From: an uncultured virus (IMG/VR IMGVR_UViG_3300042867_000160)
Lineage: Duplodnaviria; Heunggongvirae; Uroviricota; Caudoviricetes
Length of the DNA: 64,000 bases
Reading direction: 5' to 3' (one strand)
Virus record (IMG/VR): IMGVR_UViG_3300042867_000160
A model generated the notes under the pieces. It was not told where the DNA came from, did no database searches, and saw nothing but the letters and a program-made list of their open reading frames with translations. Shown in pieces: positions 1 to 64,000 of this stretch. Position 1 is the stretch's first letter; the number at the start of each line of letters is the position of its first letter. A program made the translations under genes and the position numbers.

Positions 1-3000
1 TATCTGACCCATTATTATTTATAATTGCTATTCGAGCAGCATCATACTGTCCACTGTTATTAGAATCATCAATTGTAGTAAACCCAATGCCTCCAAATGA
101 GTTTTGTCCTACTAATAATGATTGCCTAACCATAGCAATATTAAATGTAGGATACCATTGGTTGACACTCATTTCATCGCTAATGATTTGCACTGTAGCA
201 TTAGTTGCAGAGAATGTATTATTATATGTCCCCACTCCTCTTACTTGTAATCTTGAACTTAACGTAGTAGTTCCAATCCCTACATTAGTACCATTATCAA
301 AAATCAAACTATTACCTATCGCACTTGCACTTGTAAACTTGGGTACATAGTTTGTTGTACCGCTACCTGTTATGTATCCACTTAATGCAGAACTTGCACT
401 TAATACACCAGTTGCATCAGCTACTACAATTCGTGAACCTGTACCTGCAAGATTAGATAATGTTGTTACCCCACTTACTCTTACAGTACCATTTACATCT
501 AATTTGTATCCTGAATCGGTAGCTGCACCTGCAAAGCCAATAGAAACATTGTCGGTAGACTCATAAATCTTTAAACTATCAGTGTTAGTTACACTATTAT
601 AAATAAAGAAACGGTTAGGTGTGGATTGTGTATAACCAAACTGAAATTTTGATGTATTAGAAACCCTAAAGTCAAAATATTGATTATTACTACTTGCCCC
701 ATTAGCATTTAAAGCAACAGTTGGAACAACTGTTGCAGTTCCATTTACTAATATATTAGGAGAAACCCTTAATCCAATATTACTTACACTTGTAAATGCA
801 CCATTTGTATATGTAGGATTTATATCAAGTCCTACTAACACATCACTATTAGCAGCAGCAACTAATGTAGGAGTTAAATAAGTTCCTCTTGCAATAGCAG
901 AAGCAGCCGTAACGCTGTTACTAACTAACACCCCTGTAGTTAAATCTTGAATGGAACTATTACCTATTGCAGTGGCAGATGTAAACTTAGCAACATAGTT
1001 TGTTGTACCTGAAATAGTACCTGCACCAGAACTTCCACTTGTACCAGCTGTTCCATTAAGTGCAGATGTTCCAGAACTACCGCTTGTTCCTCCTGTGCCA
1101 GAAGATCCTGAACTTCCTGATGCCCCACTACTAGCACTAGATCCACTAACACCAGATGAACCACTAGTACCAGAAACACCTGAAGATCCACTAGAACCGC
1201 TACTACCAGATGTACCAGTTGTACCAGTTGTTCCTGAAGTTCCAGCAGTTCTTGTTAGCCCTGATGATCCCGAAGATCCTGAACTGCCACTTGTTCCAGA
1301 TGAACCATTGCCTCCATTAGCACCCGATGTACCAGATGAACCATTAGCTCCTGACGTTGCTGATGTTCCTGCTGTTCTTGTTAGTCCTGAACTACCACTG
1401 CTTCCAGAGGTACCAGAGCTACCATTGGCACCTGATGTACCTGAAGATCCGTTTGTCCCAGAAGTTCCGTTAACTCCAGAAGATCCGTTTGTTCCACTAC
1501 TGCCTGATGTAGCAGATGTTCCAGATGAACCAGAGGTACCACTAGTACCAGTTGTTCCACTTGATCCGCTAGTTCCACTTGATCCACTAGACCCTGATGT
1601 ACCTGAAGAACCTGAGGTTCCTGAAGTTCCAGCAGTTCTACTTAATCCAGAACTACCGCTTGTACCTGATGAACCATCCCCTCCAGCTGCTCCAGTTAAG
1701 TTTACTATCCAAGCTGTACCTGATCCACTTCCCACAATATCTGTAGGAGCTCCAAATTGTAATGCTCCTGTAGCAGGATTATACGCAATCACCTCTGATG
1801 TTTGGTGATTGCTGGCATTAATAGAGATGTTAATACTTTGAGATGCTGTGTATGCTAAGCCTAGTCCAACTGTAAGTGTACCTGCATTACCTAATGTAAA
1901 GCTTGTAGTGGATGTTGTAGCATATCTGTCACCAGAAAGTCCACTACTACCACTGGTTCCACTACTACCACTGCTACCACTAGTACCGCTAGACGCTGAT
2001 GTACCAGAGCTACCACTTGTTGCAGATGTACCACTTGATCCTGAACTACCTCTAGTTCCTGATGTTCCTGATGAACCATTTGTACCATTTGTACCACTCG
2101 AACCACTAGATCCTGATGAACCACTTGTTGCAGAGGTTCCTGAACTACCAGCTATACCACTAGTACCAGATGATCCATTATTACCATTAGTTCCTGAGCT
2201 ACCTGATGTAGCTGAACTACCAGAACTACCAGAACTACCAGAGGTTCCACTTGTAGCTGAACTGCCACTAGTTCCTGCAGTTGCTGAACTACCATTTGTT
2301 CCCGAAGAACCATTAGTTCCAGATGTTCCACTAGATCCGTTAGCACCTGAAGTTCCACTACTAGCTGATGTTCCTGCTGTACGAGTTAATCCTGAACTTC
2401 CAGAAGAACCAGAAGAACCAGACGTTCCACTGCTACCTGATGTTCCTGATGAGCCATTAAGACCTGATGTACCACTTGAGCCGTTCGTTCCAGAAGAACC
2501 ATTTGTTCCACTAGATCCGCTAGTAGCTGAGGTTCCAGAAGATCCGTTTGTTCCAGTTGTACCTGATGTTCCACTTGACCCATTTGTACCACTGGTTCCT
2601 GATGTACCTTTTGTACCTGCAATTCCTGAACTACCAGAAGAACCAGATGTACCAGTGGTTCCAGAGGACCCTGATGTTCCGTTTGTTCCAGAGCTGCCTG
2701 AAGAACCGTTTGTTCCATTAGTTCCACTACTTCCTGACGATCCTGAAGTAGCAGACGTTCCATTAGTTCCACTAGACCCACTAGTTGCAGACGTTCCTGA
2801 GGACCCTGATGAACCAGATGCTCCACTAGTTCCACTTTGTCCACTTGAGCCAGAGGTTCCACTTGAACCACTTGTTCCTGATGAACCAGATGTACCTGAG
2901 CTACCAGAGGTTCCTGCAGATGCTGAGGTACCTGTTGTACCAGATGAGCCACTAGTTCCAGAACTTCCCGAAGATCCACTTGTTCCACTTGATCCATTAG

Positions 3001-5671
3001 TTCCACTAGTTGCTGATGAACCAGACGAGCCTGAAGTTCCTGAAGTGGCAGACGTACCACTGCTACCACTAGAACCAGAAGTGCCGCTAGATCCACTACT
3101 ACCAGACGAGGCTGAAGTTCCAGAAGTGGCTGAAGTTCCACTACTTCCTGAGGACCCACTTGTTCCTGAGGAACCAGAGCTTGCACTAGATCCACTTGAT
3201 CCACTAGTAGCTGAGGTTCCTGATGAAGCTGATGTTCCTGCAGAACCAGAGGTTCCACTCGTACCATTAACTCCAGATGTACCAGATGTTCCTGAAGGAG
3301 CGTTGAATGTTGTTTGTGCGTATGAGTAATAACTAGTACCTTCTGTATAGAAGTTTAATGTACGCGATACACCATTAATGTTCATTGCATTAATCTGTGC
3401 ATAAATTCTATCAGTTGCATTTAATGATTGTCCAGGAACAAAAGTATCACAATATAACTGTTGAATATTTACTCCATCTAATGCAACTAAAACAGTATTT
3501 GTTGTACCTAATAAAGTACTTACACCACCTGTTGTATATTTATAAAGAGTTACATATACTTCCCAACTAGACGCAGCGTCTGCTAAGAAGTGTAAAGTGA
3601 ATGACCAGTTACCAGCAGTGAATGTTGTTTCGTTAGGCACACCACTATCTGTAGCAAATGTAGCAATGACACCACTTGCGCCAGCTGCTAATATAATATT
3701 TGCAGTGGTCTGAGCTGATGCACTTGCGTTAGGACTTAACTGTTTATATGTAGGAGTTCCAAATGCTGTGTTAGTGTTATTAGACAAATTCATGTAATAC
3801 ACTTGTCCACCAGAGATACCAGATGCACCACTTGATCCTGAGGTTCCTGTTGTTCCAGACGATCCCGAAGTTCCCGAAGTTCCTGAAGAAGCAGATGAAC
3901 CACTAGTTGCGGATGTACCAGAAGATCCTGATGTTGAAGATGTACCAGCTGTTGCAGAAGTACCACCAGAACCACTAGTTCCTGATGATCCATTCGTACC
4001 ACTAGAACCAGCTGTACCACTTGTGCCGCTAGAACCTGATGTAGCAGATGTCCCCGAAGAACCAGAACTTCCTGACGTAGCACTTGTACCACTAGTTCCA
4101 GCAGATCCTGATGTTGCACTGGTTCCAGAACTAGCTGATGACCCAGATGTAGCACTTGTTCCACTTGAACCTGAAGTTCCACTTGAACCTGATGTTCCTC
4201 CACTACCACTAGTTCCAGAAGATCCACTAGTTCCGCTAGATCCATCAGTGCCTGATGATCCGTTTGTACCACTTGATCCATCTGTACCTGCAGTTCCAGA
4301 AGAGCCATTAGTTCCACTAGATCCTGATGTTCCTGTAGAACCAGACGTACCACTCGATGCTGATGTACCGTTTGTACCTGATGTTCCACTAGTTCCATCT
4401 ATACCACCTGTTCCTGAAGATCCTGAAGATGCGGAAGTACCTGATGTTCCAGAGCTAGCAGATGTGCCAGAAGAACCTGATGTTCCACTAGAACCATCTG
4501 TTCCAGATGTAGCTGATGTGCCAGAACTTGCAGAAGTTCCAGATGAACCATCTGTACCAGTTGTACCAGAGGTTCCATTTGATCCATCAGTCCCTGATGA
4601 TCCATTAGTCCCTGATGAACCATTGGTTCCTGATGAACCGCTAGTTGCACTAGTACCAGAAGATGCAGAAGAACCTGACGTACCGTTAGTACCTGAAGTT
4701 GCACTAGAACCTGATGTACCTGCAGAACCATCACCACCTGCAGCTCCAGCTAAGTTAATACTCCAAACAGAATATGTACCACTTCCTGTAACAGCAGAAG
4801 GTAAAGGTGCTTCAAATACTAATTCACCAGTTGCTGAATCATAACTAGCAATATCACATATTTGATAATTAAGATAATCATATGCAATCAATACAGACTG
4901 TGCAGCTGTAAATGCTAATCCTGTTTCTACATACAATGTACCACCATCACCTAATGTAAGAGTACCTGTTGAGAACGTTTTATATATATCACCTGTTAAT
5001 CCTGAAGAACCAGAGGTGCCTGAGGAGCCAGAAGATGCTGAAGTTCCAGAGGAACCTGACGTTCCAGAACTTCCTGAAGTTGCTGAAGAACCACTAGTTC
5101 CACTAGTTCCTTTTATACCAGAAGACCCACTTGTGCCACTAGATCCCGAGGTTCCTCCTGTACCAGCACGTCCACTAGTACCTGATGATCCAGAAGAACC
5201 AGAGGTACCTGCTGTTCCCTGTCTACCACTTGTAGCAGAAGTACCGTTGGTTCCTGAGGATCCTGATGTACCATTAGTGCCACTTGTACCTGTAGTTCCT
5301 GATGTACCTGTATCAAAGTTACCTAATGTACCGTCACCTAATACCACTTGTTGGTTTGTACCACCAGCTGTAACAAAGGCAGGAGCATTTATATCCCCTT
5401 GTAATGTAAGACTATAGTTTCCTGTAATAGTTGTATTTTGAATCAATGATCCACCTAGTCCTACGGGAGCACCTGGTGTAGTTTGAATAACACCATTGTT
5501 AAATACATACCCAACCATTGCATCACCAAAGGCTGCATCAATCTTCTGTAAAGCTAACTGTAAGTTATCATTAGTATTAATACCTGTATATATCAAATTG
5601 GCTCCCTCGTAGAATACGCAATGGGAGTTTAATATAATAGGACACGGTTCAACAGAACATTCTATGTTCAT
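1..5671 (-). CDS. Giant Ser/Thr-rich Gly-X-Y (collagen-like) tail/head fibre protein, >=1890 aa, truncated at the window edge
   Basis: Absent from the ORF track because there is no stop in the window. Hand translation from ATG 5671 gives MNIECSVEPCPIILNSHCVFYEGANLIYTGINTNDNLQLALQKIDAAF, then (GTS/GSS)n tracts, globular inserts and fibre repeats such as SGTTNYVPKFTSASAIGNSLIFDNGTNVGIGT. The non-repeat stretches I translated are open in one frame to base 2, and all Pro-rich antisense shadow ORFs share the matching register. The N-terminus is paralogous to 44849..48877. Confidence 0.9.
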   Translation of the reverse strand, partial: MNIECSVEPCPIILNSHCVFYEGANLIYTGINTNDNLQLALQKIDAAFGDAMVGYVFNNGVIQTTPGAPVGLGGSLIQNTTITGNYSLTLQGDINAPAFVTAGGTNQQVVLGDGTLGNFDTGTSGTTGTSGTNGTSGSSGTNGTSATSGRQGTAGTSGSSGSSGTSGRAGTGGTSGSSGTSGSSGIKGTSGTSGSSATSGSSGTSGSSGTSASSGSSGTSGSSGLTGDIYKTFSTGTLTLGDGGTLYVETGLAFTAAQSVLIAYDYLNYQICDIASYDSATGELVFEAPLPSAVTGSGTYSVWSINLAGAAGGDGSAGTSGSSATSGTNGTSGSSASSGTSATSGSSGTNGSSGTNGSSGTDGSNGTSGTTGTDGSSGTSASSGTSATSGTDGSSGTSGSSGTSASSGTSGTSASSGSSGTGGIDGTSGTSGTNGTSASSGTSGSTGTSGSSGTNGSSGTAGTDGSSGTNGSSGTDGSSGTSGSSGTSGSGGTSGSSGTSGSSGTSATSGSSASSGTSATSGSAGTSGTSATSGSSGSSGTSATSGSSGTSGTAGSSGTNGSSGTSGSGGTSATAGTSSTSGSSGTSATSGSSASSGTSGTSGSSGTTGTSGSSGASGISGGQVYYMNLSNNTNTAFGTPTYKQLSPNASASAQTTANIILAAGASGVIATFATDSGVPNETTFTAGNWSFTLHFLADAASSWEVYVTLYKYTTGGVSTLLGTTNTVLVALDGVNIQQLYCDTFVPGQSLNATDRIYAQINAMNINGVSRTLNFYTEGTSYYSYAQTTFNAPSGTSGTSGVNGTSGTSGSAGTSASSGTSATSGSSGSSASSGSSGTSGSSGSSGTSATSGTSASSGSSGSSGTSGSSGSSGTSATSGTSGSSGSSATSGTNGSSGTSGSSGSSGTSGSSGTTGTSASAGTSGSSGTSGSSGTSGSSGTSGSSGQSGTSGASGSSGSSGTSATSGSSGTNGTSATSGSSGSSGTNGTNGSSGSSGTNGTSGSSGTTGTSGSSGSSGIAGTKGTSGTSGTNGSSGTSGTTGTNGSSGTSATSGSSGTNGSSGTNGSSGTSGLNGSSGTSGSSGTSGSSGSSGSSGLTRTAGTSASSGTSGANGSSGTSGTNGSSGTNGSSATAGTSGSSATSGTSGSSGSSGSSATSGSSGTNGNNGSSGTSGIAGSSGTSATSGSSGSSGSSGTNGTNGSSGTSGTRGSSGSSGTSATSGSSGTSASSGTSGSSGSSGTSGSSGLSGDRYATTSTTSFTLGNAGTLTVGLGLAYTASQSINISINASNHQTSEVIAYNPATGALQFGAPTDIVGSGSGTAWIVNLTGAAGGDGSSGTSGSSGLSRTAGTSGTSGSSGTSGSSGSSGTSGSSGTTGTSGTSGSSGTSATSGSSGTNGSSGVNGTSGTNGSSGTSGANGSSGTSGSSGSSGLTRTAGTSATSGANGSSGTSGANGGNGSSGTSGSSGSSGSSGLTRTAGTSGTTGTTGTSGSSGSSGSSGVSGTSGSSGVSGSSASSGASGSSGSSGTGGTSGSSGTSALNGTAGTSGSSGAGTISGTTNYVAKFTSATAIGNSSIQDLTTGVLVSNSVTAASAIARGTYLTPTLVAAANSDVLVGLDINPTYTNGAFTSVSNIGLRVSPNILVNGTATVVPTVALNANGASSNNQYFDFRVSNTSKFQFGYTQSTPNRFFIYNSVTNTDSLKIYESTDNVSIGFAGAATDSGYKLDVNGTVRVSGVTTLSNLAGTGSRIVVADATGVLSASSALSGYITGSGTTNYVPKFTSASAIGNSLIFDNGTNVGIGTTTLSSRLQVRGVGTYNNTFSATNATVQIISDEMSVNQWYPTFNIAMVRQSLLVGQNSFGGIGFTTIDDSNNSGQYDAARIAIINNNGSD

Positions 5672-5761
5672 AATACATTAGGATTAGGAAATGTAGTAAA
5701 AATAGTTAAATAATTTTAGTTGTTGTATATAGTGATAAAACTATAATATATAATATAGCTA

Positions 5762-8700
5762 TTAACGTCTCTGTACATCGGCAGTAGTTACAATGCCCCA
5801 TGCCTTAGCAACATCTGGACAACATAGAGGAAGTATTTCTCTCTGGAACTGTGATGGTCCAGGAACAATATCAAGCACATCTTTACCAAAGTTTGCTTTA
5901 TCAATCATGTCTTGATCACCACTAATTTGTCCTATGATTTCTTTACTACCTGTAGTAAAAATCTTTGCTGCTTTAGTTGCAATTAACATACCAGGAATTA
6001 AATTACCATTGGTAAAACCTTGAAGTGATAAAGGATTGTAGTAGAAGTTAACTTCTTCTGCAGTTTTGTATGCATTCTTAGCTAAGAACTTCCACGCATT
6101 CTTATTCATAATATCTTCATCATCGTCATCGTCTCCAAAGTGCTTAGCTGCAAAGTAGATAGCTAACGTAAGTAATACAACTTGCATTTCTCTAAACTGA
6201 TCACGAACAGCTTTACGCATCATATCAAAGAACTCTTCATCAGTTATATTTAACTGCTCTCCTGTTCTTTCAAAGTATTCATCACGCTTGGCTTCTAACA
6301 ATTCTTGCATTATCCCCAAACCTTTGTCTGTACCATTCATGATGTCAACAGCATTTTTAAATGCTGCTAGTCCTTGCTTTGCTATTAGCTTAGCAAACAA
6401 ACGTGTTCTACCATATTCCCAACGTTCTTGTTTAATATTGTACTTGATATCTTTAGTACGTATCGCTATCTGCTTAGGAATCCAGCCCTTAAATGTCATG
6501 AAGGTACTAGCTAATGTATCACGAGTGTAACCAGCTCTATCTTCCTTACTCATCTGTCCACTCATGTCTCTAGATGTATCTCTAATCTTAATACGAAACT
6601 TAGCAATCTCCTCATCACTAACTCCTGGAAGTGTTGTATAGCCGTCTTTATCTTTAGCATAATTTACCATTCCATCTGATTCTTGTAATGCTTTTACTCT
6701 ATCTTCAAATGAATTTTCTAAAGCTTTACGTTCTGATTCAGACATATTATATTTAACAGCTCTGTCTTGCTCTGTTAAATATTGACGAATGTTTATAATC
6801 TTACCATCCTTCACCATTGAGTTTTCAATAAATGCTAATGCATTTGCAAATTGTAAACGTTTCTCAGGAAATGAACTAGTAATCATCATTACATCTTGGA
6901 ATGTAAATGTACCTAACCACTTTAAAGTAGATTGTTTTGCAGCAATCTTTCTTCTTTCTTCTGTAGTTACATCTTCATTTAATGGCATAGTTAAATCTAG
7001 AAGACCTAGTTCCATTCCTTTTACCATTCCTGGAATTAATACACGACCATGATGCTTCTCAAATGTTCTAAAGGTGTAGAAGTTACCAGAGTTAATATAT
7101 GCTTGGAACTGAACACCAAACCAGTTAGGTATACCAATAGAAAGCTTAAGTCCTGTTCCTAACATTGTAGTCCAGGCTTTTAAAGTTTTGAAAATTTTCT
7201 TAGTACCAAGTTTTCTATTTTCTTTATCTTCTGCAGTTCCACCTGTTTTATCAAAAGCCATCTTTATATTCTTGTTACCAATAGATCTTTCATCTTCGGT
7301 TCTATCATATAGATATTCTTCAACAATTGCTTCGTATAGATCTATGTTCTTATTCTCAGTTGTTGTAAGAGGAGCCCCCATTTCTGTAAGGATTTCACCA
7401 TCTACAGTCATTAAGTTAGGTTTGTTCTTTTCAACCTCTAGTATTGTCAACAACACATCCTCCATCTCTGATCTCAGTTCATATTCATTCACTGCTTTAA
7501 TCCATGTAGGAACAACCTTTGTTAAGTCTGTTGATAACTGAGTTAACTTTCTATCTGTTCTTGTAAAGTATTTTGGATTTTTGTTTATTAATTTACCAGT
7601 CTCACGATCTGTTTTACCAGCCTGATACTCTTCATTAACTTTTATTGTATATTGATCCTTAAAGAAATCTTTAAACTGACCACCTATACCTTTAACATCT
7701 GTAAACTTTTGTAATGTTGTAGCATCCATTAAAGCAAAGAATGAGCTATCTGCTTTACCAATGTATCCTAAATCTTGAGCTTTTGCATTTATACCTTCTA
7801 CAACAAACTTCCATAAGTCTAATGCTACAGGAGACATTGCTTTGTATTCCTTTGAAGCATTCTTATCAGTATTCATTGTTTGATAAAACACCTTAAAGAA
7901 TAAACTATCGTTGTATCCACTAAAGCCTTCTCTATCTAATAGTAATCTATTTTTTGTTTTAGTAATCTTTCTTTCTTTCTCCTCGTCAGTTAGATTAGGA
8001 TTAGCATTGATTGCTTCAATATTACTATCAATAATCTCATTAGCTATCTTATCATACTTAGCTTTGTTTACATTATCTATAAAGAACTTTTTATCTTTTT
8101 TATCTTTAGCATTCTCAATACCTATACGAAATGACTCCTTTACTTTATCAATGTATTCAGGTAGTTCATTTTTTATTGTACCTATTAATTCAAATACACT
8201 TATACCCTTAGCTCTTGCTTCTGCTTCTGCTGGTAGTAATACTTTCTCAAATGCTCTGATCTCTTTAGCAATAGCAATATCTGCTTTGCCTTTACCAAGG
8301 TCCCAGATACGTTGAATTAAATTAGCAGCACGTGAACTTAAACTAGCACCTTCAGTCATCATTCTATCATAAGTATCAATTTCCCTGTCAGGATTCAAGA
8401 AACTTCCACCTTCTATAAATTCACCATTCTGTATTCTTCTAAGACTTTCTGCTACATCTTCTCTAGTGATACCATAGTTAACAGATAACTGAGTGGCGTA
8501 TGCTCTTCTTATTTGTAAAATTTCATCTAGTGTGGCATCTGTTCTGGTCTTCAAACGTTCTAGATCAGATAGCACTTGCTTCTCTTCTTCAGTTAATACT
8601 TTATCTTTGTTTGTAAATATGTAAACTTCTGCAGCTTCGCTATACTTTCCTGCACCTGCAGTCATATAGTTTAACTCTTTTAATACAGCAGTTATTTCTT

Positions 8701-10705
8701 CAAAGGACATAGTTGAATAGTCCTTATTTTTTATATTATCAATTCCAGCTTTCGCATTCTTTATAAATGTATTACCAATATTGACAATAGGTATAAAGTC
8801 CATCTGTAAGTGAAGCTTACGAATAGCCCTAGATAATTCTTCACGCTGTGTATCTTTTATATATTGTTGTTTAGGATCTACAACCCTTCTAACAAAATTG
8901 TCATACTGAACTCTAAGAGATTGAATAAACTTATCTAAACGTTTGTTACCTGTAGTCTCAAAGTCTAATGGTACAGGAAGTAAATATAGTTCTGCTTCTT
9001 TAATGTTATCAAGATCAGCAACTTCTATAGATTCTAGAATCAACGGGCTTTTATAATCATCTGGCATAAGGTGTTCGTAGTTAGCTTTAAATGCTATCAT
9101 ACGAGCCTTACGTAACTGAGAAGGCTTTAATCCATACCGTTGTAAGATTGTAGCATACTCACCCATTTGTTTCTTATACTCCTCTTGCTTAAAGCCAGGG
9201 ATATCTTCTGTTCTCTCTAAATCAATTGTAGTAAACTTCCAGTCTAGTGCTTCAACGTAGAACGACTTTTCTTCTGGAATAAATGCTGTGAAGTCCATAG
9301 TGGACGCAAGATCTTCCTTCTCATTGTATACAAATTTCTCAGCAAGCACTCTTGTTCCTTTAGGATATGATGCAAGAAGCTTCTCTATAAATCCATTTAT
9401 TATATCTTGAACTTCTGGATTAAGACTCGTTTTAGCATTGTAAGCAATTGGAGTTTCTCTGATGTATCCTTTACTATCTGTATAGGAATTGATAATCATT
9501 TGCTCAATGTAACTATGGCCATCTGATCCCCAGAATTGTTTCTGATCATCTATAATCTTTTGAGCATCTGTACGAACGAACTTCTTAGATTGATTACGTT
9601 TAATCCATTTAGTTACACTATTTTTAACACGTTTAAGATCAATTGTATAATGACGATCTTTAGGATTGGCATCAATTAACCGCATTCTATTAGAGGTGCC
9701 TAAGAATTTATTATCAATGAATTGATTCATCTTCTCTTCACCAGTGAGTTCTGTCTTCTGATAGAACACATCGTCACTACGTACGTCATCCGCTGTACCA
9801 ATCTCTTCTCCTGATACAATCTTCATAGCAGCTTCATCAAATCCTGATGTAGAGAATAATTCACGCAATGCTTTAATAATTGATTCCCACCAAGTTAATG
9901 CCTTTTGTAAAAGCTCAGGCTTCTGTGTAATACCCTCACTTTGATTAATAACAGTTTCAGATAAGATTTTACCTATTGCTTCTGTCTTAAGCTTTAAGAT
10001 GTCAGGTTTACCATCTGCAGTTTGATAGTTAGGATCAGTGCTATAGTCTTTCAATACTTGCGTATAGATAGCATAGTCATTGACTTCTTTTAGCATCTTA
10101 GCAAATAGCTTAGGATCTTTTTGTTTAATGATCTCTACAGCCCAGTGCATAGACTCTTCACCTAGTGCTACATCTTCTTTACCATTAACAATCTGTACTA
10201 GTTGTTGTGTAAGAAGAGCTGCACCATTTGCATTTTGCTTAACTCCATCTTTAACAATTTCATTTACAGTGGCAATGTTTACACCAATACGATTCAAGAA
10301 ATCCTTTAGTATCTTAATGGTTGCAGGAGAAGCTACAGAACCTTCTGTTCCTTCTTTCTGAAGCATTACCTCTTCATCCTGAATATTCTCTCTTTCTTCT
10401 TGTTCTAATAAAGCTTCATCACCTTGAAAGAAATCAAGATCTCTCTCAAATGCTTTCTCTGCTTGTTCTTGTTTGTTATACTCTTTCTCAACAGCAAGAT
10501 TTATTCCATCTTCGCTAACTATAACTTTATATCCACCATCTCCAGAATATTGTACAGTTCTTATTAAAGTAGAAACACCCCATAGCTCATTAAGATATTT
10601 CTTAATGCTATTGGCTGCCTGCTTGAACATCACAGCTTCACGATCAGGAAGACGTTTGTCAATACTAGCTTCTACAGTTTTTCTGATTTCTATTTTACAA
10701 GGCAT
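5762..10705 (-). CDS. Large ejected (cargo) protein with degenerate zincin-like domain, PD-(D/E)xK nuclease-like domain and C-terminal hydrophobic helix
   Basis: 1647 aa, directly downstream of the vRNAP gene. Motifs: ALGEESMHWAVE (zincin-like EExxH); GSDGH...AEKFVY...TMDF...LDWKFT...QMGEY (PD-(D/E)xK pattern); VVLLTLAIYFAAKHF followed by poly-Asp. Confidence 0.75.
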   Translation of the reverse strand: MPCKIEIRKTVEASIDKRLPDREAVMFKQAANSIKKYLNELWGVSTLIRTVQYSGDGGYKVIVSEDGINLAVEKEYNKQEQAEKAFERDLDFFQGDEALLEQEERENIQDEEVMLQKEGTEGSVASPATIKILKDFLNRIGVNIATVNEIVKDGVKQNANGAALLTQQLVQIVNGKEDVALGEESMHWAVEIIKQKDPKLFAKMLKEVNDYAIYTQVLKDYSTDPNYQTADGKPDILKLKTEAIGKILSETVINQSEGITQKPELLQKALTWWESIIKALRELFSTSGFDEAAMKIVSGEEIGTADDVRSDDVFYQKTELTGEEKMNQFIDNKFLGTSNRMRLIDANPKDRHYTIDLKRVKNSVTKWIKRNQSKKFVRTDAQKIIDDQKQFWGSDGHSYIEQMIINSYTDSKGYIRETPIAYNAKTSLNPEVQDIINGFIEKLLASYPKGTRVLAEKFVYNEKEDLASTMDFTAFIPEEKSFYVEALDWKFTTIDLERTEDIPGFKQEEYKKQMGEYATILQRYGLKPSQLRKARMIAFKANYEHLMPDDYKSPLILESIEVADLDNIKEAELYLLPVPLDFETTGNKRLDKFIQSLRVQYDNFVRRVVDPKQQYIKDTQREELSRAIRKLHLQMDFIPIVNIGNTFIKNAKAGIDNIKNKDYSTMSFEEITAVLKELNYMTAGAGKYSEAAEVYIFTNKDKVLTEEEKQVLSDLERLKTRTDATLDEILQIRRAYATQLSVNYGITREDVAESLRRIQNGEFIEGGSFLNPDREIDTYDRMMTEGASLSSRAANLIQRIWDLGKGKADIAIAKEIRAFEKVLLPAEAEARAKGISVFELIGTIKNELPEYIDKVKESFRIGIENAKDKKDKKFFIDNVNKAKYDKIANEIIDSNIEAINANPNLTDEEKERKITKTKNRLLLDREGFSGYNDSLFFKVFYQTMNTDKNASKEYKAMSPVALDLWKFVVEGINAKAQDLGYIGKADSSFFALMDATTLQKFTDVKGIGGQFKDFFKDQYTIKVNEEYQAGKTDRETGKLINKNPKYFTRTDRKLTQLSTDLTKVVPTWIKAVNEYELRSEMEDVLLTILEVEKNKPNLMTVDGEILTEMGAPLTTTENKNIDLYEAIVEEYLYDRTEDERSIGNKNIKMAFDKTGGTAEDKENRKLGTKKIFKTLKAWTTMLGTGLKLSIGIPNWFGVQFQAYINSGNFYTFRTFEKHHGRVLIPGMVKGMELGLLDLTMPLNEDVTTEERRKIAAKQSTLKWLGTFTFQDVMMITSSFPEKRLQFANALAFIENSMVKDGKIINIRQYLTEQDRAVKYNMSESERKALENSFEDRVKALQESDGMVNYAKDKDGYTTLPGVSDEEIAKFRIKIRDTSRDMSGQMSKEDRAGYTRDTLASTFMTFKGWIPKQIAIRTKDIKYNIKQERWEYGRTRLFAKLIAKQGLAAFKNAVDIMNGTDKGLGIMQELLEAKRDEYFERTGEQLNITDEEFFDMMRKAVRDQFREMQVVLLTLAIYFAAKHFGDDDDDEDIMNKNAWKFLAKNAYKTAEEVNFYYNPLSLQGFTNGNLIPGMLIATKAAKIFTTGSKEIIGQISGDQDMIDKANFGKDVLDIVPGPSQFQREILPLCCPDVAKAWGIVTTADVQRR

Positions 10706-10709
10706 GTTG

Positions 10710-13700
10710 TTAACAAGTTTTTTTATAAATAACTGCTTTATCTAAAATTCTTTGCATCATTTCAGGATCTGCAATATACTCTTTTCCTACGTTATTTTTT
10801 CCTGACAATAGGATTTTATTATCGGATAGAATAAAGAAGCTGAATCCACCAGATATAGAAGTTCTCAATGTTTCATTTCTTTTCTCCTTAGCTATACTAG
10901 CTTGATTTTGTAGAACAGTATCAGTTACAGGTTTACCATCAGCAAAGAACATCTCACCAGTTGGCTTGATTGTAATATCTTTCTTATTAACCTTAACTGT
11001 TATTTCTCTTCCCCCTAACTGTTCTTCTAAACTATCAATTTCATTAATGATATTGTTGTAAGGAGTCTTCCAGTTATCAGGATAGTTAGTTAAGAACTCT
11101 CGCAATGCTTCTACAGCATATTCATTATCCATTGGCATACCAGATGCTTCAAACGCGGATGTTGCTAAGTTATCATAAGGCATACCATCTTTACTTATGT
11201 ATGCTCCATTAGTACTAGCAGATCTCAAGTTCCTATCTACTAACTCATCAAATGAACTAGCTTTAAGTCTAGCTCCTCCTCTGAAGTAGTTATAGAAGAC
11301 ACCATCTGTACTAACTTCAAATGCTTCAAGTTTATTCTTAGCCATTTCTAGCTTTTCAAGAACCTTAATGTTTGCAGGCTTTGTTTCAACAACAGGAGCA
11401 GGTTGAGTTGACTCTGGTAATTTGAATTCTATTTGCCATGCTCCATCTAATTTAGGTTTAACTTTATTATTAAAATAATTTACTGACCAACCTTCAAGCT
11501 TAGACCATTGTTCTGCAGTTTTACCTGAACCTACTAATGGTTGAAGAGCTTTAGTAACTATAACATCTACAGTTCTATTATCACCAGACTTCCAAGTAAT
11601 AGTATCTCCCACCTTAACATTTTTCCAATAATCTAATTTACCATCACTTGCATATCTAGTAGTTGCGGTTCTTTCACCATTAAGTATTGCATCAAATGTT
11701 GTATTTGCACTTACGTCAGATCTTTTATTATTACCATAAACATAAGTCATTTGACCTTCTATATTACCTTCTGATTGAGCTGCAGGAGCAACAGGAGCTT
11801 GTGTAAATCCAGCAAGCTTACCTTGTTTTGCTAACCATTTAACAATAGCAGTATTAGAGTATTCTGTATTTAGTTTAACTGTGCCATTCTCTAACTCAGA
11901 CTTCTGTAATGTATTGTAATACTCTGTTAAGAATCTTCCATCACCATACAAGTTTACAAGTTTGTAAGCATGTAAGGTTTGACTATTTTCAGACATTCTA
12001 ACCATTACAGGACTTCCATCAGAATATTTAATCTTCTGATATCCATAAACCTTGCTGTATGCGCTCTCATCCTTCTGCATCTCTATAGCAAAGTCAGATC
12101 CTTGGACGGTGTAGCCTGTTTCGTAATCAATCATGTCTCCTGACTTATCATTAATTGCTCTAGGAACAACAACAAAATCGTAAGCAGCGCCTTTAGACTT
12201 AGGATGTAATCCAATTATATCTCTAACTGATTCCTCACCTCTTTTACCAAATGAGATGGATGTTGTAAATGAATACAAATCAATCATATCACCACTAAAT
12301 GGAGCAGGAAAACTACCTGCTAAAATTTGATCTGTAGGAGGATTGATTCTAGGAGAAATATCAGGATCGTTAAAGTTTGTTCTTTGGAATCTAGCATTCT
12401 CATAGAAGTCTTTCAATCTATCTTCAACACCTGGAGCATTGATTGATTGTACAAGTTCTGCAGACAAGTCTTCTTCAGGAATTAACTCCTTGAATGACAC
12501 CTTAGTCTTATATGTTCCTTGTACAATAGCAAGCTTTACAAGATCTTTGTATAGATCATTTGTTGTATCGTTGTCTCTTAGTTCTCTTAATCCTTCTGTA
12601 TATCTATTCTTATCAGCAGCAGTTTCTGCAGGAACCTTCAATGAGATGGTAGCTGGAGCAACTATAGTCTTGCCTGGAATAATTTCTAAGTCTTGTAAGA
12701 TCTGCAATTCAGGATGAGCCTCTACTGCTTTCTGAAACTTATTGATTACAGAGTCTTCTCCATCAACAAGTTCTCCAACATTATATGCTTTGTTTGTTTG
12801 AATAATATAATCTAATAAAGAAGCAGATAGCTTGTTAGCAATCTTAGAGAACTTTGTTGGAGATACAAAATCATTAACAGCATAAGAATCAATCACCTTA
12901 TTGATAACTGATCTATAAGCAGGAGTGTTAAATCGTAATATAGCACCCACTCCTAGGTTAGCTCTTGTAAGAGCATTCACTAATGTACGTAGATGCGTCT
13001 TATTTAATAAATCTTTAGCAGAAGATATTCTAAAGCTATCATCACTAAATTTGTATTGATTACTAGTCTTCATTAACTTTCTTCTAAAGTCGTCAGCATT
13101 AGAAAACTTAGTAGTGTCATAGTTAGTGGAATCTTGGAAGATGTATAATCCATTAGCAGCTTTAGCAATACTAAAGAACTCTTGTAAGATTAATAACTGT
13201 TCAGCCTTTTGATCATCTGTTAAGGTAACACCAATATTCTTATCAAGATTAGGAATGTTAATATCAGTAGTTCTTTCAACAGCCGATTCACTTGCACTAT
13301 ACTTATCTAAGATACTTTGCACAAGAGTAGAACGTTCTTTAGTAACAGGATCCTCATAAGTCATCTCACGTAAGATGTACTTGTTATCTAAATCAGCGGT
13401 TGTTACAAAGTCTTTAACGATTGGTTGTTGTAACCACATTGCAGCATTCCTTGGATTAACACCAGCTCCTATTAAGAACATGAATGAGCCTACAATCTGA
13501 TCACTGTAAATGATTTTGAAGATGAATGGATCTGTACCAGCATCTGCAAATCCACTAGTAGACTCTGATAAGATATCAGATATGTAGTCTTCGGTGTCTT
13601 TAAAGAAACGTTGAGAAAGATCCACCTTACCATCAGCAGTTTGATTGTGTGGTAGAGACATCTTAAAGATATGGTCTACAAATGATCCAGCTTTCTGTCT

Positions 13701-16700
13701 AAGAGAAAGTCCTGTAGTAGCAGTGGCACTAATTCCAATCCATTGCTTACTTGTAACAAAAGCTTGACGAACAAAGGACATATAATTTCTATCCAATATT
13801 CTATTCTTGATCTTGCTTTCATCATATCCTGTTAACACATCTATCTCATCAGCAATTCCCATTAAGGTATCTGTACTGTTAGGAGTTGTTAATCTCTTGA
13901 AGTTCTCAGGAAGTGCTAGTAATGTATCAATAGAAGAGTAGTATTCATTCTCAATAGCTTCTCTATACTTACGATCAACATACTTTTGTCTGTTGGCAAT
14001 CTTATCATTAAGCTTTTCTTGTTTACCAATTAACTTTTCTTGTAGTTCAACATCTTCACTATCAGCTTGTTCCATTTGTTTAATAATGGCACGTTGCTCT
14101 TTCTCAGTGAGTTGATCAAACACCTGACCGTAAAATTCTTTTGTTGCTTCTTCAGAATCTTTGTATTCAACAGTCTTGATATTACCTAATGCATCTTTAT
14201 ACAAAGACTTCAAGTACATATTCAACTTGTCAATATCAAAGTCAGATCCTGCTTTAGTTGTAATTGCAGAAGGAACAATAACCGTAGTGCCCATCCAGTC
14301 AGGAAGTAATCCTGCTATTTTAAAACGCTCATTTGAATTCAATGCCTGGTTAGGAATACGGAATCCAATACCCATTAATGCTTCTGGAGATTGTTTGTTT
14401 AAATACTTAACAATCTCTTCATCATTAGGGAACTTCTTCTTGTCACTAAACAACGCTCTAGCCTGTGGAGGTAATGTTGTATAGATTTCACACCAAGGTT
14501 CTTTCTCTGTATAAAACTTAAGAGTGTCATCTGTTAGAACAACTTTCTTTTTCTCCTCATCAGATAATGAATCAAATCGTGCTCTATCAATTTCTTCATA
14601 ACCATCATCAGTTTTAAGAGCAATCCTTCTTCCTTTTTCAGAATTTTCCCACAATGTTACAGGAGCTTGTACAGCAGACATACCATTCATCTTAGGAGAA
14701 ACAATTCTCTTATGGATGATTGAATATATCAATCGTACAATCTGCATGTAGTTAGGAGATGATTCAAGAGGTGTTCTAAAATCATTAGTCTCAGGATTGA
14801 TATCAAGACTAGCAATTAAGTTATTAGATGCATCCTCATTAATTAATTCTTCTTTTAATAACTCTGCAAGCTTAGTCTTATTGTTTATTACAGCCTTACC
14901 ATCTTCAAATGTAATGTCAAAACTCTTTAGTAATGAATCAGCAGCTTCATTGTATAATCTCTTAAGAGCATTATCGTGTCTCTCTACAGCATTCTTAATA
15001 AACTCTTTTCTTTCTGGGGTGGCACCAATAGGTTCTCCACCAGAGAACAAATCGATAGTCATGATCTTTGTAGGTTGAGATCCTAATGTCTGTCCCTTCT
15101 TATCTTTATATCCTGTTTCAACTTGAATACCATAAGCATTGAATGGAATTTGAATTAAGTTATTGAATGGTTCATTATTAACCATTCCATCTTTATACAA
15201 TGTGTACATCTCCTCTGTTCCAACCTTGGAGCCAGATTCCATTACAACATAGTCACGGTTCTCAGTAAACATCTTGATAAATAAATCCTCAAGAGCTGTG
15301 CCTTCTATAACGTCATCATAATAAAGAGGCATCTGTGACATCTTGTGTCCAGCTAAATCAATTGTAACCTTACCATACTTATCACCAGAAACAATAGGCT
15401 TTAGTATAGATGTTATAAATGTAGGGCGCTCTGTAGATGTTAGTTCCTCATCATATTTCTTTAATGCAGGTTTGTCAGTATACCCTTTATAGATTCCTTT
15501 AGCAGCTAACCTTTTTCTAGTGTAAGCCATTTGCCAGTTATGGAATGCATCAGCCTCATCAGACCATTGACCGTTCTTACGATTAACTTCTTTATATAAT
15601 CCTGGAGACATTATTGAGAACGCATCAGCTTCTTTTGTATCTATCCCTGGATATAAACTACTAATCACTTCAACTTCTTTTATTACAGATACATTCATGA
15701 ATGATTTACTTTCATGATATCCATAATCTTTATCATCTAAATAAATATCTTCTGTTCCAGTATCAATAATGTTAGATTCATTCATCCAGTTATTAAGTAC
15801 TGGCGAATCAATAGAGAACTTTCTTGGAGACACAAACATCTTAACACGTTTGGTTTCTTCCAAGATTGTTTTACCATTATTCTTCTTAACAGCAAATTGA
15901 TACGGATCACCAAAGATGAGTTTGTGGAACTCAATGTTATTTAACTCAAAGTTTGTTGTAAGGAACTCAGCAACTATTCTAAGTTCTTCTTCAGTCATGT
16001 TTGTAGTATCAACACCAGAAACATTCTTAACTTCTTCTTGGAAGTTAGTATCTAGTTTATTGAATGTGTAATACGGAACATCGTTTTTATCAGTTGAACT
16101 TAAAGTTACCACTTTAAGATCTTTAAGAGTATTAACTGTCTCATCAGTTTTATTGTTGAAGTAGTCAACAATAGCATCATATATCTTAGTAGCATTGTCA
16201 GCTTTAAGTTTATCTAATGCGCTACGAAACTTCTTATCTGATAACTTTTTATCAATCTTTTGTTTAAGTAATCCATCAATGTCATCTAATAGATCTTGTG
16301 GAAGAATATCTTTAAAGAAGCGTAACTCTCTGCCCTTACCTTTAACGTTCTTTAACTTCTCTCTATTCTTTGCATCTAGAGCTAGATTAATGTCAGCATC
16401 CAAGTGACCTTTCATTATCTCAATAGTCTCATCCATTCCCCTACCAGTAGCAAACTGTCTGTAAGAAATACGATTACCTAGATTCATCATCCATTGTATA
16501 GATGCATCTGCAGGTACTAAGATGTAATAACTACCACTAACGTTTTGATTGATCTCTGTAACATATCTGTCTGCTTGGTTCATTGAATATACTCCTTCAC
16601 CTTCACTTTCATCTGTATCAATCTCACCAGAGATAACTTGAACTTTCAATTGATTAATGTTACCAAACTCATCTAAAGTTCTATCACCATCCTCATTAAA

Positions 16701-19700
16701 AAAGAACCCACCTCGTTTTAGAATATCAGAACTAGCTGAGAATATATCTAACAAGTTAGGCATCTTCTCTTCGATCTCAGACAAGTTCATAATTGAATTG
16801 AACTGATACTCAAATAAAGAAGGAGCGTTGCTCTCAGTCAAAGTATTGATGCGCTTGCCCTCAGCATTATAGATACTGTTACTTTGATTAGGCATCTCTA
16901 CAGCAGTGAACATCTCAGCTAATCTACTGATACCATTACCTAATGTTTTAAACTTACCTTTTTTTAATGTAACAATACCTTTGGTTTTACCAGATGTAAC
17001 GTCTGCTTTAATCTTAGCTACAGCTCTACCAAACTTTACTTTTTGATCTTTATTTAACTTGTTGTAAATAGATGGAGTAAATGTGATGCCAAGCTTGTTA
17101 AGGAAATTAATCATATTGTCAGGCTCATTACCTGAGATATCATACTCTCCATCCTCAACTACATATTGTTTCTTAGTTCTATCATACTTAATGATAGAAG
17201 AATCAATCTTAGATGATAGGATGATATTATTTATCCAACGTTTCTCAACTTGATTAGCACCAGTAGTTAAATCGGCAGCACCACGGAATGTAGAATCTTC
17301 TTTTAGGTATTGAATAAACATCTCTGGCTTAGACTTAGTGTATGTCTGCATTGCAGAAATAAATAGTCTAAAATCAGAATCTTGGAATAAATCAAAGTCA
17401 ACTTTACCTGTACGCATGTCACCACCAAAACGTACAAACAATTGTACGTAGTCAGGGTTAGCTAGAGCAATTTGATATAACTTATTTACAAAGTCATCTG
17501 GATCTTTAACGTTAACTAACTTGTTAACTAATACACCATACACTTCGCTTTCTGGAATCAACTCAATTGTATTCTCAACTCTACCGTGTTTACCATTTAA
17601 TTTAGCTTGCGGAAGAACTGTAGGATCTTCAGATTGTTTACCGTCTGTTCTTACTAATGAGCTATTTAAAATCTTTACAGCATATGGTGTAGATTTCTTT
17701 AAGTCAATACTGAATGCTTCTGGAGCATATAGTCTATCTGATGCTGATTCATCGTTGATTGATACAACCTCATCTTCATTAAATGAAACATATAAACCAG
17801 CTAGATTACGTTTAGTAGCATCAATGATTTCCATGTACTGATCATCAGTAAGCTCAGAGCCATATATTTTATAACTATCTACTATACCTTTAAAGATGGG
17901 ATTTGCAACCGTTGTATCAATGTTGTACAACGACATGTTATTATTGAACAAAGTCAAATAGAACTTAGCAGTGAAGTCTTGCACTGCATAGTATTTCTCT
18001 TGTGAAGATAGTTCGTCAAATACAGGAAAAGGATTTCTTTTCTTACGTGGTTGTTTAGCCTGAGGTTGGTTTAGATAAGTTTGTGCAGAACCAGATAAGT
18101 CTAATACATTAGAATCACTAGTAACATCTTCTAATTGATTAGACATAAATGTCAATAAATCATTAAACTTAGAATTAGAAATTCCAATAAACTTAGAAAT
18201 CAAATCTACCAATTGTGTGAATAAGTTCTTCTTAGTATACTCAGGTGCAGTACCTGGCATAAGCTTAAGGAACTTTATCATATCAGGATCTGTAAGACCA
18301 AGCGTAGCCATCTCTTCGACTGATCCACCGATGTAATCTAACATCTGACGAAGGTATGTAATTTTTTGCTTAGAGAAATTATCATTAATAACCTTAGCTG
18401 CATTCTTATCAATACCTGATACAGCATTGTGATAGTAAGTAAGAACATCTTGATATACATTATCTAAGCCTTTGTATAGTTCTGTTTCTTTACCAGCACC
18501 TTTTTCAGCAAGTCTAATTTTAATTATACCATGTACAAACTCGTGTGCAATGATATATTTTTGATCTGCTTTAGACTTTCTATCAAACGTTGATCGATTG
18601 ATAGTTAATATAATCTTGCCATCAACTGTATCAATAGAAGCAACCTTTGGAAGGTTACCTCCCATATGAGCTGCGTCAAATGATACACCAATGTTAGCTC
18701 CTTTTAATATTGGAGAAATGAATTTGAATATATCAGATACACCATAGTTATCTAACACTTCATCAAGGTCAACTAACTCACCTACCTTAGAGGCTTGTGG
18801 TGCTGCTTGTTGATCACCTTGTAATGCTGCTAGTTCTGCATCATACTTAGTATCAATTTTTTGTTCAGCCTCTTCAATTGTAGAGTTATCAATTTCAGCT
18901 AGTTGAGGAGCAGAAGCCATTTCTTGTTGTCTTCTTCTTTCTATATCAGCTATAGGATCTGTTGCTACAGGAGCAGGAGCTTGTGCAGTTATTTGTGCAG
19001 CTACAGCTTTTTTAATTTCATCTTCAACAATTGCACGTACTTGAGAGGCAGCATCTGCAACTTCTAAATCTTTTAATGCTGGATTTGTAGTTACAAAATT
19101 AAGTAACTTCTCAAGAGTTTCTGGATCCTTAACATCTAGAGTGACATTGGTTCCGTCTGTATAAAACTTAAATGGAATACCTGCCCATACAAAAGGATTA
19201 GGTTTTGTATTAGTGAGATTAAAACCAGTTGATTGAGGAATTGGAGTTGCAGCAGCTTGAGGGGCTGGAGCTTGTGGTACAGCAAACTTAAAGTTTGTAG
19301 GGAATGCATACTTCTGCTCATAAGCATAAGGTACATCTTTTGTAGGAACTAGGATGTTAACTGTAAGAGGAGGAGTTGTTTTTCTTGCAGTCTTATTATC
19401 TGGCATTACATCAGATAACAAATATGTTTGATAGTTTTTCCACTTACGTTCTTGCAATTGTTTACCATCCCAGTATTGCTCATAGAATGGTTCATTGAAG
19501 AACTTAGTTAGCAGCTCATTACTTGTATTTGAATATATATTCTTTAATGCATCAACAATTTCTGCCTTACTAGCTTCTATGTTTGAGAAGTCATACTCCT
19601 TACCTGCAATAACAATATTGCCTGTATTGTAATTAATGAAGAAAGAGTTATGTGTAACTTTCTTAGAAGTCCAGAACAACACGCCCTTTAAATAAGTGGT

Positions 19701-22700
19701 GAGCTTATTGCTTTCCTTAATCTTTTGATCCTTACTTAATGAAGGATTAACTAATACATCATTAAGGTTCTTTAATACTTCAGCAATAGTAATTGCTTGG
19801 TTCTCATTAAACTTGTCATTCTGTAAGTATTGTAACTTATCACCATATGTTAATACAGGTCTACCTTTGGCAAACTTATAGTTAATACCATCTTTATGTG
19901 TGATAGTTCCTAACGTAGAGATTTGAATAAGACCTTGCGTACCTGAGATTACAGATTGCTTTATCTTATCAAACACTTTAGAAATTGCATTACGTTGAAC
20001 TTCACCTGGTACTGATACAGCAAAGCCTTTGGATAAACCAAACTCATAAGACTCTATAGCTTGTCCTGGTAGATATTGATTAGCAAATAATGATTTACGT
20101 TTATCTTTCCATTCTTTTCTATAATGTTCTATAAGAGCAGGATCATCACTAGCTCTACCTTTACCTTTTGTTGTAGGAGTTGCAGAGAATATAGTTTGCG
20201 TAATATTAAAGTTGTTATTAGCATTACCTAATACAGCATCTGATCCATTCTGATTCTTAATACGTTTACCCTCTTTGTCAATTAAGAATAATGTACCGTT
20301 ATCAGATTCAACAAATACAGCCATCACTAAACCATCTTCAGGTTCTGTAATGCTATCTATCCAATCTTTAGTTGCTACAAAACCTGGATCTTTTCTCCAA
20401 GATAATTCTGCAAGACCAGATAAACCCAGTGTCGCTTGTTGATTGTAAGTTACATATACGTAACGAACGTTTTTACGATTAGCAAAGTCATCTACATTAT
20501 TTGTAAATTCATTGTAGTGAGTGATATTGATGGGAAGACCCTCCATACCATATCTTCTAATACCTGAAGTTGTAGTGCGAAGGAATAATACATCTGCAGC
20601 AGGAAGAGCTCCTTCTTTTTCATCAATATATTCATCTGATTCAAATCCTGTATTAATGTCAAACTTATCTTCTAACTCATCTTGTATCTCTTTAATCTCA
20701 CTAGCAATATCAACAATAGCATCTTTACCTGTACGTACTTTATCATATCCTACAAATACTGCAGGATCGTATGTAGCAGTAGATCCATCAGGTAGTTCTA
20801 TCTCAACTGTGCCATCATCATTGATCTTTGTCACTTTGAATTTCTGCAAAGGATTAGATGGGTTATCATTTGTATACTCCCGACCTACTTCAAAATCTTC
20901 AAGCTTACCGTTCTTATTTGTATATTTAGCAGTAGGTGCTACAACAACAGGAACTTCTACCACTGGTTCTTCAGCGGCTGGTTCTGTAGAAGTAACAGGT
21001 TGTGCAGCAGCAGGTGGAGGAACGACCTCTCCTTCAGAATCAGTTACTTCTTGTGCAGAAGTTCCTTGATCTCCAGTCTTCCATTTATCAGGATTCTTTT
21101 TGATTTCTTCATACTCATTCATATAAAGCTTTCTACGAAGAGCCATTTCTACAACATCGTCTAATGCAAGCTTTAATGTAGTTTTTTCCTCAGGGGCAAT
21201 ATTACGTTTATCAATAAAGGCGTATGCTTGTTTCTTAGCTTCTGCTGTAGGAATCAAACCATCCATTATCTTCTCAAACATGTCGCCTGTATAAACACCA
21301 GCAAGATCTAACTTTGCATTTACTTCTGGAATACGTCTATCATAGTTACTAATCTTAGAAGCAGCGTATGCAAGTTTATCAATTATTTCAGGACTGTAAA
21401 CAAGTTCTCCTTTCTTATTCACCATTCCAGAATACCTAAGATCTAATGATTTATAAATCTCATTAGTATCGTTAGCAACTTTCTCAAATGTAAGCAATCT
21501 TTTTTGGAAGGACTCAACTGTATCATTAACGTTAGCTACGCCTTCTTCTTTTAAATTAGATAAGCCTTCTAGTGTAGAAGAGATTCTGTAAAGATCTTGC
21601 ATGTCTAGCTTCACCATATCAAACCTACCGTACTTAATACGAGTGGCTAGATAGTTGTGCATCTGATCTGCTTTGCGATCCTTAGCTTCAAGAATGTCTC
21701 CTGCCACTACAGCATCTTGTTCTTCTTCTTGTAACTTAACACCACGGTTAACACTACCCATTCTATCAACAAACGCTGCTTTGAATGTAGGAGCATTATT
21801 TAATTCTTGTAAATGAATAGCTGTGTTGTTTGCTATTTGTTTAGATTCATTAAAATTAGCAATAGCTTGCATACCACCACCTGTGATGCCACCAAGTAAT
21901 GTACCTTCTAATCCTTCTTTAGAAAGTAAAGATCCAACACCTTTACCATATTTATCTTTACCAACAAGCCCATACCATGCACCATCTAAAAGAACTTGTG
22001 CATCCTTTCCTTGATATGCTTTGTTAAAATAGTTTTGTGTACCTATCTCTAAAGCATATTGTAAGTTTTCTTGTAATGCTTCTTTAGGATCAAAAACAAA
22101 CTTACCAACTTTGAGTGCACCTTCTGTTATCTTACCAAACTTTGTAATAGCTTCTCTAGCAATATACTTACCGTTCTTATCAATAACAGTTTCAGCAACC
22201 TTACCCATCAAACTATTAGCAGCTTGTTTCTCAGCAGAGTAACTAGATCCCAATAACTTATTAAGTTGTGCATATTCAGTCACACCTAATAGTGCAAGGT
22301 TACCTATAAATGATGTAGCTCCAACACTTCTTTGACTTTCTTCAATGCGAGCTAAATCAGCACCAGTTGGTTCTATACCAAAATGGTCATCTTTATATTG
22401 TTGTATTAATGTGTCTCTATATTGCTTTGCGGTTTGCATTGCTTCAAACGAAGCTTCTCCTGCTGATGAATAAGCAGCTATAGCTGTTCTTCTAACTTTA
22501 TCTCCAATGTTAGCAATCTTATTTGTTGTACTACCAATGTTAGCAAGCTCCGCACTTAACAGCTCAATATCTCCAATGTTAGCAATACCACCTTCTAATA
22601 ATGCAGCTGCTTCAGCATTTTTACCTGCTGAGAAAGCACGAGATATATTTCTTAATAATGGGCTGTAAGTTTTAAATGATTGAGCAGCTGCAGAACCAGC

Positions 22701-23360
22701 AGTTCTTGCATCCATAAGTGCATTGACACCAAAGGCAACACCTTTCAATGCAGAGTTCATGATATTACCAGACACCATAGCACCTACAGCATATCCAGAA
22801 TTCTTTATTAGTTTATCAAATAAGAAGTTAGCAGTTAATAAATTATCTGTAGATAAGAAGTCAGCATTCTTTTCTTTATCTTCATAATAGTTAGGAAGAT
22901 ACTCTTGATCAACTTTATTATTCCACTCATCCAAACTTTTCATCACTGGGTTTTCCCAAATGTCAGAAAGCTTTCCTCCAGGCAATGCCCATTGTATAGC
23001 ACCACCAACCATACCAAATCCTCCAGCTACAGTGGTAGCTGCTAGATTCAAACCTTTTAAAACACCATTAACTCCTTTACTAAGAATACTTTGTTGTGCT
23101 CCCCAGATATCTTCATTGTTTGCACCATATACAACTTGATCATATCTACCAGTTAAGTCTCCTTGTACATCAGATAACTTAGGTGCTGTGGGCTCAATCA
23201 AGTTTGGATCCTTACTACCATCGATGAATTTTCCAAAATCATCTAATGTAGTTAGACCTTTTGTTTGAAGAGTTTGACCAAGATCCACACTCGTTACCCC
23301 TATTAAATTAGGTGCAGAAGGTTTAGCAATATAAGGACTTCCATATATATTATCTGGCAT
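10710..23360 (-). CDS. crAss-type virion RNA polymerase polyprotein (membrane-like N-terminus, zincin protease, two-barrel RNAP, ASCH-like domain)
   Basis: 4216 aa. RIPNQ at ~14346-14360 and catalytic AGSDFDIDKL at ~14223-14252 match the DFDID motif of phi14:2 gp66. HEFVH at 18531-18545. TTFDAILNGERTATTRY at ~11650-11703. Confidence 0.93.
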   Translation of the reverse strand: MPDNIYGSPYIAKPSAPNLIGVTSVDLGQTLQTKGLTTLDDFGKFIDGSKDPNLIEPTAPKLSDVQGDLTGRYDQVVYGANNEDIWGAQQSILSKGVNGVLKGLNLAATTVAGGFGMVGGAIQWALPGGKLSDIWENPVMKSLDEWNNKVDQEYLPNYYEDKEKNADFLSTDNLLTANFLFDKLIKNSGYAVGAMVSGNIMNSALKGVAFGVNALMDARTAGSAAAQSFKTYSPLLRNISRAFSAGKNAEAAALLEGGIANIGDIELLSAELANIGSTTNKIANIGDKVRRTAIAAYSSAGEASFEAMQTAKQYRDTLIQQYKDDHFGIEPTGADLARIEESQRSVGATSFIGNLALLGVTEYAQLNKLLGSSYSAEKQAANSLMGKVAETVIDKNGKYIAREAITKFGKITEGALKVGKFVFDPKEALQENLQYALEIGTQNYFNKAYQGKDAQVLLDGAWYGLVGKDKYGKGVGSLLSKEGLEGTLLGGITGGGMQAIANFNESKQIANNTAIHLQELNNAPTFKAAFVDRMGSVNRGVKLQEEEQDAVVAGDILEAKDRKADQMHNYLATRIKYGRFDMVKLDMQDLYRISSTLEGLSNLKEEGVANVNDTVESFQKRLLTFEKVANDTNEIYKSLDLRYSGMVNKKGELVYSPEIIDKLAYAASKISNYDRRIPEVNAKLDLAGVYTGDMFEKIMDGLIPTAEAKKQAYAFIDKRNIAPEEKTTLKLALDDVVEMALRRKLYMNEYEEIKKNPDKWKTGDQGTSAQEVTDSEGEVVPPPAAAQPVTSTEPAAEEPVVEVPVVVAPTAKYTNKNGKLEDFEVGREYTNDNPSNPLQKFKVTKINDDGTVEIELPDGSTATYDPAVFVGYDKVRTGKDAIVDIASEIKEIQDELEDKFDINTGFESDEYIDEKEGALPAADVLFLRTTTSGIRRYGMEGLPINITHYNEFTNNVDDFANRKNVRYVYVTYNQQATLGLSGLAELSWRKDPGFVATKDWIDSITEPEDGLVMAVFVESDNGTLFLIDKEGKRIKNQNGSDAVLGNANNNFNITQTIFSATPTTKGKGRASDDPALIEHYRKEWKDKRKSLFANQYLPGQAIESYEFGLSKGFAVSVPGEVQRNAISKVFDKIKQSVISGTQGLIQISTLGTITHKDGINYKFAKGRPVLTYGDKLQYLQNDKFNENQAITIAEVLKNLNDVLVNPSLSKDQKIKESNKLTTYLKGVLFWTSKKVTHNSFFINYNTGNIVIAGKEYDFSNIEASKAEIVDALKNIYSNTSNELLTKFFNEPFYEQYWDGKQLQERKWKNYQTYLLSDVMPDNKTARKTTPPLTVNILVPTKDVPYAYEQKYAFPTNFKFAVPQAPAPQAAATPIPQSTGFNLTNTKPNPFVWAGIPFKFYTDGTNVTLDVKDPETLEKLLNFVTTNPALKDLEVADAASQVRAIVEDEIKKAVAAQITAQAPAPVATDPIADIERRRQQEMASAPQLAEIDNSTIEEAEQKIDTKYDAELAALQGDQQAAPQASKVGELVDLDEVLDNYGVSDIFKFISPILKGANIGVSFDAAHMGGNLPKVASIDTVDGKIILTINRSTFDRKSKADQKYIIAHEFVHGIIKIRLAEKGAGKETELYKGLDNVYQDVLTYYHNAVSGIDKNAAKVINDNFSKQKITYLRQMLDYIGGSVEEMATLGLTDPDMIKFLKLMPGTAPEYTKKNLFTQLVDLISKFIGISNSKFNDLLTFMSNQLEDVTSDSNVLDLSGSAQTYLNQPQAKQPRKKRNPFPVFDELSSQEKYYAVQDFTAKFYLTLFNNNMSLYNIDTTVANPIFKGIVDSYKIYGSELTDDQYMEIIDATKRNLAGLYVSFNEDEVVSINDESASDRLYAPEAFSIDLKKSTPYAVKILNSSLVRTDGKQSEDPTVLPQAKLNGKHGRVENTIELIPESEVYGVLVNKLVNVKDPDDFVNKLYQIALANPDYVQLFVRFGGDMRTGKVDFDLFQDSDFRLFISAMQTYTKSKPEMFIQYLKEDSTFRGAADLTTGANQVEKRWINNIILSSKIDSSIIKYDRTKKQYVVEDGEYDISGNEPDNMINFLNKLGITFTPSIYNKLNKDQKVKFGRAVAKIKADVTSGKTKGIVTLKKGKFKTLGNGISRLAEMFTAVEMPNQSNSIYNAEGKRINTLTESNAPSLFEYQFNSIMNLSEIEEKMPNLLDIFSASSDILKRGGFFFNEDGDRTLDEFGNINQLKVQVISGEIDTDESEGEGVYSMNQADRYVTEINQNVSGSYYILVPADASIQWMMNLGNRISYRQFATGRGMDETIEIMKGHLDADINLALDAKNREKLKNVKGKGRELRFFKDILPQDLLDDIDGLLKQKIDKKLSDKKFRSALDKLKADNATKIYDAIVDYFNNKTDETVNTLKDLKVVTLSSTDKNDVPYYTFNKLDTNFQEEVKNVSGVDTTNMTEEELRIVAEFLTTNFELNNIEFHKLIFGDPYQFAVKKNNGKTILEETKRVKMFVSPRKFSIDSPVLNNWMNESNIIDTGTEDIYLDDKDYGYHESKSFMNVSVIKEVEVISSLYPGIDTKEADAFSIMSPGLYKEVNRKNGQWSDEADAFHNWQMAYTRKRLAAKGIYKGYTDKPALKKYDEELTSTERPTFITSILKPIVSGDKYGKVTIDLAGHKMSQMPLYYDDVIEGTALEDLFIKMFTENRDYVVMESGSKVGTEEMYTLYKDGMVNNEPFNNLIQIPFNAYGIQVETGYKDKKGQTLGSQPTKIMTIDLFSGGEPIGATPERKEFIKNAVERHDNALKRLYNEAADSLLKSFDITFEDGKAVINNKTKLAELLKEELINEDASNNLIASLDINPETNDFRTPLESSPNYMQIVRLIYSIIHKRIVSPKMNGMSAVQAPVTLWENSEKGRRIALKTDDGYEEIDRARFDSLSDEEKKKVVLTDDTLKFYTEKEPWCEIYTTLPPQARALFSDKKKFPNDEEIVKYLNKQSPEALMGIGFRIPNQALNSNERFKIAGLLPDWMGTTVIVPSAITTKAGSDFDIDKLNMYLKSLYKDALGNIKTVEYKDSEEATKEFYGQVFDQLTEKEQRAIIKQMEQADSEDVELQEKLIGKQEKLNDKIANRQKYVDRKYREAIENEYYSSIDTLLALPENFKRLTTPNSTDTLMGIADEIDVLTGYDESKIKNRILDRNYMSFVRQAFVTSKQWIGISATATTGLSLRQKAGSFVDHIFKMSLPHNQTADGKVDLSQRFFKDTEDYISDILSESTSGFADAGTDPFIFKIIYSDQIVGSFMFLIGAGVNPRNAAMWLQQPIVKDFVTTADLDNKYILREMTYEDPVTKERSTLVQSILDKYSASESAVERTTDINIPNLDKNIGVTLTDDQKAEQLLILQEFFSIAKAANGLYIFQDSTNYDTTKFSNADDFRRKLMKTSNQYKFSDDSFRISSAKDLLNKTHLRTLVNALTRANLGVGAILRFNTPAYRSVINKVIDSYAVNDFVSPTKFSKIANKLSASLLDYIIQTNKAYNVGELVDGEDSVINKFQKAVEAHPELQILQDLEIIPGKTIVAPATISLKVPAETAADKNRYTEGLRELRDNDTTNDLYKDLVKLAIVQGTYKTKVSFKELIPEEDLSAELVQSINAPGVEDRLKDFYENARFQRTNFNDPDISPRINPPTDQILAGSFPAPFSGDMIDLYSFTTSISFGKRGEESVRDIIGLHPKSKGAAYDFVVVPRAINDKSGDMIDYETGYTVQGSDFAIEMQKDESAYSKVYGYQKIKYSDGSPVMVRMSENSQTLHAYKLVNLYGDGRFLTEYYNTLQKSELENGTVKLNTEYSNTAIVKWLAKQGKLAGFTQAPVAPAAQSEGNIEGQMTYVYGNNKRSDVSANTTFDAILNGERTATTRYASDGKLDYWKNVKVGDTITWKSGDNRTVDVIVTKALQPLVGSGKTAEQWSKLEGWSVNYFNNKVKPKLDGAWQIEFKLPESTQPAPVVETKPANIKVLEKLEMAKNKLEAFEVSTDGVFYNYFRGGARLKASSFDELVDRNLRSASTNGAYISKDGMPYDNLATSAFEASGMPMDNEYAVEALREFLTNYPDNWKTPYNNIINEIDSLEEQLGGREITVKVNKKDITIKPTGEMFFADGKPVTDTVLQNQASIAKEKRNETLRTSISGGFSFFILSDNKILLSGKNNVGKEYIADPEMMQRILDKAVIYKKTC

Positions 23361-23368
23361 CTGTATCT

Positions 23369-26029
23369 TTATTTATCTTTTTTTAAACTTTGTAAGTGTT
23401 GCACATATTGATTCTTAATCATATCTGCTGTGGCTCCTTTGTATATTTTTTCTAATGTATATTCGTCACCATATATATCACCATAGATCAATTCAAACTT
23501 ACTTGAATTAGGTGGTTTAATATAATACACCATTTGATAACCATTAGAGGTCTTTAGTGCATCTGCTCTAAAACGATAGTCACTATTCTGAGCACTTGGG
23601 TGTAGTAATTTATTCTCTTTAAAATAAGCACCTTTCCAAGCATCAGCATCTGTTACAAATCCATTCTTATTTGTAGAATTAGTATTCTCATTATATCTTA
23701 TTATATTTTCAATAGGCGTACTTTGATATTCACCAAAAACCTTACCTGTCATTTGACCTAGATCATCTGGAAGAACATCTTCAATTGTATGAACTCCACC
23801 TTCTTTATCTGTAATTGTTATAGTGCCTTTCCAATTTTCTGCTGCTGTAAGAGGTTTTGTAGCTTTCCAGTTAATAGCAGTTGGATCATTTGTAGCTGCT
23901 TTTAATTTAGTTAAATCTGTATCAGGTCCTAATTTTCTCATACCTGGAGCAGCATCTAAATATTGATTAACTATATCTATGCTGTTCTGTTTATTTTTAG
24001 TATCTAATGGTAATGATCCATCTGTAGCATCATTAGCACTTACATATTTTTTAAGCTCTTCGTTCCATGCTTTGTTATACTCCACTCTATTCTTTGATAC
24101 ATTCTGACCATTAGAACCTAATGATGGTGATAGTATACTATAATAGTTAGGACCATACTTTTGTACTAACTTTTGATGTGCTTTGCCTGTAGGTGTATTA
24201 GTAAGATTTCTAAAATTAGAATTTGAAGCTCCTCCCCATGCTAGTAAAAATGAATTTTGATCTTCTATATTTACTTCTGCAACACTTCCATTAGGTAGTT
24301 TAACTTTAGGAAAAGCTTTCTCTAATTTTTTTATAACAGCTTCTTGTGTTTTTGCACTTAGATATTTTTCATTATCTAATTCATCACTAAGCGTATTATA
24401 TTGATTTAATTTTTCATTAAGATTATTTGGAGGAACTAATCCTTTTTCAACATATTGATCTTGAAGATCTGTTGTCCAAGTATTTAAATATTCATCACGA
24501 GACTTACCATTAGCTTTTGCAAGTTTGTTAAGACTAGCTTCCACTTCTTTATCAGTCATCTTTGAATTATTATTCAGCTTACGTGTGTATTCTCCAAATA
24601 ATTTAAATGCTGTATTTTCTTTAGCTTTTGATAAACCATCTATTTTTCTAGCAACTGTATTAATTGCATAATCATCAGAAGGTTTATCACCAGGAACAGA
24701 TGGACTAAATACTACATCACTTGGATTGATTTCATCACCAGGCTTTGCTCTTAATCTCCACTGTCCAGTTTTAGGATCTTTATAATGTGTTGCTTCAAAG
24801 TCTGCGTCTTTTCTAAACTCATCACTAACTTTTAGTGCATAGTCTCTATTGCTATCTGCAATACGATTGTTTTCTACTAATACTTTAAATAAATAATCTT
24901 TATCTCTATCTTGTTGAGCTCTTCCAGGATTAGTGTCAAACGTAGATTCTTTACTTTCCTTTACAAATCTTTTAATTATATTATTTTTGTATTCACTTTC
25001 GTATAAACTTTGTTTGAAAGCATCAGGATTTTTAAAAGCATATTCATAAGATTGAGCAAATTGTTTATCACCTTCTACTTTATTTAATTCTAATTCGTTA
25101 AGTTGTTTTGAATATAGTTCTCTATCTTCTTTTGATAAATTTTTAGCATCTAATAACGCAGTGATGTTTAATCTATCTTGCTCACTCTGAGCATCCATTT
25201 GTTCATGTTGAGCAACTAGTTTTCCAACTAAAGGCTCTACAGGAACATCTTTATAATTAACTGAACCATCAATCCTTAATTGTCTTTGAACGTCCCCTCT
25301 TTTAAATACATTATTAATTACTCCTAGAACTGCTTCCTTATTACTTGTAAGCTTCTCTATTGTTTTTACATCTGCATACTGATATTCATACTCACCTGTT
25401 TGATAAGTGTTTCCTGTTTTAGGATCTGTAGCTGTCTTGTAGAATTTTTTAGGCTTACCATTTTCTGTCATTAGAATGGTTTGTGCAATCCTAGAATCCT
25501 CACCAATACCAGTTAAGCTATCTCCAAGAATTTTCATGATATCTGTATATGGAACATATGCTCCATTAAAAGAAGATTCATTAGAACCATCACTTAACCA
25601 TTTGTTAGCTTCATCAGTAAATACCTTTTCATTATTATAATCTGACTTGCCAGCCTTTCTTGCTTCATCAAGATCAGCTTGTCCTTTTCTAAGACGTTGC
25701 GTAGAACTTACAGCATTTTGTATAATGGGATCTTTGATAAGCTGTGTAGCCATACCACCAACAGAGTTAACTAACTGTTGATTAGAGAAGTCTCCAGCAG
25801 CAACGCCCTTAAGATTACTTCCTAATTCGTTTAGCTTAGACTGAAGATATTCTTTCTGAGGACCTTTAGCTACGTCTAATCCAGCTATGTTATCTATGTA
25901 ACCTTGGATCTTTTGTACACCCTCGTCGTACTTTTGTTGCTTGTACATACCAACTCTAACCATCGCATCAACTGGAAGTTGTTGGACGTAAGGGTTAAAT
26001 TGGGTTATTGCGTCGGTGAATGAAGCCAT
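23369..26029 (-). CDS. Putative ejected/cargo virion protein preceding the vRNAP
   Basis: 886 aa. N-terminus FNPYVQQLPVDAMVRVGMYKQQKYD followed by coiled-coil-like sequence. First gene of the three-gene giant-protein block typical of crAss-like phages, with its own promoter. Confidence 0.7.
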   Translation of the reverse strand: MASFTDAITQFNPYVQQLPVDAMVRVGMYKQQKYDEGVQKIQGYIDNIAGLDVAKGPQKEYLQSKLNELGSNLKGVAAGDFSNQQLVNSVGGMATQLIKDPIIQNAVSSTQRLRKGQADLDEARKAGKSDYNNEKVFTDEANKWLSDGSNESSFNGAYVPYTDIMKILGDSLTGIGEDSRIAQTILMTENGKPKKFYKTATDPKTGNTYQTGEYEYQYADVKTIEKLTSNKEAVLGVINNVFKRGDVQRQLRIDGSVNYKDVPVEPLVGKLVAQHEQMDAQSEQDRLNITALLDAKNLSKEDRELYSKQLNELELNKVEGDKQFAQSYEYAFKNPDAFKQSLYESEYKNNIIKRFVKESKESTFDTNPGRAQQDRDKDYLFKVLVENNRIADSNRDYALKVSDEFRKDADFEATHYKDPKTGQWRLRAKPGDEINPSDVVFSPSVPGDKPSDDYAINTVARKIDGLSKAKENTAFKLFGEYTRKLNNNSKMTDKEVEASLNKLAKANGKSRDEYLNTWTTDLQDQYVEKGLVPPNNLNEKLNQYNTLSDELDNEKYLSAKTQEAVIKKLEKAFPKVKLPNGSVAEVNIEDQNSFLLAWGGASNSNFRNLTNTPTGKAHQKLVQKYGPNYYSILSPSLGSNGQNVSKNRVEYNKAWNEELKKYVSANDATDGSLPLDTKNKQNSIDIVNQYLDAAPGMRKLGPDTDLTKLKAATNDPTAINWKATKPLTAAENWKGTITITDKEGGVHTIEDVLPDDLGQMTGKVFGEYQSTPIENIIRYNENTNSTNKNGFVTDADAWKGAYFKENKLLHPSAQNSDYRFRADALKTSNGYQMVYYIKPPNSSKFELIYGDIYGDEYTLEKIYKGATADMIKNQYVQHLQSLKKDK

Positions 26030-26045
26030 GAGTGAGTATAATTAA

Positions 26046-26076
26046 CAAATATAATTTAAAATATTACATATACAAA
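26046..26076 (-). promoter_or_regulatory. Bacteroidota primary-sigma promoter (TTTG-N19-TATATTTG) for the vRNAP block
   Basis: Minus strand TTTG at 26076-26073, 19-nt spacer, TATATTTG at 26053-26046, 16 nt before the ATG. Perfect match to the -33/-7 consensus. Confidence 0.85.
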
Positions 26077-26117
26077 GACTACTAACAAAAGTTGGTAATC
26101 TTGTATAATCAATTCGA

Positions 26118-29100
26118 TTAGAGTTCATGCATAGATTTTACAATTCCTCCTTGTCCAAAACTAGTAGGCTTAGCTACTTTTGCTTTTCTAGCTTCATCAA
26201 CTGCTTTCCTTATTTCTAATGGTGTCAATTCAGTTAATGATGTAGCACCATTGCCAACATTTGGAATATTGTAATTTGCAATGTTTGTGTTATAAGCTTG
26301 ACCGTTTGGACCAAACCTATAACCATACTGGTTTTCATATATCCCTAATTCTTTATTCTCAAATTTATTCTTAAGAATCTTATCAGAAATAGATTTAAGT
26401 GCAGTGACTGCTTGTTCTTTAGTTTTAGACTTAGCAGTTTGTTGTCTTACATACTGCTCATCCATAATACCAAGATTCATCTTATTAGCTTCGTTCAATA
26501 CTTGTCTGTTAGTTTCAGCAACACGTTGCTTCTCTCCTTGATTAAGTCTAAACTCTTCACCTTTTATTTTATTCTTAGCATCGTATGCTTGAGAAGCAAT
26601 CATAGCAAGTGCTTCAGGATTACCTCTAGCCAGTCTTTCAGCAGCACGTGTTTGTGCTGTCACCTCATTCATTTGATCTTGTAAACTAATTTGAATACCT
26701 TGAGATAAATAAGGAACAAACTTCTGAGCTTGTACAGGTTCTAATTGATTTGTAGCCAAAGCAAACATCTCACCAGTAAAAGCCTCAGGATCTATAGGTC
26801 TTTGATTACTAGGTCTTAAGTAAGGAAGTGCAGATTCTAAACCTGTAAATAAGTTATTACCAAATCTCTCTAATCCTTTTGAAAATCCTGAACCAGAGTT
26901 ACCTGCTCTAGGAGAAGAAGGAGAAGTTTGTTCTATAGGAGAATAGTCTTCTACAGGAGAATAGTCTTGTTGCATTTGTTGTTGAGCCTGTGGTTGCATT
27001 TGTTGCATCTGTGGGCTTTGAGCTTGTTGGGTTAGTTGTTGTTTAGGACTTCCATCGTAATTATATAATTTTAAATACTCATTATCAGGTAGCCATTGTT
27101 TGTTTATTGCGTCGTATACGGTAGTGTTACCAATATCATCAACTTGTCTTTGACCTTGTCTTTGACCTTGTTGTTCTATTGGTGTGTATTCTGAATCAGG
27201 CATATAATAATTACTTTGCTCATCCATAGGAGAAGGGAATCCTGATGCACTAGCAACAGATGGTTGATACTCAGAAGAACTTTGTATTGGTTCATACTCT
27301 AAATCAGACATGTAGTAGTCACCACTGTTATTCATAGGAGAAGGAAACACTGGAGCATTAGCAGCTCTCTTAGGAGCTAGTAATGCTTGATTGCGTCTGT
27401 TCACTTCTAAATCAAGTGCATCAAATACAGGTGGCTGTGTAACAGGTGCAGCACTTTGTGGAGGAGTATTAACGTATCCAGGTTGTTTATATACAGGAAC
27501 CTTTCTAGGAGCATTTAAGTCTGCTCTTCTAGCTTTAGGTTTTACATATAAATCTGATGCGTTCTTCTTTGCCCGTGGAGTTCCAAAGTTATCGCTAATA
27601 AAATCTTTAGCTTCTCCTGCAGCATCTTTAATACTTTCATATGTACTACCTACTGCATTTCTAAAACGATCAGCCAGACCAGTTCCTGAATCTTTTCCAA
27701 AATGAACGTGAGGACCACTTCCACCTGTTTGTCTTCTAATCTTAGGATCATATTCATTAATTGCTGTTAAACCTTTATCCATCATGTATTTAACAATATC
27801 TGCATCTTTAGTTAATGCTTCATATGCTTTTGATCCTAACTTAGGGAACTGTACATCAACTGCTTCACCTGCACCATGTCTAGAATCATTACCTGATTTA
27901 GTCTTTGCTCCTTTTCTTAATCCAGATGTAACTTGTAAATCATATCCTTTTCTTTTCAATAGATTAATTAATCCAGATACAGCAGGGTCTAATCCTGACA
28001 AGTTTGTTCCATTTGCAGCAGTGGTTAACTTAGCACCAAATGCAGCTTTCTTTAATACTCCACCATACTTAGCTGTACCCATCTCCTCATCAGTTTCATT
28101 AATTGCAGTTTGTACAGCAGCAGCATTAGTGATATGTTTAGCAAGATACATGTTCTGCATCTCTATACCTTCTAATGTTTTTTCAATTGCATTTGCTCTT
28201 AGCTTTGCAATAGGACCGTCAAGTTCAAGATTGGCAGCTTCTTCTTTAGCATTCATTTCTTGTTTATTCAACTTCTTCTGTAACTTAGATTTTTGATTAA
28301 AGTAATGTTTAAATGTTGTTCCTATTTTTATATCTGAATCCTCAATAGCTTTCTTAGCCCATCCTTGAATTTTCTCTGCTCCAAATATATAAGCAGATTT
28401 ACTAGGCTCTCCTGTTGATGGATCAATCTTTCCACCATTAGCAAGTTCTACAATACCTTCATAATTTTCAGCTTCTATTCTCCTATCACCATACTGTACA
28501 CCAATACCTTTTTGTCCTGGTGCATCTTTTGCAGCTTGTGAATGATACCCACCAGAAAATATACCTAATGGTCCAACGTAAGGATTGACCCCACCATCTT
28601 TTATACCACCACCCCATAAAGTTTGCAACTGTCCACCTTCTCCAAAAGTTTGTAATGCTTCTGCACTAGGAGGTGTATACTGTTGAAGATGTCCACCTGC
28701 ACGATACTCAGGCATACCATCATGAGCAAATGAATGTACTTGAGATACGTCAAGATCACCAAACTTTGTTATCACTTGTGGTTGCCAATCATGACTCACC
28801 CATCCTCCATTTTTTAAATTAGCAGAAAACTGCCCAGCGTTAATATTCTGAAGTGCACTAGAAGCTAAGTTATTAAAGAATGGAGTTCGTTTTTTTGCCA
28901 TCATACCTGCTTGCTCATTAGCTTCAGTTTTACCCATAAAGTTAACAACTAGACCAAGTCCAGGTATATTTTCTGTAGCGCTTGAGGCAGCTTGCCATCC
29001 TGGACTCATCTCACCTGTAACACCATCATTATTCCATCCAGCATTAACGTCAGCTAATTGCCCACCAATTCCATATTGTTTTGGATTAGTGTTTCCAAGA

Positions 29101-29666
29101 TCTGTATAGAGATCACCTACATTATACATGTTCTGAATCTCTGTAGGATTACCACCAACCTTTGCACCTTTCTTTGCAGAAATTCCTTTTGGGGTAGCTC
29201 CTGTAACAAGTTGATTTTCAGGACGAAGATAATTAGGCTTTTGTTGTTTCTTTGGTGGAATTGAACCAATTAATTTACTTAGGTCTAAATACTGATCTAG
29301 TTTTTTATTGTAAATAGAACTAGCTTGAGCATCTTGAGCAGCTCCAATAACAGTGCCTGCCAACTTTGCATAATCAAATCCTTTTCCACTACCACCTGAA
29401 ACAGGAGGATTAGTTCCGTAACCAAGAGAAGCCGCATCTGATTTACTAACTTGACCTGATAGATTATCAAGTTGTCCTTGACTGTTAATAAAAGATGTAT
29501 TAGGCATTCCACCTGTACCCTCGAGACCAGGAATTAAACTAGCACCATCTTGAGCTTTCTTTAACTCTTTACCATGCTTCTTCATGAACGCTGCCTCTGT
29601 AGGAAACTTCTTGTAGAACTCTTTCTCAGTTTTTACACCTGCTAATTTTAAGATTTGAGCTTTCAT
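26118..29666 (-). CDS. Cargo protein 1-like virion protein with peptidase M15 (DD-peptidase/Hedgehog fold) domain and PhixxGG repeats
   Basis: 1182 aa. VTSGLR...SRHGAGEAVD...GPHVHFG gives the M15 Zn ligand pattern. About 11 PhixxG[GAT] motifs, a Q/P-rich linker and a C-terminal coiled coil. Lies between the muzzle and the vRNAP block. Confidence 0.75.
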   Translation of the reverse strand: MKAQILKLAGVKTEKEFYKKFPTEAAFMKKHGKELKKAQDGASLIPGLEGTGGMPNTSFINSQGQLDNLSGQVSKSDAASLGYGTNPPVSGGSGKGFDYAKLAGTVIGAAQDAQASSIYNKKLDQYLDLSKLIGSIPPKKQQKPNYLRPENQLVTGATPKGISAKKGAKVGGNPTEIQNMYNVGDLYTDLGNTNPKQYGIGGQLADVNAGWNNDGVTGEMSPGWQAASSATENIPGLGLVVNFMGKTEANEQAGMMAKKRTPFFNNLASSALQNINAGQFSANLKNGGWVSHDWQPQVITKFGDLDVSQVHSFAHDGMPEYRAGGHLQQYTPPSAEALQTFGEGGQLQTLWGGGIKDGGVNPYVGPLGIFSGGYHSQAAKDAPGQKGIGVQYGDRRIEAENYEGIVELANGGKIDPSTGEPSKSAYIFGAEKIQGWAKKAIEDSDIKIGTTFKHYFNQKSKLQKKLNKQEMNAKEEAANLELDGPIAKLRANAIEKTLEGIEMQNMYLAKHITNAAAVQTAINETDEEMGTAKYGGVLKKAAFGAKLTTAANGTNLSGLDPAVSGLINLLKRKGYDLQVTSGLRKGAKTKSGNDSRHGAGEAVDVQFPKLGSKAYEALTKDADIVKYMMDKGLTAINEYDPKIRRQTGGSGPHVHFGKDSGTGLADRFRNAVGSTYESIKDAAGEAKDFISDNFGTPRAKKNASDLYVKPKARRADLNAPRKVPVYKQPGYVNTPPQSAAPVTQPPVFDALDLEVNRRNQALLAPKRAANAPVFPSPMNNSGDYYMSDLEYEPIQSSSEYQPSVASASGFPSPMDEQSNYYMPDSEYTPIEQQGQRQGQRQVDDIGNTTVYDAINKQWLPDNEYLKLYNYDGSPKQQLTQQAQSPQMQQMQPQAQQQMQQDYSPVEDYSPIEQTSPSSPRAGNSGSGFSKGLERFGNNLFTGLESALPYLRPSNQRPIDPEAFTGEMFALATNQLEPVQAQKFVPYLSQGIQISLQDQMNEVTAQTRAAERLARGNPEALAMIASQAYDAKNKIKGEEFRLNQGEKQRVAETNRQVLNEANKMNLGIMDEQYVRQQTAKSKTKEQAVTALKSISDKILKNKFENKELGIYENQYGYRFGPNGQAYNTNIANYNIPNVGNGATSLTELTPLEIRKAVDEARKAKVAKPTSFGQGGIVKSMHEL

Positions 29667-29667
29667 A

Positions 29668-32600
29668 TTATTGGTATTTGTCCAACCAGCCTCCTGGTTG
29701 TTTAGTGTTGTAATTAGTAAAGTTAGTTAATTGATCCAGCTTTGTCAACTGTCCACCTTCTTCGTATTTATATCCTTTCTTTTTAAGATAGGACATCAAT
29801 GCCTTGTCTTGTTTCAATGTATCATAATCTTTATTGAACATCTCTACATATTTAGGATCTCTAGGGTTATATCCTTGTACACCTTTCTTCTTTAAGAACT
29901 CAGCAGATAAATCAAAATAGTTTCTATTACCTATATCAGGAGTTGATTCTATTTTCTTTTTATATTGCTCCATTAATTTAGGATTCTTTTTGAGATATTC
30001 TCTTGCTGCTTTTTCATCAGCTACTTCATATTGATATCCCCCTGGATCTTTTATTACATTAATTCCTGGAACTTTTTTATCTGCTAAGAATCTGTGAGGA
30101 GCATATGGCTGATAATCTTCTGCCACATTATATGCAGAGGTATAAGCACTATTACCAAGACCATGTCTTGAATTTCCTTTTTCTTCACCAAATGTAGATT
30201 CTCTACCAGCTAATGTTAATAATTGACCAATAGGAATATTGTTTCTTTTAGCAGCTGCTGCAATATCATCAATCAATCTAGATGAAACATTTGCATTTTT
30301 GAATCTTCCTGTTCCAAGTTTTATTTTATTTTTATCTTTGCTATAATCAAATTCATTCTCAAACTCAAGTTGCTGTTTTAATTTTTTTGATTTAGGATTA
30401 TTAAAACCTAAATCAAGAAACTTATCATACATATCTGATTCAGAATTAATAGGAGTTTTTGTTACTGGCGCTGTTGTTGTTTTATCATCATCATCAAATA
30501 AACCACCAACATAATTAACTGCACGTTTACCTAAATTAATAATAGAATCTAACACTCCACCATCCTGCATCATAGGATACTCTGTGACAGAGTTTCCATT
30601 GTATTGATACTCTTGGTTAGGATACATCATTTGAGTGTCTCCTGTGTCACTTACGCCCATCACAGGATAAGGCACACCTTGCATTGTAATTTGGTTAGAA
30701 CCAATTTCTGTTATTTCTCCTGGATGATCCCACTGTCCTCTGTCATCTTTAATAACAGAACCATTCTTAGAGATAGACTTAGGTTTGAAGTCTAGCCCTT
30801 CTTGATAGTATCTCATCTCTGTACCATTCTGTGCAGAAGCTTCTGTCTTCTTAGCATACTTACCTTCACTAGGAGCTCCTAGTCTAGTATACATATTTCC
30901 TACAGCTCCTGGCATAGATCCTCCCATTGCATAATCCCTAGTCTTAATAGGTGCAGGGATGTTCTGATTCTTTTCTACATACTTATGTCTAAGCTTAGCA
31001 AAGTCTTCAGCAGCCTTAACTGTTTTAAATGGACCACCTAGGTGTTCTCCATATGCATTGAATACTCCTTCAGGATTTTGTAATATTTTACCTTGTCTAT
31101 ATCCTGGAACTAAATACACTTCACCTGGACCGCCTATAGATGTTGAGTATTCTGTAGACATTTCATTTTCTCTTGGATTATATCCATAGTTTTTAAAAGT
31201 CTCAGTTGGTTGCATAAATCTTTTAATAGGACCACCATCTTCCATCTCAGGAACTCTTTGACCAACTAATGGATACATAGCACTTCCTTGTCTAGTCATG
31301 TGTGTATATCCTGTTCTAGGATCTACCACTTCTCCATATGGACTTACTTGTGACTGTGGTTGTGGTATTTCTATAATAGGTTCTTGTGCATAGTTCCCTT
31401 CTATAAAATCTATTGTAGATTGAGGAGTAGGTTCTAGCTTTTGATATATTACAGGTTGTGTTGGTTTTTTATATATTGGAGTATAAGCCTCTGAACCACG
31501 ATTAGATACAGCCCCTATAGGTTTAATTCCATATTTATCGCCATACGCGTTTGGTGGATAAGCAAACTTTCCTTTTAAATCTGGATGATTCATATTATGA
31601 TAGTTCATCCATCCATATTCATTACCTGAATTATTCTTCCAGTCTTTTAAGGTTTGTCTATCAACTTTGTTATAAACTTTTAAACTATCGTTATAAGCCT
31701 TTAGTCTAGGATCTTTTTTATCATTAACAACAATAGGTTTAACTTTACCACCCTCCTTAAACTGTCCTCCCCATGCAGGAGAATAGTTACGTCCCACGTT
31801 ACTATATCCATCACCTTCAAATCCTTCAGGAGCTGATACAGAGTAATCATTATAGTTAGGTTGTACAGGACCTCCATCATTATACTTCTCTAACCATCCA
31901 CCATTTTCTTTTTTAGGAACTTCTTTATATCCTTTTAACCAATGTTCTTTTAATAATTTTACATTAGGATCAGATAATGGAATATTATTTTCAGCATATC
32001 CATAAGTTCTATCCCATAAATGACTTCCTCCTCCAGGAGATTCTATAAGCTTTCCTGAATATTCAGCCATACCTGGACCTTTATATCCAAGTACTAAATT
32101 TGGATTATATTCAGTAGTCATTGGATAACCTTTATTAAACCAAACTTTATCTGCTCTATTTTTTACAGTAGACATAGTCCAATTATTACTATTTTGAGCA
32201 GGTCTTAATTTACGTTGTATCAAAGCATCAGTTACTCCTTCCTCTCCTAACATTCTATAATAAGCTTCAGGATTAGGTTTAAATGCCCAAGGATTAATCT
32301 TATAAGCTTTAGAAAGAACTCCTGTCTTTGTAATAGCTTTTGCAGATTTAGCTAATAATCCTGCTCCTACTAAATTTGTAGGATCTAATATAGCATCTGC
32401 AGCAAAAACTCCATAAGGATTTTCAATGCCCATTGCTTCAGATGGAGATTGCTCTTTACCTGTAATCATTTTAACTAACTGCCTTTGTGGTGCACCTAGT
32501 GTAATGTCTAACATATCTGAAATAGGTTGATCTACACCTTTTTTAAGACCAGTGTTTTTTGTAAACTTAGTACGTGTAGCATCACTAACTGCAACATTAC

Positions 32601-32742
32601 CACCTTCTTGATATTTATCTAACCAACCACCATTTTTCATTGTATTGTCCTTACCACATATATGACAGACGTTCATATCCTCCTTACTGGACTTTGACTT
32701 ACTCCAGGAATGACCACAAGAACATGTAACGTTACCTTTCAT
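29668..32742 (-). CDS. Modular cargo protein with N-terminal Zn-ribbon, PhixxGG-delimited modules and lysozyme/transglycosylase-like C-terminal module
   Basis: 1024 aa. CSCGHSW...CHICG at the N-terminus. GGWL[DE]KY occurs 3 times. IAAAAKRNNIPIGQLLTLAGRESTFG...GYNPRDPKY resembles the SLT catalytic E-S motif. Confidence 0.65.
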   Translation of the reverse strand: MKGNVTCSCGHSWSKSKSSKEDMNVCHICGKDNTMKNGGWLDKYQEGGNVAVSDATRTKFTKNTGLKKGVDQPISDMLDITLGAPQRQLVKMITGKEQSPSEAMGIENPYGVFAADAILDPTNLVGAGLLAKSAKAITKTGVLSKAYKINPWAFKPNPEAYYRMLGEEGVTDALIQRKLRPAQNSNNWTMSTVKNRADKVWFNKGYPMTTEYNPNLVLGYKGPGMAEYSGKLIESPGGGSHLWDRTYGYAENNIPLSDPNVKLLKEHWLKGYKEVPKKENGGWLEKYNDGGPVQPNYNDYSVSAPEGFEGDGYSNVGRNYSPAWGGQFKEGGKVKPIVVNDKKDPRLKAYNDSLKVYNKVDRQTLKDWKNNSGNEYGWMNYHNMNHPDLKGKFAYPPNAYGDKYGIKPIGAVSNRGSEAYTPIYKKPTQPVIYQKLEPTPQSTIDFIEGNYAQEPIIEIPQPQSQVSPYGEVVDPRTGYTHMTRQGSAMYPLVGQRVPEMEDGGPIKRFMQPTETFKNYGYNPRENEMSTEYSTSIGGPGEVYLVPGYRQGKILQNPEGVFNAYGEHLGGPFKTVKAAEDFAKLRHKYVEKNQNIPAPIKTRDYAMGGSMPGAVGNMYTRLGAPSEGKYAKKTEASAQNGTEMRYYQEGLDFKPKSISKNGSVIKDDRGQWDHPGEITEIGSNQITMQGVPYPVMGVSDTGDTQMMYPNQEYQYNGNSVTEYPMMQDGGVLDSIINLGKRAVNYVGGLFDDDDKTTTAPVTKTPINSESDMYDKFLDLGFNNPKSKKLKQQLEFENEFDYSKDKNKIKLGTGRFKNANVSSRLIDDIAAAAKRNNIPIGQLLTLAGRESTFGEEKGNSRHGLGNSAYTSAYNVAEDYQPYAPHRFLADKKVPGINVIKDPGGYQYEVADEKAAREYLKKNPKLMEQYKKKIESTPDIGNRNYFDLSAEFLKKKGVQGYNPRDPKYVEMFNKDYDTLKQDKALMSYLKKKGYKYEEGGQLTKLDQLTNFTNYNTKQPGGWLDKYQ

Positions 32743-33641
32743 TATTTATAAGAGATTTGAGAAGGTGCAATAATAAATTGACTGACAAGATGAGCGTCTG
32801 ATGTATCATCTAAGATGTGTCTTACTAATACACCTTTGGCTCTCATAGTATCTTTCTGGAATGATCTAACACCATAGTCCATATTAGATTGGTTTAACAC
32901 CTTATCTATAGACAATGATTCACATCCAGTATTAAATAATGGTAGTTCTCTATTTATAACCACTGACCAGAATGTATTGTATTGATAGAAAGAATCACTC
33001 TTTGTAAATGTGATTGTTTTACTATCTGTATTGTAAATAGGATAGGTGTTGTAAGCAGCTAAGTTATTCATTGGCTTAGGAACTAGCTTTAATAATCCTG
33101 TACACTGTTGACCATTGTATATGATCACCTTATTAAAATACTTATTGTTTGTTTCAATCTTAGCATTTTCATTAAATACACCATCGGGTATAGGAAGATA
33201 TTTATATGCTCTAGTAAAATCTTTAACGTTTTGAAGTATCTCATCTTGATATTGATAGAAGAATGGATATTCAATAACATAAGGTTCTATGTTTCCGTAG
33301 AAGTTATTAGTTAATTTTGTATCAGTGAGATGTCTCCACAAAGTTCCTGTGTTAACTACATTACATGTAAGAGCTGCAATTTGTGCAGGACTTAATTGAA
33401 TGATTTCTCTATGTAAAAAGAATTTACATTTACCTATTGATTCAAGAATAATCTCTGTAGCATTATAAGGAACATAATAATAAATACCTGTACATAGATC
33501 GTTCTTATAGACATTAGTTCCTAATACATTACCTAAGTCATCAGTAACGTTAAAGTAACTTGTTCTATAACCCATCTCTGTTATTTTAACAAAGATTTGT
33601 TTTGCTATGACGGCAGTCCCTAATAAATTACAGTTAGGCAT
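32742..33641 (-). CDS. Probable C-terminal portion of split muzzle/tail stabilization protein, with an N-terminal beta module
   Basis: 299 aa, 11 nt after the muzzle stop. LWRH...NNFYG...YVIEYPF...FNKVIIYNGQQCTG...MRAKGVLVR resembles the C-terminal part of crAss stabilization proteins (from memory, not searched). Confidence 0.6.
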   Translation of the reverse strand: MPNCNLLGTAVIAKQIFVKITEMGYRTSYFNVTDDLGNVLGTNVYKNDLCTGIYYYVPYNATEIILESIGKCKFFLHREIIQLSPAQIAALTCNVVNTGTLWRHLTDTKLTNNFYGNIEPYVIEYPFFYQYQDEILQNVKDFTRAYKYLPIPDGVFNENAKIETNNKYFNKVIIYNGQQCTGLLKLVPKPMNNLAAYNTYPIYNTDSKTITFTKSDSFYQYNTFWSVVINRELPLFNTGCESLSIDKVLNQSNMDYGVRSFQKDTMRAKGVLVRHILDDTSDAHLVSQFIIAPSQISYK

Positions 33642-33652
33642 TGGTCTTTTAT

Positions 33653-36600
33653 TTAAAATGTTGTTGCAGTTCCAGCTAGATTACAATATAATGTTCTTGT
33701 TGCTGTTCCAAGTAGTGCACAATTTTCTCCTGCTTGTATAGCAGCTACAAAGTCAAGATCACATCCTTGATTCAATCCTGAATAAAAGAAGTTGTTTTCT
33801 CCTATGTAGTAGTTAGGAATATAACTATGGAAACTCACCCAACTTTTTGTATTCATGTTAAATGAAAGAGTCCATGATTTATTACAGAAATATTTAGTAT
33901 CTAATAATTGTACAATTTCACCACCCACATAATATTCTTTAGTGGTTGTATTGTAAGTCATTGTCGGAATCCATTGAGGTAATGGAATGTAGTCAAGTTT
34001 AGAAATAATTATTCTATCATACTTACTATCAAATACACCAGTTAATCCAACTTTGGTATAGTTATTATCTACATCAGCATCTGGAAAGAAGCGTATTATT
34101 TCAAATGCTAAGTGATCAGTCATGAAACGATTGACACCTGAACCAAATGCTGTTAAGTCTACAGCTTGGTTTCCTGATATCAAAAAGATTTGTCCACGCT
34201 TAGCATCAACTGTTATTTGTCCTTGAGGGATCTTTAATAAGAACTTGTTTTGAGATCCTACATATCCAAGATCTGTTTCAGCAAAGTCAATAGGAGGAGC
34301 ACTTCTGAATAATGAATCATTACCCATGTATGCTGCCTGTGGATTACTTGTATTAATTGTCAACATTGTATTGTACAATAATGACTTGTTTATAAAACGA
34401 GCAAGAATAGCTTTGTTCTGTATACCGTCTAAAGATACTAAATCACCATAACTCTGAGGAAAATCAAAATAAGAAGTTGCTCTATAAGTTAACCAGTTGT
34501 TAGCTTTGTTTGTAGGATCTGGATCAGATGGTTCTGAATAGATTGCTCTAAATGGAAAATTAGTTTTACAATAATCAGGTGTCCAGTCTGCAGGTAAGTG
34601 TGAGAAGAAGTTCTCAGTATTTTGTTTTGAGAATGTAGTATTATAGTAATACGTATTATCAAAATCAATAGGCACAACTGTTTGCTGTAACCATCTATCT
34701 GGAATACCTGAACTTACATGTGGATAAAAGTCTCCTTCAAGATTATTAATTGCTTGACGTAAGTCATTATTAATAATTGATTCACAATAGTAAGAAGGAA
34801 TACCATAAGCAAACATATACATCTTACCAATGTAAGTAGCATTTGTATTTGAAGCAATAGTAGTACCTGGTGCTAATGTAGTAGTTGTTGTGGTTGTAGT
34901 CATTCCCCTTACTATTAGAGAAGGATTGTCTACAGCACAATCAAAGTTATGTGCTTTTACAGATACAATATTAGGAAAAACATTAAGAGCAGATCCTCCA
35001 ACAGGTCTAAACGTACTTAGTTCAGATCTAGATGAATGCCAATATGTAGGATATGCAACATTACCTAATTGATCATATTCAACATCTGAATCATCAGGAG
35101 CACCTACACGGTTATCTATAAAGAATGGAAGCTTTGTTTTAAATGCAAACTTGCATATAAATACATCTCCACCAAATATGTATTGAGTACCAGAGAAACC
35201 TAATCCTCTAGCCATTTGAAATCCTGTATCAATAGTAGTATAAGAATATATCTGTCCCCATTGATTTGGAATTATATTCTTAATTGATCCATAATAAGAT
35301 AGTACAGTGATCTTTTCTAATGTTTCTGGAACACCACACAATAATCTTTGTGTAGGTGTATATCTAGATCTATCAGTGATTCTACTTACTCCTGCTGGAG
35401 CTAATGATTCAGTCTTATCTACAAAAGGTAATGGTGTAATATCTAAATCTGTTCTAAGATATACAGATGATTCTCTTTGAAAATTATTCAAATCATATAC
35501 ATCTCCTACAGCTTGAACACCTGGAATAACATATTGATATCTATCTAGAAGTCTTTGTTTAATACCTTGTTCATTAGGAACACTTGCTGAATAGTTATAT
35601 TTAGCTATTGAGTTAAATGAATATGCAAAGTTCTGACTAGTGCTACCAGTTACATAAATTTGTAAATATGCTTGGTACATTGTAAACATTGCTGTTGCAT
35701 CAAATGTACCTGTAGCCATTGCTGCAGTAAAACTTGCTTGCAATGCTGTAGTTTGCGTTTGTCTAGTTAGAAGTTTATATTCAGCATTATTCAACACCTC
35801 AACAAAATGAGCTTGTCCTGCGCCAAATATTGCATTCTCAATCTTTAATACATTTCCTAACGTAGGTGATCCAAAAGATGTTTCAGGAGAATTAAATACA
35901 TATCTCCATCTACTCTCATGTGGTACAATACTACCAGGATCATCAAAACCTTTTAAGTTTTCTGGATAACAAAAGTTATTTCTTGCATTTTGATTTATTC
36001 CTATAGATATATTTTTTTCTCCAGAAATATAAAATGGTGTTACTGCACTATTTATATAATAGATTTGATTAGCTACTGTAGTTAAATCAGAATAAGTAGT
36101 TAAAGGATCTTGTTGAGAATAATATCTAATTACAGTTACTCCTGTTGAAACTATAACATAATTAAGTAATCCTTGTTGAGAAGGACTATTTGTTTGATCA
36201 GTAATACCAACAAGTGTAGCAGTGATTGCAAGAGGTCTAGTTATAGAACAATATGTTGATCCAAATGGATCAAGTGGCCAAAATTCTGTTCTTAGCTCGC
36301 CTGTTAAACAATCTGTATATTGTACAGTTCCTTCTACAGTTACTTGTAAATCCCATGATATGCATTGAGCATTATAAGCATTATTGTTCTCAAGTAAAAA
36401 AGGATCTTCAGTTAAATCGTTATATGGATAATTAGGATATAAATAAGTTGTTGATGTGTCATTACTACGATCTACATCAGTATCGTATGTAGTAGATCCA
36501 TCTCTTCTATATGTTCCAACATTACGCAACATACCTTTTCCTACAATAGATTTATTTGTAGTACGATCCCCACGTAATATCTTGAAGCCGATGATATTAT

Positions 36601-38302
36601 CTTTTTGCTCAGGAGTTAAGTCAGATGCCTGAATCAATGTTTCAAGTTGAGCAGCATCTAATCTAATACCAATAGGAAACACAGCGTTTGAATCCTGCAT
36701 TACAGGAGTGATTGGTCCAGATCCACTATATGTTGCAGATTCAAATGCAGGACTTACAAGAACATCAGGAAATTTATGGTGACGAATAAATGTACCAGCA
36801 AGGCTTCCCCACACTTGTACATCACAAGGATATTCTTCATCAGATTGCCAATATGCAAAATCCCCATACTGATAAATTCCTTTATAAGTTATTTTATCTG
36901 GAGCACTTAATGATGAATACGCTGTCTCTGTTGTGGCAGCAGGAGCAGTGTTATATATTTCCCAACGTGGAGCTGTTAAACCTTCTACAATAAAGTCTGC
37001 ATTTCTAGCAATTGGTTCAGTATCATAAAATATTGGAGCACGTCCAGGGATATGAAAACCATCTGTCTGCTTACCATTAGCTAATAAGAAACATATCTCT
37101 AATGCATACACCTCATCACGAAAATATCCACGTAATGTAGTTGCATTAATCTCATCAGAATAATCTTCTGTAGCAGGTATTCTATATGATTCCCACTTTA
37201 AGTTTATTTGATTAGCTATCTTCTGATAGTTGATTCTACTAAGTGATGTAATGTTATCCCATACAAGAATGTCTTGTACAGATGTTAAGTCTTGAGCTAT
37301 CTCGTAAAAAGGAAACTTCTCAAATATATCAGCAGTGGATAGTCTTATTTGTTCTTGGTTCTGACCACTATAAGTTACTTCTCTAATTGCACTATCAATA
37401 AAATATGTACCAATTAATTCAACAGAAGTGATTGCGTTAACAGTTTTAATTACCGCTAGATTATAATAAGTGTAAGTGCTAGACAAATCAAGATTACTAA
37501 TTTGTAATCTAATAGATTTATTAACTGGATAGTTAAAATCTGGAGACGTTACAATAGTATCAGCAATAGGAGTTGGATTAGTAACTGAGTAATATGATGT
37601 ATAACCAAATCCATTAACGTTAGAATATTGAATAGCAAACTGATATGTACCTGAAGTTAAATTTCCACCATTTGCAATATCTATAACTTGTAATTGAGGA
37701 ATAGTAATATTAGGTTGTACAAGTATCTTGTTACAATCTAACATCAATGGAATGTCATTGATATAAGTACAATCGTTAAGTGGATCAATATGTTGTTTCC
37801 ATGGCACATCATCAATGTTCATCCAACGTCTGTGATTTAATCCATCAGTCCAATATATCTCTGTACTACAGTTTGTTATTCTGTGTACCACTTTATGTAT
37901 TGGATAGTTTTGATCAAAGTTAAGACAATCATTTTGTGTAGAACTTACAATAGTTCTATATACACAATCAGTGTTAACCATATATCCAATCTCAGACTTA
38001 TTATTATCACTTGGATTTACTAAAAAGAATATATGTTTGTTCTGCTCATTAATAAAATGAGTACCAATTAATATAAAATCATTAGGAAAGAAAACATTGT
38101 TTTCATCAGAACATAATACGTTACCTTCTTCGTTCTGATAGTTTACAGAATTAGAATCGAAGTTTTCAACATTGGCATTTAACGCATATGTAAGTATACC
38201 TTTCTTAATTTGACCAATGGAATTGTCCATGTTCAAACCAGTCTGGGCAACATTATAATTATTCGTAATATTTCCTTTATTAGTTGTTTCTTCTGCGGCC
38301 AT
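33653..38302 (-). CDS. Tail muzzle / stabilization protein (crAss type)
   Basis: 1549 aa. N-terminal GLNMD...YALNA...NEEGN, IYWTDG, GYFRDEVYA, FGGDVFI, YVGSQN, VDAKRG, SWTLSF...WVSFHSYIP, all typical of crAss/P22-gp10-like stabilization proteins. Follows ring and IHF genes. Confidence 0.85.
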   Translation of the reverse strand: MAAEETTNKGNITNNYNVAQTGLNMDNSIGQIKKGILTYALNANVENFDSNSVNYQNEEGNVLCSDENNVFFPNDFILIGTHFINEQNKHIFFLVNPSDNNKSEIGYMVNTDCVYRTIVSSTQNDCLNFDQNYPIHKVVHRITNCSTEIYWTDGLNHRRWMNIDDVPWKQHIDPLNDCTYINDIPLMLDCNKILVQPNITIPQLQVIDIANGGNLTSGTYQFAIQYSNVNGFGYTSYYSVTNPTPIADTIVTSPDFNYPVNKSIRLQISNLDLSSTYTYYNLAVIKTVNAITSVELIGTYFIDSAIREVTYSGQNQEQIRLSTADIFEKFPFYEIAQDLTSVQDILVWDNITSLSRINYQKIANQINLKWESYRIPATEDYSDEINATTLRGYFRDEVYALEICFLLANGKQTDGFHIPGRAPIFYDTEPIARNADFIVEGLTAPRWEIYNTAPAATTETAYSSLSAPDKITYKGIYQYGDFAYWQSDEEYPCDVQVWGSLAGTFIRHHKFPDVLVSPAFESATYSGSGPITPVMQDSNAVFPIGIRLDAAQLETLIQASDLTPEQKDNIIGFKILRGDRTTNKSIVGKGMLRNVGTYRRDGSTTYDTDVDRSNDTSTTYLYPNYPYNDLTEDPFLLENNNAYNAQCISWDLQVTVEGTVQYTDCLTGELRTEFWPLDPFGSTYCSITRPLAITATLVGITDQTNSPSQQGLLNYVIVSTGVTVIRYYSQQDPLTTYSDLTTVANQIYYINSAVTPFYISGEKNISIGINQNARNNFCYPENLKGFDDPGSIVPHESRWRYVFNSPETSFGSPTLGNVLKIENAIFGAGQAHFVEVLNNAEYKLLTRQTQTTALQASFTAAMATGTFDATAMFTMYQAYLQIYVTGSTSQNFAYSFNSIAKYNYSASVPNEQGIKQRLLDRYQYVIPGVQAVGDVYDLNNFQRESSVYLRTDLDITPLPFVDKTESLAPAGVSRITDRSRYTPTQRLLCGVPETLEKITVLSYYGSIKNIIPNQWGQIYSYTTIDTGFQMARGLGFSGTQYIFGGDVFICKFAFKTKLPFFIDNRVGAPDDSDVEYDQLGNVAYPTYWHSSRSELSTFRPVGGSALNVFPNIVSVKAHNFDCAVDNPSLIVRGMTTTTTTTTLAPGTTIASNTNATYIGKMYMFAYGIPSYYCESIINNDLRQAINNLEGDFYPHVSSGIPDRWLQQTVVPIDFDNTYYYNTTFSKQNTENFFSHLPADWTPDYCKTNFPFRAIYSEPSDPDPTNKANNWLTYRATSYFDFPQSYGDLVSLDGIQNKAILARFINKSLLYNTMLTINTSNPQAAYMGNDSLFRSAPPIDFAETDLGYVGSQNKFLLKIPQGQITVDAKRGQIFLISGNQAVDLTAFGSGVNRFMTDHLAFEIIRFFPDADVDNNYTKVGLTGVFDSKYDRIIISKLDYIPLPQWIPTMTYNTTTKEYYVGGEIVQLLDTKYFCNKSWTLSFNMNTKSWVSFHSYIPNYYIGENNFFYSGLNQGCDLDFVAAIQAGENCALLGTATRTLYCNLAGTATTF

Positions 38303-39272
38303 ATCTATATGATCTATTTGGCAGTTCGTACATATTGAATCTGTTCAAATCGTTCTTTATTTTACGTTGTTTAGTCCAAGCATCTTGTTTCTTTATTTCA
38401 ATGTCTGCCATAATGAATGCTTCCTCAGAAAGTTGCTTATAATACATAAGCTTCTTCTGTATTTGTTCAAACGTCTCATCTGTTAATTGATTAGATAGGG
38501 TTTCAAAAACTTTAAATTTAAGGAATGCTTCTACAAATTCTCTTATACGATAGTTATCAGGAATCATTTGATTACCTATTGTATCATATTCAACAGCATA
38601 GAAGATTAAATGTACTACAGCATATCTTACATTAGTTACAAACTTATTGTCTCTTATATCAAATGAACTTATAGCAGATGAGAATGGTGTATTACGAGAA
38701 GCTGATGCAGAACCGTTTTCAAAATCACATGCATTAGAAACACATGCTTGTCCTGAACCATAGTCTAAATTACAATGAGCAGCACCATTAATATTTCCAG
38801 GCTGCATCAAATAGTTTCTTGTAATAGAACGTGTTTGTTGTTGATTAGTCTTATACACTGTTTCTATAATCTCAGGCATACAAGATCCATCACATCCTAC
38901 ATTACCGCAACATGGGGTAGGAATAGCACAGTCTGTTGTAATAGGACTCACTTGAATAGTGGTCTGAGTGAATGCTTGAGAGTAGAATGAATTAGCTGTT
39001 TGATATGGTGTTAGTGGTTGTTCTGCACACATCCATGCTTCTCTAACAGCAAAGAAGTTATCAGGAAGCCTAGCTTCAAAGTCCCATACATCTAATATTA
39101 CTTCCGTAATAACATAAGTGCTTCTACCCAGCTTACGTAGACACTTGTCTAAATAAGTGGGGAACATTAAGTCATCAACAGCTCCTGTATCAAAGTAGCT
39201 TTTAAGCTCTTCTTTCACTGTAGAGTATACAGGCTCAGGAGAAAGGAAATTATATTTATAGTAGTATGACAT
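38280..39272 (-). CDS. Tail ring/tubular protein (R1-like) with Cys-rich insertion
   Basis: 330 aa, immediately upstream of the muzzle. Has ARLPDNF and ...IGNQMIPDN...EAFLKFK, plus the insertion DCAIPTPCCGNVGCDGSC. Confidence 0.7.
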   Translation of the reverse strand: MSYYYKYNFLSPEPVYSTVKEELKSYFDTGAVDDLMFPTYLDKCLRKLGRSTYVITEVILDVWDFEARLPDNFFAVREAWMCAEQPLTPYQTANSFYSQAFTQTTIQVSPITTDCAIPTPCCGNVGCDGSCMPEIIETVYKTNQQQTRSITRNYLMQPGNINGAAHCNLDYGSGQACVSNACDFENGSASASRNTPFSSAISSFDIRDNKFVTNVRYAVVHLIFYAVEYDTIGNQMIPDNYRIREFVEAFLKFKVFETLSNQLTDETFEQIQKKLMYYKQLSEEAFIMADIEIKKQDAWTKQRKIKNDLNRFNMYELPNRSYRYGRRRNN

Positions 39273-39278
39273 GTTATT

Positions 39279-39758
39279 TTACTTTTTCCACTCGTTATAA
39301 ATGTGTTGATACTTATCGTCAGTCTTTATGTAATGAGATAATAATCTTGATGTGTTTCTGCTAGGTTTAAAATACCAAAGATCTACATTTCTAAACTTTG
39401 TACTTTCTTTAAACCACATCCAACCAAAAAAATATCCTTCTGTATGATAGTTAAAATTATAGATTCTCTTTCCTTTCTCTTTACTCTTTTGCCAATCAAT
39501 TGGTAAGTTTATAATTTCTTCTCCATTGACTATTTTATATCTCTTACGCTTCTTCTTGTTAATAGAGAATTCACCAAAGCCATAAGGTAGCCTTGCTTTG
39601 TCTCCACTTTCCAAGATGTAGTTTTTAAATGCATCACTGAAGGAGTAGATAATGTTTCTCCATTCATCAAATGTGATTTGAATTAATGAGTTCTTTTTAC
39701 AGAAGTTTTTGTAGTTATCTTTACTGGAGCTTCTCCAGTCAACCTTCACTCTAGCCAT
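39279..39758 (-). CDS. IHF/HU-like DNA-binding protein (crAss tail-region IHF homologue)
   Basis: Start re-called at MARVKVDW (ATG 39758), 159 aa. ILESGDKARLPYGFGEFSINKKK matches the HU/IHF arm. IDWQKSKE motif. Confidence 0.75.
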   Translation of the reverse strand: MARVKVDWRSSSKDNYKNFCKKNSLIQITFDEWRNIIYSFSDAFKNYILESGDKARLPYGFGEFSINKKKRKRYKIVNGEEIINLPIDWQKSKEKGKRIYNFNYHTEGYFFGWMWFKESTKFRNVDLWYFKPSRNTSRLLSHYIKTDDKYQHIYNEWKK

Positions 39759-40497
39759 TATTATAATTACTTTGATTGGTTCTGTATTGAGGTGCAGCAA
39801 CTTGCTCATCATTATTATTCTGAGTCTTATCATCAGTGATTCTGAAATAAGTGGATAATAATTTCTGAGATGCTAATTCAAGCACTTGCTTCTCAAGATA
39901 ACCAGGACAAGCGTATTCCCTATCTAAAGGATTCATACACCATTGCTCATCAGTTATATCTTCTTCACACTTGCCAGAGTATCTAACCTCAGGAGGAAGT
40001 TCATCTTCAAATAATGCTGCAATCCTAACCTTTAATAAAAATGGATTACTGATATATAAATATCCATCTACTATCCAGAAGTAATTTTCGTTCTTAATGT
40101 ATGGAAGCTTTAATAAGTTTAAGTATCTATTGATTGTAATATCTTTAAACCTCTTACCTGTTCCACCCATAGCATTGATTGACCAAACTCCTTGAATGAG
40201 ATATTGATAATTTCCTTCTGCAATACGAGGAAGTCTTTCTACACTTCTAGCAACAGTACAAGGATCAGTGTAATCACAACAATCAGAAATAGGAACCTCT
40301 GTCATCTCTAGACATGGTATTGTAGTGAACAAAGTATCTGTAGCCCAAAGCTTACGAAGATTTGTTTCACGCTTAACTAATAAAAGAGTGCAGTTCCTAA
40401 CCTCAGATGCAATAGCTCTATCTGTTATCAAATTATCAGTTGATATTAGTTTGTGCATTGAACGCACATCCGAGACTAGTTTTCTTAATGTTGCCAT
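39751..40497 (-). CDS. Tail ring/tubular protein (R2-like)
   Basis: 248 aa. CLEMTEVP..CC...RSVERLP, YFWIVDGYLYI, LFED, YACPGYLEKQVLEL. Gene order matches the crAss tail module. Confidence 0.7.
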   Translation of the reverse strand: MATLRKLVSDVRSMHKLISTDNLITDRAIASEVRNCTLLLVKRETNLRKLWATDTLFTTIPCLEMTEVPISDCCDYTDPCTVARSVERLPRIAEGNYQYLIQGVWSINAMGGTGKRFKDITINRYLNLLKLPYIKNENYFWIVDGYLYISNPFLLKVRIAALFEDELPPEVRYSGKCEEDITDEQWCMNPLDREYACPGYLEKQVLELASQKLLSTYFRITDDKTQNNNDEQVAAPQYRTNQSNYNNG

Positions 40498-40500
40498 TGT

Positions 40501-41730
40501 TTATAATCTAAATTCAAATTCAGAAATCTTACCTAACTCTTTATCATATACTAAAGCAAGTGCTGCTCTAACGCTATGAACAAAGTTGTTATCTTGATGC
40601 CATCTATCAGTTCCTGACAAGCTAGGCATTTGTTGTATTCTTACTCCCTTCACTTCCTTAGCCATGTAATGATGCTTATCTCCTGTGTGCACCTCTCTAT
40701 ACTTAGCACATCCAAACATTACACTGTAATCAGGATGGGTTGCAAACAATAAAGGAAGATCCTCAATCTTGCAGTTACCATGATGATAACCAATAAACGT
40801 ATCTCCTAACATAGTTGCCTTTAGTACACTATGTTCTCTATCAAAATATATGTTAGGATCTGCATTAAAGTAAACATCAAGAGCATGAGCTAAATAATAA
40901 GACTTAGTTCTATCATGATTACCTTGTACTAATATAATATGTACTTCTTTACAAGCAGTCTTTAATGCTTTGATTGTGTCTACAAGTAAAGCAAATCCTA
41001 GTTCGTATTCATGAGCATAATCAACAATAGTATCTTGTGGAGTACCGTTAGTTGTTTGATCATGATAGTTATCTGTATGAAAGAAATCATTTGATATTGG
41101 AAATACAATTCTATCAATATCATATAATGCTTTTACATCATATGTAAGACTTACAGCTGCGTTGAAATATCTTTTACATCTAACTGATGGTGAATTATCT
41201 CCATCAATATGCCTCTTAGCTAAATGAAAATCAGATAGAGATATCTCAACATCTATTAGCTTAGCACGTTGTATTTCTGGTTGTGGCTGGGGTATGTAGT
41301 TGGATTTATAATCTACTAAGAACTTAGCAAAGTCCTCAGCTGTATAATCTTTAGCCTCTTTCTTTTTAGAGAAAACTGATGATGTAAACTTACCATTAGG
41401 TAATACTTTAGACCAGTAGTTAGTGATTACATATTTATCTAGATTAATCTTATGTAGCTTAGCTAGCTCTAGATCATTCTTTGGCTCAAAGTCAAGTATT
41501 AATACACTCTCTATTGTTCCTTTTTCATTATTAACTTTTCTTACTGCTTCATAATTAGAGGCAGTTGTTTTCAATGTATCGTTGGGTTCTTGATCTCTTT
41601 CTCTTATCTCTTTTAACAATTCATCTACTTCTTTTTCAGTAATTCCAAGCCTTTCAGCATAGAATGTTTTGCTTTTCTTCATTCTCAAAAGTGCTTCGAG
41701 ATGAGAAAGCATGTCCTGATTTTCAGTCAT
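40501..41730 (-). CDS. Calcineurin-like metallophosphoesterase with N-terminal HTH-like segment
   Basis: 409 aa. Motifs SDFH, NDFFHTD, QGNHD, YHHGN, HTGDKHH, plus YAERLGITEKEV (HTH-like). Confidence 0.88.
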   Translation of the reverse strand: MTENQDMLSHLEALLRMKKSKTFYAERLGITEKEVDELLKEIRERDQEPNDTLKTTASNYEAVRKVNNEKGTIESVLILDFEPKNDLELAKLHKINLDKYVITNYWSKVLPNGKFTSSVFSKKKEAKDYTAEDFAKFLVDYKSNYIPQPQPEIQRAKLIDVEISLSDFHLAKRHIDGDNSPSVRCKRYFNAAVSLTYDVKALYDIDRIVFPISNDFFHTDNYHDQTTNGTPQDTIVDYAHEYELGFALLVDTIKALKTACKEVHIILVQGNHDRTKSYYLAHALDVYFNADPNIYFDREHSVLKATMLGDTFIGYHHGNCKIEDLPLLFATHPDYSVMFGCAKYREVHTGDKHHYMAKEVKGVRIQQMPSLSGTDRWHQDNNFVHSVRAALALVYDKELGKISEFEFRL

Positions 41731-41757
41731 CCTACTTGTAGTTTAGTTAAATTATCC

Positions 41758-41790
41758 TAAATATATAAATTAAATTTTGTATTTACCAAA
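41758..41790 (-). promoter_or_regulatory. Bacteroidota-type promoter (TTTG-N21-TATATTTA)
   Basis: TTTG at 41790-41787 and TATATTTA at 41765-41758, upstream of the phosphoesterase and downstream of a terminator. Confidence 0.6.
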
Positions 41791-41840
41791 TAATTGTAAT
41801 TGAATTAGTTATATAGTTTAACTAAGTTGGTTATAATAAT

Positions 41841-41871
41841 AAAAACTCCCAGAGATTTTACACTCTGGGAG
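41841..41871 (-). terminator. Intrinsic terminator after the Thr-rich gene
   Basis: 9-bp stem CTCCCAGAG/CTCTGGGAG with an 8-nt loop, followed on the minus strand by TTTTTATT. Confidence 0.85.
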
Positions 41872-41914
41872 AAAACCTGTAAACCAACAAACAGGATTTT
41901 TTATGTCTTAAAAA

Positions 41915-42814
41915 TTAGCAACTACCACCTGCAGTCTGACTTCCAATGCTACTAATCTGTACATACTCATTGTTAGCTACATTTTTGTAATACAAATCAC
42001 TTCCATCATATGGACTAAGTAACGTGTAGTCATTATAGAAAGTAGCATTACTTAAGAATGAAATGTTAGATCCGTATAATGTTATGGCAGCAGAAGAGTC
42101 AGCACAAGCTGTAGCAGAATCAATTCCGCCAGAAGTTAATGAGAATGCATAATATACTAAAGCTGTAGTTGTAGTAGTTGTAGTTACAGGGATAGCTGTA
42201 GTAGTGGTAGTAGTTGTAGTTGTAGGTTCTGGTGCAGAACAAGATCCAACCAATGTTAATGGACCACCTACTGTAACAGTTATAGAACCGTAAACAGCAC
42301 ATACACTGGATGTGGTAGCTAAAGCATAACCACTTACAGGAGTACCACTTCCACAAGGAGTGTAAGTTATAGTAGCTTCTTCAAGTGTATCATTTCTCCA
42401 TTCTTCACAAGAAACCAAAATATTTGTAGTAGTGGTTGTTGTTGTAGGACTACCACCTCCTGTTGTTGTTGTTGTTGTAGTTGGACTACCACCAGAGGTT
42501 GTTGTTGTAGTAGTAGTTGGACTACCGCCTGCTGTCGTAGTAGTTGTAGTTGTTGGACCTACAGGTGCTGTGGTAGTAGTAGTTGTAGTACTAGGACCTG
42601 TAATGAATAAGTCTACATAAGTAGTACATAATCCTGTAGATTTTACACGTACAGTTGTTGTACCAGCTGGTACCACTGTACTTGTATATCCAGCAACCAA
42701 TAGAGACTTTGCTATGTTTGTTTGAAATGCTGTGACATAGCTGTCCGTATTTGAATACAGATTAAAAGGTCCTGTATCTGCACCTGCTGTTGTTAACGTT
42801 ATTAAGACATTCAT
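41915..42814 (-). CDS. Thr-rich modular virion surface/adhesin-like protein
   Basis: 299 aa. N-terminal beta module, six poly-Thr runs (P-T7-9), a Cys module and a C-terminal module. Confidence 0.75.
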   Translation of the reverse strand: MNVLITLTTAGADTGPFNLYSNTDSYVTAFQTNIAKSLLVAGYTSTVVPAGTTTVRVKSTGLCTTYVDLFITGPSTTTTTTTAPVGPTTTTTTTAGGSPTTTTTTTSGGSPTTTTTTTGGGSPTTTTTTTNILVSCEEWRNDTLEEATITYTPCGSGTPVSGYALATTSSVCAVYGSITVTVGGPLTLVGSCSAPEPTTTTTTTTTAIPVTTTTTTTALVYYAFSLTSGGIDSATACADSSAAITLYGSNISFLSNATFYNDYTLLSPYDGSDLYYKNVANNEYVQISSIGSQTAGGSC

Positions 42815-42840
42815 ATTTTTGTTTTTTATTAATTATTAGT

Positions 42841-44856
42841 TTAACATCCTCCTACATCGTTTGCAGCTCCATTACCACTTGTAATATACACACTTGATAT
42901 TTGAGCACATATATATCCCACTGTACCTGGACCTCCGTAGAATGAGAAGCTATCGCTACCTCCTCCACAGTTAGTGTAAACACCATCTACATATTCATCT
43001 GAGTTATATCCTATTATTTGATAAGTTCTACAAGTTGGAGGTGGTACATATCCACAATAAGGACTATTAACTTCTACTAAATACTGATTCTGTATATTAC
43101 CTGTACAAGAGTTGGTTTCTTTAGACCACTTGTCATATCCTACACAATAGAAGGATTGAACCCAAACTCCACAACTAGTATTAACTCCTAAGTCTACATC
43201 TCTTGTTTGTCCATAAGTGGAAGAACAAGGATTGTCATCTATCTGTGGTTGTTGCAAATAACATCCACTACAAAATGTAGATCCATTATTTACCCAGTTA
43301 GCTGAGGGAGATGCTCCACAACATCCACCACAAAATGCAGAATTAAATTCTACAGCAGAGCCCTGTCTAGTTTGATTATATGTTGGTGAACAACCATTGT
43401 TATCTACTTCAACATTATATTTAGTACATGATCCATAGCAATTGTATGAACCTGAGTTAACCCAGTTAGCAGCAGTGGACTGTCCACAGCATCCTCCACA
43501 GAATGTAGAATTATATTCTACAACAGATCCTTGTCTTGTTGTATTATAACCTGATGCACATGGGTTATTTTGTATTTCAACATTGTATTTATTACATGTT
43601 CCATAACAATTATAATTTCCAGTATTAACCCAATTCTGTGTTGTATTACATGCGCTCCCACCATTTATAACTCGTGTTTGGTTATAACTTGAAGAACATG
43701 GATTATTATCTATTTGTGGTTGTTTAGATACGCAGTTATCACAATATGCTGCACCATTATCTACCCAATTAGGTGTTGTACTACAACATGCTACAGTTTG
43801 ATAATTCTGAGCAGTACCCACTGTACTTGCTGTACAACTATTATCTGAAGTACTTCTTACCTCTGCATAGTATGTTCCATCAAATACTCCTGTAAAAGTG
43901 TTTCCTGCAAGCCATCCTGTAGTTACACCAGCTCCTGTAGAGACAAGTCTAGCTTCATATGAACCATTAGCAACACTTACATTTATTGTAACTACTCCAC
44001 TCCCATTAGTTGTATTGTTACAATAGTATCCATTAAATGTAACACTCAATCCCCAATATCCACAACCATACCCACACGTAGGACTTAGGTTTGCAACAAA
44101 AGAATCATTACGAGTTTGCCCACATGTATTTGTTTCACGAGTTCTAAGTTGAAAAGGATACACTCCATAGTTTGCACAGTATTGAGTTTGTGGTCCCCAT
44201 GTCCCACAACTAGCATCACTTGCAGAAATTGTTATAATTCGTGTGGTATTATATGTACTAGAACAAAAGTTTGTATCTGTTTGTAATTGTTTTATTGCAC
44301 AACCATCACAATACTGTGAACCAGTGTTCACCCATGTAGGACTTGTATTACAACAAACATTAAAGTTACCACTAAACTGAGATGGACATGTAGTAGTAGT
44401 TGATTTAGGTCTCACCTCAACTCTATATGTACCGATAGGAACACTTGTAAAACTATAAATAGCACTTCCTAAAATAACGTTTAACCACCCTGTAGTTACT
44501 GCACCATTTCCCACTGCAGATAACCTTGCTTCAGAATTACCACACGATGAATTTATTGTAACGTTCTGTGTTGCTGTTCCAGCACTACAACTTGTAGTTG
44601 TTCCTATAGATATAGCATAAGTACAAGTAGGACATGCTGCAATAAGATCTTGATATCTAGGATATCTATTATTTGCATATGTAGAAAGTGGGATAGCTGC
44701 TGTATCTACATAAAAATTATTTATAGCTCCTGGACCAGCATATCCGCCAGTAGTATCTTTTATCAAACAAAGATTACTATTTGCAATAGATCCTACTTGA
44801 CTAAGATATGTTTTAGCTTCTGTAACTGTAAGAAGATAATTTGTTAGCTTAGTCAT
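42841..44856 (-). CDS. Cys-rich repeat protein (fibre/adhesin-like)
   Basis: 671 aa. Five WV[ND]xG..C..C......D.N.CS..Y..TR repeats, two SprB/Ig-like units and a C-terminal Cys module. Confidence 0.75.
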   Translation of the reverse strand: MTKLTNYLLTVTEAKTYLSQVGSIANSNLCLIKDTTGGYAGPGAINNFYVDTAAIPLSTYANNRYPRYQDLIAACPTCTYAISIGTTTSCSAGTATQNVTINSSCGNSEARLSAVGNGAVTTGWLNVILGSAIYSFTSVPIGTYRVEVRPKSTTTTCPSQFSGNFNVCCNTSPTWVNTGSQYCDGCAIKQLQTDTNFCSSTYNTTRIITISASDASCGTWGPQTQYCANYGVYPFQLRTRETNTCGQTRNDSFVANLSPTCGYGCGYWGLSVTFNGYYCNNTTNGSGVVTINVSVANGSYEARLVSTGAGVTTGWLAGNTFTGVFDGTYYAEVRSTSDNSCTASTVGTAQNYQTVACCSTTPNWVDNGAAYCDNCVSKQPQIDNNPCSSSYNQTRVINGGSACNTTQNWVNTGNYNCYGTCNKYNVEIQNNPCASGYNTTRQGSVVEYNSTFCGGCCGQSTAANWVNSGSYNCYGSCTKYNVEVDNNGCSPTYNQTRQGSAVEFNSAFCGGCCGASPSANWVNNGSTFCSGCYLQQPQIDDNPCSSTYGQTRDVDLGVNTSCGVWVQSFYCVGYDKWSKETNSCTGNIQNQYLVEVNSPYCGYVPPPTCRTYQIIGYNSDEYVDGVYTNCGGGSDSFSFYGGPGTVGYICAQISSVYITSGNGAANDVGGC

Positions 44857-47800
44857 TACTCTCTAACTTTTTAAGTCTAGCTTCTAATTCTTGAACTGCT
44901 TTAATTAATACACCAACTGTTGAATTGGTGTCCATTTTATTTTGTGCTGATGTAGAAAGTTCTACAGGAGTGTCTTCTGCAATAAATCCAATATGAGGAG
45001 TAGTTAAATCGTTTTTGTAATAAAATTCAACAACGTTTACATTACTTAATATAGATGTTGCCGTCTTCTTAAACTTACTAATATTTGTTTTAAATATACG
45101 ACTAGATGTCTGATAGAATGATCCTGCATTTAATTGATCTGTACTGGAAACATATACACCAGACAATGCACTTGCACTATTTCCTGTACCATTTCCTACT
45201 AATACAAATCCTGAATTAGCACTACTTGGTGTTATTGTTGTAAATCCAGAACCACTAGTTCCACTAGTTCCTGTTGTTCCTGAAGAGCCCGATGACCCAG
45301 ATGAACCTGAAGAACCTGATGTTCCATTAACTCCTGATGTTCCAGGTGTACCAGGTGTACCAGGTGTACCAGGAGCTCCATTAGCTCCAGAAGTTGCTGA
45401 TGTACCTGATGAACCCGAAGTTCCCGAAATACCAGAAGATCCAGTAAAGCCTGAGCTAGCAGATGATCCACTACTTCCACTAGATCCTGAAGTTGCACTT
45501 GTACCAGAAGAAGCACTTGTACCAGCAGTTCTCGTTAAACCAGAAGAGCCAGAAGATCCACTACTTCCAGAAGATCCAGAAGTTCCAGTAGTTCCGTTTG
45601 TACCAGATGTACCACTTGATGCTGATGATCCACTGCTTCCTGATGTACCATTAGCACCTGATGATCCAGAAGATCCACTAGATCCTGAAGTACCAGATGA
45701 ACCATTACCTCCAGCAGCACCTGCTAGGTTAACTGTCCAAGAGGAGAATGTACCTGCACCTACAGTTGTATTAACGTTAACTACTAATGCTCCTGTTCCA
45801 GAGTTATAACTTGTAACAGTACCAATCATATAGTTAGCACCATCATAAGCTAGAATAACACTTTGTAAAGATGTATATGCTAAGCCTGTACCAATAGTGA
45901 AACTCTTTGTACCTGTTCCAATAGCTACAGCAGTTATTGATGTAGAAGAATATCTATCTCCTGATAAACCAGAAGATGCTGATGATCCTGAAGAACCAGA
46001 AGTACCAGATGTTGCACTTGTACCACTAGACGCACTTGTACCAGAAGATCCTGAAGAACCGCTACTACCACTAGTGGCACTTGTTCCTGACGAAGCACTA
46101 GTTCCAGCAGTTCTTGTTAAACCTGAACTACCACTTGACCCAGAACTACCAGACGAACCACTAGTTGCACTAGTCCCTGAAGTTCCACTTGAACCGTTTG
46201 TACCATTAGTTCCACTACTACCACTTGTACCACTACTTCCCGAAGTAGCAGATGTACCAGAAGAACCAGATGTTCCTGTTAAACCAGATGACCCAGATGT
46301 ACCAGATGATCCGTTTGCTCCTGATGTACCACTAGATCCGTTAGTACCAGTTGTTCCTGAGGATCCAGATGAAGCAGATGTTCCGCTAGAGCCACTGCTT
46401 CCTGATGTAGCAGAACTTCCTGAAGAACCACTAGTTGCTGAGGTTCCACTAGTACCAGCAGTACGTGTTAAACCACTTGATCCAGAGCTTCCACTTGTAC
46501 CACTTATACCTGAAGTTCCATTAACTCCAGATGTACCATTTATACCAGAAGATCCTGAAGTTCCTGATGAACCAGAACTAGCTGATGTACCACTAGATCC
46601 ACTAGTAGCGCTTGTTCCTGAACTACCACTACTTCCTGAAGAAGCACTTGTACCTGAAGAGGCTGATGTACCTGCAGTTCTTGTTAGACCACTGGATCCT
46701 GAAGAACCTGCTGTACCACTACTACCAGAACTTGCTGATGTACCTGTAGAACCAGAAGTTCCACTAGATCCTGCTCCACCTGCAGCACCTGCTAAATTGA
46801 CAGTCCATGCTGCATATGTACCAGACCCAGTAGTAGACGTAATATTGGCTACCATTGCACCTGTTACTGAATTGTAAGAAGTAACGGTACCAGTCATTGT
46901 ATTACTAGCATCAAATGATACCAATACACTTTGTCCTGGAGTATATGCTAATCCTATACCAGTTGTAAAACTTTTAGATCCAGTTCCAATAAGTAAAGAT
47001 GTAGCTGAGGCAGATAAGTATTTATCTCCAGATTGTCCAGAAGATCCACTAGATCCTGAGGTTCCTGAAGATCCAGAAGTAGCAGAACTACCAGAACTAC
47101 CAGATGTACCAGAAGTACCTGACGTACTTGTATTACCACTTGATCCTGAAGATCCCGAACTTCCTGATGAACCAGATGTGCCTGCTGTTCCAGAAGAACC
47201 AGATGTGCCTGTTGTACCACTTGATGCACTAGTTCCAGAAGAGCCAGAAGATCCAGCTGTTCCACTAGATCCACTACTACCACTACTTGCGCTTGTTCCA
47301 CTACTTGCACTTGTTCCTGAAGAACCTGATGTTCCACTAGTTGCAGATGATCCACTTGAGCCAGATGTAGCTGAACTACCACTGCTACCAGAAGTTCCGC
47401 TTGTTGCAGAAGTACCATTAATACCTGAGGTACCTGTTGTACCAGAAGATCCACTAGTTCCACTTGATCCGTTTGTACCTGATGATCCTGAGGTGGCAGA
47501 CGTACCAGATGAACCATTTGTTCCAGAGGAACCATTAGTACCAGATGATCCACTTGTTGCACTTGTGCCCGATGATCCTGATGTTCCAGCAGAAGCTGAA
47601 GATCCTGATGTTCCTGCTGTAGCAGATGTACCACCTGTTCCACTAGATCCAGAAGATGCGGCTGTACCACTACTTCCTGATGTTGCACTTGTTCCTGATG
47701 ATCCACTAGTTCCAGATGAACCGTCTGTTCCTGAAGAGCCTGATGTACCTGCTGTAGCACTTGTTCCTGAGCTTGCAGATGTACCTGAACTTCCTGAACT

Positions 47801-48877
47801 TCCTGAAGTAGCTGATGTACCATTTGTACCAGATGTACCAGATGAACCGTTATTTCCAGCATTACCAGATGTTCCTGCAGATGCAGAAGTACCAGCAGAT
47901 CCTGAAGTTCCAGAAGATCCATCTCCTCCAGCTGCTCCTAATAAATTAATATTCCAAGCACTATATGTTCCTGATCCTGTAGATGCTGTTACATTAACAC
48001 TTGTTGCACCAGTATTATTATTATATGATATTACAGTACCATCCATGTAATTGGAAGTATCGTAAGAAATCAAAATAGATTGTGCAGGAGTGTACGCAAG
48101 ATTTGTACCAGTTACAAAGTTTTTTGTACCTGTGCCTATAGATAATGTTGATACAGATGCAGATTGATATCTATCTCCAGATTGTCCTGAAGAACCAGCT
48201 GTTCCACTGCTTCCTGTAAATCCACTTGTTCCACTAGAACCTGATGTTCCCGTTCCACTACTTCCTGATGAACCAGATGTACCTGAGGTACCATTAGTTC
48301 CATTAATTCCAGAAGTACCATCAATACCTGAAGTGCCTGATGTTCCAGATGAAGCCGAAGTTCCAGATGTACCATTTGTTCCAGAAGAACCAGACGTAGC
48401 AGAAGTGCCTGATGTTCCTGTTGTACCACTAGATCCATTGGATCCAGATGTTCCATTAGAACCATTTTGTCCTGATGACCCACTAGTTCCAGATGAACCT
48501 GAAGTACCTTCAGATCCACTTGCGCCTGAAGAACCCGACGTTCCTGATGAACCTGCTGTACCATTAAGACCATTTACCCCAGAAGAACCATTGGTTCCAC
48601 TTGATCCATTGGTTCCTGAAGTACCATTGACACCAGAGGATCCTGAACTACCAGAAGAACCTGCAGTTCCAGAAGATCCTGGAGTTAATGCTTCATCTAA
48701 TTTTTCAATAGCTAATGTTAAACAGTCCCCTGTATTTACTCCCGATTGAGGTAAATTAGGACCTTCGTATATTACACGATTTGATTCAACTGGACAACAG
48801 CTATTACAATCAGAACTAGAGTTCTGTAAAGGAAAAGCACTCTGATCGTAACAAGGCATTCCTGGTACACAAGCCAT
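44849..48877 (-). CDS. Ser/Thr Gly-X-Y (collagen-like) fibre with C-terminal peptidase S74 intramolecular chaperone
   Basis: 1342 aa. (GTS/GSS/ATS)n tracts interrupted by three ~80-aa GD[RK]Y...GLAYT...W.VNL.GAAGG beads. C-terminus TSSRIFKTNI...HIGFIAED...GVLIKAVQELEARL is the S74 signature. Confidence 0.9.
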   Translation of the reverse strand: MACVPGMPCYDQSAFPLQNSSSDCNSCCPVESNRVIYEGPNLPQSGVNTGDCLTLAIEKLDEALTPGSSGTAGSSGSSGSSGVNGTSGTNGSSGTNGSSGVNGLNGTAGSSGTSGSSGASGSEGTSGSSGTSGSSGQNGSNGTSGSNGSSGTTGTSGTSATSGSSGTNGTSGTSASSGTSGTSGIDGTSGINGTNGTSGTSGSSGSSGTGTSGSSGTSGFTGSSGTAGSSGQSGDRYQSASVSTLSIGTGTKNFVTGTNLAYTPAQSILISYDTSNYMDGTVISYNNNTGATSVNVTASTGSGTYSAWNINLLGAAGGDGSSGTSGSAGTSASAGTSGNAGNNGSSGTSGTNGTSATSGSSGSSGTSASSGTSATAGTSGSSGTDGSSGTSGSSGTSATSGSSGTAASSGSSGTGGTSATAGTSGSSASAGTSGSSGTSATSGSSGTNGSSGTNGSSGTSATSGSSGTNGSSGTSGSSGTTGTSGINGTSATSGTSGSSGSSATSGSSGSSATSGTSGSSGTSASSGTSASSGSSGSSGTAGSSGSSGTSASSGTTGTSGSSGTAGTSGSSGSSGSSGSSGNTSTSGTSGTSGSSGSSATSGSSGTSGSSGSSGQSGDKYLSASATSLLIGTGSKSFTTGIGLAYTPGQSVLVSFDASNTMTGTVTSYNSVTGAMVANITSTTGSGTYAAWTVNLAGAAGGAGSSGTSGSTGTSASSGSSGTAGSSGSSGLTRTAGTSASSGTSASSGSSGSSGTSATSGSSGTSASSGSSGTSGSSGINGTSGVNGTSGISGTSGSSGSSGLTRTAGTSGTSATSGSSGSSATSGSSGSSGTSASSGSSGTTGTNGSSGTSGANGSSGTSGSSGLTGTSGSSGTSATSGSSGTSGSSGTNGTNGSSGTSGTSATSGSSGSSGSSGSSGLTRTAGTSASSGTSATSGSSGSSGSSGTSASSGTSATSGTSGSSGSSASSGLSGDRYSSTSITAVAIGTGTKSFTIGTGLAYTSLQSVILAYDGANYMIGTVTSYNSGTGALVVNVNTTVGAGTFSSWTVNLAGAAGGNGSSGTSGSSGSSGSSGANGTSGSSGSSASSGTSGTNGTTGTSGSSGSSGSSGSSGLTRTAGTSASSGTSATSGSSGSSGSSASSGFTGSSGISGTSGSSGTSATSGANGAPGTPGTPGTPGTSGVNGTSGSSGSSGSSGSSGTTGTSGTSGSGFTTITPSSANSGFVLVGNGTGNSASALSGVYVSSTDQLNAGSFYQTSSRIFKTNISKFKKTATSILSNVNVVEFYYKNDLTTPHIGFIAEDTPVELSTSAQNKMDTNSTVGVLIKAVQELEARLKKLESND

Positions 48878-48891
48878 CTATTAATAATTTA

Positions 48892-49158
48892 TTATCTATG
48901 GATCAATATCTTAACTCTACTTGCAATCATCTCCACTGTAAAGCATTGACAGTAATCAGGATTACAATTTTTAAATAACAAGATTCGTTTGTAGTTTAAC
49001 ATATCTTGTAGTGCTATTGTATTGATATAATTGTTTACAGCATATACAATGTTGTTGTATTCTAAATCAGCCAGCTCTGCTATTCGCTCATCTATATCAG
49101 CTAGCAGTACAGGTATTGTAGAATTGGCAATATAATTAGTTAGCCTTGGCGTTAGCAT
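48892..49158 (-). CDS. Small tail hub-like protein
   Basis: 88-aa helical ORF between the hub-like gene and the fibre gene, with CNPDYCQC. Assignment is by position only. Confidence 0.55.
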   Translation of the reverse strand: MLTPRLTNYIANSTIPVLLADIDERIAELADLEYNNIVYAVNNYINTIALQDMLNYKRILLFKNCNPDYCQCFTVEMIASRVKILIHR

Positions 49159-49270
49159 CTTCTTGTTCTTTTATTTCTTGTTGAACAGCATAATTGCATG
49201 CTGAGCAATACCCATTAACTAGTTGACATCCACAGCCAACTTTTGTTTGACATCTTTTACAATTAGCCAT
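49136..49270 (-). CDS. Unannotated 44-aa Cys-rich microprotein
   Basis: MANCKRCQTKVGCGCQLVNGYCSACNYAVQQEIKEQEDANAKAN*. The ATG is 1 nt after the upstream TAA, and the ORF fills the gap and overlaps the next gene. Confidence 0.75.
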   Translation of the reverse strand: MANCKRCQTKVGCGCQLVNGYCSACNYAVQQEIKEQEDANAKAN

Positions 49271-49271
49271 A

Positions 49272-49841
49272 TTATGAAAAGTTTACAACATAATTATTAC
49301 CAGTACATCCACAGTTATTTCTGATAAAACTATTTAATAATCTATCAGCTTGTGCATATAATTTATTAGCTGTAACCACAGCTGAGTTATTAGCAGCAGC
49401 AATTGATCCTTGAATCAAGTAGTATATACTATTCAATTGCACTTTAGACTGTGTCTTGATAGCCATATCACACTCCATCATATCAAGTTTCATAAATGCA
49501 TTATCAAACTTCTCTTGAATTAAATCTGTACGCATAATAGTATGCGTTACATTATTAGTAAATGCTGGGGCTACGGAATATTTAATTATCCATACACCAT
49601 CAGGCAAAGGTAATAAATCAGCTCCTACAACAGTTAATCCTAATGATGTAGAATTAAATATATTAAAGTCATTAGGGACAAACGGTAGAGACACAGGTGT
49701 CAACACTCCTGGAATAGTAAACTCTATTGTTGGAGCAGTTACTACTGGAGGATCTGTAGGATATGTAGAAGCATCTGCAACACCTAAAGTTAGAGTGTTG
49801 TATGTAGGAATTACTAGGAATTCTAATTTTAATGTTGGCAT
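49272..49841 (-). CDS. Tail hub/fibre-docking protein (crAss type)
   Basis: 189 aa. LGVADAS.Y, IEFTIPG, LPDGVWIIKYSV, C-terminal CGC. Follows the auxiliary capsid gene. Confidence 0.65.
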   Translation of the reverse strand: MPTLKLEFLVIPTYNTLTLGVADASTYPTDPPVVTAPTIEFTIPGVLTPVSLPFVPNDFNIFNSTSLGLTVVGADLLPLPDGVWIIKYSVAPAFTNNVTHTIMRTDLIQEKFDNAFMKLDMMECDMAIKTQSKVQLNSIYYLIQGSIAAANNSAVVTANKLYAQADRLLNSFIRNNCGCTGNNYVVNFS

Positions 49842-49855
49842 AGCGTTAAATAATA

Positions 49856-49894
49856 ATGCCAGAGGACAGAGATTATCCTCTTACCCTCTGGCAT
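49856..49894 (-). terminator. Hairpin (terminator/attenuator) after auxiliary capsid gene
   Basis: 10-bp stem ATGCCAGAGG/CCTCTGGCAT with inner AGAG/CTCT pairing and a weak U-tract (TATTATTT). Confidence 0.65.
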
Positions 49895-49915
49895 AGGTTA
49901 TATGATTGCCTTTTA

Positions 49916-51058
49916 TTAAGGAATCAAAGTAGTTGTTGTACTAGTTGAAGGCCAAACAGTAGTAGTTGTACTAGTAGTTGACACAATGTCACCAGTCTGA
50001 TTAACAGGAGTTCCTAATGCGTAGATCAAAACATCTTCGATGTCAGAAGCTAATGCTTGAGGAGCAGCAATGATTACCATTGAATCTTCGATGATGAAAT
50101 CACCCCACTTGTATGCAGACTTGTCATACTCATTGAAACGAATATAATAAGTATCATAAGTAGTTCCATCAGATACCCAAGACTCAAAGTTCTCATTGTA
50201 TCCAACCATACGATATAGATGCTTCAAATATCCAGCTTGGTAGCTATAATAGTTCTTCTCTAATTGTTGAATTTCAGCAGAAGTACCAGAAACGTAAGAT
50301 GCACGTTGAGTTACATACGCATCAGCAACCATGTTACAAGAATCTGCAACAATAAAGTCAGCAGTAGTAGCAGGACCAGCATATACAAAAGTACGGAAAT
50401 ACATACGATCATACTCCCAAGGGAACGCAGCCACGTCGCAAGGTTGACCATATATAGTTAATGGCTTACCAGAGATACGTAAGATGGCATCCTGATCATT
50501 ACCAATACGTTGGAATTGATAGAAGTCAGAGAACGTAATGTTGTCAGGGTTGTTACCTGGAGCTTGCTCTGAGAACTTTATAATAAAAGCATCAATCAAT
50601 GCAGGCACGTTAACATCAGCACATGGATCTCCACCACACTCTAAACACTCACCTTTAACAGTTACACTGCGAGTGAAACCATTGAAGTATAATGTTTGTA
50701 AGTAAGAAGAGAATGCACGTAATGTAATAGTTACATCAGTACCAGGAGTAACAGTAAAGTTAGTTACATCAGTTACTTGGTTAGCAGCTACTGGAGATCC
50801 TTCAACTTTGTACCATGCAGATACGTTAGCAGAAGAAATCTTATCAGAACGCTTAGATCCTTGCAAGTACGTGTTAGTACGTCCTTGAGCCAAATAGAAA
50901 TATGGAGCAGCAGCGATGGCAGTACCAACGTTATCAGCAGCATATAAATTTGTAAAAATACCAAACCGTCCTGCGGTTAGGTTTTGTGTAGAACCTGAAC
51001 TAGGCAAGACGTTGCCTACAGGAACTACAAACAGGGTGGTTAACGAAAAATCAGCCAT
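49916..51058 (-). CDS. Auxiliary capsid (stabilization) protein, crAss type
   Basis: 380 aa, beta-rich, third gene after the MCP, with strong codon bias and a downstream hairpin. C-terminal Thr-rich tail. Confidence 0.65.
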   Translation of the reverse strand: MADFSLTTLFVVPVGNVLPSSGSTQNLTAGRFGIFTNLYAADNVGTAIAAAPYFYLAQGRTNTYLQGSKRSDKISSANVSAWYKVEGSPVAANQVTDVTNFTVTPGTDVTITLRAFSSYLQTLYFNGFTRSVTVKGECLECGGDPCADVNVPALIDAFIIKFSEQAPGNNPDNITFSDFYQFQRIGNDQDAILRISGKPLTIYGQPCDVAAFPWEYDRMYFRTFVYAGPATTADFIVADSCNMVADAYVTQRASYVSGTSAEIQQLEKNYYSYQAGYLKHLYRMVGYNENFESWVSDGTTYDTYYIRFNEYDKSAYKWGDFIIEDSMVIIAAPQALASDIEDVLIYALGTPVNQTGDIVSTTSTTTTVWPSTSTTTTLIP

Positions 51059-51085
51059 TTGTATATTTGTTTATTGTTAAAAAAT

Positions 51086-51817
51086 TTACTCGTTTGTTTG
51101 AATTCTATATACTGAGTTTTGTACAGCAGATTGATTCTCGGTGTACATTGCTAAGTTTTGTACTGTTAAATCTAAAAGCTCATCTTCTAAATAAGTTTCT
51201 AGTTCGCAATTTTGATCAAAGGATGGTTCACCATCTAACATTATATATCCTACTTTATTAATGTATAGAGGATATCGTAGGTATGATACATATATACTAC
51301 TTGGGGTAAAGGTACCATCTGTAAATACACTTATATCATCTGATGAGATAGAGTTAAATGTTTCTTGATATTCAAATGATGGTCTGTAGTGAACATTGTT
51401 CAGTAACATAGACAAATCACCATGTTTTGCAAGATCTTTATTAATCCAAATCTTTCTATCTATACATCTTCCTTTACTTGCTAATACGTAACTATCTACA
51501 TAGAACATATAAGGTGGGTCAAGGTCATGCACGTTTGCTGTCCATTGATTTATAGTTGCATTTATTAATGTCAATGGTAACTCACCAGCACTATACCATA
51601 CTACTAAACTTTGTAAGTCTTCATACCTCTTCTTAAAGGCATCTAAGCCCATACCAGAAGTTGTACTAAAACCATCTACCTTTTGTTTAATCAACTTAAT
51701 CTGAGCCTCATTCAAGGCCAAGATCTTGTCTTCTAATGGTATTTGTTGATGCTCATTAGTAGATAGTTTATTTAGTTTCTGATCAATCTTATATAATAAA
51801 CTATCTACTGGGATCAT
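51086..51817 (-). CDS. Tail ring protein (R3/R4-like)
   Basis: 243 aa. LNEAQ..LIK...KRYEDLQSLV, YVSYLRYP, CELETYLEDELLDLTV. Conserved position after the MCP. Confidence 0.7.
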   Translation of the reverse strand: MIPVDSLLYKIDQKLNKLSTNEHQQIPLEDKILALNEAQIKLIKQKVDGFSTTSGMGLDAFKKRYEDLQSLVVWYSAGELPLTLINATINQWTANVHDLDPPYMFYVDSYVLASKGRCIDRKIWINKDLAKHGDLSMLLNNVHYRPSFEYQETFNSISSDDISVFTDGTFTPSSIYVSYLRYPLYINKVGYIMLDGEPSFDQNCELETYLEDELLDLTVQNLAMYTENQSAVQNSVYRIQTNE

Positions 51818-52782
51818 ACTGATGCTAATTTTTTGCCTTTTAATTTCTGCTCTATTATCAACAAGTCGTCTTGGTGATCTTCATCAGCTAAGTATTTAAC
51901 TAATTCTTCCTCATCAATCGCAACTTCTAATTCACCCATATACACCTTACCATTAGGTTTTAAACGATATATTGAGTGACCGATAGCTTGTTTCACCAAG
52001 TCTTTAATATGGAGTAAGTTGTCTTTCATGTCTGCAAATCTTCCAAACACTTCGATTGGAGACAATCCTTGGTATTTACCATCTCTGAATTCTGTCTGTT
52101 TTAAAACATTATCCACTAAGTTATAAACAACTTCTTCTTTAGTTTCATCTGTTACAGGTAAGCCTAACATTCTAGCTACCTTCTTCTTCTTCTCAGGAGT
52201 CATTGAATCAAACTTAACAATAGCTTTATTAATAAGTTGTTTCTTTTTGTAAAGAACTGCATTTTCAATCTCATCATCTACAACGTAGAATTGGATGTCT
52301 GCAGGATATTCTCCACGTTCCCAAGCTTGATATGAACTAGCAATTGTTGGATGAACTCTCAGCCAAGAAAATGCTAACTCTTGCATTGGATTAGTAAAAT
52401 CAAAATAGTTATCACCATCTAAAAGCTTTACAGCTTGTACGTGCATGAAGTCATCATTACCTTGAGATAATCCATAGTTCCAAAACTTAGAACGAGGACT
52501 CAAGTCAACATCACCTAAAGCAGCTCTTAATCTATCATGTAATTTTGTTACACGTTCAATTTCAAGTTCTCTTTCTGTTTGATCACCTATGCGTCTAATG
52601 TATGCAGCATCAGGATTTAATCCTGTACGATACTGACCATCTAATTCCTTGTAAGGATATTTAAATACTCCTGTTCCAGGAATACGTGTCATACCTTGTG
52701 AGGCAAGACCACCTTGCATAGTTTGTAACTGAGAGTTGTTGTACTCTTTTTTAATAGTAGATATTTTACCTTGCTTACCCAT
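51814..52782 (-). CDS. Conserved crAss-like protein downstream of major capsid gene
   Basis: 322 aa. FW...V.L.DG...FD..NP...LA..WL..HP.IA.S pattern. Position immediately after the MCP. Confidence 0.65.
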   Translation of the reverse strand: MGKQGKISTIKKEYNNSQLQTMQGGLASQGMTRIPGTGVFKYPYKELDGQYRTGLNPDAAYIRRIGDQTERELEIERVTKLHDRLRAALGDVDLSPRSKFWNYGLSQGNDDFMHVQAVKLLDGDNYFDFTNPMQELAFSWLRVHPTIASSYQAWERGEYPADIQFYVVDDEIENAVLYKKKQLINKAIVKFDSMTPEKKKKVARMLGLPVTDETKEEVVYNLVDNVLKQTEFRDGKYQGLSPIEVFGRFADMKDNLLHIKDLVKQAIGHSIYRLKPNGKVYMGELEVAIDEEELVKYLADEDHQDDLLIIEQKLKGKKLASV

Positions 52783-52807
52783 ATGTAGTTTAATTTAATT
52801 GGTTTTT

Positions 52808-52947
52808 AGCGAGTGCTGACCATCGAAGGTACAGCGACCAGGGACACCCCAATCCAAGCACTCTCAAGAAAAGCCTCCTCACAGGAGGGAGGGGGTGAGG
52901 AGGTTTTCTTGTGCCCATCGGTTGATGGGCGGAGGACATACTGTCCT
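52808..52947 (-). other. GC-rich multi-hairpin element after MCP, including an intrinsic terminator-like stem
   Basis: Minus-strand stems: GGACA/TGTCC, GCCCATC/GATGGGC, CAAGAAAACCTCCTCAC/GTGAGGAGGCTTTTCTTG, GAGTGCT/AGCACTC. Confidence 0.75.
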
Positions 52948-54499
52948 AGAACTGAGGGATTTCTTCGATCAAGACTGTACGAGACAAGTCTTCAATGAAT
53001 ACATCACAACGATCTTTCATCCAGATTTCGTATCCTGGGAATTTATTCGCAGAACTCATACCTTGAGACTTAGCAAAGCCTAAGTGGTGACGAGTACCAT
53101 CGATATAACCCCAAGTCATAGAAGGAGCACCCTTCATACGTACCTCACGGATGTTATTAATCATAGAACCATCAGACATTGGAGAAACGTCAAACACCAT
53201 AAATACTGGAGTTGATTTCTTGTTTTGTCCAAATTCTAAATTAGTTTGAGGAAGGTCTAATTCTTTTAAGTGAATTAATTCAACACGACCAGTCTCACGA
53301 GTAACCATTGCATCGAATGCAAAGTTGTAAGTGATGTGTTGTCCTTCTCCTTGCATATAACGATTACCTGAATCAGCCATGAAAGTCAAACCTGAATTCA
53401 ATGCATCGTTTTTCAAAGCTTGTTGGAACACGTCAAACCCAGCTTCGTTAGTGTACATTTTAACACGACGATCCTTAACATCCACACGACGATAGAATAA
53501 ATCACCAAATACCGAACGAATCAAGTTAGCAGTAAATTCTCCACGGTTGTATTGAACTAAGTTACCGTTGTTACGCATTCTGTGATAAACACCAGCAGAC
53601 GTACGCTTTAACTCTTGCTTAGAACCATTAGTCTTAACGGTACCTGGCTTAGACCAGATCATACGCTTAACCTTTAATTCTAACATAGACTTACGCATCC
53701 AGAACTCAATAAACGGTTCCCACTTAACATCATTACGAGTTAAAGGTAATTGGTTACGACGTTGTGGAGCATATACTAAAATATCTAATGCTTTACCAGA
53801 AGCATCAACCATCATCTTATCATCAGCCCATTCAGTAATTTTGTGCTCATAACCATATGCAGAACCTAATGATTCAAACATTGTGATTTGCTCACCTAAA
53901 CGAGGCAATCCTAATAAGTCTTGATCAAACTCACCGATAGCTGCATCAACCAATTCTAATTCAATACCAGTCTGTAAGAATACAGGAGATACGAAATCAA
54001 CTTGAGGGTTGTCAGTTACTAAAGTGAATGAATACAAATATCCCATGTTCCAAGGCATTGGATCCTTGATAACATAGAAACGAGGGCCATACTGACGAGT
54101 ACCTACAGAAACGATAGCGTTCTTAGAGAATTCATTAGTATCTATTACTAAAGAGAATTCTTGACCATCGATACCTGGCTTATCCAACGCTAACGTTGTA
54201 TCAGGGATGTCAATAATTTTAGGGAATTTGTAAGGGACCTGTACTTGCCACTTCCAAGCATCACTGTTGTTGTCAATGTAATACGGAGTTGACTTGTTGA
54301 TCATGTCCAAGAAGTCATTACTGTACAATGAACTCTGAGTGTACAAACTGATAATTTTCTTATCATAGTCTGCTGGCTCAGTCGAGTGAAAGCTTTCCAA
54401 GTGGTTAGAATCTGTCAACTTACCAACTGCACGTTTGTCCATTGAGGCCACACGAGCATAAGTAAATCCAGTTAAACCTGGGATTGTTTGAATTGCCAT
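52946..54499 (-). CDS. Major capsid protein (HK97 fold, crAss type)
   Basis: 517 aa. Gene order TerL-portal-scaffold-MCP, strong codon bias, SAGVYHRM, MYTNEAG. Confidence 0.88.
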   Translation of the reverse strand: MAIQTIPGLTGFTYARVASMDKRAVGKLTDSNHLESFHSTEPADYDKKIISLYTQSSLYSNDFLDMINKSTPYYIDNNSDAWKWQVQVPYKFPKIIDIPDTTLALDKPGIDGQEFSLVIDTNEFSKNAIVSVGTRQYGPRFYVIKDPMPWNMGYLYSFTLVTDNPQVDFVSPVFLQTGIELELVDAAIGEFDQDLLGLPRLGEQITMFESLGSAYGYEHKITEWADDKMMVDASGKALDILVYAPQRRNQLPLTRNDVKWEPFIEFWMRKSMLELKVKRMIWSKPGTVKTNGSKQELKRTSAGVYHRMRNNGNLVQYNRGEFTANLIRSVFGDLFYRRVDVKDRRVKMYTNEAGFDVFQQALKNDALNSGLTFMADSGNRYMQGEGQHITYNFAFDAMVTRETGRVELIHLKELDLPQTNLEFGQNKKSTPVFMVFDVSPMSDGSMINNIREVRMKGAPSMTWGYIDGTRHHLGFAKSQGMSSANKFPGYEIWMKDRCDVFIEDLSRTVLIEEIPQF

Positions 54500-54531
54500 T
54501 GTTTTTTTATGTTTAATTTAATAGTTAATAA

Positions 54532-55764
54532 TTACGAAAACCAAGAAGTTGGAGTTGACTTAGAAGATTTTATTGAACTCTTACTTGCTTGTCTTGCAAC
54601 TTCACCAAATAATTCATTTGACTTTTTGGTGATTCCCGATTTCTGTATGGTTGACAATGTTGGATCTTTCTCTAATATCTTTAGAAGTAGGCCAACCTTG
54701 ACTTTCATCTCATGGTTCTCGGGACGTTTAAGTTCCAGAATAGTTTTATCAAACTCAGTAAGCATTTCGCCAGACCCAGTCTTATATCTATCTGTTATTA
54801 AAAAATCTTGTAGTTCGGTTGCCAACTTTGAATTGAGAGGGATACCATCAAACTCTTTTGCTTTTAGCTTATCTTGTAAAACAGAATTTACATTCTGTAC
54901 ATATTGTTGCTTAAAGGCAGCTTGTTGTTGTAATTGCTTACTCCTCACTTCTTCTAATTGTTGAAGCTTTGCAGCTTCTTTTTTAATTAGCACTTTATGA
55001 TGTTTGGCAGCAACGCTTTCAAGATCACCATAATTTTTTAATCTTTCAATCTCTGTTGTTATATCTTCAGGATCATAATCTTGATCTGCTAAAGTCTGTT
55101 TAATCACTGCTATTTGGTTTCCTTCATCTGATAAATCAAGATCAGTGAATGATTGAATAGCATTGTATGTACCGAAATAATCTTTAGGATCGACTCCTTT
55201 AACAAAGATAGCATCAAATGCTTGTTGATAGTCTTCTCCAAATTGTCCTATAAAGTTGTTTACAACTTCAATAGCTCCTTTCTTTTTCTCTTCTTGAAAA
55301 CGTTCTAGGAATTGTTCAGGACTAGTGATTGGTTCTTCTTCACTATCTTCTTCATTTGTAAACACTCCTAGTTTTAAAAGGTCTGTAGCTAATGCTGTGA
55401 AGCGACTAACTTCTGGTTCTGTTCCTTCTTCTGATTCTTCTGAAGCATCTGGAGCTTTTGCTTTTGGAGCAACATTTCCTTCTTCTTCATCTTCCTCATC
55501 ATCATTTCCATATAAGAAGCTGGTGATATCTTTAGTAGGTTCTTCTTTTTCTTCTGTAGACTCCTCAGCTTTTGGAGCTTTAGATTTTGCAGCAGTTGGA
55601 GCAGGAGCATCTTCAGCAGATATATCTTTAATGTCATCAGGACTAGCAGAAGCTGTATCAGGACTCATTAAATCATTTAAGAGTTCTGCATTTCCCATGC
55701 CCATTTCCATTGTATCTTGAATGCTAAAGTTGCCACCAAATGGGGTTTCTTGATTGTCGGCCAT
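54532..55764 (-). CDS. Acidic scaffold-like protein preceding MCP
   Basis: Start re-called at MADNQET (ATG 55764), 410 aa, because the longer start overlaps the promoter. Acidic disordered N-terminus, coiled coil and C-terminal SWFS. Confidence 0.7.
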   Translation of the reverse strand: MADNQETPFGGNFSIQDTMEMGMGNAELLNDLMSPDTASASPDDIKDISAEDAPAPTAAKSKAPKAEESTEEKEEPTKDITSFLYGNDDEEDEEEGNVAPKAKAPDASEESEEGTEPEVSRFTALATDLLKLGVFTNEEDSEEEPITSPEQFLERFQEEKKKGAIEVVNNFIGQFGEDYQQAFDAIFVKGVDPKDYFGTYNAIQSFTDLDLSDEGNQIAVIKQTLADQDYDPEDITTEIERLKNYGDLESVAAKHHKVLIKKEAAKLQQLEEVRSKQLQQQAAFKQQYVQNVNSVLQDKLKAKEFDGIPLNSKLATELQDFLITDRYKTGSGEMLTEFDKTILELKRPENHEMKVKVGLLLKILEKDPTLSTIQKSGITKKSNELFGEVARQASKSSIKSSKSTPTSWFS

Positions 55765-55797
55765 ACGTAGTTTGTTTTTTGAATTGGTTTTTCGATA

Positions 55798-55828
55798 TAA
55801 AAATATGTTAGATTTGGATAATAACAAA
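55798..55828 (-). promoter_or_regulatory. Bacteroidota-type promoter (TTTG-N19-TATTTTTA) for capsid operon
   Basis: TTTG at 55828-55825, 19-nt spacer, TATTTTTA at 55805-55798. Confidence 0.7.
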
Positions 55829-55905
55829 TACTATAAAGACTAAAACGTTTAATATTTTAGATAATATAGCATTAATAAAATCTACTCTAACTAAAAAAGT
55901 TAGAA

Positions 55906-58491
55906 TTACTTACTTTTTGATGCTCTGTTCCTAGCGTTTATCTTTGCCACCTCTATATCATTAGCTTGATTTTCTCTCTCCACCTTTAGTTTCTCACGCT
56001 CAACGGCTATTTTATCATTAGCTATTTTGTTCTTGCCTTGAATATCAGCCATTTTGGTTTCGTATTCTTTAGCAGCTTTGCTTGTTTCTGTGGATAACTT
56101 AGACATTTCTAATACATCAGCTGTTCCAGATTGATCTATATCAGATAGAGGACCTGCTTTAGATTCAGCAGCAATCATTGCAATCTGTACTCTATTGATT
56201 CTATCTAACTCATTTTGATAATCCTCATGTGCTAATTGTTCAGCTTGTGCTTGTTGAGACTGTTGCATTTGAGCTTGAGCAATTTGTTGTTGTTGCTCCA
56301 TCTCTTGTTGCTTCTGTTGCATTTGCTGATCTTGTAATTGCTCTTGACGATCTTTAAGACTCTTGAACACCTTCTTCATCTGACGTACAGAATTTGTAGA
56401 ATAAAGTTCAATGATGTCATGTAAGCTTCCACCGTTCTGTAGAACTGCTTGAGATAAACCTCTAATCTCATTAAACATCTTCTGATCTTCTGGACGATTA
56501 GTTAAGAACACTTTAAGATCACGGAACTTAAGATCAGTTCCATTCACTTGAACAAATGCAGATTCTCCTTCAGATGTAATATATGAAATAGTTGATTGAG
56601 GTTTTTTAGCTTCAATATATAAGGATGCATCAATGATAGCTTGATACAATTGTCCCAATACATACTCATGTGCTACGAATAATGGCTCAGTTTGTGAATA
56701 GGATTGTGTAATAGCGGTGTTAGTTCCTGTAGCAGTTTCAGAAGCTGATATACTGCCCAAGCGTTGCTTAGACATACCCACTAGTTCCCAACACTCTTGT
56801 TTCAATTGCATCGCTAAGTTATAACGAGATTGAATCTCTTGCGTACGTGTAAGATCAATATCACGGAATTGATTGAATGAGCTTGGAGATTTTAAGTTCT
56901 CTGGACTGTCATCAATAAACATAACACCTCTGTTACGTGCTTCCATTTCCCAAACATCAAGAGCATCTTGTGCATCCCCATCTTTAGGAATAGGTATATG
57001 TCTAATGGATGTTAAATAAACCTTACCCACCTCTTTCTCAAGAAGCTTATATAATTGGTTCATACAAACATTATATAAAACCTGAAAAGGCTTCATCATA
57101 TCCACTAAACTCTTTGCTTCTGTATTCTTCACTTCATGTACTATTCCTATAATTGGACAATAGTTAAGAAGCTTAAATGGTTTGATGTGATAGATATCTG
57201 GTCCAATCTTTATACCCTGATACCATTCATTAATCCATCCCCACTCTAATGATATCTGTGTAGGCATAGTTCCTGATTTGTAATATTCATCAACTAATGT
57301 TGATTGCTCATTACCCATTTCATCAAGATATATGAGCTTACCAATCTTTTTCTTAGAGATCCAATAAGCTCTTACCACTACATACTTGTATCCAAATGAA
57401 GACACATTTGATGTAAGTCCCAAGAAGTCTTGTAAACCATCATCATTTTGTTTCATCTCAGACTCAATCATCATACGTGTCTGAAGCACAAGAGGATCAT
57501 ATGTATCATATTGTACAGAGTCAATACCATTACCTGCATCTGGATTACCAAGGTTAGACTCACGTACGTTAATTAAACCGTAGTCTTGTAGAGATGAACG
57601 TAAGTGATCTATTTCATCTTTAGTGATGTCAGGGATACTCTCAATAATTTCAGAGAGTTCCATAACCTGTACAGTTCCTGCGGCATATGCACCCTGTGCA
57701 CGTCCTGTTGGATCTGATACATATTTACGATCTGGCGTAGATAGGAACCAAGTGTTCTTAGGATTGGCCACTTCAATATTATATCCCACCTTAGAGTTAT
57801 CCTCATATATGTGATAGAATTCACGTGCAGAGATTAGCATATCTCTAAATGCATCTTCTGATTTCTCTTTGAGAACAAAGTCTGCTTTTTGACATGTTAA
57901 TATATGGTTAGCCCATTTCTCTGCTACAGAAGTATATGAATCAAGTTCATCTTGAACTTGTTCCATTGTCATTTGTTGAACTTGCTCTTCTTCTAATTGT
58001 TCTCCTGCTATAGCTGCTTTCTCAAGAATCTTTTGTTTAGCTTGATTTATTACATATTCTTGGAGAATACCTGTCTTGAATTCTAGCTCTTCAGACTTAC
58101 TATCATCATCAAATGCCTTAACACGAAATGCGTCTGGTCTCTTTGATATCTCACCAATAAGCTCATTTAAAGGAGTGGTGATAATTGAATACATTTTTAC
58201 ATACGCAGGAAGCTCTAGATTCTGCGTAAGCATATCTGTAAAACTTTTCACCTCAGGAACATCTTGGTAAAAGTCTTCCATACGAAGAATACCTTTAACA
58301 AGATCATAGTTCTTAACAAACGTATCTCTGTTTCTTACATACTCAGCATAGGACTTATTAGCAAAATAGTCCATTGTATTTTTAATCCAACTTTCATCTT
58401 GTTTCTCTTTGTCAGTTTTAAACTGATCAGGAAAGATGTTTAAATAGGCATACCTAATTGTTGCATCTTTTGTATATCTAATAATTGCCAT
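55906..58491 (-). CDS. Portal protein
   Basis: 861 aa, directly after TerL. KDESWIK, YSIITTPLNELIGE, SLVDMMKPFQVLYN, RLGSISASET.T, Gln-rich C-terminal barrel helix. Confidence 0.92.
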   Translation of the reverse strand: MAIIRYTKDATIRYAYLNIFPDQFKTDKEKQDESWIKNTMDYFANKSYAEYVRNRDTFVKNYDLVKGILRMEDFYQDVPEVKSFTDMLTQNLELPAYVKMYSIITTPLNELIGEISKRPDAFRVKAFDDDSKSEELEFKTGILQEYVINQAKQKILEKAAIAGEQLEEEQVQQMTMEQVQDELDSYTSVAEKWANHILTCQKADFVLKEKSEDAFRDMLISAREFYHIYEDNSKVGYNIEVANPKNTWFLSTPDRKYVSDPTGRAQGAYAAGTVQVMELSEIIESIPDITKDEIDHLRSSLQDYGLINVRESNLGNPDAGNGIDSVQYDTYDPLVLQTRMMIESEMKQNDDGLQDFLGLTSNVSSFGYKYVVVRAYWISKKKIGKLIYLDEMGNEQSTLVDEYYKSGTMPTQISLEWGWINEWYQGIKIGPDIYHIKPFKLLNYCPIIGIVHEVKNTEAKSLVDMMKPFQVLYNVCMNQLYKLLEKEVGKVYLTSIRHIPIPKDGDAQDALDVWEMEARNRGVMFIDDSPENLKSPSSFNQFRDIDLTRTQEIQSRYNLAMQLKQECWELVGMSKQRLGSISASETATGTNTAITQSYSQTEPLFVAHEYVLGQLYQAIIDASLYIEAKKPQSTISYITSEGESAFVQVNGTDLKFRDLKVFLTNRPEDQKMFNEIRGLSQAVLQNGGSLHDIIELYSTNSVRQMKKVFKSLKDRQEQLQDQQMQQKQQEMEQQQQIAQAQMQQSQQAQAEQLAHEDYQNELDRINRVQIAMIAAESKAGPLSDIDQSGTADVLEMSKLSTETSKAAKEYETKMADIQGKNKIANDKIAVEREKLKVERENQANDIEVAKINARNRASKSK

Positions 58492-60524
58492 TATGTAAAC
58501 AGTTTATGTTTATGCTTTCCAGAACCAAATAGCCCTGATGATGATTGACCAAATAATCTACTTTGTTTTTTAATAGAATACATTGCTTGTACTCTTCCAT
58601 CTCCCTGCCCTCCTATTTTTCCCATAATAGGATCTAATTTCATAGCTAGTGCTACAGCTAATTCAGCTGCAATGATACGGTCAAAGTTACCATCTTCATT
58701 ATACTGAATCATTTCTTCTAAAAGAACAGGATCAAATATCTTAGCCATGCCCTTTGTTTCTTTTGTTATATTACCCTCTTCGTCTGTTTCTTTTAACAAA
58801 GTTTCCTCTGTATATTTCTTTAGACAATTGTGAAGAAAGTCCCTAATCTTTTCTGATGAACGATGTATACCATAGTCACGCCTCACGGTAGTATTTGGTA
58901 CAATGTCCTTTAACCAATCTGGTTGTCTCTCTAAGTAATGTGCATCTCCCTTTGCAATCATGTAATCAATAAATGAAATCTCATCATTCTCACATAGAGC
59001 CCTTGCATTAAAATACTTTATCAACATTCTAGCTTGTTCATCCCACACTTCTTTTTTATCAGGACGTGCAACGTACGAAGCTACAAACATATCTTGATAC
59101 TTTTCACCATTAATGGCATGCATCCTTTTATATATGTACACTGCTCCTAATGATGTAGAATATGCAGACTTACCTTGACGGTATGGATCGACTCCTGCTA
59201 CATATAATCCATAAGGAGGATTAGTAATTGGAAACTCATATATCACTATAGGAGCATCTTTAAGATCTGTATTCTTAAGAGGGAAGTTGGTGATGGGCAA
59301 TTTGTCTGTAAACTCATGCTTTATACCATCGCCATCATCATATAGCACAACAGGTGTTCCAGTACGTTCTTCTTGTAAGAGTCTGGACTTTTGTCGTTTT
59401 GCTCCCTCTATATCAAATATATTAGAATCTTCATTTAAGAATATATCATCCACTTCCTGTGGATAGTACATTTTCTCTTTTAAATAAGCAATTCTATCTC
59501 CTGCTTTTTTAAGTCTATCTAAGTTTTCATTAGTGATTTTTGTAGCCAGTTCTTCATTACTAACTAACATCTTTACATTATATAGCTCAGATTCTAATGG
59601 CTCATTTAAGTATTCACCAAGACTTGACTCTTCTTTGGCCTCCATCCTAAACTTATGAGAAATGAATAACCCATGTATCCTTGTCTCATCTTTAGCATTG
59701 TTATATTCTAGGAAGTTATAATTGGCTACATCGAACATTAAGCTTTTTGCATCCATAAACTTCTTCATATCCCCACCAGTTCCTGTAAGAATCGGTGAGC
59801 AACCCCAGCCAAAGGGTGTAGTGAAACCTGGAATAGCCGCTTGTAAACCTCGAAGGAAACTTCCTTTACCAATCTCATCTATAATTAATCTTCTAGGTTT
59901 TGTACCTGCAATTGCTTCTTCATTATTACCTTCATCAAGGTTACGTATAAGAATCTGTGAGAAGGGAATACGTTCTCCTCCTCTTGTCTTTATTCCTAGC
60001 GTCACTTGCTTGGCCCAATTATCTTCTACACGTTGCCATCTCCAAGCTTCTGGTAAATAATTGAGCCCTTTATCTATCTTATCTGTAATAAGCTTTATAT
60101 CGGGAGCATTTAGCCCTGAGATGATGTTCTGTGAGTTTTCATCAAACGTTGCCCCATGTGCCACGTATGATGCCTCTAGAACAGACTTAGCAAAACGTCT
60201 GATTCCAAGAATGATGAGCCCTTTCTTTTCTATCTGTGCTCTATCAATTTCATTTGTAACAATCCACTCATTATCACGTAATGATGGATTGGCATACACT
60301 TGATTTATTCTTCCTCTATCATCTATAACATCCACCTCTGTATGCCATGCATTGAGATGCCAATATAGAAAAGGATTAATGTAAACTCCGCCCATCATAC
60401 AGCCATTTGTGCACAGCTCCTCATGAAAGTCAAAGAACTCCTGATGCTCCGCACTATCTGGTGTAGGTAGACGTTTCTGGTTCATCATCCAGTCCTTATA
60501 GTCTACATTATGTAATTTTATCAT
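58491..60524 (-). CDS. terL: Terminase large subunit
   Basis: 677 aa. Walker A-like RRFAKS, Walker B LIIDEIGK, motif III LTGTGG, RNase H-like VAGVDPY and NFDR. Confidence 0.95.
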   Translation of the reverse strand: MIKLHNVDYKDWMMNQKRLPTPDSAEHQEFFDFHEELCTNGCMMGGVYINPFLYWHLNAWHTEVDVIDDRGRINQVYANPSLRDNEWIVTNEIDRAQIEKKGLIILGIRRFAKSVLEASYVAHGATFDENSQNIISGLNAPDIKLITDKIDKGLNYLPEAWRWQRVEDNWAKQVTLGIKTRGGERIPFSQILIRNLDEGNNEEAIAGTKPRRLIIDEIGKGSFLRGLQAAIPGFTTPFGWGCSPILTGTGGDMKKFMDAKSLMFDVANYNFLEYNNAKDETRIHGLFISHKFRMEAKEESSLGEYLNEPLESELYNVKMLVSNEELATKITNENLDRLKKAGDRIAYLKEKMYYPQEVDDIFLNEDSNIFDIEGAKRQKSRLLQEERTGTPVVLYDDGDGIKHEFTDKLPITNFPLKNTDLKDAPIVIYEFPITNPPYGLYVAGVDPYRQGKSAYSTSLGAVYIYKRMHAINGEKYQDMFVASYVARPDKKEVWDEQARMLIKYFNARALCENDEISFIDYMIAKGDAHYLERQPDWLKDIVPNTTVRRDYGIHRSSEKIRDFLHNCLKKYTEETLLKETDEEGNITKETKGMAKIFDPVLLEEMIQYNEDGNFDRIIAAELAVALAMKLDPIMGKIGGQGDGRVQAMYSIKKQSRLFGQSSSGLFGSGKHKHKLFT

Positions 60525-60853
60525 CCTCTATTTTTAAGAAACTTCTCTGCCTTTGAACTCATTCCAGCTCCACCTCTCACCTCAACCTTAGCTTCCTCCT
60601 TTTCACGCAACTTATCTACCACTTCTAGAAGAGCTAAATAGTTCTTCATTGTCTCCTGTATAAACTTACCTTGTGCTTCTATAGATGCAATAACCATAGG
60701 AAGAAGTCCACCTTTTCCTGTGGGTTTCCATTCAATCCTATCTACAAGTGTATGCATTGGATGAGCATCAACATATTGCCTCCATGAAGCTAATTGTTCT
60801 TCAGCCCATTCAAGCTCTGTATTAATATATGTAGTTTTCTTTATTGCTGCCAT
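60521..60853 (-). CDS. Putative terminase small subunit
   Basis: 110-aa helical ORF with ATGA overlap into TerL and C-terminal ...KVEVRGG. Position-based call. Confidence 0.5.
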   Translation of the reverse strand: MAAIKKTTYINTELEWAEEQLASWRQYVDAHPMHTLVDRIEWKPTGKGGLLPMVIASIEAQGKFIQETMKNYLALLEVVDKLREKEEAKVEVRGGAGMSSKAEKFLKNRG

Positions 60854-60859
60854 GAGAGT

Positions 60860-61147
60860 TTAGTCGTTATCCTCGTCGTCTAGAATTGTATCTAGATTCA
60901 TTCCTTCTTTTATAATCTTTTCAATCTGTGATTCTTCTACATAAGGTATTTTTGACATTAACCTTTCCTTATATGCATTGATTGAATTAAAAATCTGTTT
61001 ATCTGTCTTGCTCCACAAATATGCACCATTGTATTCTGTAAGAGCGTTTTGTAAATGCTTTCCTAAAGCGTAATTAGGATAGGCTTCTTTAAGCTCTAAT
61101 AAAACCTTAATGGTTTTCTCGTAATATTTATCTTCTATAAGGTTCAT
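60860..61147 (-). CDS. Hypothetical protein
   Basis: 95-aa ORF, translationally coupled by an ATGA overlap. Confidence 0.7.
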   Translation of the reverse strand: MNLIEDKYYEKTIKVLLELKEAYPNYALGKHLQNALTEYNGAYLWSKTDKQIFNSINAYKERLMSKIPYVEESQIEKIIKEGMNLDTILDDEDND

Positions 61148-61404
61148 ATAAGTTGGTTGAAATCTTCATCTGTTAATTTTGGAGATATATTGATTTCAAT
61201 CTCATTATTATCACCATCTTCAAAATCATTGTCTAATTCAAAATTATCTATAGCTTCTTGATTGACATATTCTTCTGTAAATATAACAGAGATTCTGTTG
61301 TCTTTTTCTGAGGCTATTAAATCAATGAAATCAACACCTTTATTATACAAGTCCATAAAGACATCTATAATCTCATCAAGAGGAACCTTCTTTATAATAG
61401 CCAT
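61144..61404 (-). CDS. Acidic hypothetical protein
   Basis: Start re-called at MAIIKK (TAATG overlap at 61404), 86 aa. Confidence 0.7.
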   Translation of the reverse strand: MAIIKKVPLDEIIDVFMDLYNKGVDFIDLIASEKDNRISVIFTEEYVNQEAIDNFELDNDFEDGDNNEIEINISPKLTDEDFNQLI

Positions 61405-61697
61405 TATGACGTTTGTTTTTTTAATATGTCTTCTTCTTCCACTGTATCTATTAAAGGTAACCATTTTTCTCTAGGACATCCACAAGATAAACATGACGAC
61501 TTTGCCTCTAGATTACATCCACAATCTGTACAATGTTCATCTGGCCTTAATGGCGTCTTGTGAAACTTAGAATGAAAAGGACATTCTGCACAAATGGCTA
61601 AACGCTCATTTCTAACATTACTAATTGTCACCTTCATATCACTAGAAGGAATAAGTAGGTTTTTATACCCCTCATAAATTTGTTTAAAATTAATCAT
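61404..61697 (-). CDS. Small Zn-finger protein (DUF6171-like pattern)
   Basis: RLAICAECP...HCTDCGC...K...CP..KW. Confidence 0.75.
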   Translation of the reverse strand: MINFKQIYEGYKNLLIPSSDMKVTISNVRNERLAICAECPFHSKFHKTPLRPDEHCTDCGCNLEAKSSCLSCGCPREKWLPLIDTVEEEDILKKQTS

Positions 61698-62043
61698 TAT
61701 CGCTGTTTGTTGGTTTTAGCAATTTTAATTGATCTTTAGTTTTTGTGTATATAACACCTGCTTTTTTTCTATATGCCTCTGTAGCATCTTCATCCATCAT
61801 ATCCTTCTCTGCTCTTTCTATCTTTGCTAAAAGAATCAATGTCTTTCTATCAGCCTTCTTCTCATTAAACACAAACTTACCAAATCCACTTATTTCTACA
61901 CTAATATTAGAATCTAAAGCATCATTAGCTGCTTGGAATTGATGATTAATTACAGCCTCAATCACCTTATTATTAATTGCCAACTTTACTGACAACGTTC
62001 TAATAAGAAAATCTTTAACAGACAATGATGCAGGTTTATTCAT
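61690..62043 (-). CDS. HU/IHF-like DNA-binding protein
   Basis: VIEAVI...AL..NISVEISGFGKF is the HU/IHF signature. Confidence 0.8.
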   Translation of the reverse strand: MNKPASLSVKDFLIRTLSVKLAINNKVIEAVINHQFQAANDALDSNISVEISGFGKFVFNEKKADRKTLILLAKIERAEKDMMDEDATEAYRKKAGVIYTKTKDQLKLLKPTNSDND

Positions 62044-62398
62044 TATGTTCTATTTTCATCTCTAGCGTAACATTGCTTGAGAATGGTAGAATAATAACTG
62101 AGTTCACCTTTATCTTACTTCCATCCTTAATAAACACCCCTATTTTCTTAAGCTTAGAGATGATGTTATTAATTGTAGGAGATGTAGAATTATATTTCTT
62201 ACAGAAATCTTCTCTTATAGACGAATAAGAAATGTTACCTCGTATAGCTGTAAATGCTACAAGCTGTATCTCTCTTTGTGTCAACTTTAAATCATTAATA
62301 GTAGACAATATAGAGTAATATTTCTCAGCCATAGAATAGTCATCCTCCACTTTACGTAGGAACTTCTGGACTATCACCTTCTTATTAACCTTTTCCAT
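62036..62398 (-). CDS. Winged-HTH DNA-binding protein
   Basis: LTQREIQLV...SPTINNIISKLKKIGVFIK. First gene of the late transcript. Confidence 0.75.
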   Translation of the reverse strand: MEKVNKKVIVQKFLRKVEDDYSMAEKYYSILSTINDLKLTQREIQLVAFTAIRGNISYSSIREDFCKKYNSTSPTINNIISKLKKIGVFIKDGSKIKVNSVIILPFSSNVTLEMKIEHNE

Positions 62399-62411
62399 AT
62401 TTAGTTTGCAA

Positions 62412-62442
62412 CAAATATATGTATTAATTCTGTAATATCAAA
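62412..62442 (-). promoter_or_regulatory. Bacteroidota primary-sigma promoter (TTTG-N19-TATATTTG) at head of the structural arm
   Basis: TTTG at 62442-62439, 19-nt spacer, TATATTTG at 62419-62412, 13 nt before the ATG. Confidence 0.85.
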
Positions 62443-62858
62443 TGTCTATAAATATGACATCGCTATATTATATATTAAATTTTGTATACATGAATGAAAC
62501 AGTGATTATTAAAAGATGAACATCAAGTCTTTTCATACAGTAGTATTGTAAATCTTTACTCCTAAATTCAAATCCTATCCCAAATTTAGAAGGACTATTT
62601 AAACGTATATTTATCATAATGTATATATTTATATATGGAGCCCCCCCTTATCCCCCCCAAAGGTGAGAAATCTTTTTTCAAATTCCAAAAAAAACTTTTC
62701 CCAAAATTTTATGCACCCCCCATATTGTTCATGTGCATGACTGTTTAGACCATTCCTGATTGCAACCCCTACGGGAAATTGTCGAGTCGGGGTCATCCCC
62801 TGCCTTTGTCCATTGTAGCAAGTGCTACAATGTCCACACAATTTAAATTAAAGTAACC

Positions 62859-63413
62859 ATGGCTAACGAAGCTAAAACTGCAGAAGCAACTGCACCAACA
62901 AATGCAAATACAACAGCTGACGCTGTTATTGATGTTATAGTAGAAGAGGTTCCACAAGTGGAGACTCTTGATGGCGCTGTATTTACAGTTCAAGCTAAAG
63001 ACATCAATAGCAGTATTTATGTTGCTCCTCGTGATTTCTTTCACAATGAGCTTCGCAAAGACAACAAGCCTAATCCACTTGCAGGTCAGCAGTATTGGAT
63101 TATTAATTACAATGGCATTGCATTTACCACAATGGATAAATCGTTTATTGATGCCAAGTCTAAATCTGATTTGTACGAGGTTAAATTAAAACGTACAGGT
63201 CAGTATTTAGAGCTCGTTAACTTTGAAACAATCAGCGGTAAGCGTAATACTGATGCATTGTTAAAAGAGGTTAAAGCTATTGAATTAGACATGCGTGAAA
63301 TGACTGCGTGGTCTAATAAAAGAATTGCAATGATTGGTGCTCTTGATGCTACTTCAGCACCTGCCGTCAATGAGGATTTGCGTGCTCAATTAATGGCTAA
63401 CATTAATCAGTAA
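62859..63413 (+). CDS. Hypothetical protein, first gene of the divergent (probably early) arm
   Basis: 184 aa, A-rich leader, codon usage typical of high expression (GCT, CGT), followed by a strong terminator. Confidence 0.8.
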   Translation: MANEAKTAEATAPTNANTTADAVIDVIVEEVPQVETLDGAVFTVQAKDINSSIYVAPRDFFHNELRKDNKPNPLAGQQYWIINYNGIAFTTMDKSFIDAKSKSDLYEVKLKRTGQYLELVNFETISGKRNTDALLKEVKAIELDMREMTAWSNKRIAMIGALDATSAPAVNEDLRAQLMANINQ

Positions 63414-63417
63414 CATT

Positions 63418-63454
63418 GAATAGAGAGAGCCTTCGGGCTTTCTCTTATTCTCTT
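63418..63454 (+). terminator. Intrinsic terminator with cUUCGg tetraloop
   Basis: AGAGAGAGCC-TTCG-GGCTTTCTCT followed by TATTCTCTT. Confidence 0.85.
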
Positions 63455-63752
63455 GCCTTGTCAAATGCTTTGCATTTGTTCCTTACAGATTAGTATTGCT
63501 TACGCATATGATAGCGAGGTTCGGATGGTTATGGCGTAATACTCCACATGTTCATGAAACTAATGCAATATTAACATTGTCTATTAGGAGAAAGTTAACT
63601 TTTATGGTAAAATAGCATTAGTTTGTTTGATTAAGTGGGTGTAAAAGAGTGGACGCGTGAACAGTATGGTGATAATAACACTAAATCAGATGTGTTCATT
63701 ATCATTGTTCATTAAATTATATAGCAATAACAACCTTTTAAACAATAAAGAC

Positions 63753-63884
63753 ATGATAGGATTCTTTAACTTAGAACATTGTGTGTTCTGTCATATTATA
63801 TCTATTGGTGATGATGGACATATAACTATTAATGCTAATGGTTATGAATACATTACATCTATGGATCAAATGATATTGTTGTAA
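63753..63884 (+). CDS. Small hypothetical protein (43 aa)
   Basis: MIGFFNLEHCVFCHII... The ATG follows the A-rich leader TTTTAAACAATAAAGAC. More plausible than the upstream GTG start in the ORF track. Confidence 0.5.
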   Translation: MIGFFNLEHCVFCHIISIGDDGHITINANGYEYITSMDQMILL

Positions 63885-64000
63885 TGAAATAACACCTATA
63901 AAACTGTATAATGTCACTAGTTGGTGTTCTTAGATCTAGATTACAACATTACACATCTCACAGAATATATATAATCGTCAACTGTATGAATCACAATGCA

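Follow-up and report, generated by a model that had tools for sequence, protein, structure and literature searches.

In a clade of uncultured crAss-like phages, two adjacent cargo-block genes encode large proteins, A and B (Table 1), which are probably carried in the virus particle and are punctuated by short Gly-Gly motifs. The question that this locus raises is what these motifs do: the initial annotation took them for a candidate polyprotein cleavage or capsid-loading code that would make the modules between them exchangeable. Our analyses of the window (the whole stretch of 64,000 nucleotides) and of related loci show that the two genes share a carrier-and-cassette architecture, with the motif as its seam peptide.

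Motif enrichment at two gene positions

All 22 motif strings in the initial annotation are found in A and B in the order given there, and the extended form GGWL[DE]KY does occur at the start, middle, and extreme C-terminus of A (residues 38-44, 281-287, and 1017-1023). Protein A terminates in ...GGWLDKYQ and protein B in ...FGQGGIVKSMHEL. Using the strict regular expression [MYFLIVWA]xxGGx[LIVM], we counted eight motifs in A and seven in B, numbers that were reached in 0 of 5000 composition-preserving shuffles per protein (mean 0.64 for A and 0.79 for B; maximum 5). The density is 6.8 motifs per 1000 aa in A and B; the window's 28 remaining long ORFs have 10 in 18,323 aa, or 0.55 per 1000 aa. 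Strict counts for portal, MCP, and TerL are one, zero, and zero, in agreement with the earlier remark that these proteins show no periodic use of the motif. Across 57 related loci, the two gene positions have 3.96 and 3.31 motifs per 1000 aa, and six neighbouring gene positions (49-56 ORFs each) have 0.06-0.43; the motif is confined to the former two.

Gly-Gly at motif sites is 90-99% conserved while adjacent residues vary, and Gly-Gly pairs outside motifs are not conserved. The earlier strings with G[AST] in place of GG (e.g. AQNGTEM and AAFGAKL) represent a second junction type, AQxG, which is also found at cassette borders. In the papers searched, we came across no account of the motif.

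Table 1. Features of proteins A and B, with residue numbers and window positions (all on the minus strand).
Feature	Residues	Position	Description
Protein B	1-1182	26118..29666 (-)	1182 aa; encoded where crAss001 has cargo protein C1
B head	1-45	29532..29666 (-)	Three-helix head, end KKAQDG; pLDDT 77-86
B core	198-530	28077..29075 (-)	Conserved core; strict motifs at 198, 284, 321, 341, and 408
B junction	532-556	27999..28073 (-)	AKYGGVLKKAAFGAKLTTAANGTNL; three consecutive junction motifs where variable region begins
B peptidase cassette	555-685	27612..28004 (-)	LAS/M15-like zinc peptidase cassette; pLDDT 83-94
B tail	1170-1182	26121..26159 (-)	FGQGGIVKSMHEL
Protein A	1-1024	29668..32742 (-)	1024 aa; ~240-aa conserved carrier split by three cassettes; mosaic homologues
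A first tag	35-50	32593..32640 (-)	MKNGGWLDKYQEGGNV; first WLxKY tag, Gly-Gly on both sides, after head; pLDDT <50
Cassette I	51-277	31912..32592 (-)	Missing from minimal forms; GGWLxKY copy at each side
A carrier segment	278-334	31741..31911 (-)	KENGGWLEKYNDGGPV...NYSPAWGGQFKEGGKV; three seam copies
Cassette II	335-603	30934..31740 (-)	Internal seam MEDGGPI at 500-506; missing from minimal forms
A carrier segment	604-731	30550..30933 (-)	YAMGGSM to MQDGGVL; AQNGTEM junction at 637-643; small beta domain at 663-725
Cassette III	732-992	29767..30549 (-)	Lysozyme-like or lytic-transglycosylase-like domain; pLDDT 84-96
A tail tag	993-1024	29671..29766 (-)	YEEGGQLTKLDQLTNFTNYNTKQPGGWLDKYQ

Carrier and cassettes of protein A

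The gene for A lies two genes after the muzzle gene. Its carrier occurs by itself, cassette-free, in relatives: minimal forms of 239, 254, and 258 aa map to four pieces of A (residues 1-46, 246-334, 604-728, and 986-1024). The carrier parts are a zinc-ribbon or WLxKY head, NYSPAWGGQFxxGG, AMGGSxPGAVG...VTEYPM, and the tail LDQLTNFTNYN..GGWLxKY; in A itself, the head (residues 1-34) is a zinc-ribbon-like 4-Cys/His element. The tail tag is C-terminal in 104 of the 108 proteins that carry it; in P0085 and P0077 it is internal. Each cassette of A is bracketed by two seam copies, in place of which a cassette-free relative has a single hybrid; at cassette II, the minimal forms read QFQMGGS and A reads QFKEGG...YAMGGS. 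The columns of carrier segment 278-334 are nearly invariant (60 sequences), similarity HSPs start (n=63) and end (n=63) at its borders, and its pLDDT is 31-39 despite this strong conservation.

Cassette I had no Pfam or PHROG match, and its Atlas lead, PT-TG, scored only 0.84. The beta domain of the second carrier segment (pLDDT 65-85 over residues 661-725) gave weak cupin-like structural matches (Z up to 5.3). Cassette III matched MltF by VIA-align (5aa1_A; Z 7.2, rmsd 3.3, 103 aa aligned), with further matches to g-type lysozyme (4g9s_A; Z 6.7), FlgJ, AtlA, and T7 gp16 (6yt5_G; Z 4.3).

Exchange in A occurs at the seams. In A, 41% of 577 similarity breakpoints fall within 5 aa of a motif Gly-Gly (expected 9%), whereas in B only 7% of 400 do (expected 6%), so the claim that motifs separate unrelated modules holds for A and not for B. 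We also collected 207 distinct insertions of at least 25 aa from 335 proteins, scoring a border motif as a strict Gly-Gly motif or AQxG within 8 aa. Both borders have a motif in 58% of these (1.9% under random placement) and neither border in 17% (76% under random placement); for the 180 A-like insertions, the motif is at both borders in 66% and at one border or more in 90%. The proposed cassette system is supported in that relatives have acquired, dropped, and swapped tag-flanked modules precisely at the tag. None of 11 Pfam matches in 10 homologues contains the usual [YFM]-x-x-GG motif; one strict-regex match, IVPGGGV, is inside ADPrib_exo_Tox. In AlphaFold2 models, nine of ten Gly-Gly pairs in A (the tenth is on the edge) and five of seven in B lie within segments of pLDDT <50 that abut folded blocks, low values for which shallow, mosaic alignments are a possible cause instead of disorder.

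Conserved core and variable middle of protein B

Protein B belongs to a family of 1761 clusters at 50% identity (E <= 0.001) and has a conserved head, core, and tail with a variable middle. The head is N-terminal in all 118 proteins that carry it, and 124 of 160 B-like proteins have G-x-[IVL][VIL][KR] in their final 15 residues, mostly as NGAIVKAIKNL. Within the core, a beta domain (340-430) is followed by a helical hairpin (435-529); PF25725 crAss_CARG1 is among its nearest named Atlas clusters, a lead only (score 0.88). At the start of the variable region, 52 HSP ends fall within residues 521-560, and pLDDT is <50 at 534-553. The peptidase cassette resembles VanXYc by Foldseek (4oak_A; E 0.035, prob 0.95), as well as VanY, LdcB, and ChiX, and VldE by structural alignment (9flh; Z 7.8, rmsd 3.4, 92 aa, 23% identity); its Pfam match to Peptidase_M15_3 (E 0.025) is below the cut-off. 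The B motifs belong to the conserved core and are not exchange points, and the one at 408-414 is within a modelled beta hairpin. The copies of the motif may therefore not all have one role.

Likeness to crAss001 cargo protein C1

According to Bayfield et al. (2023, PMC10172136), C1 (gp45) of crAss001 is stretched out from tail to capsid. Like A and B, it is encoded in the block after the muzzle gene (PMC10172136) and is enriched in aromatic-GG motifs (10 in 842 aa vs. 21 across 38 other proteins totalling 14,505 aa), but its motif flavour, A[YF]GG, differs from theirs. As in A, the breaks between close length variants of C1 fall at seams of this kind: where the CARG1 domain is 98-100% identical, indels occur at FAE/GGG...AKD/GGG, NAFA/../FGG, and FAYG/../GNN (slashes mark the breaks), and further insertions directly follow the N-terminal F-x-x-GG. 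The segments of C1 resolved by cryo-EM, 214-245 and 425-552 (PMC10172136), are flanked by AYGG and FAEGG and by AFGGWL and FAYGG, respectively. The available text of that paper makes no mention of the motif. Neither A nor B is significantly similar to C1 in sequence, homology of B and C1 failed every statistical test run, and PF25725 does not match B.

Cleavage, capsid loading, or recombination

If a phage or host protease cut at or beside each seam, modules would be set free inside the head or tail or following ejection. The motif does lie between modules in predicted linkers, and the natural C-terminus ...WLDKYQ is the expected product of a cut at the internal ...WLDKYQ/EGG. A cut near a seam in a tail-borne wall-degrading protein also has precedent in T5 pb2, which is cut near Gly-Gly at FVPR/AEGGMM, ahead of its muralytic domain (PMC10038345), although R at -3 keeps this site outside the strict regex and no homology was found by HMMs. 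Zincin-mediated processing has been proposed in the polyvalent-protein (PMC5512222) and crAss polymerase papers, and HExxH is present at residue 1606 of the window's 4216-aa protein; yet this fused zincin and DFDID RNA polymerase protein, which Drobysheva et al. expect to be cleaved, has zero motifs. Cutting the GGWLDKYQEGG doublets, 9 aa apart, would yield 9-aa scraps, and only 6 aa lie beyond the last Gly-Gly of A. Of 175 A-like proteins, 74 start with M-x-x-WLxKY and 148 end in GGWLxKY plus 0-2 residues; with N-termini before WLxKY and C-termini after it, the element is claimed by both neighbours, leaving no single scissile bond. The crAss001 papers give gp45 as 90.8 kDa, and words in cleav- or proteoly- are absent from them. 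Pfam and PHROGs identified no protease family among the ORFs of the window, which covers only part of the genome. We therefore consider processing unlikely: the cassette system of the initial annotation stands, and simple cleavage after Gly-Gly fits poorly with the 9-aa doublets, the overlapping natural ends, and the motif-free polymerase polyprotein.

That each tag binds capsid, scaffold, or portal, so that tag-flanked modules get packaged, seems to us quite improbable. It would account for tags at both ends of the proteins and for hydrophobic positions beside Gly-Gly that are conserved although adjacent modules are unrelated, and in C1, AFGGWL begins the portal-bound domain and AYGGPL precedes the ring-bound helix. 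However, other presumed cargo proteins (886, 4216, and 1647 aa) are without the tag, which suggests that it is not needed for packaging in general, and the correlation of motif number with protein length is weak for A-like proteins (r 0.41) and absent for B-like proteins (r 0.08), which fits carrier seams better than one tag per passenger. The motif is very unlikely to be a mere footprint of short DNA homology in illegitimate recombination, with no role in the protein. A few junction pairs have 9-13 nt in common and the hexamer GGTGGT recurs, but when the paired junctions of 40 cassettes were compared, the median length of their longest shared DNA run was 6 nt, no different from random windows, and Gly codons at seams differ. 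Gly-Gly and the flanking hydrophobic residues are under purifying selection across about 1,760 clusters, and motifs are kept in the B core, where nothing is exchanged. The seam is conserved at the peptide level, and the two junctions of a cassette have no common DNA repeat.

Comparison with known systems

The gp16 proteins of T7 and P22 are ejected virion-internal proteins with a lytic transglycosylase-like domain, and the T7 chain (6yt5_G; Z 4.3) resembles cassette III. Unlike A, they have fixed architectures, and we know of no seam motif or cassette exchange in them. In polymorphic toxins, a short peptide (VENN of CdiA, the DPxGL region of Rhs) borders a constant delivery part and exchangeable payloads; there the payload is C-terminal and replaced at a single border per protein, where Rhs cuts itself, whereas A has multiple seams within one carrier. 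Short motifs also work inside capsids: encapsulin cargo-loading peptides dock cargo, and adenovirus and ASFV cysteine proteases process Gly-Gly-X sites. Relative to the (M/L/I)xGG consensus, the hydrophobic residue of the seam is one position farther from Gly-Gly, and no protease of the adenovirus/ASFV type was seen in the window.

Polyvalent proteins (Iyer, Burroughs, Anand, de Souza, Aravind 2017, PMC5512222) are likewise large mosaics thought to be delivered with DNA, with wall-degrading enzymes and ADP-ribosyltransferases joined to many unknown domains; of 20 homologues scanned here, two contain ART-PolyVal (PF18760). The available text of that paper describes neither a conserved junction peptide ('glycine' and 'linker' have zero occurrences) nor a small carrier with defined insertion seams. 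T5 tape-measure pb2 (Linares et al. 2023, PMC10038345), cut after R1127, three residues upstream of Gly-Gly, differs from A and B in its single site and only five GG in 1219 aa.

Proposed role of the seam

Within the carrier-and-cassette architecture, the best reading of the motif is an uncut hinge and docking seam, an interpretation that we hold with about equal belief and doubt. The carrier takes up passenger cassettes in frame at four or five seams. These seams would stay uncut, with Gly-Gly acting as a hinge between independently folding modules. Such hinges may allow a beads-on-a-string protein to be packaged and later to thread its way through portal and tail, a route already suggested for stretched C1 in crAss001 (PMC10172136). 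The conserved hydrophobic residues, above all WLxKY with its Gly-Gly tether at the N-terminus, mid-chain, and at the C-terminus, might serve as short docking peptides for a common virion partner.

Glycine motifs of proteins A and B

The initial annotation read about 20 glycine motifs in two neighboring proteins, A and B, as a candidate polyprotein cleavage or capsid-loading code. All 22 of its motif strings are indeed present in A and B. Using a strict form of the motif, [MYFLIVWA]xxGGx[LIVM], we counted 8 copies in A and 7 in B, numbers that were never reached in 5000 shuffles of each protein (mean 0.64 for A and 0.79 for B). The motif is rare outside the two proteins: 10 copies were counted across the remaining 28 long ORFs of the window (18,323 aa), a density ~12-fold lower than that of A and B. 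The initial annotation saw no periodic use of it in the portal, the major capsid protein (MCP), or TerL, and these have one, zero, and zero copies, respectively. Hereafter, we refer to the conserved Gly-Gly peptide as a seam; a second junction type reads AQxG or, more broadly, [ASPK]QxG.

Metagenomes yielded 1369 matches for A among 8000 scored candidates and 432 for B, and the B profile gave 1761 clusters at 50% identity. A representative search with the B profile listed strong relatives only and could not bridge to crAss001, and tblastn of A, B, and the 36-aa A tail found no relatives in 50,697 GenBank phage records. The 240 relatives listed contain 1286 strict motifs in 258,837 aa (4.97 per 1000 aa), and 235 of them carry at least three copies. 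To place the motif by gene position, we used the 57 of 80 related viral loci that had a B-like ORF by a head-pattern test (the other 23 were dropped) and scored [MYF]xxGGx[LIVM] per 1000 aa relative to B. The density was 3.96 at position -1 (A-like) and 3.31 at position 0 (B-like); it was 0.08, 0.16, and 0.43 at positions -4, -3 (muzzle-sized), and -2, and 0.11 and 0.06 at positions +1 and +2 (polymerase-sized). Glycines at motif sites are 90-99% conserved with variable x positions, while the non-motif Gly-Gly pairs (A 237, A 746, B 52, B 91, and B 358) are not conserved. Glycine codons vary from copy to copy. A sequence logo of 1,254 non-redundant GG sites was uninformative, as Gly-rich stretches dominate it.

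Gene neighborhood

The window covers a portion of the genome of a crAss-like phage. Its gene order of muzzle (PF25731), 299-aa ORF, A, B, 886-aa ORF, and 4216-aa ORF with DFDID has its crAss001 counterpart in gp44, gp45, gp46, and gp47. B takes the position of the crAss001 cargo protein C1 (gp45), downstream of the muzzle gene and upstream of the polymerase-associated giants. Based on gene position and the wall-degrading domains described below, A and B are probably packaged in the virion and delivered to the host.

Features of the window and cassettes of protein A
Feature	Position (nt)	Strand	Remark
TerL	58491-60524	minus	
Portal	55906-58491	minus	
Crass_capsid MCP	52946-54499	minus	
Ring proteins		minus	between MCP and muzzle in gene order
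Collagen-repeat fibre gene	44849-48877	minus	with Peptidase_S74 chaperone domain
DNA repair exonuclease-like gene	40501-41730	minus	409 aa; phrog_704, E 2e-55
Muzzle protein	33653-38302	minus	PF25731, E 4.7e-33
299-aa ORF	32742-33641	minus	matches C-terminal end of the muzzle's PHROG
A	29668-32742	minus	1024 aa
Cassette I of A	31912-32592	minus	A residues 51-277
Cassette II of A			A residues 335-603
Cassette III of A			A residues 732-992
B	26118-29666	minus	1182 aa
886-aa ORF		minus	after B
4216-aa ORF	10710-23360	minus	after the 886-aa ORF
1647-aa ORF		minus	after the 4216-aa ORF
Collagen-repeat fibre gene	2-5671	minus	

Several other features of the neighborhood were observed. The muzzle is apparently split over two ORFs: the 1549-aa ORF resembles the N-terminal part of phrog_15100 (and PF25731), the 299-aa ORF resembles its positions 1589-1781/1783, and relatives have an ORF of ~1215 aa followed by one of ~335 aa at the muzzle positions. 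The stop of the A-like gene and the start of the B-like gene are nearly always very close (29664-29670 in the window, around position 10001 in related loci L002-L081), with a gap that is mostly 1 nt or 18-20 nt and ranges from -23 to +22 nt. The type of the A tail (DKYQ/N or NKYK) goes with the type of the B head (MKAQ/MKKQ or MKDQ); this correspondence may reflect lineage or a functional match between the two. The exonuclease-like gene lies amid the tail/structural block, and both collagen-repeat genes (Gly ~22%) coincide with the window's G+C-rich stretches (0.41-0.45 vs ~0.33). The 4216-aa protein has an HExxH (AHEFVH) at residue 1606 and the polymerase motif DFDID at residue 3040, lacks D-x-D-G-D, and gave no Pfam, PHROG, or PDB sequence match; phmmer of this protein and the muzzle against PDB likewise gave no match. 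It looks like the fused zincin and virion RNA polymerase "polyprotein" of Drobysheva et al.

Protein A is a carrier with exchangeable cassettes

Relatives of A are mosaics in which high identity is confined to short stretches, and their comparison shows a carrier with defined seams where passenger cassettes are exchanged. Similarity breakpoints on A (577 in all) are no more than 5 aa from a motif Gly-Gly in 41% of cases; uniform placement would give 9%. We then defined clean insertions as at least 25 aa of extra sequence separating two collinear HSPs with an identity of 60% or more, which gave 350 events (207 distinct) in a set of 335 distinct A/B-family proteins. A border was scored as marked when a strict motif stood no more than 8 aa away: 43% of the insertions are marked on the left, 52% on the right, and 38% on both sides (random 8%, 8%, and 0.9%). 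Counting [ASPK]QxG as well raises the share with two marked borders to 58% (random 1.9%) and leaves 17% with none (random 76%). The signal comes from A-like insertions (180 events), with both borders marked in 66% and at least one in 90%; for B-like insertions (27 events), the values are 4% and 33%. Thus, the prediction that motif positions coincide with indel boundaries among relatives was borne out for A-like proteins but not for B-like ones. The same division applies to the claim that motifs fall between unrelated modules, which describes A but not B, where breakpoints do not gather at motifs (7% vs 6%).

In the shorter partner of an insertion pair, the HSPs overlap by 6-10 residues at one hybrid motif, and the longer partner reads motif-cassette-motif. 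The shortest relatives of A have 239, 254, or 258 aa. The 239-aa form maps piecewise onto A (1-48 to 1-46, 8-83 to 246-334, 77-204 to 604-728, and 200-238 to 986-1024), so A is composed of this minimal carrier plus three cassettes.

No match was found for cassettes I and II. The named Atlas clusters nearest to cassette I are pre-toxin PT-TG (0.84, 0.82), MafB, and the P22 gp16 ejection protein (0.80), none of which reaches the tool's line for reliable matches; as a lead, cassette I may be an effector module. Cassette III was modeled at pLDDT 84-96 and resembles a lysozyme-like or lytic transglycosylase-like domain in its predicted structure. In the VIA comparison, the top 16 rows are all lysozyme-like glycosidases with middling Z (5.3-7.2 in those rows), including MltF (Z 7.2, rmsd 3.3, 103 aa aligned) and g-type lysozyme (Z 6.7); T7 gp16 scored Z 4.3. 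The cassette had no Pfam match, and its Foldseek matches had E values of 0.65 or more. It contains GRESTFG, which may hold the catalytic Glu of this superfamily. Profile searches of PDB with A2 and A3 found nothing, and Foldseek of the A and B models gave nothing at E ≤ 0.001.

All 35 cassette-rich homologues scanned lacked a Pfam family at 1e-4. Ten other homologues carry His_Phos_1, ART-PolyVal, Amidase_2, YkuD, ADPrib_exo_Tox, or PG_binding_1, and the seams lie outside these domains, in most cases 13-100 aa from the domain edges. In the model of A (mean pLDDT 56), nine of ten Gly-Gly pairs are in segments below 50 directly beside folded blocks, and the tenth is on an edge; the low pLDDT at seams of this model and of that of B may partly reflect mosaic alignments.

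Architecture of protein B

B has four conserved parts around a variable middle: a three-helix head (N-terminal in all 118 proteins that hold it), a core at residues 150-540 that contains six of the seven strict motifs, and, at the end, a helical C-terminal part and a tail. The variable region begins directly after three consecutive junction motifs (532-556). Its start, residues 555-685, contains SRHGAGEAVD and HVH and resembles a LAS/M15-like peptidase, a group whose zinc ligands follow the pattern H-x(6)-D ... H; it matched Pfam Peptidase_M15_3 at E 0.025 (15.1 bits, under the 23.2 cut-off), VanXYc by Foldseek at E 0.035 (prob 0.95), and VldE at Z 7.8. A wide VIA search of B was swamped by helical hairpins, with no crAss001 chain among the rows listed. 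We also considered A-B fusions as the source of internal B cores and rejected them, as the cases are insertions after the head.

In the model of B (mean pLDDT 54.5), five of seven Gly-Gly pairs are in segments below 50 next to folded blocks; of the other two, one is at the edge of a beta-domain and one in a hairpin inside that domain. The number of motifs in B-like proteins is independent of length (r 0.08, median 5). Together with breakpoints that do not concentrate at the motifs, this means that the motif is more than a junction mark.

Comparison with crAss001 gp45

Homology to gp45 was not detected by sequence. B had no match to PF25725 (the crAss_CARG1 domain) in hmmscan at E up to 5, where gp45 itself scores 2.3e-66. 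BLASTP of B against gp45 had a best E of 0.84, hhalign gave 17% probability on 11 columns, and HMMs of five B segments did not rank gp45 above 2000 shuffles. For A, the same kinds of tests (BLASTP, hhalign, HMM set) were not above shuffles. In the protein-language-model Atlas, the named clusters nearest to B are CARG1 at 0.88, under the tool's 0.9 line.

Independent of homology, gp45 shows the same seam habit as A and B. Its 842 aa contain 10 GG sites preceded within three residues by an aromatic residue or Met; 38 further crAss001 proteins together have 21 such sites in 14,505 aa. The segments of gp45 described as resolved by cryo-EM (PMC10172136) are a ring-bound helix, 214-245, which is flanked by AYGG and FAEGG, and a portal-bound domain, 425-552, which is flanked by AFGGWL and FAYGG; PF25725 begins at residue 424. 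A homologue search with the CARG1 region gave only 98-100% identical proteins, of which nine variants were compared for indels. Their length differences break at seams: a 113-aa indel runs from FAE|GGG to AKD|GGG, others run from NAFA| to |FGG or start at FAYG|, and N-terminal insertions come after F-x-x-GG. Among gut crAss001-like phages, gp45 alleles range from 610 to 859 aa (P0382 vs P0387, P0479, and P0418) and differ by whole segments bounded by aromatic-GG, with a portal-binding domain that is 98-100% identical. The text and supplements of PMC6235969 do not give a gel band for gp45.

Possible roles of the seams

It is very improbable that the seams are a footprint of recombination. In the 40 cassettes with DNA, the longest identical run common to both junctions was 6 nt at the median and 13 nt at most; random window pairs likewise had a median of 6 nt (95th percentile, 8 nt). 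What is conserved at the seam is therefore the peptide, not a DNA repeat used in recombination. Cleavage at the seams would agree with the motif sitting between modules, with a natural C-terminus that equals the internal ...KYQ|EGG, and with the T5 tape-measure protein, reported to be cut after R1127 (FVPR|AEGGMM), just before its muralytic domain (PMC10038345). However, the T5 site fails the strict motif, and HMMs show no relationship to T5 pb2 (not above shuffles). Paired copies in GGWLDKYQEGG are only 9 aa apart, the last Gly-Gly of A has six residues after it, and the natural termini of these proteins do not point to one cut position. A-like proteins begin with M-x-x-WLxKY in 74 of 175 cases and with a zinc-ribbon head before GGWL in a further 50, and 148 of 175 end in GGWLxKY plus 0-2 residues. 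In 52 of 57 loci, the gene directly upstream of B has this GGWLxKY-type end, and in the remaining five it is found on the next ORF upstream. WLxKY, found at either end or internally between two Gly-Gly pairs, is therefore a self-contained element. In the relatives P0085 and P0077, the same tail is internal and followed by DGGTV and further payload with Amidase_2.

At adenain- and ASFV-type sites, a hydrophobic residue precedes GG by two positions, and the genome encodes a cysteine protease of clan CE. In the seams, the hydrophobic residue is three positions before GG in 15 of 15 strict copies, and Pfam/PHROGs scans of 30 ORFs of the window, itself part of a genome, found no protease family. 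The fused polymerase form is described by Drobysheva et al. as a polyprotein "likely cleaved" and linked to the zincin domain, but the polyprotein-like 4216-aa ORF has neither [MYF]xxGGx[LIVM] nor AQxG, and the crAss001 atlas contains neither "cleav" nor "proteoly." We consider it unlikely that the seams are cleavage sites.

The reading that we favor, with about an even chance of being correct, takes the seam as an uncut hinge that also serves for docking. The Gly-Gly hinge would join independently folding beads, and the hinged chain would be packed and then threaded through portal and tail, in line with C1 of crAss001, which has been described as stretched (PMC10172136; review PMC10136315). 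WLxKY and the hydrophobics beside Gly-Gly may dock on a shared putative virion partner. That the tag is a sufficient loading code seems quite unlikely; other readings take up the remaining probability. More speculatively, the carrier might be a plug-and-play platform, a doubtful possibility: any domain in frame between two seams of the ~240-aa carrier would be folded, packed into the crAss-like virion, and injected into a Bacteroidota host, with WLxKY and Gly-Gly as the loading/threading code that makes passengers interchangeable.

Relation to known systems and implications

Polyvalent proteins, as outlined by Iyer et al. 2017 (PMC5512222), are phage or plasmid polypeptides with 2-15 unrelated effector/enzyme domains and mosaic relatives. 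A and B resemble them in having lysozyme-like and LAS-peptidase-like domains, effector domains in homologues, and mosaic HSPs. "Glycine" and "linker" are absent from the text of that paper. "GGWLDKY" was not found in the literature searched, a scope that excludes subscription journals and bioRxiv supplements, nor did we find a motif description in literature on the Crassvirales "cargo protein" or crAss-like "polyprotein." This analysis contributes a count of cassette borders, a minimal carrier, a comparison of crAss001 variants, the argument based on natural ends, and an examination of the T5 lead.

The opening minutes of an infection are decided by the proteins that a phage injects, and few of these have been characterized in crAss-like phages. 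With the conserved seam as a rule, the giants can be divided into a carrier and its passengers, and the latter listed as candidate wall-degrading, anti-defense, or takeover effectors. The seam also allows protein loading into the crassvirus particle, and threading out of it, to be tested directly: the same kind of seam bounds a natural 113-aa cassette of C1, and crAss001 is amenable to culture and imaging. Should foreign inserts be tolerated at the seams, they would provide a route to deliver proteins into Bacteroides by phage.
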